Shown here: one piece after another, positions 1-64,000 of the stretch
Position numbering within the stretch: position 1 is the first letter of the stretch
Layout: the number at the start of each line of letters is the position of its first letter
Assembly: GCA_964187785.1 (NCBI GenBank)
Contig: OZ076409.1
Location: 18,664,001 to 18,728,000, forward strand
DNA length: 64,000 bases
Reading direction: 5' to 3'
Source of the DNA: Amphiscolops sp. MND2022
Taxonomy: Eukaryota
Made by a program: the position numbers and the translations under genes
The notes under the pieces: generated by a model
Database searches by the model: none
Seen by the model: only the letters and a program-made list of their open reading frames with translations
What the model was told of the DNA's origin: nothing

Positions 1-169
1 GAAACTACAAACCTGATTCTTTCGCTTTTGATTGTTCACTTTCTAACTCAAAAAAAGTTTCAAAAAACGTACTCAAATAACATGAAGAAGCTAATAAACT
101 TGAAATTTTTGGGTTTTCAAAAATTTTTGTGTCATATTATAATCATTTTTGTCATAAACCGTCATTTAT

Positions 170-1500
170 CACATTTGAAAAGCCTACTGGACAACGCATT
201 CAGTTGTTGTGGAACTGTTCCAGAGTTCTGATATATGAGAACGTTGAAATTGTGTTGGAAATTCAAAAATTGTAAAAAAAGGTTTTTGACTGTTTTCGAG
301 TCATTGTGGCAATTTTTTTTCAAAATTGCACTCTTCTCCCCAAACAACCCTTTTCGACAACGCAACTTTTCATTGTTGAACGTTTTCAACGTTCTGATTT
401 ATGAAATCTCCTGAAAATGTGACAAAAGTTGCAAAAATGAAGGTGAAAAATCTGTACATTTTAGAGTTTTTGTCACTTTTGGTCGCACTTTTAGACTTTT
501 TTAATTAGAAAACTGCGTTCATTTCTTAACAAAAGCCTCCCGGACAACGGATTCGTTCTTTGGTGAATGTCTTCAATATTCTAAGCCACCAGGTGTTTCG
601 GAGAAAAAATGCATGAAAAATTTGAGGCATTTTTTTCAAAACAAACGGCTTTTATCTCTTCAAAAAAGCCTCTTTGACAACGAATTGTTTCCTTGTCGAA
701 CCGTTTCAACTTACTAAGCCTGCCAGTCTTTACAAAAATGGACAAAGAACGCTTGAATATTTTAAATATCTGTTTTTTGGGCTTTATGGCAATTTCGGTC
801 CGAATTTGAGGAATTTTTTTCAGAACAAATTGCATTTGTCTTCGAAGCAGCCAAGCCTCTTGGGGAACGAATTCTCAACTACTTGAACCTTTTTAACTTT
901 TTAAGCTAACAAGTGTATCAAACAGTTCACAAAAACTGCATAAAAACCTAAAAAATCTACACTATTTGGAATTTTTTCAAAATTTCGTTCTCAATTTGAA
1001 GCTTTTTTCAAAAATTACCTTTATTTCTTTGAAAAGCGTTTCGGAAATCAAAATTTTTCACCTTTGAACGTTTTCAACAATATAAGCCACAATATCTATC
1101 GAAAATTTGACTAAATTTTTTGAAGTTTTTATTATTTTTGGGTCATTCTGGGGTCTTTGAGGTCAACCAAAAAAGTCCAAAAATCTCTACAAATACATAC
1201 CGCATGATACTAATTTTATGTCAGTTGAATTTTCTGGGTGAAACCCTTTAGCTTGGATATAACTTTTGTGCTTGGCAAATTTTGTAAAAAAAACCGTTTG
1301 ATTTTATTATTTTCGTTTTCCATATAAAATATGGACGGAAAATAATAAAAAACCCTTTCCAGTCAGAATTGGTCCCTTTTTCGGATACTGTTTGACACTG
1401 CAAGGAATTTCAAAAATGCAGCACTTTCCTTTCCAAGTTTAACAGATTTTGCACCTTTTGATCTTGAAGTGGGGCGCCGACTTGGGCCGTTCCGGACTGT
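170..1500. repeat. Degenerate tandem repeat region (~130-190 bp units), probably part of a non-autonomous DNA element
   Basis: Recurring motif aagcc..gacaacg..tgaac..ttcaa..taagcc near 180, 345, 532, 665, 853 and 1033. Region ends in a short GC-rich stretch (ggggcgccgacttgggccgttccgg, ~1470-1497). Confidence 0.4.
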
Positions 1501-2163
1501 TGATTGTTGCATTGAAGATCCATTTATGTAATATACAACTGGGCGCGGGCGGGAAACTCTTCAAGTAATGCCCAAGCGTTTCATTAGCATACAATAGGCC
1601 CAGAACAGCTCAAAGTTGGTGCAAACCAATGGACAAAATTTTCGTACGTTTCTTCGCTTTCGTGTCCGTCTTAAAATTGAAAAAAAAATAACTGTATCAG
1701 GGTTTCGATCTTGGTTTTAACTTTAGGCGTCAACAAAAACAAGCTTATCAAAGTCTGCCATTTTAAACACGGGAATCACTGTTTTAAATCACAACTTCAC
1801 AAGATGAATATAGTTTCCATACAGTCACCATTTGTCAATCATATTAAAACTAAATATGATCCATGACAAAGATTGTGAAGACCATTTTTTAAATGATGAA
1901 ACGTGATGACGTGAGACGTGAAACATGAGACGTAAAAATGATGAAAAATGAAACAAACAAATCTCAGTTTTCCCACTCTACTTTCTCGTAGAAACTTTAG
2001 AGAAAAGGATGAAAACTATGCAAGCACAATTTTAAAGGGACATTTCTTTCTCGACTCATTTGTTGCATTCATTTTCCTTACATTACTTCTGTTTTTCTGT
2101 GTATAAAAAGTTTTTGATAATTCCGTCCTCGCAACAGTCTCTGTGAATTTTACAACTCAACAG

Positions 2164-2341
2164 TGGCTATCTGCAAAGCCAAAACTCAGCTGAAGTACAT
2201 GAACGGCCAGCTTAGTTGTGGGTGTGAACAAGAGTGCAACTCTGAGATGTACTTGCGATCCGTTTCCACCATCGCCTGGCCTTCCTCTAGCTACCTACCC
2301 TTCTTCATGGCATACTCTTGGAAGAAATCCGTTAATGAAAG
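2164..2341 (+). CDS. DEG/ENaC (amiloride-sensitive channel family) gene, penultimate exon
   Basis: CAG acceptor at 2161-2163 and AG|GTATGC donor. Peptide CGCEQECNSEMYLRSVSTIAWPS matches the Cys-rich thumb and WPS motif of DEG/ENaC. The exon ends in phase 2, compatible with the exon at 5301 (AG+C = Ser). Confidence 0.85.
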
Positions 2342-3418
2342 GTATGCCAGCTTTCCCATTATAATTACATAAAATCATTAATTACAAAATTTAATTTGTT
2401 TTTTTTCCTCAATTCTCGGGTTGACCTTCCATACAAGTCGTGTTTGTGCCAAGCCTTGATCGAGACTTGATTTATACTACGATTGGCGTGAGAACGAAAA
2501 GCAAAGAGTCATGGAATCTATTAAACCGATTCGAAAAAAATGGCACCAGCAGGCCGCGCCTTTCATCAAATATATGCATGATTAAACCTCGTCTACCATG
2601 GAATAAGGATTCATTTTGAGGGATTCATTGTAAGAATGCATCAACATCTGATGTCATTGAATATCCAAAGCAGGGTCTCGGTAAAAATCATTTTTAGATA
2701 GTCTCCTCCGGCTTACTTATTCCAAAATGGCGTGATATATCCTAAAAACATGAAAAAGCGCTCTGAATTTTGTTTCAGAACTCAAGATTTTCGGTTCGAA
2801 ATGCCATTGTAGGGGAATTTAAAAAAATTTTGATACTCTAATAGTTGATTCCTAATTTTTCAACATTCCAGTTTTCTTTCATCCAGAAGAGGTTTCCTAA
2901 TTAGTTTGGTCAAATGATTTCAGCGACTTTTTATCAAGACTCCAGCGTAGCCAAACTCTTTTTGTCAACACAAACCTTCAAATTTAGAAAAATAATTGAC
3001 AGTTTAGATGATTAAATTTCAATTATTTGCAAACTTTCCTCAGCAAATTAGATTTGAATCATCTCTCCGCTTTTGTAACAGATCGATGACATTAAAATTG
3101 AGTGCCATTTTGATCTTTGGAAGCTATGAAACGTTGCAGGCTCTTCATTGAGGAAATTTGTGCTTCAAAAAGAGCATCGCCAATGGCAAAAATGAATTCC
3201 AGAAAAATCTATGACCATAATTTGGTTGTTTCAATCTCACAGATCTGTTCAAAAGTTTTGTCAGAATAAATTTTAAACATGGCGTCTCGTTTTTACCCCT
3301 TGATCGAAACGAAACTGCTGCTCGAAAACCACTGGCTGTAAAACAAACTGCGAATGACCGATCCGCTCTGCGCTGAAAGCTCACAACAAATAAGGACATG
3401 ATTTTTACAGATCTGTAA

Positions 3419-3494
3419 ACAAAAAATGCTATGAACTGCAAGGAAAATTTAGATTCGAATCTAAATTTTCCTTGCAGTTCATAGCATTTTTTGT
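3419..3494. repeat. Perfect 76-bp palindrome with no spacer
   Basis: acaaaaaatgctatgaactgcaaggaaaatttagattc is followed immediately by its exact reverse complement; centre at 3456/3457. Confidence 0.95.
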
Positions 3495-4025
3495 GTTAGT
3501 TCGAAATTTTTCACGGTTTCATTGCGTCTCTTGGTAATTATTAATTATATTGAATTTACATCGAAATAAAGCTGCCATTGCTGCCAATGTTCGTACTAAC
3601 ATTCAATCATTGGTTTCATCAGCGCTAAAAAATTTCAGTCAATGAATCAATCTCAATTCTCATTGGCTGTTTTTATGAAACTATGTAGAAAAATCAGGTC
3701 CAATTTCCTCGCAAATTTTGGCTCTCGATTATTTATCTATACCCGGACCAGCCGTACCAAATAAAACAGTATGGAGTGACGGAGGTAACATTATTTCCAT
3801 GGGAGACTAAGTATTTGTCCAGCAAGCTTCAGAATGTTAATTTTTCTCCAAAGAAAATATTTTGAAATTAAATTTTTATTCTTTTCTGAATTTATTGATT
3901 TTCACCGACTTTCAATTAATAAGCTGTGATTGAGTGATCATTGACCGAGTTTAAAATTTTCCTTAAGCGCACACCCCTAGGGTGAGGGTTCATCAATGAA
4001 TTCTATATCTTCGACATGATTGTAA

Positions 4026-5269
4026 CCCGAGTTGACAACCCAGGGAAATCCATCGGTGGCCACCGATCTTCCACCGCAGTTCCATCGGTGGCCACTTCGG
4101 TGGCCGTAACAGTTTTTGCGGTGGCCACCGGTGGCCCACCGGTGGGTAATGGTGGCCACCGATGGGCTATAGGTGGGGATCGGTGGGCCACCGATGGACC
4201 ATCGGTGGGCTACGGTGGGCCATCGGACGGCCGTCGATGAAAGGTCCCCAAAGGTTGGTTACCCTCAGGGTTCGGAAAAAAACGATTCTGTAAAAATTAT
4301 GTTTTCAACGTTTTAAACATAAAAATTGCTTGTCAAAAACATGTCGAAAACTCGAAATCTCAATTTGAATTCATAAACACAAAAATCTAAAACATATCTA
4401 AAATGTAACTCTAAACTGAAAATCACTGCAAAAGTCTGGGACAAAATGCCAATGATCTTTCATTCTCTCCACAACTACCGATTTTCCCAGGGACATAGTT
4501 TGCATTTTTCTCTTTTATCATCTTGTGATCGTTCAAATTCGAGCCAAATCGCATCTTCGCTCCCTTCGCCAAGTAGCAACATTGAGGCATGGCCATATGG
4601 AACGTCGCTCCGCTTCGCTTCGCTCCTGCATTTGGGAAACCACCTTCTTGATGACGAATAGCAGTCGCCGAATTGATCATGCATTTACATCTAAAATTAC
4701 CGAAGAACCACTAGAATATGATCTAAAATTACCGAAAAACCACTGGAATGATATAAAATCACTGGTAAAAAGCGCTGGAATAAGATCTAAAATCTCTGAA
4801 GAACACCGGAATAAGATCTAAAATCACCGAAAAACCACCAGAATCAGATCTAAAATGACTGGATAAACACCCGAATAAAAGATCTAAAATCACCCAAAAA
4901 AATCACTAGAGTAAGATTCAAACTTACTGGATAACCAGTGTAAAAGGATTTTCGGACACGATTTGAAACTGCAAACAGGGTTTACAGATACTTCAGAACC
5001 GGTCCTTATAATTTCCCCATTTTATTAGGCTTTGATGCATAAAGGTTGCGAATATCGTCTCAAGGTATTTTGTGTACCAACATTCAGTTGCTAGAAATGT
5101 TGAACGAAATTTTCACTTTGAAATTTTCGAATTTCCACCGATGGTCCATCGGTGGACCATCGGTGGCCACCGGTGGGAAAGCCTCCACGTTAGCTAATTT
5201 CCCCCCACCGGTGGCCATTGGTGGTCCACCGATGGCCACCGATGGATTTCCCTGGGTTGTCAGTACGGG
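4026..5269. mobile_element. Non-autonomous TIR DNA transposon (CMC/EnSpm-like) in the ENaC intron
   Basis: Termini CCCG...CGGG. Perfect 30-bp inverted match tgacaacccagggaaatccatcggtggcca (4033-4062 / 5233-5262). Many subterminal ccatcggtgg/ccaccgatgg repeats at both ends; AA on both flanks; no transposase. Confidence 0.75.
4688..4930 (+). repeat. ~32-bp minisatellite (about 8 degenerate copies) inside the TIR element
   Basis: Repeated gatctaaaatcaccgaa...cacyrgaataa units. Confidence 0.8.
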
Positions 5270-5300
5270 AAAACAAATCATATGTGATGTTGGATTTTAG

Positions 5301-5592
5301 CTTAGTGGCACTGAGGAGTTTTTGGGATGATCTAATGCAGCAAGATCCTCTGGACTACAATGAGATGCTGGAAGATGTTCGAAAAAACTTTGCCAGATTA
5401 TCCATCCACTATGAAACGTTGAACTACTACACCATCGATTTCCAGCCAAGCTACCCATATTACCAGTTCATTGCAGATATTGGCGGGTATTCCGGGCTCT
5501 TCACTGGAGTTTGCGTCATGACGTTGTTTGAATTTATTGACACCCTCACGAAAGTTGGGATCGTTTTATGCTCAAAGCGAAAACAGAAATAG
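5301..5592 (+). CDS. DEG/ENaC gene, terminal coding exon (pre-TM2 and TM2)
   Basis: TTTTAG acceptor ending at 5300. NFARLSIHYETLNY...PSY...IADIGGYSGLFTGVCVMTLFEF is the canonical DEG/ENaC TM2 signature. Stop TAG at 5590-5592. Confidence 0.92.
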
Positions 5593-6689
5593 TATTCACA
5601 CCTTCACACTTTAAACATACCAACTGAAGTTAACGAAGTGCCATAACGCATTGTTTTATTATGTATTTTCCACAAATTGCGGCTTACTTTCAGAGTTTGA
5701 AGCTCCATTAGTAAATTTTTAGTCTCGAAATTGGAGCATTAGTAGTTTAGTGGAAGCATTAGTGGCCATTTTTTGAAGCAAACTCATACATTGATTTTTT
5801 CTAATACATTATGTAATACCTTTTACGTCAATGTTGAATAGATTCAAAGTTTTATTTTGTTTTCAAATATATTTTATTTTAATATGAATTGACTCCACTT
5901 CAAGAGTCGTTTTCACTTCTGATTAAGTGAAAAAGCTGGTGCAAGAAATTTTCTCACTGTGAAACTGAGACAAGTAGAAAAAAAACTCTAAGTAGTTTCA
6001 GGACGACGATTTTTTGGATATTTCGTTATCTCGATATATCTGAAACACAAAAACCCACACTTGAGAATTTTTGCCAAAAACGTTTTTCGCAAAAAAAAAG
6101 TCGCTCAGAAATCGAAAAAGCCAAAGTTGGACCCTCTAGATTCGCGAAAGGATTTTCCTGAGAAAAAAAAACAAAATTGAAACGATTACTCTTCGGTGAA
6201 AATAAGTTATTTTTCCCAGTTATTTCAAGATGTCTTCAAAAGTTCTGTCCTATTTTAGATGTTTGAAGTTGATACAATATGAACTGATGTGGTAACTTTG
6301 GATGGTTGATTAGTTGTAACAAAAGTTGTATGGCCTTTTCAAAATAGCTAAATATATCGACGTTTGGGGGTCTGAAAAAGTTTAGGCATTCCGTTTTTAG
6401 GAAATCTCAACTAACAGAGTACCTGATAGTATAATTAACCAACAAAAGTTTCTTTCGACACAAAACATGTCCTAGATGCAGATAGATCGCTTATTGAAGT
6501 TCCACATAGGGACAAAGTTAAAAATACAAAAAATTCAATTGCAGAATTAAACAATACCAAAAATGTATTTTGAGCTATGCTTCCAACTAAGCCACAAATA
6601 TTCTCAATATTTCACAACTTAGCAAAGCTCTATGCATGCTTCCGAATACGTTTTAAACTTTGGTTTGATGAACCAAACTGAATACAGAA

Positions 6690-9600
6690 AAAACGAATCG
6701 GTACCAGGACCGTAATAAAAACGAAGTGAAATTCCGGGGCAGATACCGGTGAACATAGAATACCAAAACAACAAACAGAAAATGGAAATCCTGATTACCG
6801 AAAGAACGGAGATAACACCACTCTTGCGAATGGACTGCATGAGAAGGATCAGATTTACAATCGGTAGAGTCCAACTGGCCGAAATTAACCTATCAGAAAA
6901 AAAAAGAGAATAATTATCAAATTTCTGGATTTGTTTGAGAATAACCGAACACGAAAAGACACTGAACTAAATATACAGCTGAAACCGGGACATTACCCGG
7001 TAAAACAAAAAACCAGACCCATCACGCTACACCTACTAGAAGACGTAGGGAGATAATTGGAGAAACTGATAAAAGTCGGACACGTCGAAAAGGTGAATAA
7101 TGTGGATGAGGACTGCTTTGTGTCAAAGGTGGTAATAACAGTAAAAATTGATAAATCGGTGAAAATAGCACTTGACTCCCGAAAACTAAACGATAGCTGT
7201 AAAAAACGGAGACCACACATGCCAAACATGGAGGAGTTACTGAACCAAATATCGGTAGAAATTACCCGAGACCGAACAGCCCAAACATTCATTTCAAAAA
7301 TTGATATAGATTGTGCCTGCGGGCAAATGAAATTATCAAAAGAAACAAGCCGACAAGGCGTATTCGCAACCCCGGGGCAAAATTCAGGTGATACTATCAA
7401 TTCAAAAAGGGGGTTTACGGGTTGGTCGATATACCCCAATATTACAAAAGAACTGACCGAACACTAGAATACCGTACACCGACGTGATTAGATGACATAA
7501 TAGTTGTAACACGTGGAAACAGGCAAGAACACGAGAGAAAATTTTTTGATTTCTTAAACAAGTTGAAAAAAGTCAGCTACCGAGCACGAAAATTGGAATT
7601 CTGCATGAAAAAAAAAACAAAGTGGTTGGGACACGAAATTGATAAGAACGGAATAAAACCGCATGAAGAAAAAGTGGAAGCAGTACTGAAACCGAATAAC
7701 ACAAAGGAATTGAAATCATTCCTCGGTGAAATAAAACATGTGGCAAAATTCGTACCGAAGTTTATAGAAAAACCCAATAGACTCAGGAAATTGTTGAAAA
7801 AATGAATGCAGGAAATTGTTGAACTATGAAATTGGACAAAGAACCAAGAAGAAGATTTTTTGCAAATAAAACGGATGTTAACCAAAAAATCATGCTTGGT
7901 ACACTACGCGAAAGACAAGAAAAACTTGGTCACAACAGATGCAAGTAAAACCGGAGTCGGAATTACACTTTGGCAGAAACAAGTCAGCGTAGACACCAAA
8001 CAGATCGTATATTTGAACGATCCCGAAAAAAAATTATTCCATCGGTGAACTGGAATTGTTAGCAGTAGTTTGGGGATTGGGGAAAATCCGATTTTACTTT
8101 TTACGGAAAGAAAGTACACTTGTACATAGACCACCAAGCATTAGAACCATTAATAAAATACAACCGAAGCAGTCAACAACATAGCGCAAAGCTAACGCGT
8201 TGGTTGGATAGATTAGCACATTTTCATTTTGACATTTCAGTTCAACACTCCACAGGCAGCGACTCGAAATGTACAAATTTTCTCGGAAGAAACCCGAACA
8301 CGCTGAACCAAACGCAAAATAAGGCTCGCGATTCGGCAGGCAATCAAATTCAAGATCAGAAGAGACCGAAAAGGAACGAAAGCGGAACCGAAATGAAACT
8401 GAGCAAAAAAGAACCAATCACATACAAATAGAACATTAATGAACAAAAATCACGTGAATAAATTCAACGCAAATGAGAATACTACATACAGGCAGTCCGA
8501 TATTAGCACCGAGAAGAGCAATACAAATTCAAAAATTACCTTTTGAAAACGGAATAAATCGCGAAAAACTGTTTCATTGGGGAGCTTATCCGGAAAAGAT
8601 AAATGAGCTCGGAAACCAGAAGACTGGTGGAAAGGAGAAAAACGCTAGCCAAGCCGGGGACCAAGCGGAGAAGGTACGATCCACAGTCACAAAGAACCAT
8701 ATTCGCACCTTCAAGGCCAAACAAGAGAGGCCGGGAAGAGATTGCAGAAATCGATGCGGACCTAATACATAGAGCAAACCGGATAAAGCGGGGCTACCAA
8801 CCGATACAAATTATCGAAGAAGAAGAAGAAGATCCGGAAGCTCCGGGGAAGGAGAAGTTCGAGCAGATCAAAATGCGGGGGATACCGAAGCAGATAGTGT
8901 TATCATGCGGGGTGACAACCTACCGTTCGTCGATTTGAGCAAGCACCATACTGACGGAAAATAGGCCCACATTATACAAATCAACCACATAGTGGGAAAA
9001 CTGACAGAAAACAAGAAATTTTCTGGAGACAACATAAAAAAGCCAAATTTAACTTCATGGTGGACTTGAATACTCTTATCTAAAAGACGGGCACTGATCC
9101 GGAAAACACAAGGGAAGAAAGGGACACGGCGCCGGAAGGATACAGACCGGTTTTCGACAAGCTATCCTTCTGGTGGGGTTTAGTCTTCGTGAATGACAAG
9201 ATTGCCGTGCCAATTGATCTGAGAAGAAGACTGATCGACATACTACATTCCGGATAGTCCGGCACAACAAAGATGCTATGCGATGCAAAAATGTTTTGGT
9301 GGCCGGGGTTAGAGAGCAAAAAGTCAAAGGTTGTACCGCATGCCTCGCCACAGGTAAGAATCCTAAATACCAATTTTCAACAAAACCAACACTGGAAGTT
9401 AGAAGGAAAAACTAACTGAACCGGGAGAAGAAATACAAACAGATTTGATCTGAAAACTATATCACAAATATTTAAACGGAGAACCCCAAATAAAAATCGC
9501 AATAGACTGGTTTAGTAGAACGCCGACAGCGAAAATTTGTGAAACAGCTGAAAGAAGAGAAGCTATAAGCTCTCTGACAAATTATTTCAATCTATACGGA

Positions 9601-10700
9601 AATCTAAAGAGAGTTAAATCCGAGACAGGGGGGCATTCACATTGTCCGAATACAAAGAATTTTGTAAATCCGGGAACAACGTTGTTCAATATTACCCACC
9701 ACGAATGCATACCGGAAACGGTACAGTAGAAAGAGCAATACAAACTATGAAAAACCAGCTATTGGCAAATTTAGAAGACGGTAATAATTTAACCGAAAGC
9801 GTACATCGAGCACTAAATGTAATACAATTCACAATCTATACGGTACTTAAAAAACGCCATTCGAATTACATCACGGTAGAAAACCGAGAACGAAATTGGC
9901 AAATATACTTAAAGATGGGAAATCTTTTCTGTCACATTGGTCAGAACGGTCCATTTTAGCACCTAACGACCCGAAAACACCGATATATCCGCCGGTATAA
10001 CACCGCGGTATAACAATTTATGTCGGAAGGGACGCCGAGGGAAAAATCAACAATCACATGCTGGGCCCTTACGAAGACCGAAGAACGGCAAGTGACTCCG
10101 GAGGCAAAATCATCAAAGAAGAAAAAACCGGTTAGATATCGTTTCAATTTTGTTGAAAAGAGACACAACCGCAAAACCCTAGAAGGGAGGTTCCAATCAT
10201 AAACACAAACCGCAAATAATCGGGACCAAATATACCGTTAAAACGGATACGGGGAAAATCTTTCACCAAAAATTAATTTCGGGAACTCCGTTTCAGAGCG
10301 AGAAAAGACATCGAAGAGAGGCGGTAGCGTCACTGCATGAGAGGACTGGATGGCAAGTACTGGAAGTGGGAGGAGGTCCTACGCAATATTCTGAACGGGA
10401 AGCTCCGAAATGTTCATAATAAAACGCGCATCGAGACAGATTCAGAAGACGATGATGATGAAGAAGAAGAAGAAGAAGAGATACCGGAGGAAGCCGGATT
10501 AGTGTACGACACGTCGGAGAGAGACGGAAAGTACGAACCGATCCGAATTGATCCCGAGAACGATTCTCTACAAATACACACTGACTGCGAAATACCTCAG
10601 GGTAAGATTTCAAAATTTAATTTTAGACGGTCAAAACGAAACCTAAATAAACTGAATAGATACGGTAGTGTCCCATACCAAAGAAATTTTGGTATGTGAC
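6690..10700 (+). pseudogene. Decayed Ty3/Gypsy pol (PR-RT-RNaseH-IN) with many frameshifts and stops
   Basis: Fragments: ITPLLRMD (protease end), IALDSRKLN and LDDIIVVT (RT), WLGHEI, TTDASKTG and IDHQAL..LTRWLDRL (RNase H), MFWWPG and NGTVERAIQTMKN (integrase). LTRs not confidently identified. Confidence 0.88.
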
Positions 10701-11374
10701 TAAAACATTGTCGTTACAGGTCCAATTGGGAGCCGCACAAAAGGTACCCCACAACCACATTACTGTGCATCTGCAAGCTAAATCGCCACAGACACTTTTC
10801 TGTGCGTTTATGTCCTCCGATTCCGCAGACATGTCTTAAAGCGTGCAAAATTGGCAATTTAGCACTGATTTTGCAGGATCCACGCCACGAAAATCAGCGT
10901 TTTTCGGAATCCGAGGGCATGGGTTAATACGTTAGCCGGTTTCAAATTGCGGCCACCATCCCCGTTATGCCGTTGCATAGAACACATATATAAACTTTTG
11001 TTTGATGAACTTGATTATGAACCACTGAGCCGTCATCAAAATGACACATAGAATGCAAGTGAAGAGAGTTTGGTTCCAATTGTGGGTCGAATCGTCATAA
11101 TTCAATTACTTAGTAGAGTTGAACTTCGGATTAGAGTACTTTCAGAATAACGTAAATCTCGTAGTTACGTAATCGTTTGTTGTGACATATCAAAAGTAGT
11201 ATTCTATCAACGTGATAATTATTCAAGGCAGCATAAGGGACTGCATAAAATCTTATAACGAGCCCGTATTTTTGAGAATGCGCATTAAAGCGCATAATCG
11301 AGCGATTACACTGCTCTATTTGACGCAGCAAAAGCATTTAGTTTACTAGCAAATAGATATTGTTCACAAAAGAA

Positions 11375-11446
11375 GACCCGTTGGCCCAATAGGACTCGCG
11401 CTAGCTTTCCGATCGTGAGATCGTGAATTCAAATACCGCTAACGGC
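11375..11446 (+). pseudogene. tRNA-derived sequence (SINE head or tRNA pseudogene, Arg-like)
   Basis: gacccgttggcccaatagg (A-box-like) ... gaattcaaatacc (degenerate B-box). ccgtt/aacgg can pair like an acceptor stem; ~72 nt; the other arms pair poorly. Confidence 0.45.
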
Positions 11447-13822
11447 AATTATTTAGAAATGAGAGACTGAATTTTTTCTATTTTTTTCATTGAATGTATT
11501 TCAAATAGCCTTGGAAAAATGCAAAAAATATAGCCGTTGTTTCATACTGTTTGGTAAATTGATTAATTAATTATTGTTCTTTTTCAACCAACGCTTAATT
11601 TTGAGATCTTGCTGAGCATTATTGCCTCTATTGAATAAAGAATTGACACCTTTGTTTCCAACCGAACTTTAGATACCGAAATCTACAGTCATATTATACT
11701 AGGAAAGAATTTGAAAAAACGCTTACGGACCTTTTTCAGTTAATTCCCCCCACCTACTTATTCCACTTCAGTTAGGCGGTCGAGAAAAATTATCATTGAA
11801 TTAATAGTAACAACCAATCAAATAGCAGTATTTTATAACTCTACTTCATCGCTGATAGTGGTGGGGATATAAAATTTCTGCGCATACTGCGGGCGGAAGA
11901 GTTTGCAGGGGATATAATGGAAAAGACCATCTTAATAAAAAAGCTTACTTTTCTACCAATTGTAATTGAAAAAAATGAAAATTATAAGGAAATAATTGGT
12001 TTGAAACTTGGCGATTTTTTGGTTCCAATTGTGGGTCAAAACGTGAAGCTTCATTTAACAGAAGTTTGTTTCCGAACATTATCTTTTCTAACAATTTTCA
12101 TCTGATCTCAAGAGATAAAATGCGGAAACATATTATAATTGTTCCGGAATGTAGGTGTACGAATTACTCTACTGAATAAAATTCCGGAATCTGATACGCG
12201 TTGCACAATTTGCTTTCTACATAATTGGCCCTATTGAGGCCTGGCATAAGTGGCAATTAATTGGCCCCATTAACTTGCCAAGACACAAAAATGCGGAAAG
12301 TAAGATTTCAACTTCGAAGGAAGCTAAGGCAGCGACATGAAAGGGGAATGAATTCAGTGCACGCGTCTCGGTTTCCGCGATTTCGGGTCCTGATTTCCGC
12401 AAAACGCTCAGAAAAAGCTTGCAGATGCACTGTAATGCACTGTCGGAATAGTTGCAGAAGCCACAGGACTTTCTCCCGGGTTAAATGACACCACCCGGCC
12501 CTTCATCGCAATTCTGAAAAAGCCCGAGAGAGGAGGAAATGTTATACGGTTCAACCGTCAATTACCGGAGTAGACATTTAGTCTCTACCGAGTTTCGGTA
12601 AGAGACATTACCTGCCTTATGTACAAACAAAATTATTTGATACAAAACTTTGATATATCACTTTATGTTTTGATACGTTACTAAACGCTTAAGATAGAAA
12701 GAAACCATTTAAGAAAACTGTTTCATCCTACAAGTCTAGAATACAACACCCACAATCAAAGTTATGAATAGATGAGAACGTTTTCACTCAAACATGTTAA
12801 GTCTTTGACCAGACCAAATAATTTCAATAAAGCCAATGGGTTGAAATTTACAGACATGTTTACTCCAGGAGTTAAAGTTCCAGTCATATTGTCTTTGATC
12901 GAATTTGTTTTAGGTGTTTGTTAGAACAAAGAAAACAACCCAACGCCATCCGTGAATTACAACATTCTCTAAAGGGTTTTTAACCGAGAAAAAATTTTTC
13001 TATGTCAATTGCCAAAATATTGCAAAAAGAAGTATCAGAGTAGAAATACGCGGCATTCGCGGTGGGGGGGGGGTTGAGTGAGTAACCAAACATGGTCATA
13101 ACGCGGATTCCAAATGACGTCATGATTGCGACACAATGACGTAACCGAAGGTCAAAAATACTCACTCACGGAGAGCCGACTAGAAGCCGAAACAAAAATA
13201 CACAACCTTGAAAAATACGAGCCTGGAAAACTTTTTGTTACTATTTCAGACAATGAAAGGAAAGTTCCTTACCTTTGCAGGCGGAAAGTAGTAAAAAATG
13301 GAAGGAGTGGTTTGTTAGGAATGGAAATGGAACGCAGTCGGGATGAAAGGAAATAGGGTCAATAAAAAGTGCTTTCATCTACCAACGTTGAAATGAATGT
13401 GCTTCTACTTACTTTCTCTTGATGCTAGTGACCTTTATTGATGCGTGATTTCTATGGATAAAATTTCCATGAAGTTACCTTCATTTGCGTAATGGATAAC
13501 ATTCTTTATCATTCCAACCATCAACAAACCAAAAATATCTCTACCTTTACACAACGACATAATTTCACACCGAGTAACATGGAAATGTGACCTGAAAATT
13601 GTGAAAATTGCTATAGAAATTGATGGAGAAAGATGATGAAATGCTGTAAAAAAGATAATGTTTCTCAAGTATAGAATACTGAGAGAGTTTTCACAGTGTT
13701 GAATAACGAAGTGCCGGACAAGAAATAGGGCATATTTCTTTTACAAATGTGCTGAGTAGCTCTAAAATAGCTACTATTTTCTACAGAGATCTCTACAGAT
13801 CTCTACTTTTCTCTACAAAGAT

Positions 13823-16800
13823 CCTATAGTATTGTACTGTAATTTGAAATATAGATCGAATATAAGTCCTACCCGACCGTGTTCATTGGGTCTTAGCTAC
13901 TTCAGACCTATAGCACTGTACTATGTATTGAAATATAGATTGCATATAAGTCCTACACGACCGTGTTCATTGAACTTGAGCCACTTCAGACATACAGTAT
14001 GGGGCTCTATATCGAAAGATATATCAATTATTAGTCCTATACGACCGTATTCATTGAAACTTAGGTACCTTAGACGTATAGTAATGTACTGTATTTTGAA
14101 AGATACGGTATATCCAATATAAGTCCTATACGAAATCATTCATTAAATCTCGGCTAACATAGACTTTTAGTATGGTACTGTATGTTGAAAAATTCATCGA
14201 ATATAAACGCTATACAATCGTGTTAATTGACTCTTAGCTACTTTAGACCTATAGTTTTGTACTGTATATTGAAAGATAGATCGAATATAAGTCCTATACG
14301 ACTTCGTTCTTCAAATCTTAGCTACTTCAGACCTTTAGTATGGTACTGTATGTTGAAAGATTGATTGAAAATAAAACCTATACGACCGTGTTCAATGAAT
14401 CTTAGGGACCATAGACGTATAGTATCATACTGTGTTTTGATTGCTAGATCCAATATAAGTCCTATACGCCTATGTCCATTGAATCTTACCTACTTAAGAC
14501 TTCTAGTGTGGTACTGTATAATGAAAGATTGATCGAATATAAAAGCTATGCATTCGTGTCAATTGAAACTCAGCTACTTTAGACCTATAGTTTTGTACCC
14601 AATAATGAAAGATAGATCGAATATAAGTCCTATACGACTTCGTTCATTGAATTTTAGCTACTTTAGACCTTTAGTATGGTACTGTATGTTGAAAGATTGA
14701 TATTTTATAAAACCTATACGATCGACCGTGTTCATTGAATCTTAGGGACCTTAGACGTATAGCATTATACTGTATTTTGATTGCTAGAACTAATATAAGT
14801 CCTATACGTCTATGTTCATTGAATCTTAGCTACTTAAGACTTCTAGTATGGTACTGTATATTAAAAGTATGATCGAATATAAAAGTTATTCAATCGTGTT
14901 TATTGAATCTTAGCTACCTTAGACCTATAGTATGATACGGTATATTGAAAGATAGATCGAATACAAGTCCTATGCGACATCGTTCATAAAATCTTAGACC
15001 TTTAGACCTTTAGTATGGTACTGTAGGTTGAAAGATTGGTAGAATATAATCTCTATACGACCGTGTTCATTGAATCTTAGGGACTTCAGACGTTTAGTAT
15101 TGTACTATATATTGAATGATAGATCCAATATAAGTCCTATACGCCTTTGTTCATTGAATCTTAGCTACTTAAGACTTATAGTATGGTACTCTATACTGAA
15201 GGATTGATCGAATATAAAAGCTTTTCAATCGTGTTAATTTAATCTTAGCATCTAGAGACGTATAGTATTGTAATGTATATTGAACGGTAGATCCAATATA
15301 AGTCCTATACGCCTTTTTCGTTGAATCTTAGCTACTTAAATCTTATAGTATGGTACTGTATACTGAAAGATTGATCGAATATAAAAGCTTTTCAATCGTG
15401 TTAATTGAATCTTAGCTATTTTAGACCTATAGTATTGTACGGTTTATTGAAAGATAGATCAGATATAAGACCTATGCGTCATCGTTCACTAAATCTTAGC
15501 TTCTTTGGACATTTAGTACGGAACTGTATGTTGAAAGATTGATCGAATAAAGAAGCTATACAATCGTGGTAATTGAATCTTTGCAACTTTAGACGTATAG
15601 TATAGTGATGTATATTGAATGATAGATCCAACACAAGTCCTATACGCCTATGTTCATTGAATGTTAGCTACTTAAGACTTATAGTATGGTACTGTACAAT
15701 GAAAGATTGATCGAATATAAAAGCTTTTCAATCGTGTTAATTGAATCTTAGCTACTTTAGACCTAAAGTATTGTACGGTTTATTGAAAGATAGATCAGAT
15801 ATAAGACCTATGCGTCATCGTTCACTAAATCTTAGCTTCTTTGGACATTTAGTACGGAACTGTATGTTGAAAGATTGATCGAAAAAAGAAGCTATACAAT
15901 CGTGGTAATTGAATCTTTGCAACTTTAGACGTATAGTATAGTGATGTATATTGAATGATAGATCCAACACAAGTCCTATACGCCTATGTTCATTGAATGT
16001 TAGCTACTTAAGACTTATAGTATGGTACTGTATAATGAAAGATTGATCGAATATAAAAGCTTTTCAATCGTGTTAATTGAATCTTAGCAACTTTAGACCT
16101 ATAGTATTGTAATGTATTTTGAATGATAGTTCCAATATAAGTCCTATACGCCTATTTTCATTGAATCTTAGCTACTTAAGACTTATAGTATGGTACTGTA
16201 TGTTGAAGGATTGATCGAATATAAAAGCTATACAATCGTGTTAATTGAATCTTAGCTACTTTAGACCTATAGCATTGTACGGTATATTGAAAGATAGATC
16301 AAATATAAGACCTATACGTCATCGTTCACTAAATCTTAGCTTCTTTGGACATTTAGTACGGAACTGTATGTTGAAAGATTGATCGAATAAAGAAGCTATA
16401 CAATCGTGGTAATTGAATCTTTGCAACTTTAGACGTATAGTATAGTGATGTATATTGAATGATAGATCCAATACAAGTCCTATACGCCTATGTTCATTGA
16501 ATCTTAGCTACTTAAGACTTATAGTATGGTACTGTATAATGAAAGATTGATCGAATATAAAAGCTTTTCAATCGTGTTAATTGAATCTTAGCAACTTTAG
16601 ACCTATAGTATTGTAATGTATTTTGAAAGATAGATCCAATATAAGTCCTGTACGCCTATTTTCATTGAATCTTAGCTACTTAAGACTTATAGTATGGTAC
16701 TGTATGTTGAAGGATTGATCGAATATAAAAGCTATACAATCGTGTTAATTGAATCTTTGCAACTTTAGACGTATAGTATTGTAATAAATATTGAATGATA

Positions 16801-19655
16801 GGTCCAATATAAGTCCTATACGCCTATGTTCATTGAATCTTAGCCACTTAAGACGTATAGTATGGTACTGTATAAAGAAAGATTGATCGAATATAAAAGC
16901 TTTTCAATCGTGTTAATTGAATCTTAGCAACTTTAGACGTATAGTATTGTAAGGTATATTGAATGATAGATCCAATAAAGGTCCTATACGCCTATATTCA
17001 TTGAATCTTAGCTACTTAGGACATATAGTATGGTACTGTTTATTGAAAGATTAATCGAATATAAAAGCTTTTCAATCGTGTTAATTGAATCTTAGCTACT
17101 TTAGACCTAAAGTATTGTACGGTATATTGAAAGATAGATCAAATATAAGACCTATACGTCATCGTTCACTAAATCTTAGCTTCTTTGGACATTTAGTACG
17201 GAACTGTATGTTGAAAGATTGATCGAATAAAGAAGCTATACAATCGTGGTAATTGAATCTTTGCAACTTTAGACGTATAGTATAGTGATGTATATTGAAT
17301 GATAGATCCAACACAAGTCCTTTACGCCTATGTTCATTGAATGTTAGCTACTTAAGACTTATAGTATGGTACTGTATAATGAAAGATTGATCGAATATAA
17401 AAGCTTTTCAATCGTGTTAATTGAATCTTAGCAACTTTAGACCTATAGTATTGTAATGTATTTTGAATGATAGTTCCAATATAAGTCCTATACGCCTATT
17501 TTCATTGAATCTTAGCTACTTAAGACTTATAGTATGGTACTGTATGTTGAAGGATTGATCGAATATAAAAGCTATACAATCGTGTTAATTGAATCTTAGC
17601 TACTTTAGACCTATAGTATTGTACGGTATATTGAAAGATAGATCAAATATAAGACCTATACGTCATCGTTCACTAAATCTTAGCTTCTTTGGACATTTAG
17701 TACGGAACTGTATGTTGAAAGATTGATCGAATAAAGAAGCTATACAATCGTGGTAATTGAATCTTTGCAACTTTAGACGTATAGTATAGTGATGTATATT
17801 GAATGATAGATCCAACACAAGTCCTATACGCCTATGTTCATTGAATGTTAGCTACTTAAGACTTATAGTATGGTACTGTATAATGAAAGATTGATCGAAT
17901 ATAAAAGCTTTTCAATCGTGTTAATTAAATCTTAGCAACTTTAGACCAATAGTATTGTAATGTTTGTTGAATGATAGATCCAATATAAGTCCTATACGCC
18001 TATTTTCATTGAATCTTAGCTACTTAAGACTTATAGTATGGTACTGTATGTTGAAGGATTGATCGAATATAAAAGCTATACAATCGTGTTAATGAAATCT
18101 TTGCAACTTTAGACGTATGGTATTGTAATGTTTGTTGAATGATAGATCCAATATAAGTCCTAAACGCCTATTTTCATTGAATCTTAGCTACTTAAGACTT
18201 ATAGTATGGTACTGTATGTTGAAGGATTGATCGAATATAAAAGCTATACAATCGTGTTAATGAAATCTTTGCAACTTTAGACGTATGGTATTGTAATAAA
18301 ATTTGAATGATAGATCCAATATAAGTCCTATACGCCTATGTTCATTGAATTATAGCTACTTAAGATGTATAGTATGGTACTGTATAATGAAAGATTGATC
18401 GAATATAAAAGCTTTTCAATCGTGTTATTTGAATCTTAGCAACTTTAGACGTATAGTATTGTAATGTATATTGAATGATAGATCCAATATAAGTCCTATA
18501 CGCCTATATTCATTGAATCTTAGCTACTTAGGACATATAGTATGGTACTGTATATTGAAAGGTTGTTCCAATATAAAAGCTTTTCAATCGTGTTAATTGA
18601 ATCTTAGCTACTTTAGACCTATAGTATTGTACGGTATATTGAAAGATAGATCGAATATAAGTCCTATACGCCTATGTTCATTAAATCTTAGCTACTTTAG
18701 ACATTTAGTACGGTACTGTATGTTGAAAGATTGATCGAATATAAAAAGGATGCAATCGTGTTAATTGAATCTTAGCAACCTTAGACGTATAGTTTTGGAA
18801 TGTATATTGAATGATAGATCCAATATAAGTCCTATACGCCTATGTTCATCGAATCTTAGCTACTTAAGGTTTATAGTATGGCACTGTATATTGAAAGATA
18901 GATCAAATATAACTCCTATACGATTGTGGTAATTGAATCTTAGCTACTTTAGACATATAGTTTTGTCCTGTTTATTGAAAGATAAATCGAATATAAGTCC
19001 TTTACAGCTCTGTTCAATGAACCTTAGCTACTTTATGCCTACGGTATGGTACTGTAAAAGGAAAGATAGATCGAATATGAGTCCTTAACAACTTTGTTCT
19101 TTAAATCTTAGCTACTTTAGACCTAAATTACGGTACTGTATGTTGAAAGATTGATCAAAAATAAAAACTATACGACCGTGTTAAATGGATCTTAGCTACT
19201 TTAGACCTATAGTATTGTAATGTATATTGAATTATACAGTGAATATAAGTCCTACACCACCGTGTTCTTTCAATCTTAGCTACTTTAGACCTACAGTATG
19301 GGGCTCTTTATCGAAAGATTTATCAAATATAAGTCCTGTACGACGGTGTTCATTGAATCTTAGCAACCTTAGGCGTATTGTATTATACTGTATCTTGAAT
19401 GATAGATCCAATATAAGTCTTATACGCCTATGTTCATTGAATCTTAGCTTCTTTAGTCCTATTGTGTGGTACTGTAAAATGAGAGATCGAATATAACTCC
19501 ATTACAGCTGAGTTCAATGAATCTTAGCTACTTTATATCGATTTTGTGGTACTGTATATTGGTAGATTGATCGAATATAAGTCCTAACCGAGAATGTTCA
19601 TGGGATCTTAGCTACTTTATTGTATGGAACTGTATATTGAAAGATATATCGAATA
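13823..19655. repeat. Satellite array: 84-bp monomer in alternating A/B 168-bp dimers, about 69 monomers
   Basis: Monomer types aagtcctatacgcctatgttcattgaatcttagctacttaag... and aaaagcttttcaatcgtgttaattgaatcttagc... were each counted as 84 bp. The centre is homogeneous and the edges are diverged. Confidence 0.95.
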
Positions 19656-19993
19656 AACGTGATTGCTACACAGCCAGAGAAGCACTGTGCGAACAAGTGA
19701 ACGTGTACAGTGAACGACAGCTGTTGAACCACTGTGGTTGAACCCTACAAAGCTGTGTGCGCTGAAAAATGGTCTCATCTGGGCTCTCCTTTTAGTATTG
19801 TGTACTCTGGGGCTTGGGCTACTTCTGCAGGCTCTGGGAGATTGTATTCGAAGTGGTATCACTGGAGCTCTTGGGTATAAGGTGTACTCTGGGGTTTTGG
19901 GCTACTTCATCGGCTTGTTGGGAATTGTATTCACAGCGAAATTTGGACTCCTGTGGTTAGTTAGTGTACTCTGGGGTTTTGGGCTAGTTCAAA

Positions 19994-22900
19994 ATGGCTG
20001 AACCTAAGAGAATTGATTACAACAGAACTGACAACTATTTGAAGAGTTCTATCGACAAGCCACAATGGGAGAGCAACATGAGAGCAATTCAAAACTTTGA
20101 GGCAAAAATGGATGAAATACATGCTGAGCTGCGCAAAGCAGAGGTAACGAAGGAAAAACTCGCAGACCTTCTACCGAACCGACAAGACCTACTGCCTAGA
20201 TGGAAGAGACTCGTCGGGGCGAACACAGCACTCTTGAAAGTCAAGTATCAGCCGAATGGGCGGATAATAAAGGCGACCGATTCTGCAGACATCGGAATGA
20301 ATTAGACTCCTTGGAAACACGACAAAAAACATTAGTCAGATGCTCAAATGATGAGGAGCCTAACGAATGAAGGACAGTTGAAGGAATTCCTACCACTTCA
20401 AAACTCCAAAGAGAAATGTCATGAAATGTTTCAGAAAAACGAAGATGAAATCAATAAAAATCGGGATACTCTTTGGAACTCAGAGGATTACAAAGCATTG
20501 GTAGAAACAAACGAAGAAACCCTCAAAAGGAGAGATGAAATTGTGGCCGCCGAGATGGATGAGTTGTTGAAACACAGTGGAGATACTTCAATCTACAGTG
20601 AGTTGCATCGTATGGAGGGAATCATGGCCCGTGCCAGGGTGAATTGGCAAGAGCAGCAACTAAAGCCCCGCGACACTTCTCCTCAGAAGAACGCGAATGA
20701 AGAAGAGACACAAGGTACCGTTGGACCCAATTCGTTTGTGAATCGTTGTGTTAATGAGGTGAATTCGTTACCCGGGGAAAGATATCAATGTGCAAGCAAA
20801 ACACATTCGAGGAGCAACAGAACATCAGTTAGTTCAAAGTCAACTACTACAAAACGAGTGATGCTCCTAGAATTGAAAGCAATGAAGAAACAAGACGAAA
20901 TCGATGAACAACTAGCTGCAAAGAAACGTCAAGCAGAAATCCGAAAGAAACACGATGAATTGGATAAACTCACAGAAAAACTCGAAATAGCTAAACTCCA
21001 AGAGGAGAAGGCAAGGGCTAAACGAATCGCAGAGAAGGAAATGGAAATCGCTCGGGCGGAGGGAAGCAGAGCAAGCACAAGTTTGCGAAACATCTCGCCA
21101 ATACCCATCCACAGCAATCCGTTCGAAAAGGTACCTTCTTGGCTTGATAAAATGGATGTGACGAAAAAACAACGAAGTTTGGAGAAGAGGTATCCAGAAT
21201 CGCACTGGCCTGCGAACCTATCAAACCACAACCTGACCCTTTGCCACACACAACGCGAATGCCCCACCTGGCCGCGAAAACAGCGCAGCCGACCATGGTA
21301 AAGGATGGCACGTCGGCCAGTCAATTCGCGCCGAACACTGCATCAGCGAAGATGCAAATGAATAAGACATTTCAACAGCATGTGCAGTTTGGGAACTTCG
21401 AACCTCCAAATCAACCAATGTTAAAGAACCAAACGAGAAGTGGCACATTGCCACCACCAGTGGCACCCTCAGCTAAATATACTGCCCCCATACAGAGTCA
21501 GTTCGCGACAACAAGAAACGAAGCAATGAGCCTACCAGCCAGTTTGCCGAAGCTGAAGCTGGCAGAAGTCTCAGGCGACCCATTGGAATGGCCTGAGTGG
21601 TCAGGGTTGTTCCTCTCGACCGTGCACGCTGCAAACATCGACGCCAGCTTGAAGATGAATCATCTCAAAACGCTGGTCACTGGGAAAGCGAAAGAAGCGA
21701 TAGCTGGACTAGGCTACACTGGAGACATGTATGATTTTGCTTGGAAAACCTTGGTCGCGCATTTTGGAAGACCACAAGTGGTAGTTAACGCACAATTGAG
21801 ACGAATATACACCTTTCCGCCAGTGAAAGCGTACGATTCCGTAGCATTGGTCAAATAATCGAGAATAGTTTCAAGTTGTGTACAAGTTTTGACGCAAATG
21901 AACTATGTTCGCGACTTGCAGTCAGAAGGCGTCCTGAGTAGTGCGACCAGAAAATTGCCAATGAACATGAAGACGAAATGGTTGGCGCACGCGAGACAAA
22001 ATGATAATTACTACATGGGGCTGGAAGCGTTCAGCTTATGGTTGCAAGAGGTAGCAGCGGTGCAGGAAGATGGTTCTTATGACAGGCAATCCCAACGCCG
22101 ACAAATCGGAATGGACTAGTAAAGACAAACCAAAGAACTCTACCTTCTCAACTTTCGCTGACAACAATTCCGACAAGAAGACTGGTCAAGATTGTCCATT
22201 GGAAGATGGTAAACATCCTTTGTGGAAATGCGAGAAGTTTCTGAAGATGACTTGTCAAGCACCATATGAGAAAGTCAAAGAGTTGAAACTCTGCTTTTGT
22301 TGTTTGGCTGCGAAACATGTAGTGAAAGACTGCACATACAAAGCGTGTGGAGTCAAAGGTTGTAACAGTCGGCACCATCGACTGCTACACCGCGAGACAA
22401 ATGAGCGGCAGAAAGGAAGCGGAACGGAAGACCCACAACAGAAGGCGGAGGCGAACTCTGCATTTTGCTCATTAAAGAGCTGTGGAATGCTACCCGTTAT
22501 ACTGGTCATCATCCAAATTGGAAAAAAGCAAGAATCAACCTTGGCGTTGTGTGACTCTGGAGCATGTCTATTGTTCATAGACAAGGAATTAGCCAACAAA
22601 TTAAATACTCACGGGGAAGAAAATGACCTGAGTGTGGCTGGAATACATGGGACAAATGATGTGAAATGTGAACGATTCACTGTTGGAATTCGTGGCAAGG
22701 CAATGAGCGACACACACCACATGACAGTTTACACTCATCCAAACATAGACGCCGGAACAAAGATCTACAACTATCAGGAGCTCAAACTTGCCTATCCCCA
22801 TTTGTCGATTCTAAGCGAAGAAACATTGAAACTCAAAGATGTAAAAATGAAATTGGGACAAAACTGCTACCATATACATCGGCCTGTAGAATATAAAAGA

Positions 22901-25900
22901 TGCACGAATGGTGAGCCTTGGGCAGTGAAAACGAAACTTGGATGGACTCTCTGTGGACCACTTCCACAGCAAAAGGCTGTGCAGATGACTGCATCTTGCG
23001 TAACAGCTTCTGAAGATGATGTGCTGGCAGAACAGATTAAAACTTGGTGGGACATTGAATCCTACGCATCCCGCTGTGATGTATCTGGAAGGTCCAAGGA
23101 CGACGAGGAAGAGTTGCAGATGCTAGAACAAACCACGAAGTTTGATGGTGAAAGATACGAAGTTGGACTCCTCGGGAAAAAAAGGGACCCCTTCTTGCCG
23201 AACAATTATTCGTCGGCACTGAGCCAAATGAAATCGTTGGAACTTAGCCTTGAAAAGAAACCGGAGTTGAAGAAACTCTATCAAGACTCTATCAAAGTGG
23301 ATGTTGAAAAAGGATTCGTCAAAATCCTAAAGCAGGAAGAATTAGAAGCTACAAAATTGGAAAGACAGTGATATGTTCCACATCACCCAGTAGAAAATCC
23401 AAACAAACCAGGAAAAGAGAGGCAGTGTGCAACGCAGCTTCTAAACTCCGTGGAACTTCCTTGAACGATAACCTCTTGACAGGGCCGGACCTACTACAGA
23501 ATCTGATTGGAATAATCTTCAGGTTTAGAGAACAAAAGATCGCCATCACTGCTGACATTGAAGCGATGTTTCTATAAGTGAAAGTACCGCCGGAAGATTG
23601 TAAAGTGTTGCGATTTCTATGGAGAGACAAACCAAATGAACCCGTTAAGTTGTATGAGCATGGAAGACATATCTTTGGAGCTGAAAGTTCGCCAACTTGC
23701 GCCAATTATGCCCTGCAACAAGTTGCAAGAGATAACACACAGGAGTCCCCTTAAGGCGAAACTTCTATATGGATGACTTTGTCAAGTCTGTTCCCAGCGC
23801 GGAGCAGGCTATTGAAATCTACACTATGGAGAGAGCGATGTTGGCAAAAGGAGGTTTTCACTTAACAAAATGGATTAGCAACTGCGAACAGACTATGACG
23901 TCTATCGACCAAGCAGACAAATCACCGTCCTCTAGTAAAACCTTCGAAGCTGAGCCGACTTCTCCATCCATCTTGGAACTGCAATGGAACGTCGATGAAG
24001 ATAATCTGGAAGTCTGCAGAGGCATGCAGAAGGAGATACCGGTGAAGATAACTCAGCGAGCGGTGTTATCCCATGTTTCAGCTGTGTTCGACCCTCTGGG
24101 AATAGTGTCTCCTTTTACCATCAGAATGCGACTGCTACTAGAATCAATATAGAAGGAGAACGGACAGTCGTGGGATAAAGAACTGAATGAAGAAAATCGA
24201 CAAAAATTCAAAAAATGGCATCAGAGATGATTCATGTGAATCAAATGGTCCTTAAAAGAACATACTTCGAGTCTGGAGTGAACAAAGTTGATCTACATAT
24301 CTTCTCTGACGCTTCGTTGGAAGCAATGTGTATGGTTGCTTATTTGAGAAAGCAAGACAATGGCGAAGTGGCCTTTGTGATCGGAAAATGTTGAGTAGCT
24401 CCTATACGAAACATGACAGTGGCTAAATTGGAGATGCAGGCCGCAGTTTTTGGAGTAAGACTGCGAGAGCTTATTTTAGAAGGATATTATATTGAAGTAG
24501 ACCGAATCGTACACTGGACAGATTCAACAACGGTCCTACAATGGCTTCACGCAAGCAACAACAAGCAACCTCTGTCTTTTTAGCGAACAGAGTCGCAGAG
24601 ATCCTCGAAAACTCAACTATAGACCAATGGCGACATGTCGAAGGAAAAATGAATCCTGCTGACATTGGAACTCGAGGAATGACAGTTGAAGCCCTGAACG
24701 AGAGTGAGTGGCTTACAGGGCCGGCGTGGCTTACCGAGACAGAAGACGCTTGGCCTAAGGCGCCTGAAAAATTGCGATTCAGCATTCAAGAAGAGAAAGA
24801 ACCAGTCATGGAAGCTGCTCTAATGGAACCCGCATTCGAATGGGAAAAATTTGGGTCTTTCAAGAAAATGATTCGAGTGCTCTCATACTGCCTAAGACGG
24901 AAGAAAAGGAGTTCTGGAGAAATTCTGACAGTTGAAGAACTCAATGCGGCAAAACTGGCAGTTTTGAAGCGTTGTCAGAAGGAAAGTTTTCATGATTCCT
25001 ACGAGAAGATCTACAAAGGGCAGCCGTTGCCGGCATCACATCATTTGAATAAATTATCGCCGTTTCTGGATGAAAAAAGATTGCTGCGACTACATGGCCG
25101 ACTGCAGCATTCAAGATCAAGTTATGAGGTCAAACACCCGATCTTGTTGTCAGCAAAGCACTATGTAGTCATCAAGTTGATTGAAGATGCTCATCGAGCG
25201 AATTTTTATGAAGGCACAGAATACGTAAGAAGTGTCCTGAGGCAAGAATATTGGAATATTGGTTTGCGTAACGCTCTGAGGAGCGTCAAAGCGAAATGTG
25301 TTAAATGTAGAAAGCAACGGGCGGGAGTGTCTCAACCATTTATGGCTGATTTAACACGAGAAAGATTGCAGGAAGGAGTGTTCCCCTTTACCAACACTGG
25401 AGTTGACTATTTTGGTCCCTTTGAAGTTCATGCGCAAGACTATGAAGAGATGGTGCTGCCTCTTCACCTGTTTGACGACTAGAGCAGTACACATCGAAGT
25501 TGTTCCATCGTTGGAAGCAGAAACCTGCTTAACTGCTATCACACTGTTTATTGCCCGGAAGGGCAAACCTGCTACAATTCTGAGCGATAATGGGACGAAC
25601 TTCGTGGGTGCAGCCAAAGAAATGAGAGATTGTATAAATGCGTGGAATCTGTCAGACATTGAGATGTCTTTAGCTCAAGTAGACATCAAGTGGAAATTGA
25701 ACACTCCTGGAGCCCCTCATTTTGGAGGAATCTGGGCACGATTAGTTCGAAGTTGTAAAAAAGCTATGATAGCTGTTTTGGATGGACGATCCTTGACAGA
25801 CGACGTCCTTATAACAACTATGTGTTTAGTAGAGCAGACGTTGAATGCTAGACCACTGACAAGTGTTAGTGACGATCCAGATGACCTGGAAGCTTTGACA

Positions 25901-26359
25901 CCAAATCGTTTTTTATTGGGAAGAGCAAATTTAGCGACACCTTTTCTACCAGACGCTCAACGCTACACGGACTTGAGACGGGTATTCAGAGTGTCGCAAG
26001 CTTATTCAGATATGATCTGGACCAGATGGACTAAAGAATACATGCCGGAATGAAATGTGCGTAATAAGTGGAACAAAGACGACGTGAGACAGCTGAAAGT
26101 CAACGATTTGGTTTGGGTCGTGGATAAAAATGTGAAGCGCTCCAACTACAAGATGGCGAGAGCATTGGAGGTACAAGAAGGAAGCGACAGCAGAGTTAGA
26201 TCTGCGACAGTGGTGACGAAAGATGGCAAACTCAAAAGACCAGTAGTGAAACTGGCACCCCTTTTCTATGAAAGTGTTTTTCGGGAAAAAAACAGGGCTG
26301 GCAATGTTGGCGCCAGTCATCAGAAGGCAGAGAAACTCGATTCAGAACATGTTGGATGA
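19994..26359 (+). pseudogene. BEL/Pao gag-pol, interrupted by stops and frameshifts
   Basis: LPKLKL..GDPLEWPEW (Gag), CFCCLAAKHVVKDC..CGVKGCNSRHHRLLH (Cys/His knuckles), ALCDSGA (protease), SLNDNLLTGP and YMDD (RT), LHIFSDAS (RNase H), GVDYFGP, SDNGTNF and PHFGGIW (integrase), C-terminal LKRPVVKLAPL. Confidence 0.93.
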
Positions 26360-27154
26360 GATACAAGAACTTAAACTCTTGAAAACTTAGATGAAAATTT
26401 GAAGAAAATCCAATCATCACAAATCTTTAAACCCCCCAAATGGGTTTTGTCGGAGACTGTTAGGCATAGAGCCTTGAAATTTGGTACATATATGCAAGGA
26501 CCTAACACGCACACACCGGCCAAGTTTCAAGGTCATTACCCCATTATAACCCCCTTCACCCCTCACATGTGTGGTGTTCAAGGTCATTATGACAAAAATG
26601 TAAACTTTGTTATTTACCTCTATGACCACATGAGAATGTAACTCTGTTGCAATTGATGATATTTACATTGTGTAAACATGCTTTAGAGCCCACCTAACCA
26701 ACATGCTATACCCACACTATGGTTTGTTTACATAGCCAATAACTTCATATTATGCTTTAATTGTCATTTATTTATACTTCATATTTCAACTCATATTTAC
26801 CGAATAATTGTAAACGAGATGTATACCATTGTTAGAGAGGCACAAATTGATTGGAAAGCTGTATTAAAGTCGGGTCTCAGGACCACACATATTCTGAATT
26901 CATTTCTTCACCTCTTTTCGACTTTTCGCCAAAGACGTAGGGCGACTAAGTTAGTTACTCTCAACTTGTGGAGAGTTGGACGTGTTAAGAGACAAGGAAG
27001 AAGTGCAATTCGGGATCATTGGATCCTACTAAGTCAAGATACAGTCCTTTTAATCTAAGAGGCAAGCAGCGTTCGGTAACGATCCGCAGTGCCGAGCACC
27101 GAATTCAGGGCGGCCTAAAGTTTGGTCAACTGAAGGGATCAAGCAGCCGTTACA
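26305..27154 (+). repeat. 3' LTR of BEL/Pao copy A (850 bp)
   Basis: TGTTGGCGCC...GCCGTTACA, the same termini as the LTRs of copy B; preceded by purine-rich gggaaaaaaacaggg. Confidence 0.9.
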
Positions 27155-29830
27155 TTGCTTGAACAGTACACCAATGTCTTTCTACAACCTAGACATTAGT
27201 TTTTAGTCCCGAAAAGGTCTCCATGGGGATTTTTCCACTGGTCTATGGAGACTTCTCATATTAGAGCTCCGATGCGACGTGCGGGCACTCTCAAAGTCCC
27301 GACACGCCCCACAAGCGTGTAAAAACGTATCATAACGTTCCTGCGATTTCCTACATACCTCGGAGGTTCAAAAACAGGTGTTTAGCTAAAGTACATTGTA
27401 TTATCGGAATAACATCTAAAATAAGTTAAATAGGGATCAAACATCACCAAATACCTGCAAAAACCACAAATACGGTACAATAGACGAAGGAAACATCAGG
27501 CGTCAGTGTCAGCGAGTTTTGGACTTGCGAGGTGGCACATGCAAAATATGCAAACTTCTGAGTTCTCATCTCTTGGGCCATTCTTCGGGTTCTGCTGTTA
27601 GCTGGGACGTCTTCCGAGGGTAATGGCACCGCACGGCGATTTCGGGGATACTTTTATGGCGGGGTGTTCTCTCTCGGGCTGGGGGTGTTTTGTTGGTTTT
27701 TTCGTATTCTTTTTCAATTTTCTCACCCTGCCAGGTCGGCCATTTTGAATGATTTCATTTGCTATCGCACATTTCTAATTTTTCATCAAAATTTTGTCAT
27801 CAGTTTGCTGGACGCTACACAAGATTGTCTGTCATGGTTCGTTCATGGAAAATCATTCATGATCATGGGTTTTCGACGCATTACTTCTGTTTTGGTTTTC
27901 TTTTTATAATGAAGGAATACAGCGTTTTTCATCCATTTGGAATCCAAAAAACTTCTAGCGTTTCCTTTCTTAACCATGTTTGTTTCTATGTTTGCCATAC
28001 ATGATCCGAGCATTGTATTGCTGACTTCTGAAAAGAAAACTGTTCCATAAAACAATAAACATCAAGTTTTTGCTGATTTTTGTGCTCCTCAATACCATTC
28101 TAAAACAATTCAATTCAAGAATTGAATCACTTTTCAGCGCCATTCCCAATTTTTGAGTTTACCATTAGAAAGTAATTCCTGCCTCGCAAGAAAATATTTG
28201 ATATGCAAGCCGATGTACCTTATTTAACCAAGAGTTTGAGAAACTAAATAAACTCAGTGTTGTGATTGGTGCAACCTTCGAACATCATGCATACATCAGT
28301 TCAAAAGTCAGGTCAATTTCTGACTGCATGAAGTAATCGCGTTTCATTTTTGTTTAGAGCGGCCATTCGATCGTTCCAGCATACTTAGCATTATTGATTT
28401 TTAAGCGTTTGATCAAGTTATGAATTTACATGCTTCACAAATGCACTTTGTTCTTTAATGGCCCCTAAACCTCGTGATAGACCTGCAGTAGTTTTCCCAA
28501 ATGGCCAATTTGACTTGATTGATTGTTTCTTCAACAACTTATTGACGAGTGGTCAGCCTTATCTTGACCTAATTTAGAGGCTGTGCAGACACGCCTTCTA
28601 TGAGAAAAGTATCATTAACATTTCCTGAATTCTCCATTTTCAACATTCAACAGGCCTAGTAATCTTCAAAACTCCCTGGACGAAAGTTAGTACAATGTTA
28701 ATAGAAACCAGACCCCTTAGAGACCAGATAAATTCAACCATCCTCTTCGTCGTTTTAGAAATTTTGCGATACTTTACGTAGACGGTTCATTTCAACGTTT
28801 CGCTATTTTCAGCCCAGTTTCATGAATGCCGTTCTGCAATCTGCATTCATTTCTAACTTTTGATATCGGTTTGACTAGTTAAAGTTAAGTATGAGAGCTC
28901 AGACGTTCCCAAGTGTGTTTTAGAGACTTCATAAAATGCATTTTGATAAAATTCAAGGATCCATCTGAGATGTCTATACTTTTTGGCACCTTGGGCACGG
29001 ATCGTCAACTTGAGTGTAACTAGAGACAGTTTTGAACCTGTCATGCTCAATGATAACGCCGAACATTTTTTGGACAGATAATTCAGGAAAAAAATACAAC
29101 ATTAAAGCATGAAAACATAGATGTGGAAAAAAAATGAACGATGAAAAAAGTCTGAAATGCCAGAAATGGACTTCCATTTGTCCGGATGACAAATATCCCG
29201 GAACCTCTCTGTCCATTTATTATAATGAATACTCACATGCGGGTATTGGATTGAATAATGCTTTCCGTGTGAATCCCCTAACGTTTTCCCATGTTCCACA
29301 GACAGTAGATTTTGTTGTAATGGAATATATGCCCCTGTACTCTATCAAAGTATGCGTTTTTTGATTTTTTTATAATTTACCAAGGTATCTTTCTAGGACC
29401 GTTTTCTCTAAAACTCAATCTTCAAATTTATTTTTACACAAACTTATTACGCGTTATTTGTAACAATTACAGATCGTAGAGTACAATGAAGGACGTCTTC
29501 GAAGTGTTCTGAGCGAAATTGTTTTTTCGGGCAAAGTGCCTTACACGTTTAAAGCCCGCAAGTCTGACTCCCTAGTGTGTAAGATGTTCCATGCTTGATA
29601 TCTTTCCGCTAGTGACGCGTCCAAATTAAAATCATCAACCTGTTGAAATTTATGAAAAAAAAACTTTTTAAACTTTTTCAGCTTGTAACTTATAGCAAAA
29701 GTATTACATGATAGAGCTGGGACATTCCTTAAGTTACCTGGACAGGAGACCACAGTCTATACACAAGCCTGACTGTTTTTCTCCCAAAACGGTCTCCTGG
29801 TGCATTTTTCTAACGTCGAGGAGACTCCTC

Positions 29831-31413
29831 TGTAATGACTACGACCTGCAATGTCTCTTAAATCGCAATAGAACTCACAATGTTCTGGATTTCAGGAATA
29901 ACTCTTTCTGCAATGGCATTACTGATAGCTCTATTTTTTTGGCTATGCATCATGGACATCATTGAGTCCATTTCTTGTGATAATCTGAGGTTGAATTCAT
30001 TTGAAAAGGTCTCAAGGGAATGTCTAATATCATCTTGCCTAGGAAGGTCGTTTTCACAAGCAAAATTAGTATACTGATTTCCCAAGTGTTCATTCGACTC
30101 TACGTCTCCCTGTACTGATGATTGTTCGATAGCATCAGTTAATTCTCTTTCTATGGGATTACTAGTCCCATTTCCTAACATCACGTCCATATTTTCTATA
30201 CCGGACAACATGTCCATCTCTCTAGATTTTCTTGCCCTTGCTTTCTGGCGTCTGGTAGAAGGCATAAGAGATTATTGCAAGATTAAAGAATTTGAATTGG
30301 AATCTTTGAGCTTGCAAACAGTATTTTATTCGGTTATTCAACAACGAACTGACTGTGACTTGTCATAGGAAAATTATATCCCCGGGACCACGGGTCCCGG
30401 TTTTTTATAATTGACCTTTGCATGACATACATAATATTGAGAGTCATCAGTCTAATTTTAGTAACAACCATTCTATAAATAGACATGTATGACTACGTGT
30501 CTTTACAAACGTAATAACATGTTTCTAAAAATAGTAACTGCCATGACGTAATTCATTTACACACGTATATGTATATGCACGCATATAAAAGTAGCAGCTG
30601 CTTTCATGATTGTTCATGTGGCCCTTCAGGCCATTCAATTGTATTTCATCAGCAACACTACATGTAGAACATTTCATGTTAATTACATGTAATAGGTATA
30701 CACAAAATGGTACATAGACTCATGGGTCATCATTTACAGCTTTCCATGGCATAAATTACTCATCTAATCCTTTACCCAAGGTATTTTGGGAAGGAAGCAA
30801 AGATGGGGGGGAAAGGACTGGAAGTCCTTTTGTAATCTCAGAGATGTAGTTTAATCAAAGCGTTTCTAAAGTAGCATCGTTTCTAAAATAGCGCACTGCT
30901 ATCTCTAGTATTCGCACCAGCTTATATTCAATTTTGGACTCAATGTCCACGCGCCTTTGTTTGGTATAAAGACTGTGTCAGTTTGGCGGCATATGGCCTT
31001 TGAGTCTCTGATTTTCGAATACAGCACGGGAATGAATACAGCACAGCAAATAGATGAATAGCGTCCTGTGATTGGCTGATTTTAATTGGACTGCTTGTCT
31101 GCGCTGACAGGAGAGGAAACACTTTGAACGCGTTTCCTCTACCTGTACGCCTTGGTGTCCAATTTAAAGCACATTTAAGTATAATTACATGCTTTATCTC
31201 ATAACTAAGAGCAATATTATTATCAAATGTATGGAATTACATAATACAATAATACAAAACAGTTCATCACAAAAGTTCTAATAATAGTTCCTTTGGACTT
31301 CCTGGCTCAAATCTCTGTGCCTTCTCATTCTAATGGGATTGTTCCGGGTAAAGCCCTGCAGTATCCATATGCAATTGTATACCAATTTCCATCGCAGGCG
31401 GCCGTCTGCGACA
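29831..31413 (-). repeat. G1 3' LTR (1583 bp; 115-bp deletion relative to the 5' LTR)
   Basis: Aligns to 43785-45482 at offset 14069 apart from the deletion near 29868. Carries a truncated copy of the gag start (ORF 29858-30265). Confidence 0.95.
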
Positions 31414-32146
31414 CTCCCCCTGGCATTAATAAAAATGTTCCAGCCGCCATGCCGTCCAGGAAAGCTCTCTTTCTTCTCTCAGTCTCAGCCAGTGTTTCCC
31501 CTGGGATAACTGTTTTGCTGAGGTAGTCGTTGACTCTCTCGTCTTGTATTTGCTGGACCGGTTTCCCGCAGACCACACAGTCTGAGCAGCCCAGTAATCC
31601 AGCATTCCCAGACACCGTCATGTCATTGAAGTGGTTAGCCACGCTTTCGACCGGAGTAGGGCCCGTAGAGTAGGAACAGCTTGGTGTTTCTTGTCCACAA
31701 CTCGGCCCTCTGTCTTCTGGCGGTGGTGACATTGGGCTATCTACGTTAGGTCGTAAGTCCCTGCAGATATTGATAGGGTGGTTAGGTCTTACACGGTCGT
31801 CTCTCCCAATAGGCCCATTGCCCATGCCCAGGTTGAAAAATTGTTGAGTGAAGACGGGGAAGGGCGGTAAGTCCGGCCTGGGCGTTCCGCACCTAACTTG
31901 AGCCTCAGATTTTTCAGAGTTAGGAATAGCAATGGGTTCAGCCATTTGTCTTTCTACACATCTCGCCATAATTTCGATGTCTGACATTTCTTCTTCAGAT
32001 GAAACGTTAACATCATCCACCGAGTCTCCGTCGAAGGATTCCATTCTCTCGTCTTCATCACTTGAGATATAAATTATTGCAGGAGCCCCCTCAGATTGAG
32101 CAGCACCCAGGAAGTCCATAGGGAACAATTCAGGAAAATCAGACAT
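31325..32146 (-). CDS. G1 accessory sense ORF, 273 aa, unknown function; runs through the PPT into the 3' LTR
   Basis: Intact ATG-initiated ORF with an acidic N-terminus (IIYISSDED), a Pro-rich middle and a CSDCVVCGK motif. No signal peptide or TM segment is apparent. Confidence 0.6.
   Translation of the reverse strand: MSDFPELFPMDFLGAAQSEGAPAIIYISSDEDERMESFDGDSVDDVNVSSEEEMSDIEIMARCVERQMAEPIAIPNSEKSEAQVRCGTPRPDLPPFPVFTQQFFNLGMGNGPIGRDDRVRPNHPINICRDLRPNVDSPMSPPPEDRGPSCGQETPSCSYSTGPTPVESVANHFNDMTVSGNAGLLGCSDCVVCGKPVQQIQDERVNDYLSKTVIPGETLAETERRKRAFLDGMAAGTFLLMPGGVSQTAACDGNWYTIAYGYCRALPGTIPLE
31414..31423 (-). other. G1 polypurine tract
   Basis: Minus strand CCAGGGGGAG immediately before the TGTCGC start of the 3' LTR. 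Confidence 0.8.
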
Positions 32147-33387
32147 TGATCTGGTTTTTAATATTTTCTTGGCAATTTTGATAATGTAAGAGTTTCAAGT
32201 CGAGGTGGCTTTTCTAGAGCGACTGATCTGATCGATTGAAATATTAATAATGGCGATCGTTTCTCTTATCAGTCCGCTGAGTCTTGTTGCCTCTCGGTTT
32301 GCTAATCCCCGGGTTTTCCCTTTTCGATTCCGAGTTATTTTTCAATAACAAAATTTTCCGGGTAACTTTCTTTTAACTATTTATTATAATCACTTTGAAA
32401 TTGCCGACAGCGGCATTATTGACACTCATGGCCCTCATCATCACCTTCACTTCTTAAGCACCGAGATGAGTGTTTATTAACACTCATAGTCCACTTGAAA
32501 GTTTTAAGAGGGTGAGAATTCGGTCGGAGGCCGCGCTGTCTCGCCTTCCTGGTGGTAGCCAATCAAATTTCGTAAATATGATTCCATTGATAAAATGGCG
32601 ATCCAAGGCCGTAAATCCTTATAAGGAATAAAATAATATGACCTTGAAAACAAAATAAAGTAGAATAAAGTAAAATAAAATCATGAAATAATTTTGCGAA
32701 ATAACAAAGTTTTCGAGATAAATAAGGGAAATGCAGATATCGCTGGCAGACTCTATCCACATAATGCCATAAATAGTAAATAGCAATGAATTTGACACCA
32801 AACTGTATAGCCACGAACTCCAATCTTGACATCTTGTCACATCGCCTACTCATCTTTTCAATTCCTTACTTTCAATTCCACATTTTGTTCTTCTATTACC
32901 CGGTATTTAACCATCATTGTATTTATCCACTTCTAATTTAGTCGATAGTTAGTCTTTAAGTCACTTCTATTTATATCTTCCAACTAGTTACATCCCGTCT
33001 TCATCCTAGGACTCAGTGTCCACTCGTCCTCATCCTTGTGGATTTTTCTGGAACACCGCGGAAAATCGACATCCAGTCCCTTCTCAATCTACCCTGCAAT
33101 CGGCAGTCAGTTCACAACAGCACTTCACTGCAATCTACTTGTCTCATCCCCTGTTTTCTAAATTTCAAACAGGTCAGTTGATTCCGTGTTTTCATCAATG
33201 AATGTTTTAATTTCGAAACTAGGCAGAGGCTTGATCAGGGCTCTCATTTAGTTCACGTACTTCCTGTCCACATAACACGAGTGTTCACAAGTGTTCAATC
33301 AAATCTACTTCCGGAAGATTTTAAGTGCGGTAAATGGATTTTAATTCAGGAAGTTTGCCGCTAGATTTCATTCCTGTCTATTTAGAC

Positions 33388-36300
33388 ATGACCACTGAGG
33401 AATCAACAGCTGAAGTACCACAGCTCGAAAACAATATTGCTGGGTCCGAACAAGCAGTCCTTACTGTACCGGTTGGCGAGCAGGTCGACAATCGTCCCCC
33501 TTCGAACCAGTCGAATAGCAGTAGCAATACTGAGGGAAGCCTCACCTTCTATGCCGACAAAACACTGCGTGCCTTGGCTGCCAACGATCCTTCTCTGGAC
33601 ATTGCGTTCCTCCCGCCCACCACTGCGAGCGTCCAAACTGAGAAAACGGGTGACGAACGACAAGATGCACCTTCTACTGATAGCCCACAGAAGGAGTTGA
33701 ATACAAACCGAACTGGTTTGACACTAATGCAAGGAACTTCAGGCGGTTTAGCCAACAAAAACGCAACACCAGACAATGGTAGGGATTACTTCAGCACTGA
33801 TGCGAGTGAGTTTGAGGAGTTGTACGATAGCATGGGAGCTGAGGGAGTCCAGAACAGGCCAACTTCCAGCATTGTTGGGCCAGACCTCCCATCGTTTCCA
33901 GATGACCGCCTAGAGAGTAGTAAGAAAGTTACGGAGGGAGGCCCCGCCGGGTCGGAAAGAAAAGAGCCGAAATTGCCAGAGCAGTTTTCAGCAAACGGGA
34001 GAGCTGAACTGAGGAAACACTTCTCCTCAGCTCCACCAATAGTACTCCCAAAAGGTCACACGACCGTATCGTTCAGTGAGCCCCAGATTCATGCGGTCTT
34101 GAAAACCATTTCGGACGAGACTGTGAAATCATCAATCCATGCTATGAGGTCCCTTGTCATGCATGCGGTTTACGGAGGAGAAAACCAGACTCCAAGTCGG
34201 TTCCGAAAAGGAATGGTACGCGGGGCCACCCCAGCACGGGGAGCATCCACAAGTTCGGAAGGGGAGCCTGAAAGTGGTGGGTACACCACTGATGAGTACA
34301 CCAGTGGGGCTATCACCTCAGACGAGGAACAATATGTACAAACTGAAGGGAGAAGGGGCACATCAGGACCAGGACCAAGACTTCCCGCAATGCAGTTCTC
34401 AACAGCTAGTTCACACACCACCATTGAATGTCAAACAGTCCCCAGTCCTGGGTACAGCGAAGGGGACTACATACCATTGAGCGAAATGCACTCAGATTCC
34501 CAGCGACATCCCTCGGAAGCCAGTCCGCCAAGGAAGAGACGCAAGTTGGCAGGCAAACCCAGCAAAATTATGAAGCCTGCGTACTTCAAAGGCATACAAT
34601 GGACCAAAATCTTCGTGACCGGCTTATTAGATCCAGTGGATAATAAGCACAAGTTCTATTGCCAAATCTGCAAGACGAACGTCTCTATATACTCCAAAGG
34701 TGCCCGGGAAATTATCAGGCATTACCGATCAGAGGCCCATCTCCGAAAAGACCAAAGGTGGAGATTTGAACACCTGGGGCAAATCGATGCACTATCCGGC
34801 CTGACAGTCCATGCTGTTCGTGGAAAGGACGGACGCATCCTCTCAGCTCTCGATTTGGAGAAAGAGAAGCCATTGTTCTTGACAGCACCCTTGGTAGATA
34901 TAGGGCCAAGATTTCCCTTTTACGAGGACTACATGGCGGGCGTTGGTGGACTAAAAGACCCTGAGGATGTTCGATTGGCGACACAGATATCTCTCATTGG
35001 GCGATTCGTTCCGCATTTTGGCTTGATTGGGGGCCCTCACCTTAACAGTAAGTATTGTTTTCGTGCTTTCTTTGCTAACCCAACTAAGTAATAGGGAGAA
35101 ACGGTGGTTTGGATTCCCTAACAGGCCACCATACACACTAAGGATTTCTAGAGCTAATGCAACCTTATGGCCAAATGTCCATTTCAGGCGTTATTCCATC
35201 ACATCTTCTTGCGGGGTATGGAGGATATTGCACAGTCAGTAAATACGACTGGATCGTATTCGCTGGAATTTGAGCCTCACGGGACCCATTGCGTGCTGTC
35301 CATACGGTATTGGAAATCAGACCATCTGGTCAAAGTGCAACTGAATCGATACCTTTCAACCTCCGACCCCAATCCCAGCCAGTTGCAGCTCGTGTCCCAA
35401 CTTATTTCTTTCTTGTCCACGGAGCCTCAAATACCATGCCTCTCGGGCTGCACATCAGAAGTACTGCAGACAATTGAGCAAGCTTCCATCTTTAAGAAAG
35501 GAGTAGAGTACCCCTTCAGATTCAAAGCTCTGTCCCTCCTTCAGATTATGCACCAAAAAGAGGGTTGTGTGTTCGGCCGCATAGACTTTTATAGCCAGCT
35601 GAAGTATCTCATTGCCTTCCTGAGCAATAGCCTTGATGAGCCCTGGATGGTCAATTGTCCTGAATTAACTAAGGTATGGGAAGTTGCAAATTTTATATTC
35701 ACCCATCGTTTCTGAAGTGATAGCCCGGCTTTTTTTTCCTCTTCAGGCCATAACCAGTTGCGATTCGCGAATTCGTTCTCTTCCCACCCTCTGTTCAGAG
35801 ATCATTACAAACTGGCGTTTGTTCCACTACCATATCACCAGCATTGCTCCCAGCTACGAAATGATTGGAGTTAAAAACAAGATAACAAGTCACTTTGTCT
35901 ACTAGTCTCGATTGTCCTCTGTCCTACATGGTAGTATGGCTTGTACCCCATTAATGAGGTGTTGTTTCCTTTTAGCCTCAGAGCCTTGAATGGACAATCA
36001 TCAGCGATGACTTCTTTTGTGTCAAACTGGAATTCTACGGGAAAATCATTTATGATTGTAAGCAGGGTCGCTAAGTTAAAAGAACTTCAGTCCACCGTGA
36101 CTTTATTGGTTGTCAAGCACATGTAAGCAGTTCTTCTGTATACTTTGTTTTATTTAGACAACAAGTGTTTCGCAAGGAGCCTCGTGGGTCACCGGGACGC
36201 AGGGTTCTTCACTTTTGGACAATTAAACAGCTTTGTCCGAAAACTCCGCTACCGTTCTCTTTTGCCCAAATTCACGCCTAAAGAGACTGACTGTTCACAA

Positions 36301-37317
36301 TTGCCTCTCTTACGTACGGAGACTCTTCGGCAGCTTTCCACTAGAGGTTTTCTGGTGAGGCTGAAACTCAAGCAGGACTTGGATCAAGCCGCGACAGCTA
36401 AGGTCAAGCGAGATCACAGCGACAAAGAGGGACCAATACCGAATCTGGCTAAATTAGTTGACGACTGCAAGGAGAAGTTCGCCAGTAAGGCAAGAGGCTA
36501 CTTAGTGTTCCTCCTAGGAAAGTTTCTGGACCACCACAGTATGAATGCTGATATCGTCAGAGGTCTTGCCAGTTTCGATCCTCATATGCTTCTCGGCCTT
36601 CCCACAGAGCAAACTACTCACTGTTTCGCCGCTCTGTACAATAGTTTCAGCCTTCGGGGTTGGCTTGAGGGATCCACAGAAGACGATTGCCGGGATGAGT
36701 ATGTTGAGTTTGTGGATTTTTTCCGTGACAAATATGCCTTTCTCAAAGATTCTCCCGACGGATTCACAGACCTAGTGGGCTTGTTGTCTCAAATGCCAGA
36801 GCTCCGAAGTCAACACCATCTGTATCGGGTGTTCAGACTAAGTTGCTTGTGTCTGACAGAGGATACTGCTATGTTGCCGCCAATCCGCTTCCAAGATGTA
36901 GACGCACAGAGCCCCCAATGTAGATTAGGCGATGTATTGATGCCCGCTCAGTCGTATTTGACCCGAGTCGCTGACGCCATCACTGTTTGCAACAATGAAG
37001 ACGCTTTGATAAAGTACCGAGAGCTGAAGGCACAATTTAACTCTGGAAACGTGGCCGCCTACCCTTGGTCTCATGTCGATGCCTTTGGGAGAGCAGGGAT
37101 CTTCAAGTCTCTACTGGGTACCTACAAGTCGTTGTTTCAACCTCCTAAGTCTGCCTCTTCTGGTCGATCTGGATCTCGGTCTAGTTCCCCAGCAACTGGT
37201 GGTCGACGTAAGTCTTCTCCTGGGAAGGGTAAAAAGAAAGTCTCCTTTGATGGATCTGGGGTTCCGAAAGAAAGTGATAACAATCAGGATTCTGGATCAA
37301 AAGTCACTAAGCTCTAA
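33388..37317 (+). CDS. G1 antisense multi-exon cargo gene: BED-type zinc finger plus hAT-transposase-like domain (this copy has lesions)
   Basis: ORFs 33334-35091, 35167-35715, 35684-35905, 35941-36126 and 36145-37317. Donors at 33173, 35048, 35674, 36123; acceptors ending at 33385, 35187, 35746, 35975, 36157. Zn finger W..IF...FYCQIC..G..EIIRHYRSEAH (~34600-34740). In-frame stop at 35903; phase conflict at the 35047/35188 junction. Confidence 0.7.
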
Positions 37318-37548
37318 GTGTACATATTGTACATTTGTACTTTAGTCTGTTATTTTATAGTTAATCGTAAACTACCTGATGTCCTTTCTGTTTTATTATT
37401 CCATTTGTAAATTGTTTGTTGGCCAGTAGGTCTCTTTCGTTGTCTTCAGTATATTTATATAAAAAAGAATCAGAGTCAGTATAGTCCCAGTAAAAAGAAT
37501 TTCCATGTTAGTCCAAGGGACTTCCGGGACTTTAATTTACATAATTGA

Positions 37549-40500
37549 CTAATATCTGTGTTCATCAGTAAAGTTGGGGTTGGGGTTAGGTCGAAGATTA
37601 TATTTCCCTCCTCTAGGGCTAGGATTTTCCTCATTTCTTTCATTTTCCGATATTCCGGGCACGGTAATATCTACGCCTCCTTTTGAAGCAATTTCCTCGT
37701 TTTCTAAATCATTTGTGACGTCATTTTCATTTTTCGACCCACTAGGCGATTCGCTCAGAGGGGACGACGCATCACGGTTGCTGGCCGATCTCGGCCGTAC
37801 TTCATTCTCGTTGACGTCATTGTCGTTCATTCTATCGCTGCTGCGCTCACTTTCGTTTACGCTGCTGCTTTCATTCTCGGTGACGTAATAGTCGACTTCT
37901 CCGTTCGCGGCGTCCTGTGGCAGACGCGTGGCTGTGTGTGGCCAATCATTTGTCTTCGGCTCGAATAGCTCATACTCAAAGTCCGCTTCCCATGAAATGG
38001 TATACAAATCATCTTGCGGTATTACTATCTCCTCATCAGGCTGTAATTTTTCTTCTTTATATTTGTCCTCTAATGGGGTGTTTGGAACAAATTTTTTGAG
38101 CCTGATCCGGTGCAAAATCTGCGTTTTATTCGTATTTAAACGACGCACTATATAATTGTTATTCGGTAAGGTTTTTTGGACGACAAAGGGACCAATCCAT
38201 CGGAAGTCCCTAAATGGTATTTTAGAGCCTTGACTATCCGCTTTTGGTTGAAGAACAAAACAGTAGTCTTTTTCTTGTAGCGGAGCCGCTTTGGCTTTGC
38301 GGTCGTAGTACTCCTAGTACTTCAAATACGACTGCATAATATTCTTTTTTGTCTGATCAATGAGGATTTGCGTCCTCTGCTGTAATTCTTCCGCAAATTC
38401 AGTTGTCGATAGGAAAGTTTTATTAGGGTTATTTCCTAATTTATGATCAAGGACATTGTAGGGAATTCGGCCATGAAAGACTTTGCTAGGCTCACAACCA
38501 ATACTAGCGTGATAAGTAGTGTTATAGTTGAGCACTGCTAATGGTAAATATTTGTGCCATTGACGACGATACTCCCCTGAGGCCATCTCCAGGTTGGTTT
38601 TTAAAGAGGCGTGAGTCCTTTCAAGTTTGCCAATAGTTTGCGGGTGTTTAGTAGTGGCGCATTTCAGTGTGATTCCCAATATCTCAGTAATTTCTTCTAA
38701 AAACTTTGAGGTAAATGCGGACCCCTTGTCCGTGATGAGTGTTGTTGGCAAATACGAGTGTTTTGTCATTATATCGATAATGACTTTAGCTACATTTGCG
38801 GCTGTTGCCTCAGTGAGTGGGTAGGCAAAAAGATATCTTGAAAATACGTCTATTGCAGTCATCACTGTTTGGTATCCGCCGCTGGTTGGTAAATTTGGTA
38901 ATAAGTCGATTTGCATGGCATCTTCTGGCCCTAGGTCCCATTCGGAAAAATTTAGTAATTCTGGGGTAATTACCATGTTGGGAACCCTTTTGTCTTTGGC
39001 ACATGTTTCGCATCCTTCTACCCATTTTTTGACGTGTTTTGCAATTCCTGGGTAGTAATATTTTTGGCGAATTTCCTGTAACATTTTAGAAATGCCTGGA
39101 TGGCGATGCGCTGTACCATGTATTGCTTGTAATAGTTCTTGAACTGAGTGCTTCGGTAACAGAATTTGATGATATTTGATTTGGCCGATTTCGTCATAGT
39201 ACTGTCTTGTCGCAATTTCGTCTTTAAGAACTATTCGGTCTATGTTGTTCAAATAGTACTTATACCGAATATCTTGTTGTAGGATTTCTTCAGAATATTC
39301 CTCCTTTTGAAGTTTTGCTTTCAATTGGAGCAGAATCGGGTCTTTAGACTGTTCGAGCAGTATCTGTTTAGTTCGTCGTAATTTTTGTGTGAAGTTGGTA
39401 ATTTCTTCTATTGTATTTTCCGATATGGCATCAATGTGGATGACTGACTCAGGGACCATGAGTCCTTTTTTGGATTGTTTTTTCCGTTCCCAAATTTGTT
39501 CTTCTGTTTCGTTGTCCTCCTCAGTGAAGAAGATTTGCTCTTCCTCTGACACGCCGGCCGATTGGACATTGACCTCGATCGGTCTAGTTTCTACGTCCTC
39601 TCGTATTTTCAGGACCAACTTTTCAGTGGGGTCCTTTTCCATGCGGGACAGGTAGTCTGCCTCTGTGTTGTTCTTGCCTGGAATGTGAGCTATGATGAAG
39701 TTGAACTGAATTACAAAATCACAAGCATTCCAAAGTGGCGGTGGAATTATCTTGGTTTGGAAGAACCTCGTAACCGATTTGTTATCTGTGAGAATAATCA
39801 CGGGTTGAGGTGTTCCCCAGAATATATGTCCAAACTCTTTAAATGCATAATATATAGCTAGGAATTCCTTTGCATATATCGACATTTTGAGCTGAGAAGG
39901 CGTGAAAGTTTTGGATCCGTATGCAATCGGCGCATAGGACTTTTTAACAGAAGTGTGTTTTTGATTTGGGTCGTCTTCGGTCAATATGGCGTAACCGGCT
40001 GCTGTAAAACTTGCGTCAGTCATGAGGACTAGTTGTTTGTTCGGCAGAGGTTGTTTCAACGCCAATTGACTACATCGGTCTAAATCGCGGTTGATCTCAT
40101 TAAATTGTTCAAACAGCTCTTGCGTCACTAGTACCTTCTCATCCGTTTTGAGTAATTGGAAGAAGGGAACTAGTTTTTCTGATAGTCTTGGAATATAATT
40201 CCTGTAGTAATTGAGGAAACCAAGATAGCGTTGTAAGGCCTTCTTGGACTTTGGGAATTTCGTCTTTTCCAAGAAGTTAGTGATTCTTTCTTTTTGGGGC
40301 TTTACACCTTCAGGGGTGATGGTTCTCCCTAGAAAGTCAATTTCGGTAGTGCCAAAGTGGCACTTGTGCATGGACAGTTTGAGTCCGGCTTGTCTGATAC
40401 ATTCAAAAGTAGCCCGGAGGTTCGTTATGAGATGTTCGGCATCGTTGGCTGCGATGCCAATGTCGTCCACATATTGTGCGCATTGATCTGCTTTGATCAC

Positions 40501-42204
40501 CCGATCTAAATATTCTCGCTTAAAACTGGAAAAAGCCGATAAGGCTCTGCTGAGGCCTTGCGCCAATCTGCGGTAGGCAAAGGTCCTGCTAGCAAAATTG
40601 AAAGTGAGCATTTCAATAGACCTCTGGTCAGCCATTGGGAGACAATGATAGGCCTGCGAACAATCAAGTTTGCAGAAAAGCTTTTTCCCGGCCATATGCT
40701 GTGCGGCATCCGTTAAGGTGCTGACTGGGTGATTATTATTGATATAATCGTCAGATATGAGATTATTAATTTTCCTCAAGTCAACCAGTAGTCTTAAGTT
40801 GCCATTGGGTTTTTTCTGGGCGAATATGGGGCTGGCATACTTTGAGAATGGTAGTGTCGTTATAATACCATATTTATGAAGTAAAGCCAGTTCCACCAAT
40901 ATATCTTCTTTAAGATTGACCGGGGTAGGTAAGCTCTGGCTATAGGCTGGTGAATCGTCCTTCGGGGTCAATTTGACCGTAAATTCCTCGTTGACGCCGA
41001 TATCAAATCTGTGTCGGGCGAAGATGTCGTGAAATTCTACCAAAACAGCTTCTATTTGTTTGATTTCATGCTGTTGTAGCATTGAGTCCTTCCAGTCAAA
41101 ATTGCTGAGGAATTTTCGCCTAGATTCAGCATTGTCTTGCGGGTCAAGTTTTTCTATTTCTTCGAGGTTTCGTAGCTCCCTGAGGATTCTTTGTTGGATA
41201 GGCGTATGTGACGCTTCGTCCCCTGGGTTCTCAGGTGTCGGGAACCAATACTGTTCATATTGGTCATTGTTTCTATTGGCTTTAAGGAGACTGCTAATGT
41301 AGTAAATGGCGTCTTCTTCGTTTTCGTTCAATAGATGCCAGGTGGACACCGGGTCTATTGGTCGGACATGTTTCATTTGCTCAGGAGTCATCACTGAAGA
41401 ATTTGCGATATGTAACCCTTTCTTGAGTTTGTAGGGTTGATCAGTGAAATTGTTGACATGTATGTTCATAGTCCCTTCGTGCAATGTGACTATGGCGGCG
41501 CAAAATGTGACGTCGCCTTCCTCATGGAGGAGGTCACTGGGTTGTAATATCCCCGTGACTGCATTTTCGGCATAAATCTGGGACTGTATGGAGATGACTG
41601 CAAGGTCATTCGGGGGAATGGTGATGTCTTCAGGGTTGAGAATTGGCTCCATTACATTGGAATACTTGTGGTCGGCCGTTTTTAATTGCATTGAGAAGTA
41701 AGGGAAATTGAGTATGCCTTGGCGCATGTCCAGGACGGTGTGGTTCCTCTGTAGGAACATCAGTCCAATTATGGGGCTAGACAGTTTTTCCATTACAATG
41801 AAGATTTCATGAAATTCTATGTCTCCCACCTCAAATTTTAGTTCGACAGTGCTCTTTGGGGTTTCTAAATCACCATTTGCGACCATTATTTGGAAAGATG
41901 GAGCAGGGCCTTCTTTTACTATCGACTGGGGGGCCAATAGGCGTATCTTTCTAAGGTCTGCTTCCGGTATTGCACTGGAGTGGGCTCCAGTGTCAATTAG
42001 GCCGTCTAGGGTTAACTCTCCAAAATCCATTGGGAAATAAAGCATTCGTCTTTTAAATTTGAGCCCAAGGTTTGTTGAAAGGGGAACGTAGGACGGCTCT
42101 CCTTTCTTGGCCACTAAGAGATGCAGGAAGGCCGTTTCATCTAAAAGGCTGTTAGAGGCTTTGTGGCCTTCCTGTTGTTGAGTGGCGTCTACTCCTTGTA
42201 TCAT
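37549..42204 (-). CDS. pol: G1 pol (PR, RT, RNase H, IN); one premature stop at 38314-38316
   Basis: LIDTGA, YVDD, MTDAS, HRHPG..CETC, QIDLL, ITDKG, LERTH. The frame continues past the stop (EYYDRKAKA..GPF) to 37549. Confidence 0.95.
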
Positions 42205-42222
42205 TGCATCAAAATTTGGCTG

Positions 42223-44334
42223 TCAAAGATCAATGAGGGCCCGAGACAGTGTGTTGTCTTCAATGTCTGGGTCGTCCTCGTCGTCAGTTGGAGGGTAATC
42301 TTCGTTTCGAAATTGTAAATTGGTTTTGTCATATAGTTCTTCGTCCCAGTACGGGTCTTTGCCATACTCGGGGTCATAGTATTGAGGGTTATATTCTTCG
42401 ACAGTTTGTAAGGGGCGAAAGTGAGTTTCCGATTCATTGTCGTGGCTAGTACGTCTATATAAGTATGGGTGGTCGCTATGGATAATATGTTGAGTTTCCA
42501 TGCGGGCGTTGGCCATCTGCTGCTGCCAGACAGTCGATGGCATTCCTGTGGTATCGTTTTGAGTTTGTTTATAAATAATGTTTGGTGGGTCAGATATGAC
42601 ATATTGTCGCACTGACATCTGGTTGGAAACTTGGAGTCGTGGCGAAATTAGTTTTTTGAATCGGTTTTTCGAGAAGATGAATGAGTTGAAGATGTGGTTT
42701 CGGGGCTAGTTGACTTCTTGGATGATTTTTCATCTCCAGATGTGTCATCAGCCTTATCTTCAGGACGTGTCCTTTTGGGGCGTAAATGTGCTCCAGCCCC
42801 TTTCCAGCATCTCTCAACGGGTGATTTTTCTTTCCGCAAGTAGGGCATTCTGGGTATGTGGGGCGTTGGGGCTTTTTGCCATTTTTGTCCTCCAATTCCT
42901 TCTTCTTTTTCAGTTTGGGGCAGCTCTTATAAAAGTGGCCTGTGGCTTTGCAATGAGAGCATTGTGCGTCTTTATTGGTATTTATGCCGTTCGACAGCAA
43001 ATTGTTGTTGCTGGTAGACGCAGAGGCCATGGTGGCCATTGGTAAGTCATCAGACTCCTCCAATGCATTGAGTTCAAGCTCTCTTTCAAGATGAGCGACA
43101 ATTTCTTCGTATGTACCATTCTCCAGGCGGGCCATGTTGACAGATCGTTTTAATTTTGGGGGAGTTTTGCGTATAACAAGCTGTCAATCATACTTTTGGC
43201 ATTTTCGCCAAATGCTTTTTCTGCCCCCTGGTTCAGTTCTTCCAAGAAATCTGGCAATTTCATGGTGTTCGGGTTGAACGTGAGCCGATGCCATTTATGT
43301 TTTGCCGTTGCTTGGGATTCCGGTTTGACGTATTTCCTCCTGAATATGACCAGTACGTCCTCAAGTGTTTGACGGTTAATTGAGTTTATGTTCCTGAAAG
43401 TTTGTAGGGCCCCTTTCCTGAGCAAAGAGTGAAAGTGGTTAATTTTCATTTGCTCTGTCATGGCCTGTTGCATTTTGATCATTGTGTGGAACAGGTCTTC
43501 AAAAAGTTCAAATTTTTCACTTTTCCCGTCAAATGTCATTGGTGTGGTTTGGACTGGTCGGATGGTCATCGTTTGGGGTTTGTTTTGCAGATTGACTAAT
43601 ACGTCAGCCAATCTGTTGAGCGGGTCCTGGGTTAACTCTGGGACCTCGGGGTCTGGAGCTGGCAGAGTCGTATCCAGAGAGACATTGTGGTTAGATTGTT
43701 GTCTCTCCAGGTTTGGAATTGAGTGGATTCGTCCGTTCAGGATTTCGGGAATTTGCTGTTGGGTGTCGTTAACTCCTGTCACCATGTAATGACTACGACC
43801 TGCAATGTCTCTTAAATCGCATGCAGACTGTGAGTCCTTCTTTGCAAATTTTGATTTAAACCCGGATGAACATTCCCTGTTTTCCTGGCTATTTGGCGAT
43901 ACACTGGCCTCAGTGTCCCTGTTTCCTGAAGAGGACATAGAACTCACAATGTTCTGGATTTCAGGAATAACTCTTTCTGCAATGGCATTACTGATAGCTC
44001 TATTTATTTGGCTATGCATCATGGACATCATTGAGTCCATTTCTTGTGATAATCTGAGGTTGAATTCATTTGAAAAGGTCTCAAGGGATTGTCTAATATC
44101 ATCTTGCCTAGGAAGGTCGTTTTCACAAGCAAAATTAGTATACTGATTTCCCAAACGTTCATTCGACTCTACGTCTCCCTGTACTGATGATTGTTCAATA
44201 GTATCAGTTAATTCTCTTTCTATGGGATTACTAGTCCCATTTCCTAACATCACGTCCATATTTTCTATATCGGACAACATGTCCATCTCTCTAGATTTTC
44301 TTGCCCTTGCTTTCTGGCGTCTGGTAGAAGGCAT
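42223..44334 (-). CDS. gag: G1 gag, frameshifted in this copy; start codon lies inside the 5' LTR
   Basis: ORFs 43150-44334, 42590-43135, 42648-42848 and 42223-42618. FDGKSEKFELFEDLF capsid-like region; knuckles CSHCKATGHFYKSC and CPTCGKKNH(P)VERC. Confidence 0.85.
43771..43784 (-). other. G1 primer-binding site (tRNA-Leu-like)
   Basis: Minus strand TGGTGACAGGAGTT directly after the LTR end ...ATTACA. It resembles the complement of tRNA-Leu 3' ends; the tRNA identity is inferred. Confidence 0.7.
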
Positions 44335-45482
44335 AAGAGGTTATTGCAAGATTAAAGAATTTGAATTGGAATCTTTGAGCTTGCAAACAGTATTTTATTC
44401 GGTTATTCAACAACGAACTGACTGTGACTTGTCATAGGAAAATTATATCCCCGAGACCACGGGTCCCGGTTATTTATAATTGACCTTTGCATGACATACA
44501 TAATATTGAGAGTCATCAGTCTAATTTTAGTAACAAACATTCTATAAATAGACATGTAAGACTACGTGTCTTTACAAACGTAATAACATGTTTCTAAAAA
44601 TAGTAACTGCCATGACGTAATTCATTTACACACGTATATGTATATGCACGCATATAAATGTAGCAGCTGCTTTCATGATTGTTCATGTGGCCCTTCAGGC
44701 CATTCAATTGTATTTCATCAGCAACACTACATGTAGAACATTTCATGTTAATTACATGTAATAGGTATACACAAAATGGTACATAAACTCATGGGTCATC
44801 ATTTACAGCTTTCCATGGCATAAATTACTCATCTAATCCTTTACTCAAGGTATTTTGGGAAGGAAGCAAAGATGGGGGGGAAAGGACTGGAAGTCCTTTT
44901 GTAATCTCAGAGATGTAGTTTAATCAAAGCGTTTCTAAAGTAGCATCGTTTCTAAAGTAGCGCACTGCTATCTCTAGTATTCGCACCAGCTTATATTCAA
45001 TTTTGGACTCAATGTCCACGCGCCTTTGTTTGGTATAAAGACTGTGTCAGTTTGGCGGCATATGGCCTTTGAGTCTCTTAATTTAGAATACAGCACGGGA
45101 ATGAATACAGCACAGCAAATAAATGAATAGCGTCCTGTGATTGGCTGATTTTAATTGGACTGCTTGTCTGCGCTGACAGGAGAGGAAACACTTTGAACGC
45201 GTTTCCTCTACCTGTACGCCTCGGTGTCCAATTTAAAGCACATTTAAGTATAATTACATGCTTTATCGCATAACTAAGAGCAATATTATTATCAAATGTA
45301 TGGAATTACATAATACAATAATACAAAACAGTTCATCACAAAAGTTCTAATAATAGTTCCTTTGGACTTCCTGGCTCAAATCTCTGTGCCTTCTCATTCT
45401 AATGGGATTGTTCCGGGTAAAGCCCTGCAGTATCCATATGCAATTGTATACCAATTTCCATCGCAGGCGGCCGTCTGCGACA
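43785..45482 (-). repeat. G1 5' LTR (1698 bp)
   Basis: Minus strand TGTCGC...CATTACA, followed by the PBS; direct repeat of 29831-31413. Confidence 0.95.
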
Positions 45483-45619
45483 TCCTCATCTCAGAGCTCC
45501 GTGACGATATGCTCAAAGTGCAAACACGTTCCACAAGCACGTAATAGCGTGTTTCTAGGGTACCTGAGACTTCCGAAATACTTCCTAGGTTCAAGAATGG
45601 TAATTAGCTAGAATACAAT

Positions 45620-45962
45620 TTATTGGGTAATGTTGGAGGTCCCCACGGCGTAAGCTGACGTCGCAAAAGGACCACCATTTTGCCTGTTTCGCTCTTCGTT
45701 CTGAGTTATGATTTTCTCCATTAAGGACTTCAGTACTGACATTTCGTCTTGCAGTCGATTAAAACGTTCTTCGTTGGCCAACTGATTATGATCTTCATTG
45801 GTTGGTGAATTTCCACCCGATTGATTTATTTCTTCCGAGAAATTGGTCGAGGATTCCATGTTAAGATTGGGATTACTATCTGTACCGTTTAATGAAGGTT
45901 TCAGTAAAGGATCAGTTAATACTTTTCCGTTTCTAAGTATTTTAGCAGATTCAATACTCATA
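45620..45962 (-). pseudogene. LTR-borne copy of the G2 Gag N-terminus
   Basis: MSIESAKILRNGK... followed by coiled-coil ERFNRLQDEMSVLKSLMEK; the stop comes 3 codons beyond the LTR edge. Confidence 0.6.
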
Positions 45963-47374
45963 AGCAATGAGAAGCAGGAATGTTGGATAAGAGTTGAATT
46001 ATGAGAGTTGTGGTACAACTAAGCAAGAATATAAGTATTGTAGAGCAAGCAGAGTATGTAAGTGTTTTGTAATAGTTGTAGCAAATCGTGTGTCTTAGTT
46101 GGTAGCCTTCTCACCAGACCGATGGTAAGACGCAATTCTTACCATCGCTTCATCCTCATTGGACGTCGGGTAATGTTCTAATTAGCACTTGCTCACGTGA
46201 CCGGTTGTTTCGCATGTCGCAAGAGGGCTACCAATTAGCAATTGCGCAATAACACAATTCAAATCAATTATCATGAATATATAATGAACTAATGCTAGCA
46301 GACGCTCTCTGAATCATGATAGTTACTGCAATTGCGTTAGTTTAGTGTTTAAATGGATAGAATTCAGATTCAGAGGTATGGGGATGTATGAATGATGATT
46401 TACTAGCACTAAATCGATAAAATGCAAATTACAACAATTTTTGTCGTTTATTCATCGTTAAATTGATAAAAATGTAAAATATCACAAGTTTTGTCGTTCT
46501 TCCATCGTTTTCAGTAGTTGATCACGTTAGTATGGCGGTAGATGAAAAATAGATGAAATGAGTCTAGTCGGTGGTTCGTATGATCAACTAGATGTGAAAA
46601 CGATGAACCGTGTGAACAGGAGAGAGCATTTCGACAGGTGGGAGAGGTTACATCGCTTTATCATCGTCGGTGACTTTCGTCTTATGCGATGTCTAAACGA
46701 TGAAAGATTTTCATCGTTTCTTCATCGTTTGTAGATTTGAGTTGAACTGCTCAGTCATTAGCGATGTACAAACGATGGAACATTTTCATCGGTTTCACAT
46801 CGTTGTGAAATTAGCGCAAATTAAAGCAGCAGCAAGTTTCATCGGTTTCACATCGTCAATTCTAAATGTTCTTTCCTGGCTGTGTTACGTGGCCAGACGA
46901 TGTAATATAGATGAAACTAGTTTACTTTGTACTAATGTAAAGGATTTAGCACAGATTTCATCGTTTTATCATCTTCAATTGATTATTGGGCGGAATTAGG
47001 CTTGTTACGTTAGTTTGCTCTGAGGCAGGAGCTTCCTAACAGTGTTAGCTCTATTTTCTCTATTCAGCGGTCCATTTTGACCGAGAAAACTACTTCCCTT
47101 TCTCGTGACAAGCCATTAAAAAATAAAATAGCATCATTTGCTTATTAGCACGATCATGAATTGCGGACAAGCGGAACTAGAATGCTCATTATTAGATAAG
47201 TAAATAGCTCAAAATCTCAATGGGGAATAGGGGGTTAGGTACAAGTAACGTAGGGTTGCTCACAACCATAGATCTTATTATATGACATCATATTGCCCAT
47301 ATCTAAGTACATAAGACATATTATTTACATTACAGATATTTAGTAGATTATATTTCCATCATGCTGGCATGACA
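45631..47374 (-). repeat. Putative G2 3' LTR (1744 bp)
   Basis: Minus strand GGGAG|TGTCATG...TCCAACA. Contains a Gag-like N-terminal ORF that ends just past the LTR boundary, as in G1. The partner LTR is not in the window. Confidence 0.7.
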
Positions 47375-49475
47375 CTCCCGGGGGGGGATTTGGAAGAGGA
47401 GTGCAGGGGCCAAATGTGCAGAGGATGGTTGTCGCAGCGTGGGCTTTGACATGTTCCTTCGCTGGTCTCAGGGGAGTGGCCTTCGTTGGTTCTCAATGGT
47501 TTTGTGCCTTCGTTGGTTCTGTCTCATTTGTGTCTTCTCTGAGAAGGAGACGTGTTTCATCGGTTTGGTATCTGGTGTGAGCTCGGTTATTTCGGTTAAG
47601 TTTGGACGCGTCAGTTCTAGTTCTTGGCCCGTCGATTGTCCGCAGATCGGCTTGAAAATAGCTGTCAGGAGTGATTTGTAGAATCTCGCTGGAATTTGTT
47701 CACAATTGGAATTGGTAGCGTCGTTTCGTCTGATAGATTGGAGAGAATGAATAACACGTGACCGGAGAGCGGTGAACTTGTGATGGAGAGTTGAATAAGC
47801 GTGAACAAAATATTATGTAATAACTTGCGTGGTGGAGCGGCAGTAATGCCAACTGTGTGCGAGACGGAAACGTTCAGTTATCTTGATGAGTCATTAAGTA
47901 AATAAAGTAGCCACAATTTCGAGTGCGTCTTTCCGCTGAGTGTGTAAATCATTCAAATTGCTAACAACGCTGGCAGCTGCATCTAACACTTTGAGAAAAT
48001 TTCCACAGTATTTTGAGTAAATTGGTCCATTCAAACTGGTGTTTCCTCTGCTAGTTGGTGGAAGGAGGCAGTGAAATTGAATCAATATTGAAGAAATTTG
48101 AGCAGATTTATTTGTCTTTTGAGAGTGTATTGTTAGATGTAGTCGAAACGTTTTGCTTCTTTGATATTTTAAGGTTGAAATCGATCTCATATCACGGTTG
48201 ATTAGGCCATTATATTTGTCGATTACTGTTGATTTCGTTTCTTCAAATTGAGTTCACATTTACTATCCTTCGTTCAATCGTGTCGTGTTATTTTTCAGAT
48301 TGCAATCGTTGTTTCCATTTGTCATCGTCAAGATGTATGACGACCAACATATGAATCCTTTCCATGATTCTAACCCAATTCGTTAGTTATTCTTTCGTCA
48401 TCTTATTATATGACATCATATTGCCCATATCTAAGTACATAAGACATATTATTTACATTACAGATATTTAGTAGATTACATTTCCATCATGCTGGCATGA
48501 CACTCCCGGGGGGATTAGGAAGGGGAGCGCAGGGGCCAAATGTGCAGAGGATGGTTGTCGCGGCGTTGGCTTTGACAGTGTCCTTCGTTGGTCTCAAGGG
48601 ATTGGCCTTCGTTGGTTCTCAATTGTTTGGTGCCTTCGTTGGTTCTGTCTCATTTGTATCTTCTCTGAGAAGGAGACATCTTTCATCGGATTAATGTCGG
48701 TTGTGAACTCGGTTATTTCGGTTAAAGCTGGACGCGTCAGTTCTAGTTCTTGGCCCGTCGGTTGTCCGCAGATCGGCTTCTGTGGCTGTTAGGAGGGGGT
48801 GTAGAATCTCGTTTTATATCTGGAGTGCGTTGGCAGAGGTGAGGTTCATTGTTCGTTGGTTCATTGTGGAGGACGAAATAACATGTGAAAAAAAATTGAA
48901 TGAACTGTCGTTGGAAACTCACAGTAAGCGTGAATGAGAATTATGTAATATTGAGTGAAAAGCTGCGGTAGATATTCCAACTGTGTGCGTGGAGGAAACA
49001 TTAAGTTATCGCAATGAGTCATTAAGTCAATAAGGTAGCCACAATTTCGAGTGCGTCTTTCCGCTGAGTGTGTAAATCGTTCAAATTGTCAACGACGCTG
49101 GCAGCTGCATCTAACATTTTGAGAAGATTTGCACTTGATTTTTAGTAAATTGTTGTAGTCAAACTGTTGTTTTCCTCTGCTAGTTGGTGGAAGGAGATAA
49201 AGAATTGGCATCAATTTTGAAGAATTTTGATCAGATTTTTCATGTTTTTGACTTTAGTATTGTTAGATGTAGTCGAATTGTTGGTTGTTCCTTTGATTTC
49301 GTGAGATAATGTCGGTTCCATATCACGGTTGATCAGGCCATCATATCTGCCGATTATCCATGTTTTCTTTTCGTCAAATTGATTTCTTATTAATCATCTA
49401 CCTTCATTCTTGATCGATTTGTTTTTCAGATTGCAATCGTTGTTTCTGCTTGCTATTGTCAAGATGTCTGACAAC
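47273..49475. repeat. ~1.13-kb diverged tandem duplication spanning the LTR edge, PPT and cargo-gene 5' region
   Basis: 47273.. aligns with 48401.. (tcttattatatgacatcatattgccc) through ttttcagattgcaatcgttg..gtcaagatg at ~48292-48337 and ~49423-49466. Confidence 0.9.
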
Positions 49476-52400
49476 AGAGATTTGTATCCTGAGTTGAATC
49501 CGTTTAGTGAGTCATCGCTCTGTCATTGTTACTACTGTTATGGAATTGGGGCAGCTGTAATGTTCGTCATTATTTGTTTGGCCGGTGGAGAATGGATGAC
49601 ACCATCTGGGTCTGGTTTGACGCCATCTGGGTCTGGGAGCCCGAGGGTGTATACTGAACTGACAGGGGTGGGTCCGATCCCGCCTGTGCAGACTCCCATT
49701 GTACACCATCCACTTGTGCCCATGTATCCACAGAGTGAGTCTTCTACCGTCAGTCTATCGTTTCCATCGTTTATTCATCGTCAGACAATCACAATGTTAT
49801 TTCAGTGTACACTCCCTGGCAGCAGTCTCTTGGGTCGCTGTCATTGGGCTGGTACGACGGTTATTTGCGGAGCACAGTTCGTGAAGAGCTGGCTAATTCC
49901 AGTAAGTGAAAAGCTATGTTTCTGTTTTCGTGATTAATAGGTCTTGTTATGACATTAAGACCAGGTCGCATATGTTTCATCTGTTTCCCATCGTGGCCGT
50001 GGTAGCGATGTCAAAACGATGAATACTGTTGCTTTTAGTCCCGAGAGAGATGAGAGGCATGGAGAGGCCTGTCATTCGTCAGGTGGTGTCCGTTGCGTGT
50101 GGTCCCGAGCAATCAGGGACTCCTCATGATGTGGCGACTCAAACAAGGCGGGCATTCTGTATTGGGTCGTCTTCTAGTAGTGAAGGAGAGCCAGGAGCAG
50201 CCACTACTGAAGATCCAATGGAGGCTGGAGGCTCAAGTGTGGAAGCCATAGTGGGTGCTGCCGATCCGTCAGAAATTTCTGATGGCAATGTCGAGTCGGG
50301 TGTGTCTGTCGTCGGCAGTCCTCTCGTGGGCAGTGCAGTAGCTCCCAGTGGTCGTGCTGTTCGGTCAGGTAAACTAAACAGCTTCAACAATCATGTGATT
50401 TACTGTAATTCCGAGTTGTTATTGTTACCTTATTTACTTAGGTTGCTATCTGAGGTTTTTATTACGTAGTCTAGTTTGGTTGTTTGATTTGGTCAATTTT
50501 TCTTTCTTTTTTGTTTGTGAGTTTTCAGTGGCGTTTTCGTGCCCTTTTGGTACGTCGGCTGACTATTTTTGTAAAGCTTCAAGTTTTCGTCGTTTTAGAC
50601 TTTTCAGATGCGTTTTTTTGTGAAAACATCGTTTTTTCATCCTTTTACATAAGAAAAGTGTTGTTTGAGTTCGTCCCCTGTTAGAGAGGGGCTTCATCGT
50701 TTTTTCATCGGTTTTTGTTTTAGTCGCAAAGAACAGCATTCGATCCAGTTGGTTTCAGCATCCGTACGCAGGGATGTTTCTGGGGTTCGCCCGGACTCAC
50801 AGGTCGTCTGATGTGTACGTGCGATGTCTCTTGTGTCGGTGTGATTTGAAAGTCGGGAGCCGTGGCATTTCGACATTCTTAGAGCATTGTCGCGGCGTCA
50901 TTCATCACAGACTGGATTGTTTAGTTCGTTCGCGGCGTGGTCTCTTTCTACGTCGCCGGACCGGTGCAGTGATGAGTGCTGCAGAAGCGGCTGACATGGG
51001 AGAAGAGTTGCGTGGTTTGGCCGTGCCAGACGTGGAGCTATGTACTGCTTTCTCAGTTCGTGAGGTGTTCTCAGTTGAAGCGCGGGGTGGCAGTATTTGG
51101 GATTCCGTGTGTGTCTGAGGTGCTTGACAATGCGAGAAGCTTGAGATTCTTCTTGTGCTTCGTGGTTGACGCATTATACCGTGGTGGAGATGTCCCTGCT
51201 CTTACCCATCTGTGGGACTCAGTTGCAATGACTGACGTTGGATATCCGAGCCTATTGAGAGGCGGTTCTCGAAAAGAAGATGTTATTGTAAGTGCATGTT
51301 ACATGTTTTTCATGTGTTACATGTGGATATATATGTTTTCGTGATGACTTGTACCGTTACCTACTATCGTTCGTGATGTTGTTCGATTTTGTGTGTACTT
51401 CAGGCAGTACTGCTCTTCGGAATGTGGCCTTACGTGGTGCGGGCAATTTCAGCGGTCCTGAGTGCTGGAAACTACGTTGGTTCGTACGTTGAGATCGATC
51501 GGGACATGGTGCGCTGTTCTGCGACAGTGGCTGAGTCAGCTGTCCTGAGAGGGTACGTTCTGTTCGAAGTGGAGTCGACGGGTCAATGGGAACAGCGCGT
51601 AGCAGACTGGATAGCGAACTATTGGTGTTGCATGTTGGAAGAAGTCAGGCCAATCCGAATCAGTTGTACTGTAATGCCCTCTTTGCGCGGATTGACGGAA
51701 GGCGAGACTGGCTCTGGGGGTGTGCTACTGGATCCAGTCCGATTAGAGTCAGTCATGCGCGTGGTGACTTCAGCTGGGGTGTCTGTGTTCCCTGGTCAAG
51801 ACGTTCATGTTGTGGCGAATTTTTTGCTGATAAAGTTGCGTGAATGTTTGAGTGATCCAATCTTGACGGCTTGCCCAGCTCTCGTTCGAGTGAGTGTGAA
51901 TTATTATCTTTTCACTAAACGTTGCCCATATGTGATTTTAGTTTTTTTTTGGGGGGGGGGGTTGGACGTAGAGAGTGTGAGCAATTTTTGTTTTCGTTCG
52001 TTGTTATAATTGGTTGTTTTAGTGTATAATCTCTGGTGAATTTTCAAATTGGGAGATTGTGGCCGTGTTGGAGGAGCTACGTGTGTCATGGGAGAGTCTA
52101 GTTGAGGCGGTTGGATCGATTGAGTGGCAGTGTGGACCTGTTGCGGATGGAGCTACTGGTGTTGCAAGAGTCTGGGCTGTCTCTCAAGTTCCATGCAGTG
52201 GGAATGGTGTATAGATTTGGTTAATATAGTATTTGTGTTTGTCTAACTTTAATTATTGTAACTATTAATCTGGTCGCTATGTGACTGGTATAGGTTTCAT
52301 TGGTAGTACATCGTCGATTTGCTCTTTTAATTTTATTTGTGAATAAGTTTCATCGGTTAATCATCGTCTTTTGTAAATTTGTTCTTTATCGTTTGTATGG

Positions 52401-53406
52401 CTGTTTTAGTGCTACAAGGGACGCAACAGACCTTCAGTGAGCGGCTCTATCGTGGTATTTTCGGTGTTGTTGAAATCTTGGGCGTAGTACGCTGTCTCTG
52501 TCTGATGGTGGCTGAAGAAGAAGCAGTTCCGCAGACATATGAGTTGTATCGATGGGGCAGTTTGAGCTGTCTAATTTGCGGTTGGGTGGAGGAAAAGAAG
52601 CCTTAATGTTTCAAACATTTGCCAGCCATCGTTCTAGTTACACGTGTGGGGGGGGGGGTTTACCAGCATGCTGTTACTATTGTTGAAGAATTTGTTATAA
52701 CAGTTGCCATGAAATTGTTGAAGTTATCTCCATTGTCTGATCATGTCAACCGAGCCCTGGCCTTTGGAGTCCCGATATGTTGTTGCATGGTCACGTTGGT
52801 GAGATGGAAGAGCTAATGGGCTGTTTCTTGGAAATGTTGGAGCGGAATGGGCGTGTGAATTATGCTGCTAGAACGGCCATGCTCGAGTCTTTCGTGCGAT
52901 TCATTAGACGGTTTAGAGATGAACATGCTGATGATTATGACAGAAGCACTCACGAAAGTGATCTGTGGCAATATGGGTCTGCTGACGCTGCTTTGTGTCG
53001 ACTGATGAAATTGTGTTTCTGTGTGAGCGGAAGTGTCAATCAGAGCCACAGTTTCGTGAACATGAGTTTACCTTCATTGTCGTCGGAGGACCTCTGTAGT
53101 GTGTTAAGGACAATTTTGAGCTGGTGTCAGAATCAGGGTGTGAGAGGTCTACAGAGCATTCCAGACGGACTGGTATCGGACAGTAGTGATGCTATTGGGC
53201 GGGTGGTAGAGTTAGCAGCAGTCAACATGGACGATTTATGGGATGAGGTCCGGAGTCAGCGACTGACGAATACAGAGAGTCCGTTTTCGAGCGAATGGGT
53301 CTTACTGCTAGTGGAGATCGGGCGGCCAGTCCTGAGATTGGAAGTGAACATCGTTTTTGAAACAGTTTGTTTTTATGGCGTTTGTGACTGTGAGTATTTT
53401 GTATGA
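49464..53406 (+). pseudogene. G2 antisense multi-exon cargo gene, homologous to the G1 cargo gene (frameshifted)
   Basis: Exons include 50039-50368, 50724-51287 (Zn finger W..MF...VRCLLC..G..TFLEHCRGVIH), 51404-51889 and ~52410-53400. The GT/AG junctions 50368/50724 and 51287/51404 are in phase. Confidence 0.7.
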
Positions 53407-54166
53407 AGTGAACTATGTACAATGTAAGCGTTTTAGTTAGATTGTTTGTATTGATTTTGATATATGCTGATCATTTGTTCTTAACCGAAAGGTTTGTTGT
53501 TTACAAGTCTACTAATTCGGCGAGTAATTAATTATTGCGTCGGTGATTTATTTTTATGTTTTTTTTGAGTAGTTTCGAGCAATTTGTGCGGACTTTGGGT
53601 TTTGGTTATGGTTCTATATACAGTTTATGTGTTTGCGTAATAGGGCGTTATCGAAACAGCTTGTGTTGAAAGTTAGGATTTGTTTTCTTTCTTTTGAATT
53701 TTGAAGATTTTTCAGTTCTTGGCACAAGGTTTTGTCGTCACAAAACCTCTACAAAACTAACTTAGAATCCACTGTGTCATCGGATTACCCGGGAAGCACA
53801 GCTTCATCTGAATGTGAACCCCCAACTGAACAGACACTACGATGAGAAATGTCTACCAGCATGATGGAATATGAATGCTGGTTAAATTGTATTGGCTTTC
53901 GTTGTGTCTAGGTGACTTGACGGGGGGGGGGGTTGAAAAGTTCTAATTTTTACTTTAGTGTTAGTTGGGGCTTTGATTCCTGTATGTAGGCGTACTTTTC
54001 CAGTTATTCCGTGAGAGTTTCTTTTTGGGAGGTTTCATGATTACATATAAGGTTTTTTGTTGAATAGAATAAATTATCAAGGGTGGCACTGTTGAAATGC
54101 ATGTTTCTTTTGTAATCTGTCTACTTTTGTTTACATGTATTGAGTGTTTTTCATGTACTTTTGAGT

Positions 54167-55180
54167 AGATGTGTAAGCGATGGAAAATTCCCATCGTAAT
54201 CACATCGTTACAAAGTCTTGCGTGAGAGTAGTGTTGTTATTGGCGGCAATGATTGAATCGGTGAAGTATATTCATCGGTTCGTCATCGTTGATTAAGTGT
54301 TGTGGGTATTTTTGTTTGACTTCTACAAGCGATGGGCAATCGATGGTAAATTTCCATCGTTTGTCCATCGTGTTACATTTTCAGATTCATTGTGGAGCTT
54401 GGAGTAACCGATGGAAGGTTTCCATCGTTTTGGCATCGTTGTGGTGAGCTTGTTTGTCTAGCCTGATTGTGGATGCAGCGATGTGAGAACGATGAAACAT
54501 TTTCATCGTTTCTCTATCGTTGGTTATTGACTGGTTCATTTTGGGTTGGAAATTCTAGAAGTGATGAGTAACCGATGAACTATTTTCATCGGTTTTCCAT
54601 CGTCACCTAATAACTAGGTAATTTTGTGTTGTGGAGTGGTGGCGATGAACTAACGATGAAAAATTTCCATCGTTTTTTCATCGGCGTGTGTCTATTGGTG
54701 CGTTAGCTTATGAATAGTAGTTGTATCTTTTCGGTGTCCTCAATCAGGGCGGTAATGAACCGAATGTCAACCCAAGGCAAGTCCTGTGGTCTGTTGACGA
54801 TTGAGGATTATTCTCTCTTGACTGAAGGTAATGTAGAGAGAAAGTGGATGTAGAAGTGATGGAGAAAATCCATCTCTTTTACATATTGATGTGATAATTT
54901 TTGTGCAAGGGTGATGGTTTGTCTAATGTCCATCGAGTAGTCGGTAATCACTGATTGAGTTTTCATCGACTGAGTGTCGTTAAGCAGATGTTAACACGAG
55001 GCGAAGCCTACGAATTATTAACAGGCAGGTCGTGGAAACTCTGTATGATTTTGTGGCATGGTCGAAGAGAGGATGGGGATGAGAAAACGATGGGTGTGAA
55101 CCATCATTAAACTCACTTGAATTTTATGTGTTTTGTAAGCGATGTGGTACCGATGGAAATGTTCCATCGGTTTTACATCG
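54167..55180. promoter_or_regulatory. Cluster of 41-bp dyad motifs CGATG-N6-CGATG-N9-CATCG-N6-CATCG
   Basis: Copies start at 54167, 54330, 54479, 54562, 54643 and 55140, with degenerate copies near 54247 and 54398. Also present at 46687 and 46762. Regulatory function is inferred. Confidence 0.55.
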
Positions 55181-55331
55181 TTCCTGGTAATTTCACTGTT
55201 TCTTCACGATGGAGTGTTATTTCACCATCGTTTTGATGTGAGATTGTCGTTTACATGTTTTCCACTCGTTTTCTACTGCAGAGTGGTGTTTGTTTTGCGT
55301 AGAGCGTTTCGAGCAGTTGAGATTTCATGAA

Positions 55332-56495
55332 TTAGAAAGTCTGAGTAGCGTTTCGGCTGGGGGTTTTCGCGTAGACTATATTTGCTTTTATTGTCCTTGT
55401 TGCTATCAGATTTGGCGTTTCGTCATCGTTCACCTGTTGGGGTATCTCGGTGTTGGTAGGTATTTTTAATGGTTCTGGCGGTTTCGATGTGTCTTCATTG
55501 ATCTCTTGTGGAATTATCTCGTCGTTTTCATTGAACTGCACCTGTGGGACATTTTGAGGTGGGTCGTCTATGACTATTTCCGGTTGTGGTGTTAACGACA
55601 GTCGGTTCGGTAGTCGATTTAGCGGTCTGTCGCGTCTGATTGCTTGTCTGTAATCTGGAGATTTTAGTCGAATGACTCTGTCAACTGGTGTCTCTTCATC
55701 AGTTTCTGGTTCATCCGGTTCCGAGGTTGTTTCAGGTTGTCTCGGTACGTGCGAGTGGAAAATATTAGAATCTTCGGTGCGATCCGTGTCAGCGTATACT
55801 GGTTGGTTACCAATGTCTACGTCTTTTACAGGGAACTCTGGTTTGAAAATTTTCAATCGTATGCGATGAACGCATTGTGTCTTGAACGTTCCTACTTTCC
55901 GAATGATGTAGTTACTTTCGGATAGCACTTTCATCACTTTGAACGGACCCTTCCAGTGGAAGGTCTTGAACTCTTCTTTACAACCCTGAGAGTCGTATTT
56001 GGGGTCAAGTAGAAAAACAAGGTCGTTCACTTTGAGAGGTTGGGCTTTGGCTTTTCTGTCATAGTAAGCTTTGTACTTGTGGTACGCAGCTACTATGTTG
56101 TCGGTGTTGTCTCGGTAAATTTCGTTCATGCGGTCTAAGATTTCGTTGACGTCTCCGAATTTGGTGTCGACTCTTCTTTCAGGGTTAGAGTATTTTAGGT
56201 CCAAAGCGTTATATGGAGTGCGTCCGTGAAAGATTTCAGTTGGTGAACATTTCAGAGAAGTGTGGTATGTGGTGTTGTGGGCCATGATTGCTATGTCGAC
56301 ATAGCGGTCCCATTGTGGTCTGTCTACGTTTACATGGATTTTTAAAATCTTTTTAAGTTTTGCATGACTTCTCTCGACCAAGCCTATAGTTTGTGCATGT
56401 TTTATCGTTGCATGGGAGATTTTTATGCCTGCGATTTTTGTGAGTTGTTCGAACAGTTCAGCGGTGAAAACGGATTTTTCGTCAGTGAGGATGTG
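55332..56495 (-). CDS. pol: G2 integrase, C-terminal part (downstream of the BEL insertion)
   Basis: HILTDEKSVF...QTIGLVERSH...HNTTYHTSLKCSP...YYDRKAKA...WKGPFKV. Confidence 0.92.
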   Translation of the reverse strand, partial: HILTDEKSVFTAELFEQLTKIAGIKISHATIKHAQTIGLVERSHAKLKKILKIHVNVDRPQWDRYVDIAIMAHNTTYHTSLKCSPTEIFHGRTPYNALDLKYSNPERRVDTKFGDVNEILDRMNEIYRDNTDNIVAAYHKYKAYYDRKAKAQPLKVNDLVFLLDPKYDSQGCKEEFKTFHWKGPFKVMKVLSESNYIIRKVGTFKTQCVHRIRLKIFKPEFPVKDVDIGNQPVYADTDRTEDSNIFHSHVPRQPETTSEPDEPETDEETPVDRVIRLKSPDYRQAIRRDRPLNRLPNRLSLTPQPEIVIDDPPQNVPQVQFNENDEIIPQEINEDTSKPPEPLKIPTNTEIPQQVNDDETPNLIATRTIKANIVYAKTPSRNATQTF

Positions 56496-57419
56496 TGTTG
56501 GCGCCAGTCATCAGCAGGCAAAGAAAGTCGATTTGGAACATGCTGGTTGAGAAACAAGACTTAAACTCTTAAAAACTTAGATGAAAATTTGAAGAAAATC
56601 CAATCATCACAATTCTTTAAACCCCCCCCCCCCAAATGGGTTTTCTCCAAGACTATTAATCATAGAGCCATGAAACTTGGCACAAATACGCAAGTACCTA
56701 ACTCAAACACACCGGCCAAGTTTCAATGTCATCCACCCATTATAACCCCCTTTACCCCTCACATGTGTAGTATTCAAGGTCATTGAGACAAAAATGTGAA
56801 ATTTGTTATTTACCCATATGACCACATTAGAATGTAACTCTGTTGAATTGATGATAGTTACATAGTGTAAACATGCTTTAGAGCCCACCTAACCAACATG
56901 CCAAAACCACCACATAGTTTGTTTACTTAGCCAATAACTTCATTTTATGCTTTAAATGTCATTTATTTATACAACATATTTCAACTTATATTTGCTCTAT
57001 ATTTACTGTAGAATTGTAAACCACATTTATACCATTATTAGATAGAGATTTTCTCCACTGAATAGCTATAGTCAAGTTGGGTCTCAGGACCGCGAGACTA
57101 ATTAATCTACTTCTCAATCTTCACAACTTTTCGCTAGAGTCAGAGCGACTAAGTAGCTACTCTCATAGTTGGAGAGCCGGAGCGCGTGAAGATACTGTGA
57201 GGGAAGTGTGTGCAGGATCACATCGGATCCAAATCAGTGCAAAGAGGAATCGCAGGAGATTCCACGGGTCACATCGGACCCATCAAGCTAAAAGATACAG
57301 TCCTTTAAACACGAAAAACCAGGAATTGTTTAGTGACGGTCCACAGCACTAAGCAACGGATCAGGGCGGCGTAAAGCTTGTCAAGCCTCAGCGCAGGATA
57401 AAGGCAAGCAGCCGTTACA
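56496..57419 (+). repeat. BEL B 5' LTR (924 bp)
   Basis: TGTTGG...GTTACA; matches 60869-61789. Confidence 0.95.
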
Positions 57420-57421
57420 TT

Positions 57422-57438
57422 TGGTCCGCCGACCCGGA
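57422..57438 (+). other. BEL B primer-binding site (tRNA-Tyr-like)
   Basis: TGGTCCGCCGACCCGGA, 2 nt after the LTR; similar to the TGGTCCTTCGAGCCGGA Tyr-type PBS. Confidence 0.7.
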
Positions 57439-57584
57439 CCACTCGTTGGTGGACGACCCGGACTGCTCGTTGGTGGACGACCCGGACTAGAAGAAGAAGA
57501 CGAGGACGAAGGCGACTCGTTGGTGGACAACTGAGAAGATCGCCCAAGAACTGGATCTTGGAGTCTCTAAGTTTGTGTCTCTGG

Positions 57585-57790
57585 GATTGGGCTACTAAGT
57601 CTCTGGGAGATTGGGCTACTAAGTCTCTGGAAGATTGGGCTACTGTGTCTCTTGGAGATTGGGCTACTGTGTCTCTGGGAGATTGGGCTTTTGTGTCTCT
57701 GGGAGATTGGGCTACTGTGTCTCTGAGAGATTGGGCTACTGTGTCTCTGGGAGATTGGGTTACTGTGTCTCTGGGAGATTGGGCTACTGT
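57585..57790 (+). repeat. 24-bp tandem repeat in the BEL B leader
   Basis: About 8 copies of gggctactgtgtctctgggagatt; related degenerate units occur in the copy A leader (~19780-19985). Confidence 0.9.
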
Positions 57791-58143
57791 TACTCTGTGA
57801 GCTTGGGCTATTGTGACTCTGGGTGTTTGGACTATAGTGACTCTGGAGTTGGGACTAGTGTGTACTCTGGGAGTTGGGCTTTAGCGGCACTCTGGAGGTA
57901 TTTGTGCATCAATTCTATTTTTGAGACGAATTGTATTCTTTGGGATCGTATTCCTGATTGAAGCAAAGATCTGGTCTAAGACGTCATTGCAAGTAAATCC
58001 ACCAAGTAAAGCAAAGGGATCAAGTCAGAGGGACATGATCCACTGAAACAATCAAGTTCGTCAACGAAGGCAAGTATAACCGACAGTATTGGGTTGATTC
58101 TTCAAGAATTGGCGATTGATTACCAGATTGAGCAGTTGACACT

Positions 58144-60945
58144 TTGTATCTGAGAAATTGCAAAGTTGGGATAAGTGAAAAAGCCTACAAGAAACAATTG
58201 CGAAGTTCGAAAGCCCTCAGTGAAACAAAAGAGTCATATGAACAAATGAAAGCCAAAAAGAAAGAAAAGCAACTGATGCAGCACCCTCGAATGGCAATTG
58301 TGTTTGAGGAAAGAAACACAAAGCAGAGCCAACAACTGATGGAGCTCAGACCGAAAGATTTGGAAAATGCGTCAGATTGGTACGCGTGGTGCCTTTATTG
58401 GGATATTGTACCCCTACATGTGAAAAAGCTCCATACATTGGTAAAAGACTTGGATGACAAGCTCGATGAGGAAGGAGCTGTTGTATCCAAAAGCAAATTG
58501 ATTGATCGGGTAATTGAATACCGCGAGAGAAGACAGGCGTTGCTGTTCTGTGTAGACTTTATGTTGAGTCTTACAAATGAAGAAACGCAAAGACAGCTCA
58601 GTCGAAGTGTGACTGAATGGGACGAATTCTTTGCGAAACTGGAATCGAGTTGGGGATATTGGTTCCCCGATGTGCAGCAAATGTTGAAGTGTCCAATTGA
58701 TGGGACAAAAGAGTTAAAACTGAGTCAGATGACAAATGGAACATCTGCATACGCAGCTAAGAGGTGCCCTCGCACAAGAAAGTTGAGGCAAAGACGTGTC
58801 CATCAGGCAAAACCTAATTGTGTAAAGAAAACAGCTAGTGAAAAGGAATCACTGACACGGTCAAGAAAGACCAAGGACCAAAAAAGTTGCTGTGGTATGA
58901 GAGACAGCATATCTGAAGTAGAAAACTCAATCAACGATGTGACATCACTACTCGAAGAAAACAGTAAGGTGTCTGACGTAACAATCCTGACGGACAACAG
59001 ACCAACAGTTAACACGAAGTGGTCTAATGGAGATCGACTGTTTCCTCTAGCATTAGAGAAAGCGGAAGATCAGAAATCGGATGAAGTCCAAGGCCAAAGA
59101 AGCGAGACTGGACAATTGGAAAAAGAGGAACTGGGCAAACATCCAAAACTGGTTGAAACCAGAAGCAACAGAAGCTATGTGATATCGAAAAGTTCAAGTG
59201 CTAGACGAGTTCTTCATTTGAAAGTAAAAGCTCAGAAAGAGCAAGAAGAACTGCAAACCCGACTCGAGAAACTGAAGCGTGAAGCAATACAAATGGAAAT
59301 AGCTGACTTGCATGAACAGCTTGCCCGCAAAGCCAGAATAGCTGAAAAGGAAAGAGAAATAGCGGGAGTGTCGAGCAGTCAGGGGACTAGCTTCCCAAGT
59401 GTCTCATCAGTCGACAGTTTCACGGAAGACTCAAGATGCATGGCTGAGACGGAAACAGTCGAAGACGGCGCTAAGTCCAATATTGCACTATCAGTTCATT
59501 TGAAATCAGAGAATGCAGTGAAATTAGTTCACGAAGGAAAGTTCTCCGCGCATAGGAGAGACTCAAAACCTCCAACAGAAGCCGATGAGCAAGCTGATGA
59601 CGGAACGTGCAGAAATGAAGCAATATCACAACCAGACGTGAAACTTGCAAACCAAGGAACCTCGCAGCTCATCACAACGGAATGTATACAGAAATTGTCA
59701 GAAACATTCATTGTAGACAACGGTCGGCAAGACGTCCGTTCAGAAACCCTCCTCGTGGATACCAAACAGGTTTTGGAAGAAGATATTCACTTGGGCATGA
59801 GTGAGCATTCGATGAGTCAAACAAAGGAGAACTTGAATCACACAATGGCAGAAACAAGGAAGGAGCATAGATTCTTATCATTCGCATCAAGCAAACAATC
59901 TTCGGAAGAATTGAATGTGAAATTGGAGCTGCTGCAAGAGAGTGCAGAAAATACCGCCGTACAACAGGACATACAACAAGGGAAAATATTCGAAGTGACG
60001 ATGTTTCATGACAGTACTCTACTTCTTGAAGAAGGAAACAAATGATTTGAATTCGACGAAAGTTATGGATTTGTGAATGAGCAACAATTTGCACTGCTTG
60101 ATGATTGTAATGAAGAAGCAATGTATCGAAAGCTATGCCATGTTGCAGCAAAACATGACGAACCCGTTGAATGCAATGCCAAAGGTGAAACAGGTACCAT
60201 GATTGCAACCTTTGGAAAGAAATTTGATTTTGACTTCAAAATAAGCCTTGTAGAAGAAACTATCCCGAGTAATAACAATGAGTGGAACCCTCGGATTGGT
60301 AATGGAAACTCTGGGATGGACGCGGTGGCACAGGCTAACGGTATGGATAAAACTCAATTGAGCAAAAGCTACCGCAAGCGACCGAAGAAACGAGCTTGGA
60401 AGTTTGAACATACCTCAATCCTATTACATGGAATGGTCGAATGTGTTCAATTGACAACTGGCATCCTAAATGCAAAGATTGTGATAGATGAATTTGCAGA
60501 TGAAATATCGCTAATGGAAACGCGATTGGGTTCTTCAAAAGCACAAACAACAACAAGTTCGGAAAGTGGGCGTTTCATAGGGCCGGCTGTATCATGGGAA
60601 GAAATGATGATGCAACTTCAATTTTTTGGAAAATGGAAAAAAGAAGGAATTAGACAACTTGAAGTCAATGATTTGGTTTGGATAGTGGATGAAAGTGTAA
60701 AAAGAGCACACTACAAGATGGGTATAGTGTTGGAAGTCTATCATGGAAGCGATGGGCGAGTGAGATCAGCGCTGGTGAAAACGGAAGATGGAAAACTCAA
60801 AAGACCAGTAGTGAAACTGGCACCCATGTTCTACGAAAGTGTTTTCGGGAGAAAAACAGGGCCGGCAATGTTGGCGCCAGTCATCAGCAGGCAAAGAAAG
60901 TCGATTTGGAACATGCTGGTTGAGAAACAAGACTTAAACTCTTAA
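58144..60945 (+). CDS. BEL B long ORF (~930 codons, single in-frame TGA at 60043-60045): partial Gag-like coiled-coil, unassigned middle, BEL Pol C-terminal tail
   Basis: ORFs 58144-60045 and 60073-60945 share a frame. RSNRS..SKSSSARRVL..RIAEKEREIA resembles copy A Gag. The end, VNDLVWIVDE..GKLKRPVVKLAP, resembles the copy A Pol C-terminus. Confidence 0.6.
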
Positions 60946-61789
60946 AAACGTAGATGAAAATTTGAAGAAAATCCAATCATCACAATTCTTTAAACCCCCC
61001 CCAAATGGGTTTTCTCCAAGACTATTAATCATAGAGCCATGAAACTTGGCACAAATACGCAAGTACCTAACTCAAACACACCGGCCAAGTTTCAATGTCA
61101 TCCACCCATTATAACCCCCTTTACCCCTCACATGTGTAGTATTCAAGGTCATTGAGACAAAAATGTGAAATTTGTTATTTACCCATATGACCACATTAGA
61201 ATGTAACTCTGTTGAATTGATGATAGTTACATAGTGTAAACATGCTTTAGAGCCCACCTAACCAACATGCCAAAACCACCACATAGTTTGTTCACTTAGC
61301 CAATAACTTCATTTTATGCTTTAAATGTCATTTATTTATACAACATATTTCAACTTATATTTGCTCTATATTTACTGTAGAATTGTAAACCACATTTATA
61401 CCATTATTAGATAGAGATTTTCTCCACTGAATAGCTATAGTCAAGTTGGGTCTCAGGACCGCGAGACTAATTAATCTACTTCTCAATCTTCACAACTTTT
61501 CGCTAGAGTCAGAGCGACTAAGTAGCTACTCTCATAGTTGGAGAGCCGGAGCGCGTGAAGATACTGTGAGGGAAGTGTGTGCAGGATCACATCGGATCCA
61601 AATCAGTGCAAAGAGGAATCGCAGGAGATTCCACGGGTCACATCGGACCCATCAAGCTAAAAGATACAGTCCTTTAAAACACGAAAAACCAGGAATTGTT
61701 TAGTGACGGTCCACAGCACTAAGCAACGGATCAGGGCGGCGTAAAGCTTGTCAAGCCTCAGCGCAGGATAAAGGCAAGCAGCCGTTACA
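60869..61789 (+). repeat. BEL B 3' LTR (921 bp)
   Basis: By eye it differs from the 5' LTR by about 2 substitutions and 2 homopolymer indels. Confidence 0.95.
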
Positions 61790-64000
61790 AGTGAGGATGT
61801 GCGTTGGAACGTATGCGTGTTTGGTGAATACCGACAGAAGGGCGTTGATAACAGACTTCGTGTCAGGTTTACGCAGCGGTACAGCAAACAGATAACGCAA
61901 AAATACGTCGATTGCGGTCAAAATGTGAGAATAACCGTTCGAAGCAGGCAGTGGTCCGACTATATCTATCTCTAGTAGGTCAGTAGGGCCGTTACACGGA
62001 TCGTATATCTTCTGCAACGGCGGGCGGAGGTTTGATTCATTCGTAGATTTTGATCGCATACAATTTTCACAACTTTCTAGAACTTTTTGTGTTTTTTCGG
62101 TTAAACTAGGAGAGTAGTAGCGCTTTCGTAGTTCATGTAGCATCTTTTTAGAACCAGGGTGTCCTTGCACAGGGTTGTTGTGGAAAAACCTGATTATTTC
62201 TAACATCACTTGTTCAGGTACAACAATTTGTTTATGGGACTCAAGGCCTGTATTGTCATAAAAGATACGGTACAGGACTCCGTTTACATTTTCAAGGCGT
62301 TTTCGATTTTTGTGAAGTTTTTGGAAAAAGTTTGACATCAAGTTTACAGAGTGGTTCAGGGTAGTTTCTCCAGACAAAATTTTTAACATCAGTTGAATGT
62401 CGTTATTTGTTTTTTGAGCTAAAATTAGATCGACTCCCCCGAAGGGGCTAACCTCCTTCGTTACTGGGTTTAGTAACGGTATTTTGACGATGAATTTTGT
62501 GTACACTGGTGATTGATCATCAGTCATGAGTCGGTAGATCTGAGGGTAGCTTGTGTGGTCATTCTCAGAGGCCGGTGGTGCTGATTCTACAGAGTTCATC
62601 GGTTTGTCATCGTCATTGGCTGTCGTTGCCACATCAACTGGTTTCATCGATTTGCCATCATCACGTGTCACTGTCTCAGAGTTGGTCACTTTCATCGGTT
62701 TTGCATCATGTGACTTCTTCTGTCTCAGTGTTTCGCCAGGAGAGAAGTAGTCTGGTTCGTCGTCCTCCTGTTTTGGCGTCTTCGAGGCTATTTCGATTTC
62801 TATGTGATGTACTGGAATGGAATCAGTTAATTTTAGATGAACACGTTCTTCAGGTCTAATTTCCAACCTGGAAAGGTAATCCGCTGCAGGATTCTCTACA
62901 CCTGGTACATGTGCTAAAATAAAATTAAATTGAAGTGTCTGGTCGCAAAAATTCCAAAGTGACGGTGGTATGTGTTTGGCCTGAAAGAAACGGGTGAGTG
63001 CTTTATTATCTGTCATTACAATTATAGGTTTCTTCGCTCCCCACAGAATGTGGCCGAACTCGTCGAACGCGAAGTGCATGGCTAAAAACTCTTTCGCGTA
63101 CATTGTTAATGACATCTGTCCACCCTGAAATTTCTTAGAACCAAAAGCAACTGGTGCGTACTTCTTCAAGCTACCCGATTGTGTTTCAGAGTAGTCTTCT
63201 ATTAAAAGAACATAACCTGCTGCATGTTCACTCGCGTCACACATGATTACTAATTGTTTATCCGGAAGGGGAAGTTTCAATGACAGTTTAGTAGCCTTGA
63301 GTAAACTTTCGTTAATGTCAAAAATTACATCTTTGTGACGTTGTTCTAATTTAAAGGTAGTGTCTTTTTTGATTAACTCGTGAAGGACGGCTGTTTTGTC
63401 TGCCAACCGGGGAATGTAGGACCTGTAAAAGTTGATAAATCCTAAGTACCGTTGGAGAGCTTTAACTGAATTGGGAGGTTTGAGTTTCTTCAAATAATCA
63501 GTTATTCGTTTTTCGATGGGTGCTATTCCGGTGCTAGAAATTGATTTGCCAAGGTATTCAATTTGTTGTTGACCGGATTCACATTTATTCATGCTGAGTT
63601 TTAAACCAGCTTTGGTCAACTGCTGAAGAACAAGTTCTAAATTTTCAATCAATTCATCAGGCGTATCTGCTGCTATGCCTATGTCGTCAACATACTGGGC
63701 ACAGCGGTCCGCTTTGACCAAGGGGTCCAAGTACTCGCAGACTACACTGGTGAAGGCTGAAAGAGAACGGTTAAGACCTTGAGCTAGTCTAAGAAAAGCA
63801 AAGGTACGGGATCCAAAGTAAAGACAAAAATTGGATCGACTGCTCATCGGCCATTGGTATGCAATGGTACGCCTGGGAACAATCAAGTTTACAGAAGTAT
63901 TTTTTCCCGGCCATGTGTTGAGCAGCGTCTGAAACAGTTGTAACTGGGTGGTTATGTTCTCCGTAATCGTTCTTGATCAGGTGGTTGATTCTCCGCAAGT
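61790..64000 (-). CDS. pol: G2 pol (RT, RNase H, integrase N-terminal part); frameshift near 63830; continues beyond the window
   Basis: KLDCSQAYHC, YVDD, MCDAS, HNNPVQGHPG..CENC, EIDIVGP, ..VPTHILT. Confidence 0.95.

Follow-up and report, generated by a model that had tools for sequence, protein, structure and literature searches.

The closest described counterparts of the two genes analysed here, G1 and G2, are the antisense open reading frames (aORFs) found in Gypsy elements from plants and fungi (Grande gene23, RIRE2, Retand TRP28 and Boty), which occupy the same slot and strand and are kept across families. The Grande aORF is nuclear and is driven by a promoter of its own (PMC7264820, PMC11963269), and TRP28 ORFs are described in Retand (PMC11963269), according to the portions of these articles available to us; in the available portion of PMC11963269 the word 'intron' does not occur. 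The aORFs are reported to be without similarity to other transposable elements and to be of unknown origin, and the same 2020 review considered capture of another transposable element, found no sequence support for it, and regarded antisense spliced transcripts as worth seeking (PMC7264820). HTLV-1 HBZ and APH-2/3/4 are examples of a spliced antisense gene near the 3' LTR that encodes a nuclear regulator (available part of PMC10186651). Bdelloid rotifers likewise have animal LTR elements with captured extra ORFs, whose ORF3 types comprise env, DEDDy, GDSL, coiled-coil and TM; 'transposase' and 'intron' are absent from the part of that article available to us (PMC5408684).

The window that we analysed, a 64,000-nt stretch of an Amphiscolops sp. 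MND2022 contig, contains two Gypsy elements, and in both copies from which we read this context, those holding G1 and G2, a gene lies on the opposite strand between pol and the polypurine tract (PPT) and 3' LTR. In contrast to the plant and fungal aORFs, G1 and G2 span several kb, contain three or more apparent spliceosomal introns and resemble hAT transposases. They also differ from HBZ and the APH proteins, which are small, bZIP-type, retroviral and not derived from transposases, whereas the genes described here belong to Gypsy retrotransposons. Pfam searches of the cargo proteins did not match the TRP28 domain (PF04195), and a search of the openly accessible literature found no account of a hAT-derived, multi-intron spliced antisense cargo in Gypsy.

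Element 1 lies on the minus strand, and its pol encodes protease, dUTPase-like, RT, RNase H and integrase domains, which is the Gypsy order (Pfam). Its two terminal repeats are 98.6% identical, and, as judged by the PR-RT-RH-IN order, the two LTRs and the PPT, element 1 is a Ty3/Gypsy LTR retrotransposon. The left repeat continues into a second gag start, which blurs the outer ends for the reading of a target-site duplication, and the inner LTR end and primer-binding site were not located in the window, which contains no tRNA. G1 (33388-37317, plus strand) occupies the stretch that separates the pol end from the 3' LTR, and it adjoins, back to back, a further sense ORF of 273 aa that has no convincing Pfam match. 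The features of element 1 and G1 are as follows.

29868..31413, minus strand: 3' LTR-type repeat, beginning TG at 31413, with a run of about 400 nt into the second gag start
31414..31424, minus strand: polypurine tract adjoining the 3' LTR, a purine run ending GGAG before TGTC
31325..32146, minus strand: extra sense ORF of 273 aa, with its stop inside the 3' LTR; cluster of 70 members
33330..33385, plus strand: probable G1 intron of 56 nt, GT...AG, immediately before the ATG at 33388
33386..35047, plus strand: G1 exon of 1662 nt, encoding a long N-terminal stretch of low complexity, a basic NLS-like motif, a BED-like C2H2 finger (at about 34650-34750) and a helical region
35048..35187, plus strand: G1 intron 1 of 140 nt, indicated by a Val 25 residues past a conserved Trp in relatives and by joined forms
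35188..35673, plus strand: G1 486-nt exon, with RNase-H (DDE-type) core and the start of a helical insertion
35674..35746, plus strand: G1 intron 2 of 73 nt, indicated by a Val after the exon in relatives and by relative P0346, joined at the junction
35747..35881, plus strand: G1 exon 3 of 45 codons, with matches in P0278, P0346 and P0370
35976..37317, plus strand: G1 last coding part, with an open frame at 36127-37317; cluster of 9
37549..44340, minus strand: gag and pol, from Pfam and ORFs, with stops and frame changes
43937..45482, minus strand: 5' LTR-type repeat, from the repeat match

The sequence-only reading had placed acceptors of apparent 5'-UTR introns at 33385 and 49429, and both are present in the sequence. 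The motif at the 33385 acceptor recurs in 55 of 72 long relatives, with an AG-compatible residue pair in 55/55, and this acceptor likely closes the 56-nt intron and looks conserved in relatives. Because a Met after the motif is absent from 22 of these 55 relatives, the designation of the 33330-33385 intron as 'UTR' is uncertain. An upstream coding exon joined at 33330 was ruled out, as it would lack an in-frame ATG, and a 35-nt intron at 36123-36157 was considered and found to have mismatched phases. The G1 copy is disabled: it has suffered a deletion and a frame change upstream of 35048, its donor at 35882 is non-canonical, and stops interrupt it near 36072 and 36124.

Element 2 has the domain order RT-RH-IN, as expected for Ty3/Gypsy, and its pol is interrupted by an LTR element nested at 56496-61789. 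The pol proteins of elements 1 and 2 share 37% identity across 686 columns and 42% across 144 (57% in the last 82). The pol may resemble that of Gypsy elements from acoel worms. LTR elements dominate acoel genomes, according to the available part of PMC9911081. The probable LTR of element 2 is called from one edge (GGGAG before TGTC, 48503/48502), the 5' LTR lying outside the window; G2 (49464-53406, plus strand) lies between pol and this edge. The probable LTR contains an 81% duplicate of the G2 5' region (47272-48359), in which the G2 acceptor at 49429 is also kept (near 48299), as well as two CGATG-N9-CATCG sites. The features of element 2 and G2 are as follows.

46000..48502, minus strand: probable 3' LTR, with a TG start at 48502 that is repeated at about 47374; left edge approximate
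48503..48512, minus strand: polypurine-tract-like GGGAG before TGTC, read from the sequence
49430..50368, plus strand: G2 5' part, with acceptor 49429, ATG 49464, an ORF of 157 aa (cluster of 14) and a Ser/Glu-rich stretch
50369..50723, plus strand: probable extra G2 intron of phase 1, GT...AG with matching phase, absent from G1
50724..51287, plus strand: G2 exon that holds the zinc finger, beginning near 50825, and the stretch leading up to intron 1, from profile scores against G1-type relatives
51288..51403, plus strand: G2 intron 1 of 116 nt, with its donor 24 residues past the conserved Trp, as in G1-type relatives
51404..51889, plus strand: G2 486-nt exon, homologous to the G1 exon by profile scoring
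51890..52022, plus strand: G2 intron 2 of 133 nt, indicated by CPxLxR then Val in relatives, with the acceptor in the sequence
52023..53406, plus strand: G2 downstream exons, with a probable intron at 52159-52409 and the last open frame at 52741-53406
54178..55169, no strand assigned: array in the interval from G2 to pol, made up of seven CGATG-N9-CATCG palindromes
55332..63976, minus strand: pol (RT, RNase H, integrase; Pfam), in segments 63976-61751 and 56507-55332

The G2 copy is also disabled, by a frame change in 50724-51287 and by a stop and frame change before 52741; some of the breaks in the two copies could be assembly errors.

It had been claimed that both genes contain a 486-bp phase-0 exon, and the lengths, AG/GT borders and open frame were all confirmed. 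The exons at 35188-35673 (G1) and 51404-51889 (G2) are each 486 nt long, in phase 0, with stop-free translations of 162 residues that end in CPELTK and CPALVR, respectively; both are preceded by ...ttcag and followed by gtatgg (G1) or gtgagt (G2). One of six frames is open in each exon (stops per frame in G1: plus 0/7/9, minus 6/5/9; in G2: plus 0/12/4, minus 6/6/3). When the plus strand of the entire window was filtered for open, phase-0 stretches of at least 300 nt bounded by AG...GT, four were recovered, two of which are the 486-nt exons. The claimed absence of obvious nucleotide similarity also held, with 31% identity in a plain comparison and no BLASTP alignment between the two exon proteins.

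As judged by profile scoring, the G1 and G2 exons are homologous. A joint gapped profile alignment that covered the exon and the 60 residues immediately upstream of intron 1 scored 195.6, compared to 84.4 ± 11.7 for 150 column shuffles (maximum 127), none of which reached the real score (z 9.5). Against G1-type profiles, the G2 zinc finger scored z 6.2, in register, and the segment before intron 1 scored z 3.5 (13/20000); an HMM of the G1 finger alone, searched against the window, did not pick out G2 (E 3-3.5), whereas direct profile scoring does. Within the exon, the best register was -1 across G2 residues 4-100 (bootstrap 99.8%, z 4.5) and 0 across residues 111-161 (z 6.5), and the G2 exon carries an additional residue close to junction 1 and lacks one around residue 110-115. 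The equality of 486 and 486 thus reflects near-conservation with a +1 and a -1 codon that cancel, so that the claimed identity of exon length is correct as a number and partly a coincidence. Junction 2 (3') falls at exactly the same residue in both genes and junction 1 (5') within one codon.

At the level of single residues the resemblance is low: 25/161 are identical, and hhalign returned E-values of 0.007 and 0.0004 with low probabilities (5% and 35%). In favour of homology, nucleotide identity is higher at codon position 2 (39%) than at positions 1 and 3 (26% and 32%). Predicted models of G2 and of the relative P0371, built separately, show 11 helices and strands in the same order, the G2 model itself being unreliable (pLDDT 35.6). 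Comparison of the last exons of G1 and G2 gave a score of 69, reached by 9/500 shuffles, and pairwise comparison of exons 3 and 4 gave no significant alignment (288 and 337 of 500 shuffles); for exon 4, the frame taken for G1 may have been the wrong one. The shared exon structure proposed for the two genes therefore stands for the 486-nt exon and its junctions but not throughout, because G2 has at least one probable extra intron, which would lie at 50369-50723, where G1 has a single exon of 1662 nt.

A search with the G1 finger region identified 120 clusters at 90% identity among 1203 candidates, some of 112-137 members, all of them unnamed and without Pfam annotation. A profile search identified 1053 clusters at 50% identity, of which we examined the best 150. 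Among 379 collected proteins, 59 match the exon profile. The basic NLS-like motif was seen in 115 collected proteins. The exon is exactly 162 codons, with no net indel, in 18 of 19 end-to-end relatives of the G1 exon (the remaining one has -1), and pairwise identity across 21 near-full exon rows is 18-91%, with a median of 36%. The residue after the exon in G1-type relatives is Val in 36/39 (Ala in 2, Gly in 1), as a GT donor read in frame would give, and beyond the intron 2 donor the mean identity falls from 0.40 to 0.11 (31 rows). At intron 1, a Val is found 25 residues past the conserved Trp in 113/115 motif-bearing relatives, near-identical cluster members being counted. A search with the G2 exon gave a separate set of 14 clusters from 364 candidates (53-100%), and 25/35 aligned G2-type rows end in CPxLxR followed by Val, the other 10 lacking the motif.

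We found no related loci in JGI metagenomes or IMG/VR. A single GTDB match (41 residues, E 1e-4) was taken as chance, and a search of longer proteins with the last exon gave no match, that length class being the wrong one.

Seven of the 59 matching proteins (P0237, P0273, P0321, P0334, P0365, P0371 and P0373) run exon 1 straight into the 486-nt exon at the predicted junction, and P0346 has this exon joined to exon 3 at the predicted junction. In a tree of 40 rows the joined records fall in five places, with weak backbone support (58-90) and P0365 too short to include. Such records could represent copies without introns, cDNA or spliced gene models, and are not necessarily real molecules.

Together, the indel-free exon, the donor-compatible Val and the drop in identity past the donor support the conclusion that the family has been under long purifying selection. 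The sequence-only reading had derived selection from conserved intron positions; that argument is weak on its own, because the life cycle of an LTR element would let antisense introns be inherited passively. Its claim survives as selection on the protein, which shows in an exon kept indel-free (18/19 relatives) and open in frame across a family of median 36% identity.

What that earlier reading did not recognise is that the protein appears to derive from a transposase. We folded the joined relative P0371, which shares 24% identity with the G1 exon and 32% with the G1 finger, using 126 sequences, and obtained a model with pLDDT 75.9 and pTM 0.43 in which the exon is predicted to form a helix, three strands, a helix, a strand and helices, that is, an RNase-H core. 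As in hAT transposases, a helical insertion comes after this core in the model. In a Foldseek search of the PDB with this model, the top 12 matches were all Hermes (best E 1.4e-4, probability 0.97; the best match has 321 columns, TM-score 0.22 and 11% identity), followed by retroviral integrases at E 0.015 and above, and the top BFVD match was a hAT-family protein (E 1.8e-3, 358 columns). VIA-align gave Z 5.5-6.7, including ISCth4 at 6.7 (rmsd 3.9, 100 aligned), glucokinase at 6.5 (3.4, 97), integrases at 6.0-6.6 and Hermes at 5.7 (5.0, 103), which confirms an RNase-H fold for the model and does not separate families, so that hAT is a probable assignment among the DDE families.

Hermes-type hAT transposases have the same order of BED-like finger, helical region and RNase-H core as the cargo protein. 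The C-x2-C...H-x5-H finger is conserved in 155 rows, and Pfam assigned it to zf-BED in 1/126 and to another C2H2 model in 36/126 (best E 5e-5). An Atlas match to DUF659 (0.76), a domain that we assume to be linked to hAT, is a lead only, and an Atlas search with the G1 finger region gave no usable match. Pfam found no hAT domain in the family proteins, and sequence searches of the PDB with two profiles gave 0 matches.

The predicted active site differs from that of hAT transposases. In exon 3, where we presume the Hermes R318-W319 site to fall, the RW pair is absent from G1, P0278 and P0346. Essential Hermes residues are D180, D248, R318, W319 and E572, according to the available part of PMC6027215. 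When the catalytic site was mapped onto the family from secondary structure, strand 1 of G1-type rows carried Glu in place of Asp (34/38 at columns 27 and 29, with Asp at column 29 in 1/38), strand 1 of G2-type rows carried Glu at column 30 in 11/13, and the Asp after strand 4 was absent from 40/40 G1-type and 14/14 G2-type rows, an Asp lying two residues further on in 10/12 G2-type rows. The last exon had no Pfam match in a search for the region of E572 and the C-terminal dimerisation domain. Compared with hAT transposases, the cargo protein would thus have Glu at the first site, no second Asp and no RW pair in exon 3, and its gene lies inside a retroelement with no evident terminal inverted repeats, the pairs seen around G1 and G2 (the 25 longest of 59 and the 25 longest of 72) being short and imperfect. 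The best reading of the model and the mapped residues is that the cargo protein is a catalytically dead, domesticated hAT-type transposase and not an active one.

We propose that one intron-bearing hAT-type DNA transposase gene entered a Gypsy element in the antisense slot that separates pol from the polypurine tract and has travelled with that element ever since, losing the catalytic residues and keeping the NLS-like motif, the BED-like finger and the RNase-H scaffold. That G1 and G2, with the anatomy described above, are descendants of one such gene is in our view very probable; for the whole explanation, including a role that serves the element, we estimate a probability of about 0.6. An antisense promoter on the 3'-LTR side would give rise to a spliced mRNA, while the RNA that is packaged and reverse-transcribed would be the other strand, so that every round of retrotransposition would copy the antisense introns without change. 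That a dead transposase persists in hundreds of copies calls for a vehicle and a reason, and the simplest would be a nuclear DNA-binding job for the element. The protein would be a nuclear, dimeric, sequence-specific DNA-binding factor for its own element, most likely an activator or anti-silencing factor and possibly a repressor or an integration tether.

A candidate target in element 2 is the palindrome CGATG-N9-CATCG, which occurs nine times, with one fixed spacer, in the non-coding DNA of this element, seven times between G2 and pol and twice in the probable LTR. Its half-sites number 33 in 53410-55330, against 3.4 expected, and 19 in the probable LTR, against 2.4 expected; element 1 contains no comparable motif array. 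The palindrome would suit a dimeric binder, and could alternatively form RNA hairpins. VANC, an element-encoded anti-silencing protein of VANDAL transposons, is a proposed binder of repeated motifs in its own element. Element 2, with its array of repeated motifs, resembles this system, whereas element 1 lacks such an array; binding by the cargo protein is a candidate only, and VANC belongs to plant DNA transposons and is an unrelated protein.

Among the alternatives, the one that survives best, which we nevertheless consider unlikely, is that G1 and G2 are hitchhikers, separate insertions of hAT-like DNA transposons into two Gypsy elements, with their conservation stemming from life as a DNA transposon. 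Nesting is common in the window, as the element at 56496-61789 illustrates, and the genomic context is seen for two copies only, but with the catalytic Asp missing throughout both families such insertions could not move themselves. The same slot and strand were moreover occupied twice, and no clear inverted repeats were seen among the 25 longest pairs shown per flanking region. Weaker points in the same direction, in which the contig of the window is itself counted, are that 8/9 last-exon contigs are equal in size to first-exon contigs and that one G1 cluster and the sense ORF overlapping the LTR have 3 of the 15 listed contigs in common.

It is also doubtful, and a shade less probable, that a host gene domesticated from hAT, which we would liken to ZBED, was captured with its introns, the element copies being by-products or serving the host. 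A dead catalytic site combined with a kept finger and an NLS-like motif is typical of domesticated transposases, and the joined records could stem from host transcripts. However, a family of more than 1000 clusters at 50% identity whose exon length does not vary is better explained by selection acting across many element lineages than by a single master gene, and transduced genes usually occur in one or few copies and in the sense orientation (PMC7264820).

We regard as improbable the proposal that the cargo restrains its element, with an antisense transcript (through double-stranded RNA) or a repressing protein limiting copy number. Silencing by double-stranded RNA has been raised for antisense ORFs (PMC7264820), and HTLV-1 HBZ, which is spliced, antisense and nuclear, lowers viral expression (available part of PMC10186651); an effect of RNA only would not keep a 162-codon exon indel-free, a point that leaves a repressing protein untouched. 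Least credible is that the two exons are unrelated and equal in length by chance, as the missing BLASTP match, the few identical residues and the low hhalign probability might suggest, a reading largely refuted by profile scoring, with three collinear segments whose best scores each fall in register or directly beside it (z 6.2, 3.5, and 4.5 plus 6.5; z 9.5 when joined), and opposed by the common order of helices and strands in the two separately built models.

Our preferred explanation, an hAT-type transposase gene domesticated by a Gypsy element, bears on the open question of where the antisense extra genes of LTR retrotransposons come from; the cargo here has a traceable hAT-like DDE source, contains several apparent introns and belongs to a very large family without a name. 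As a speculative extension, a whole radiation of animal Gypsy elements may have turned the transposase into a spliced antisense accessory gene, and its dimeric product may bind operator-like palindromes of its own element (CGATG-N9-CATCG in element 2), activating it or shielding it from silencing; if so, precise intron loss in several lineages would be a record of recombination with the spliced antisense message. If the explanation is confirmed, one class of mobile element would have domesticated another, which would explain the presence of ordinary introns in a retroelement and would offer a protein-DNA pair for testing.

Elements 1 and 2, the two minus-strand Gypsy retrotransposons that carry the antisense cargo genes G1 and G2, contain ORFs and a domain match at the following window positions:

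31325-32146, minus strand: sense ORF of 273 aa downstream of pol in element 1, with its stop codon within the 3' LTR
40500-41650 (approximate), minus strand: dUTPase-like Pfam match in element 1 pol
49464-49937: first ORF of G2, 157 aa, in a cluster of 14

The 273-aa ORF belongs to a cluster with 70 members, and a Pfam search with it returned no convincing match. The dUTPase-like match, which lies between the protease and RT, is weak (E 0.03). The 157-aa ORF, which may be a separate small gene, encodes a patch of Cys and Tyr residues as well as a hydrophobic segment. The related proteins P0312, P0342, P0275 and P0249 have the exon that precedes the 486-nt exon joined to the middle of the latter, or are rearranged; these are either deletions or odd gene models.

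Further repeats and LTR elements in the window are:

4026-5269: CCATCGGTGG-rich repeats, tandem and inverted
13823-19655: satellite with an 84/168-bp unit, ~70 copies
20336-26993, plus strand: fragmented BEL/Pao-like polyprotein, from translations judged by eye
56496-61789: nested LTR element with 925-nt LTRs that are 99.2% identical

By eye, the nested element is also BEL/Pao-like; no RT was found in it, and its flanking duplication (~12 nt) is above the usual length. The LTR at 26066-26993 is related to its LTRs. Nine CGATG-N9-CATCG palindromes of fixed spacer occur in the non-coding DNA of element 2 (54178-55169 and 46698-46791), where the half-sites are enriched ten-fold, and their CATCG core is also present in the CCATCGGTGG-rich repeats.

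In both elements, a gag-like start seemingly lies downstream of the 3' LTR, a placement that is certain for element 1 (29832-31413) and a guess for element 2 (45623-46018). This arrangement would seem to reflect either tandem copies with a common LTR or unusual terminal repeats. The 5' region of G2 is itself duplicated, with 81% identity between 47272-48359 and 48400-49490. The initial 100 nt of this duplicate, corresponding to the LTR start, are 97% identical and the remainder 60-90%, a sequence pattern that looks as if a template switch had occurred between related elements.
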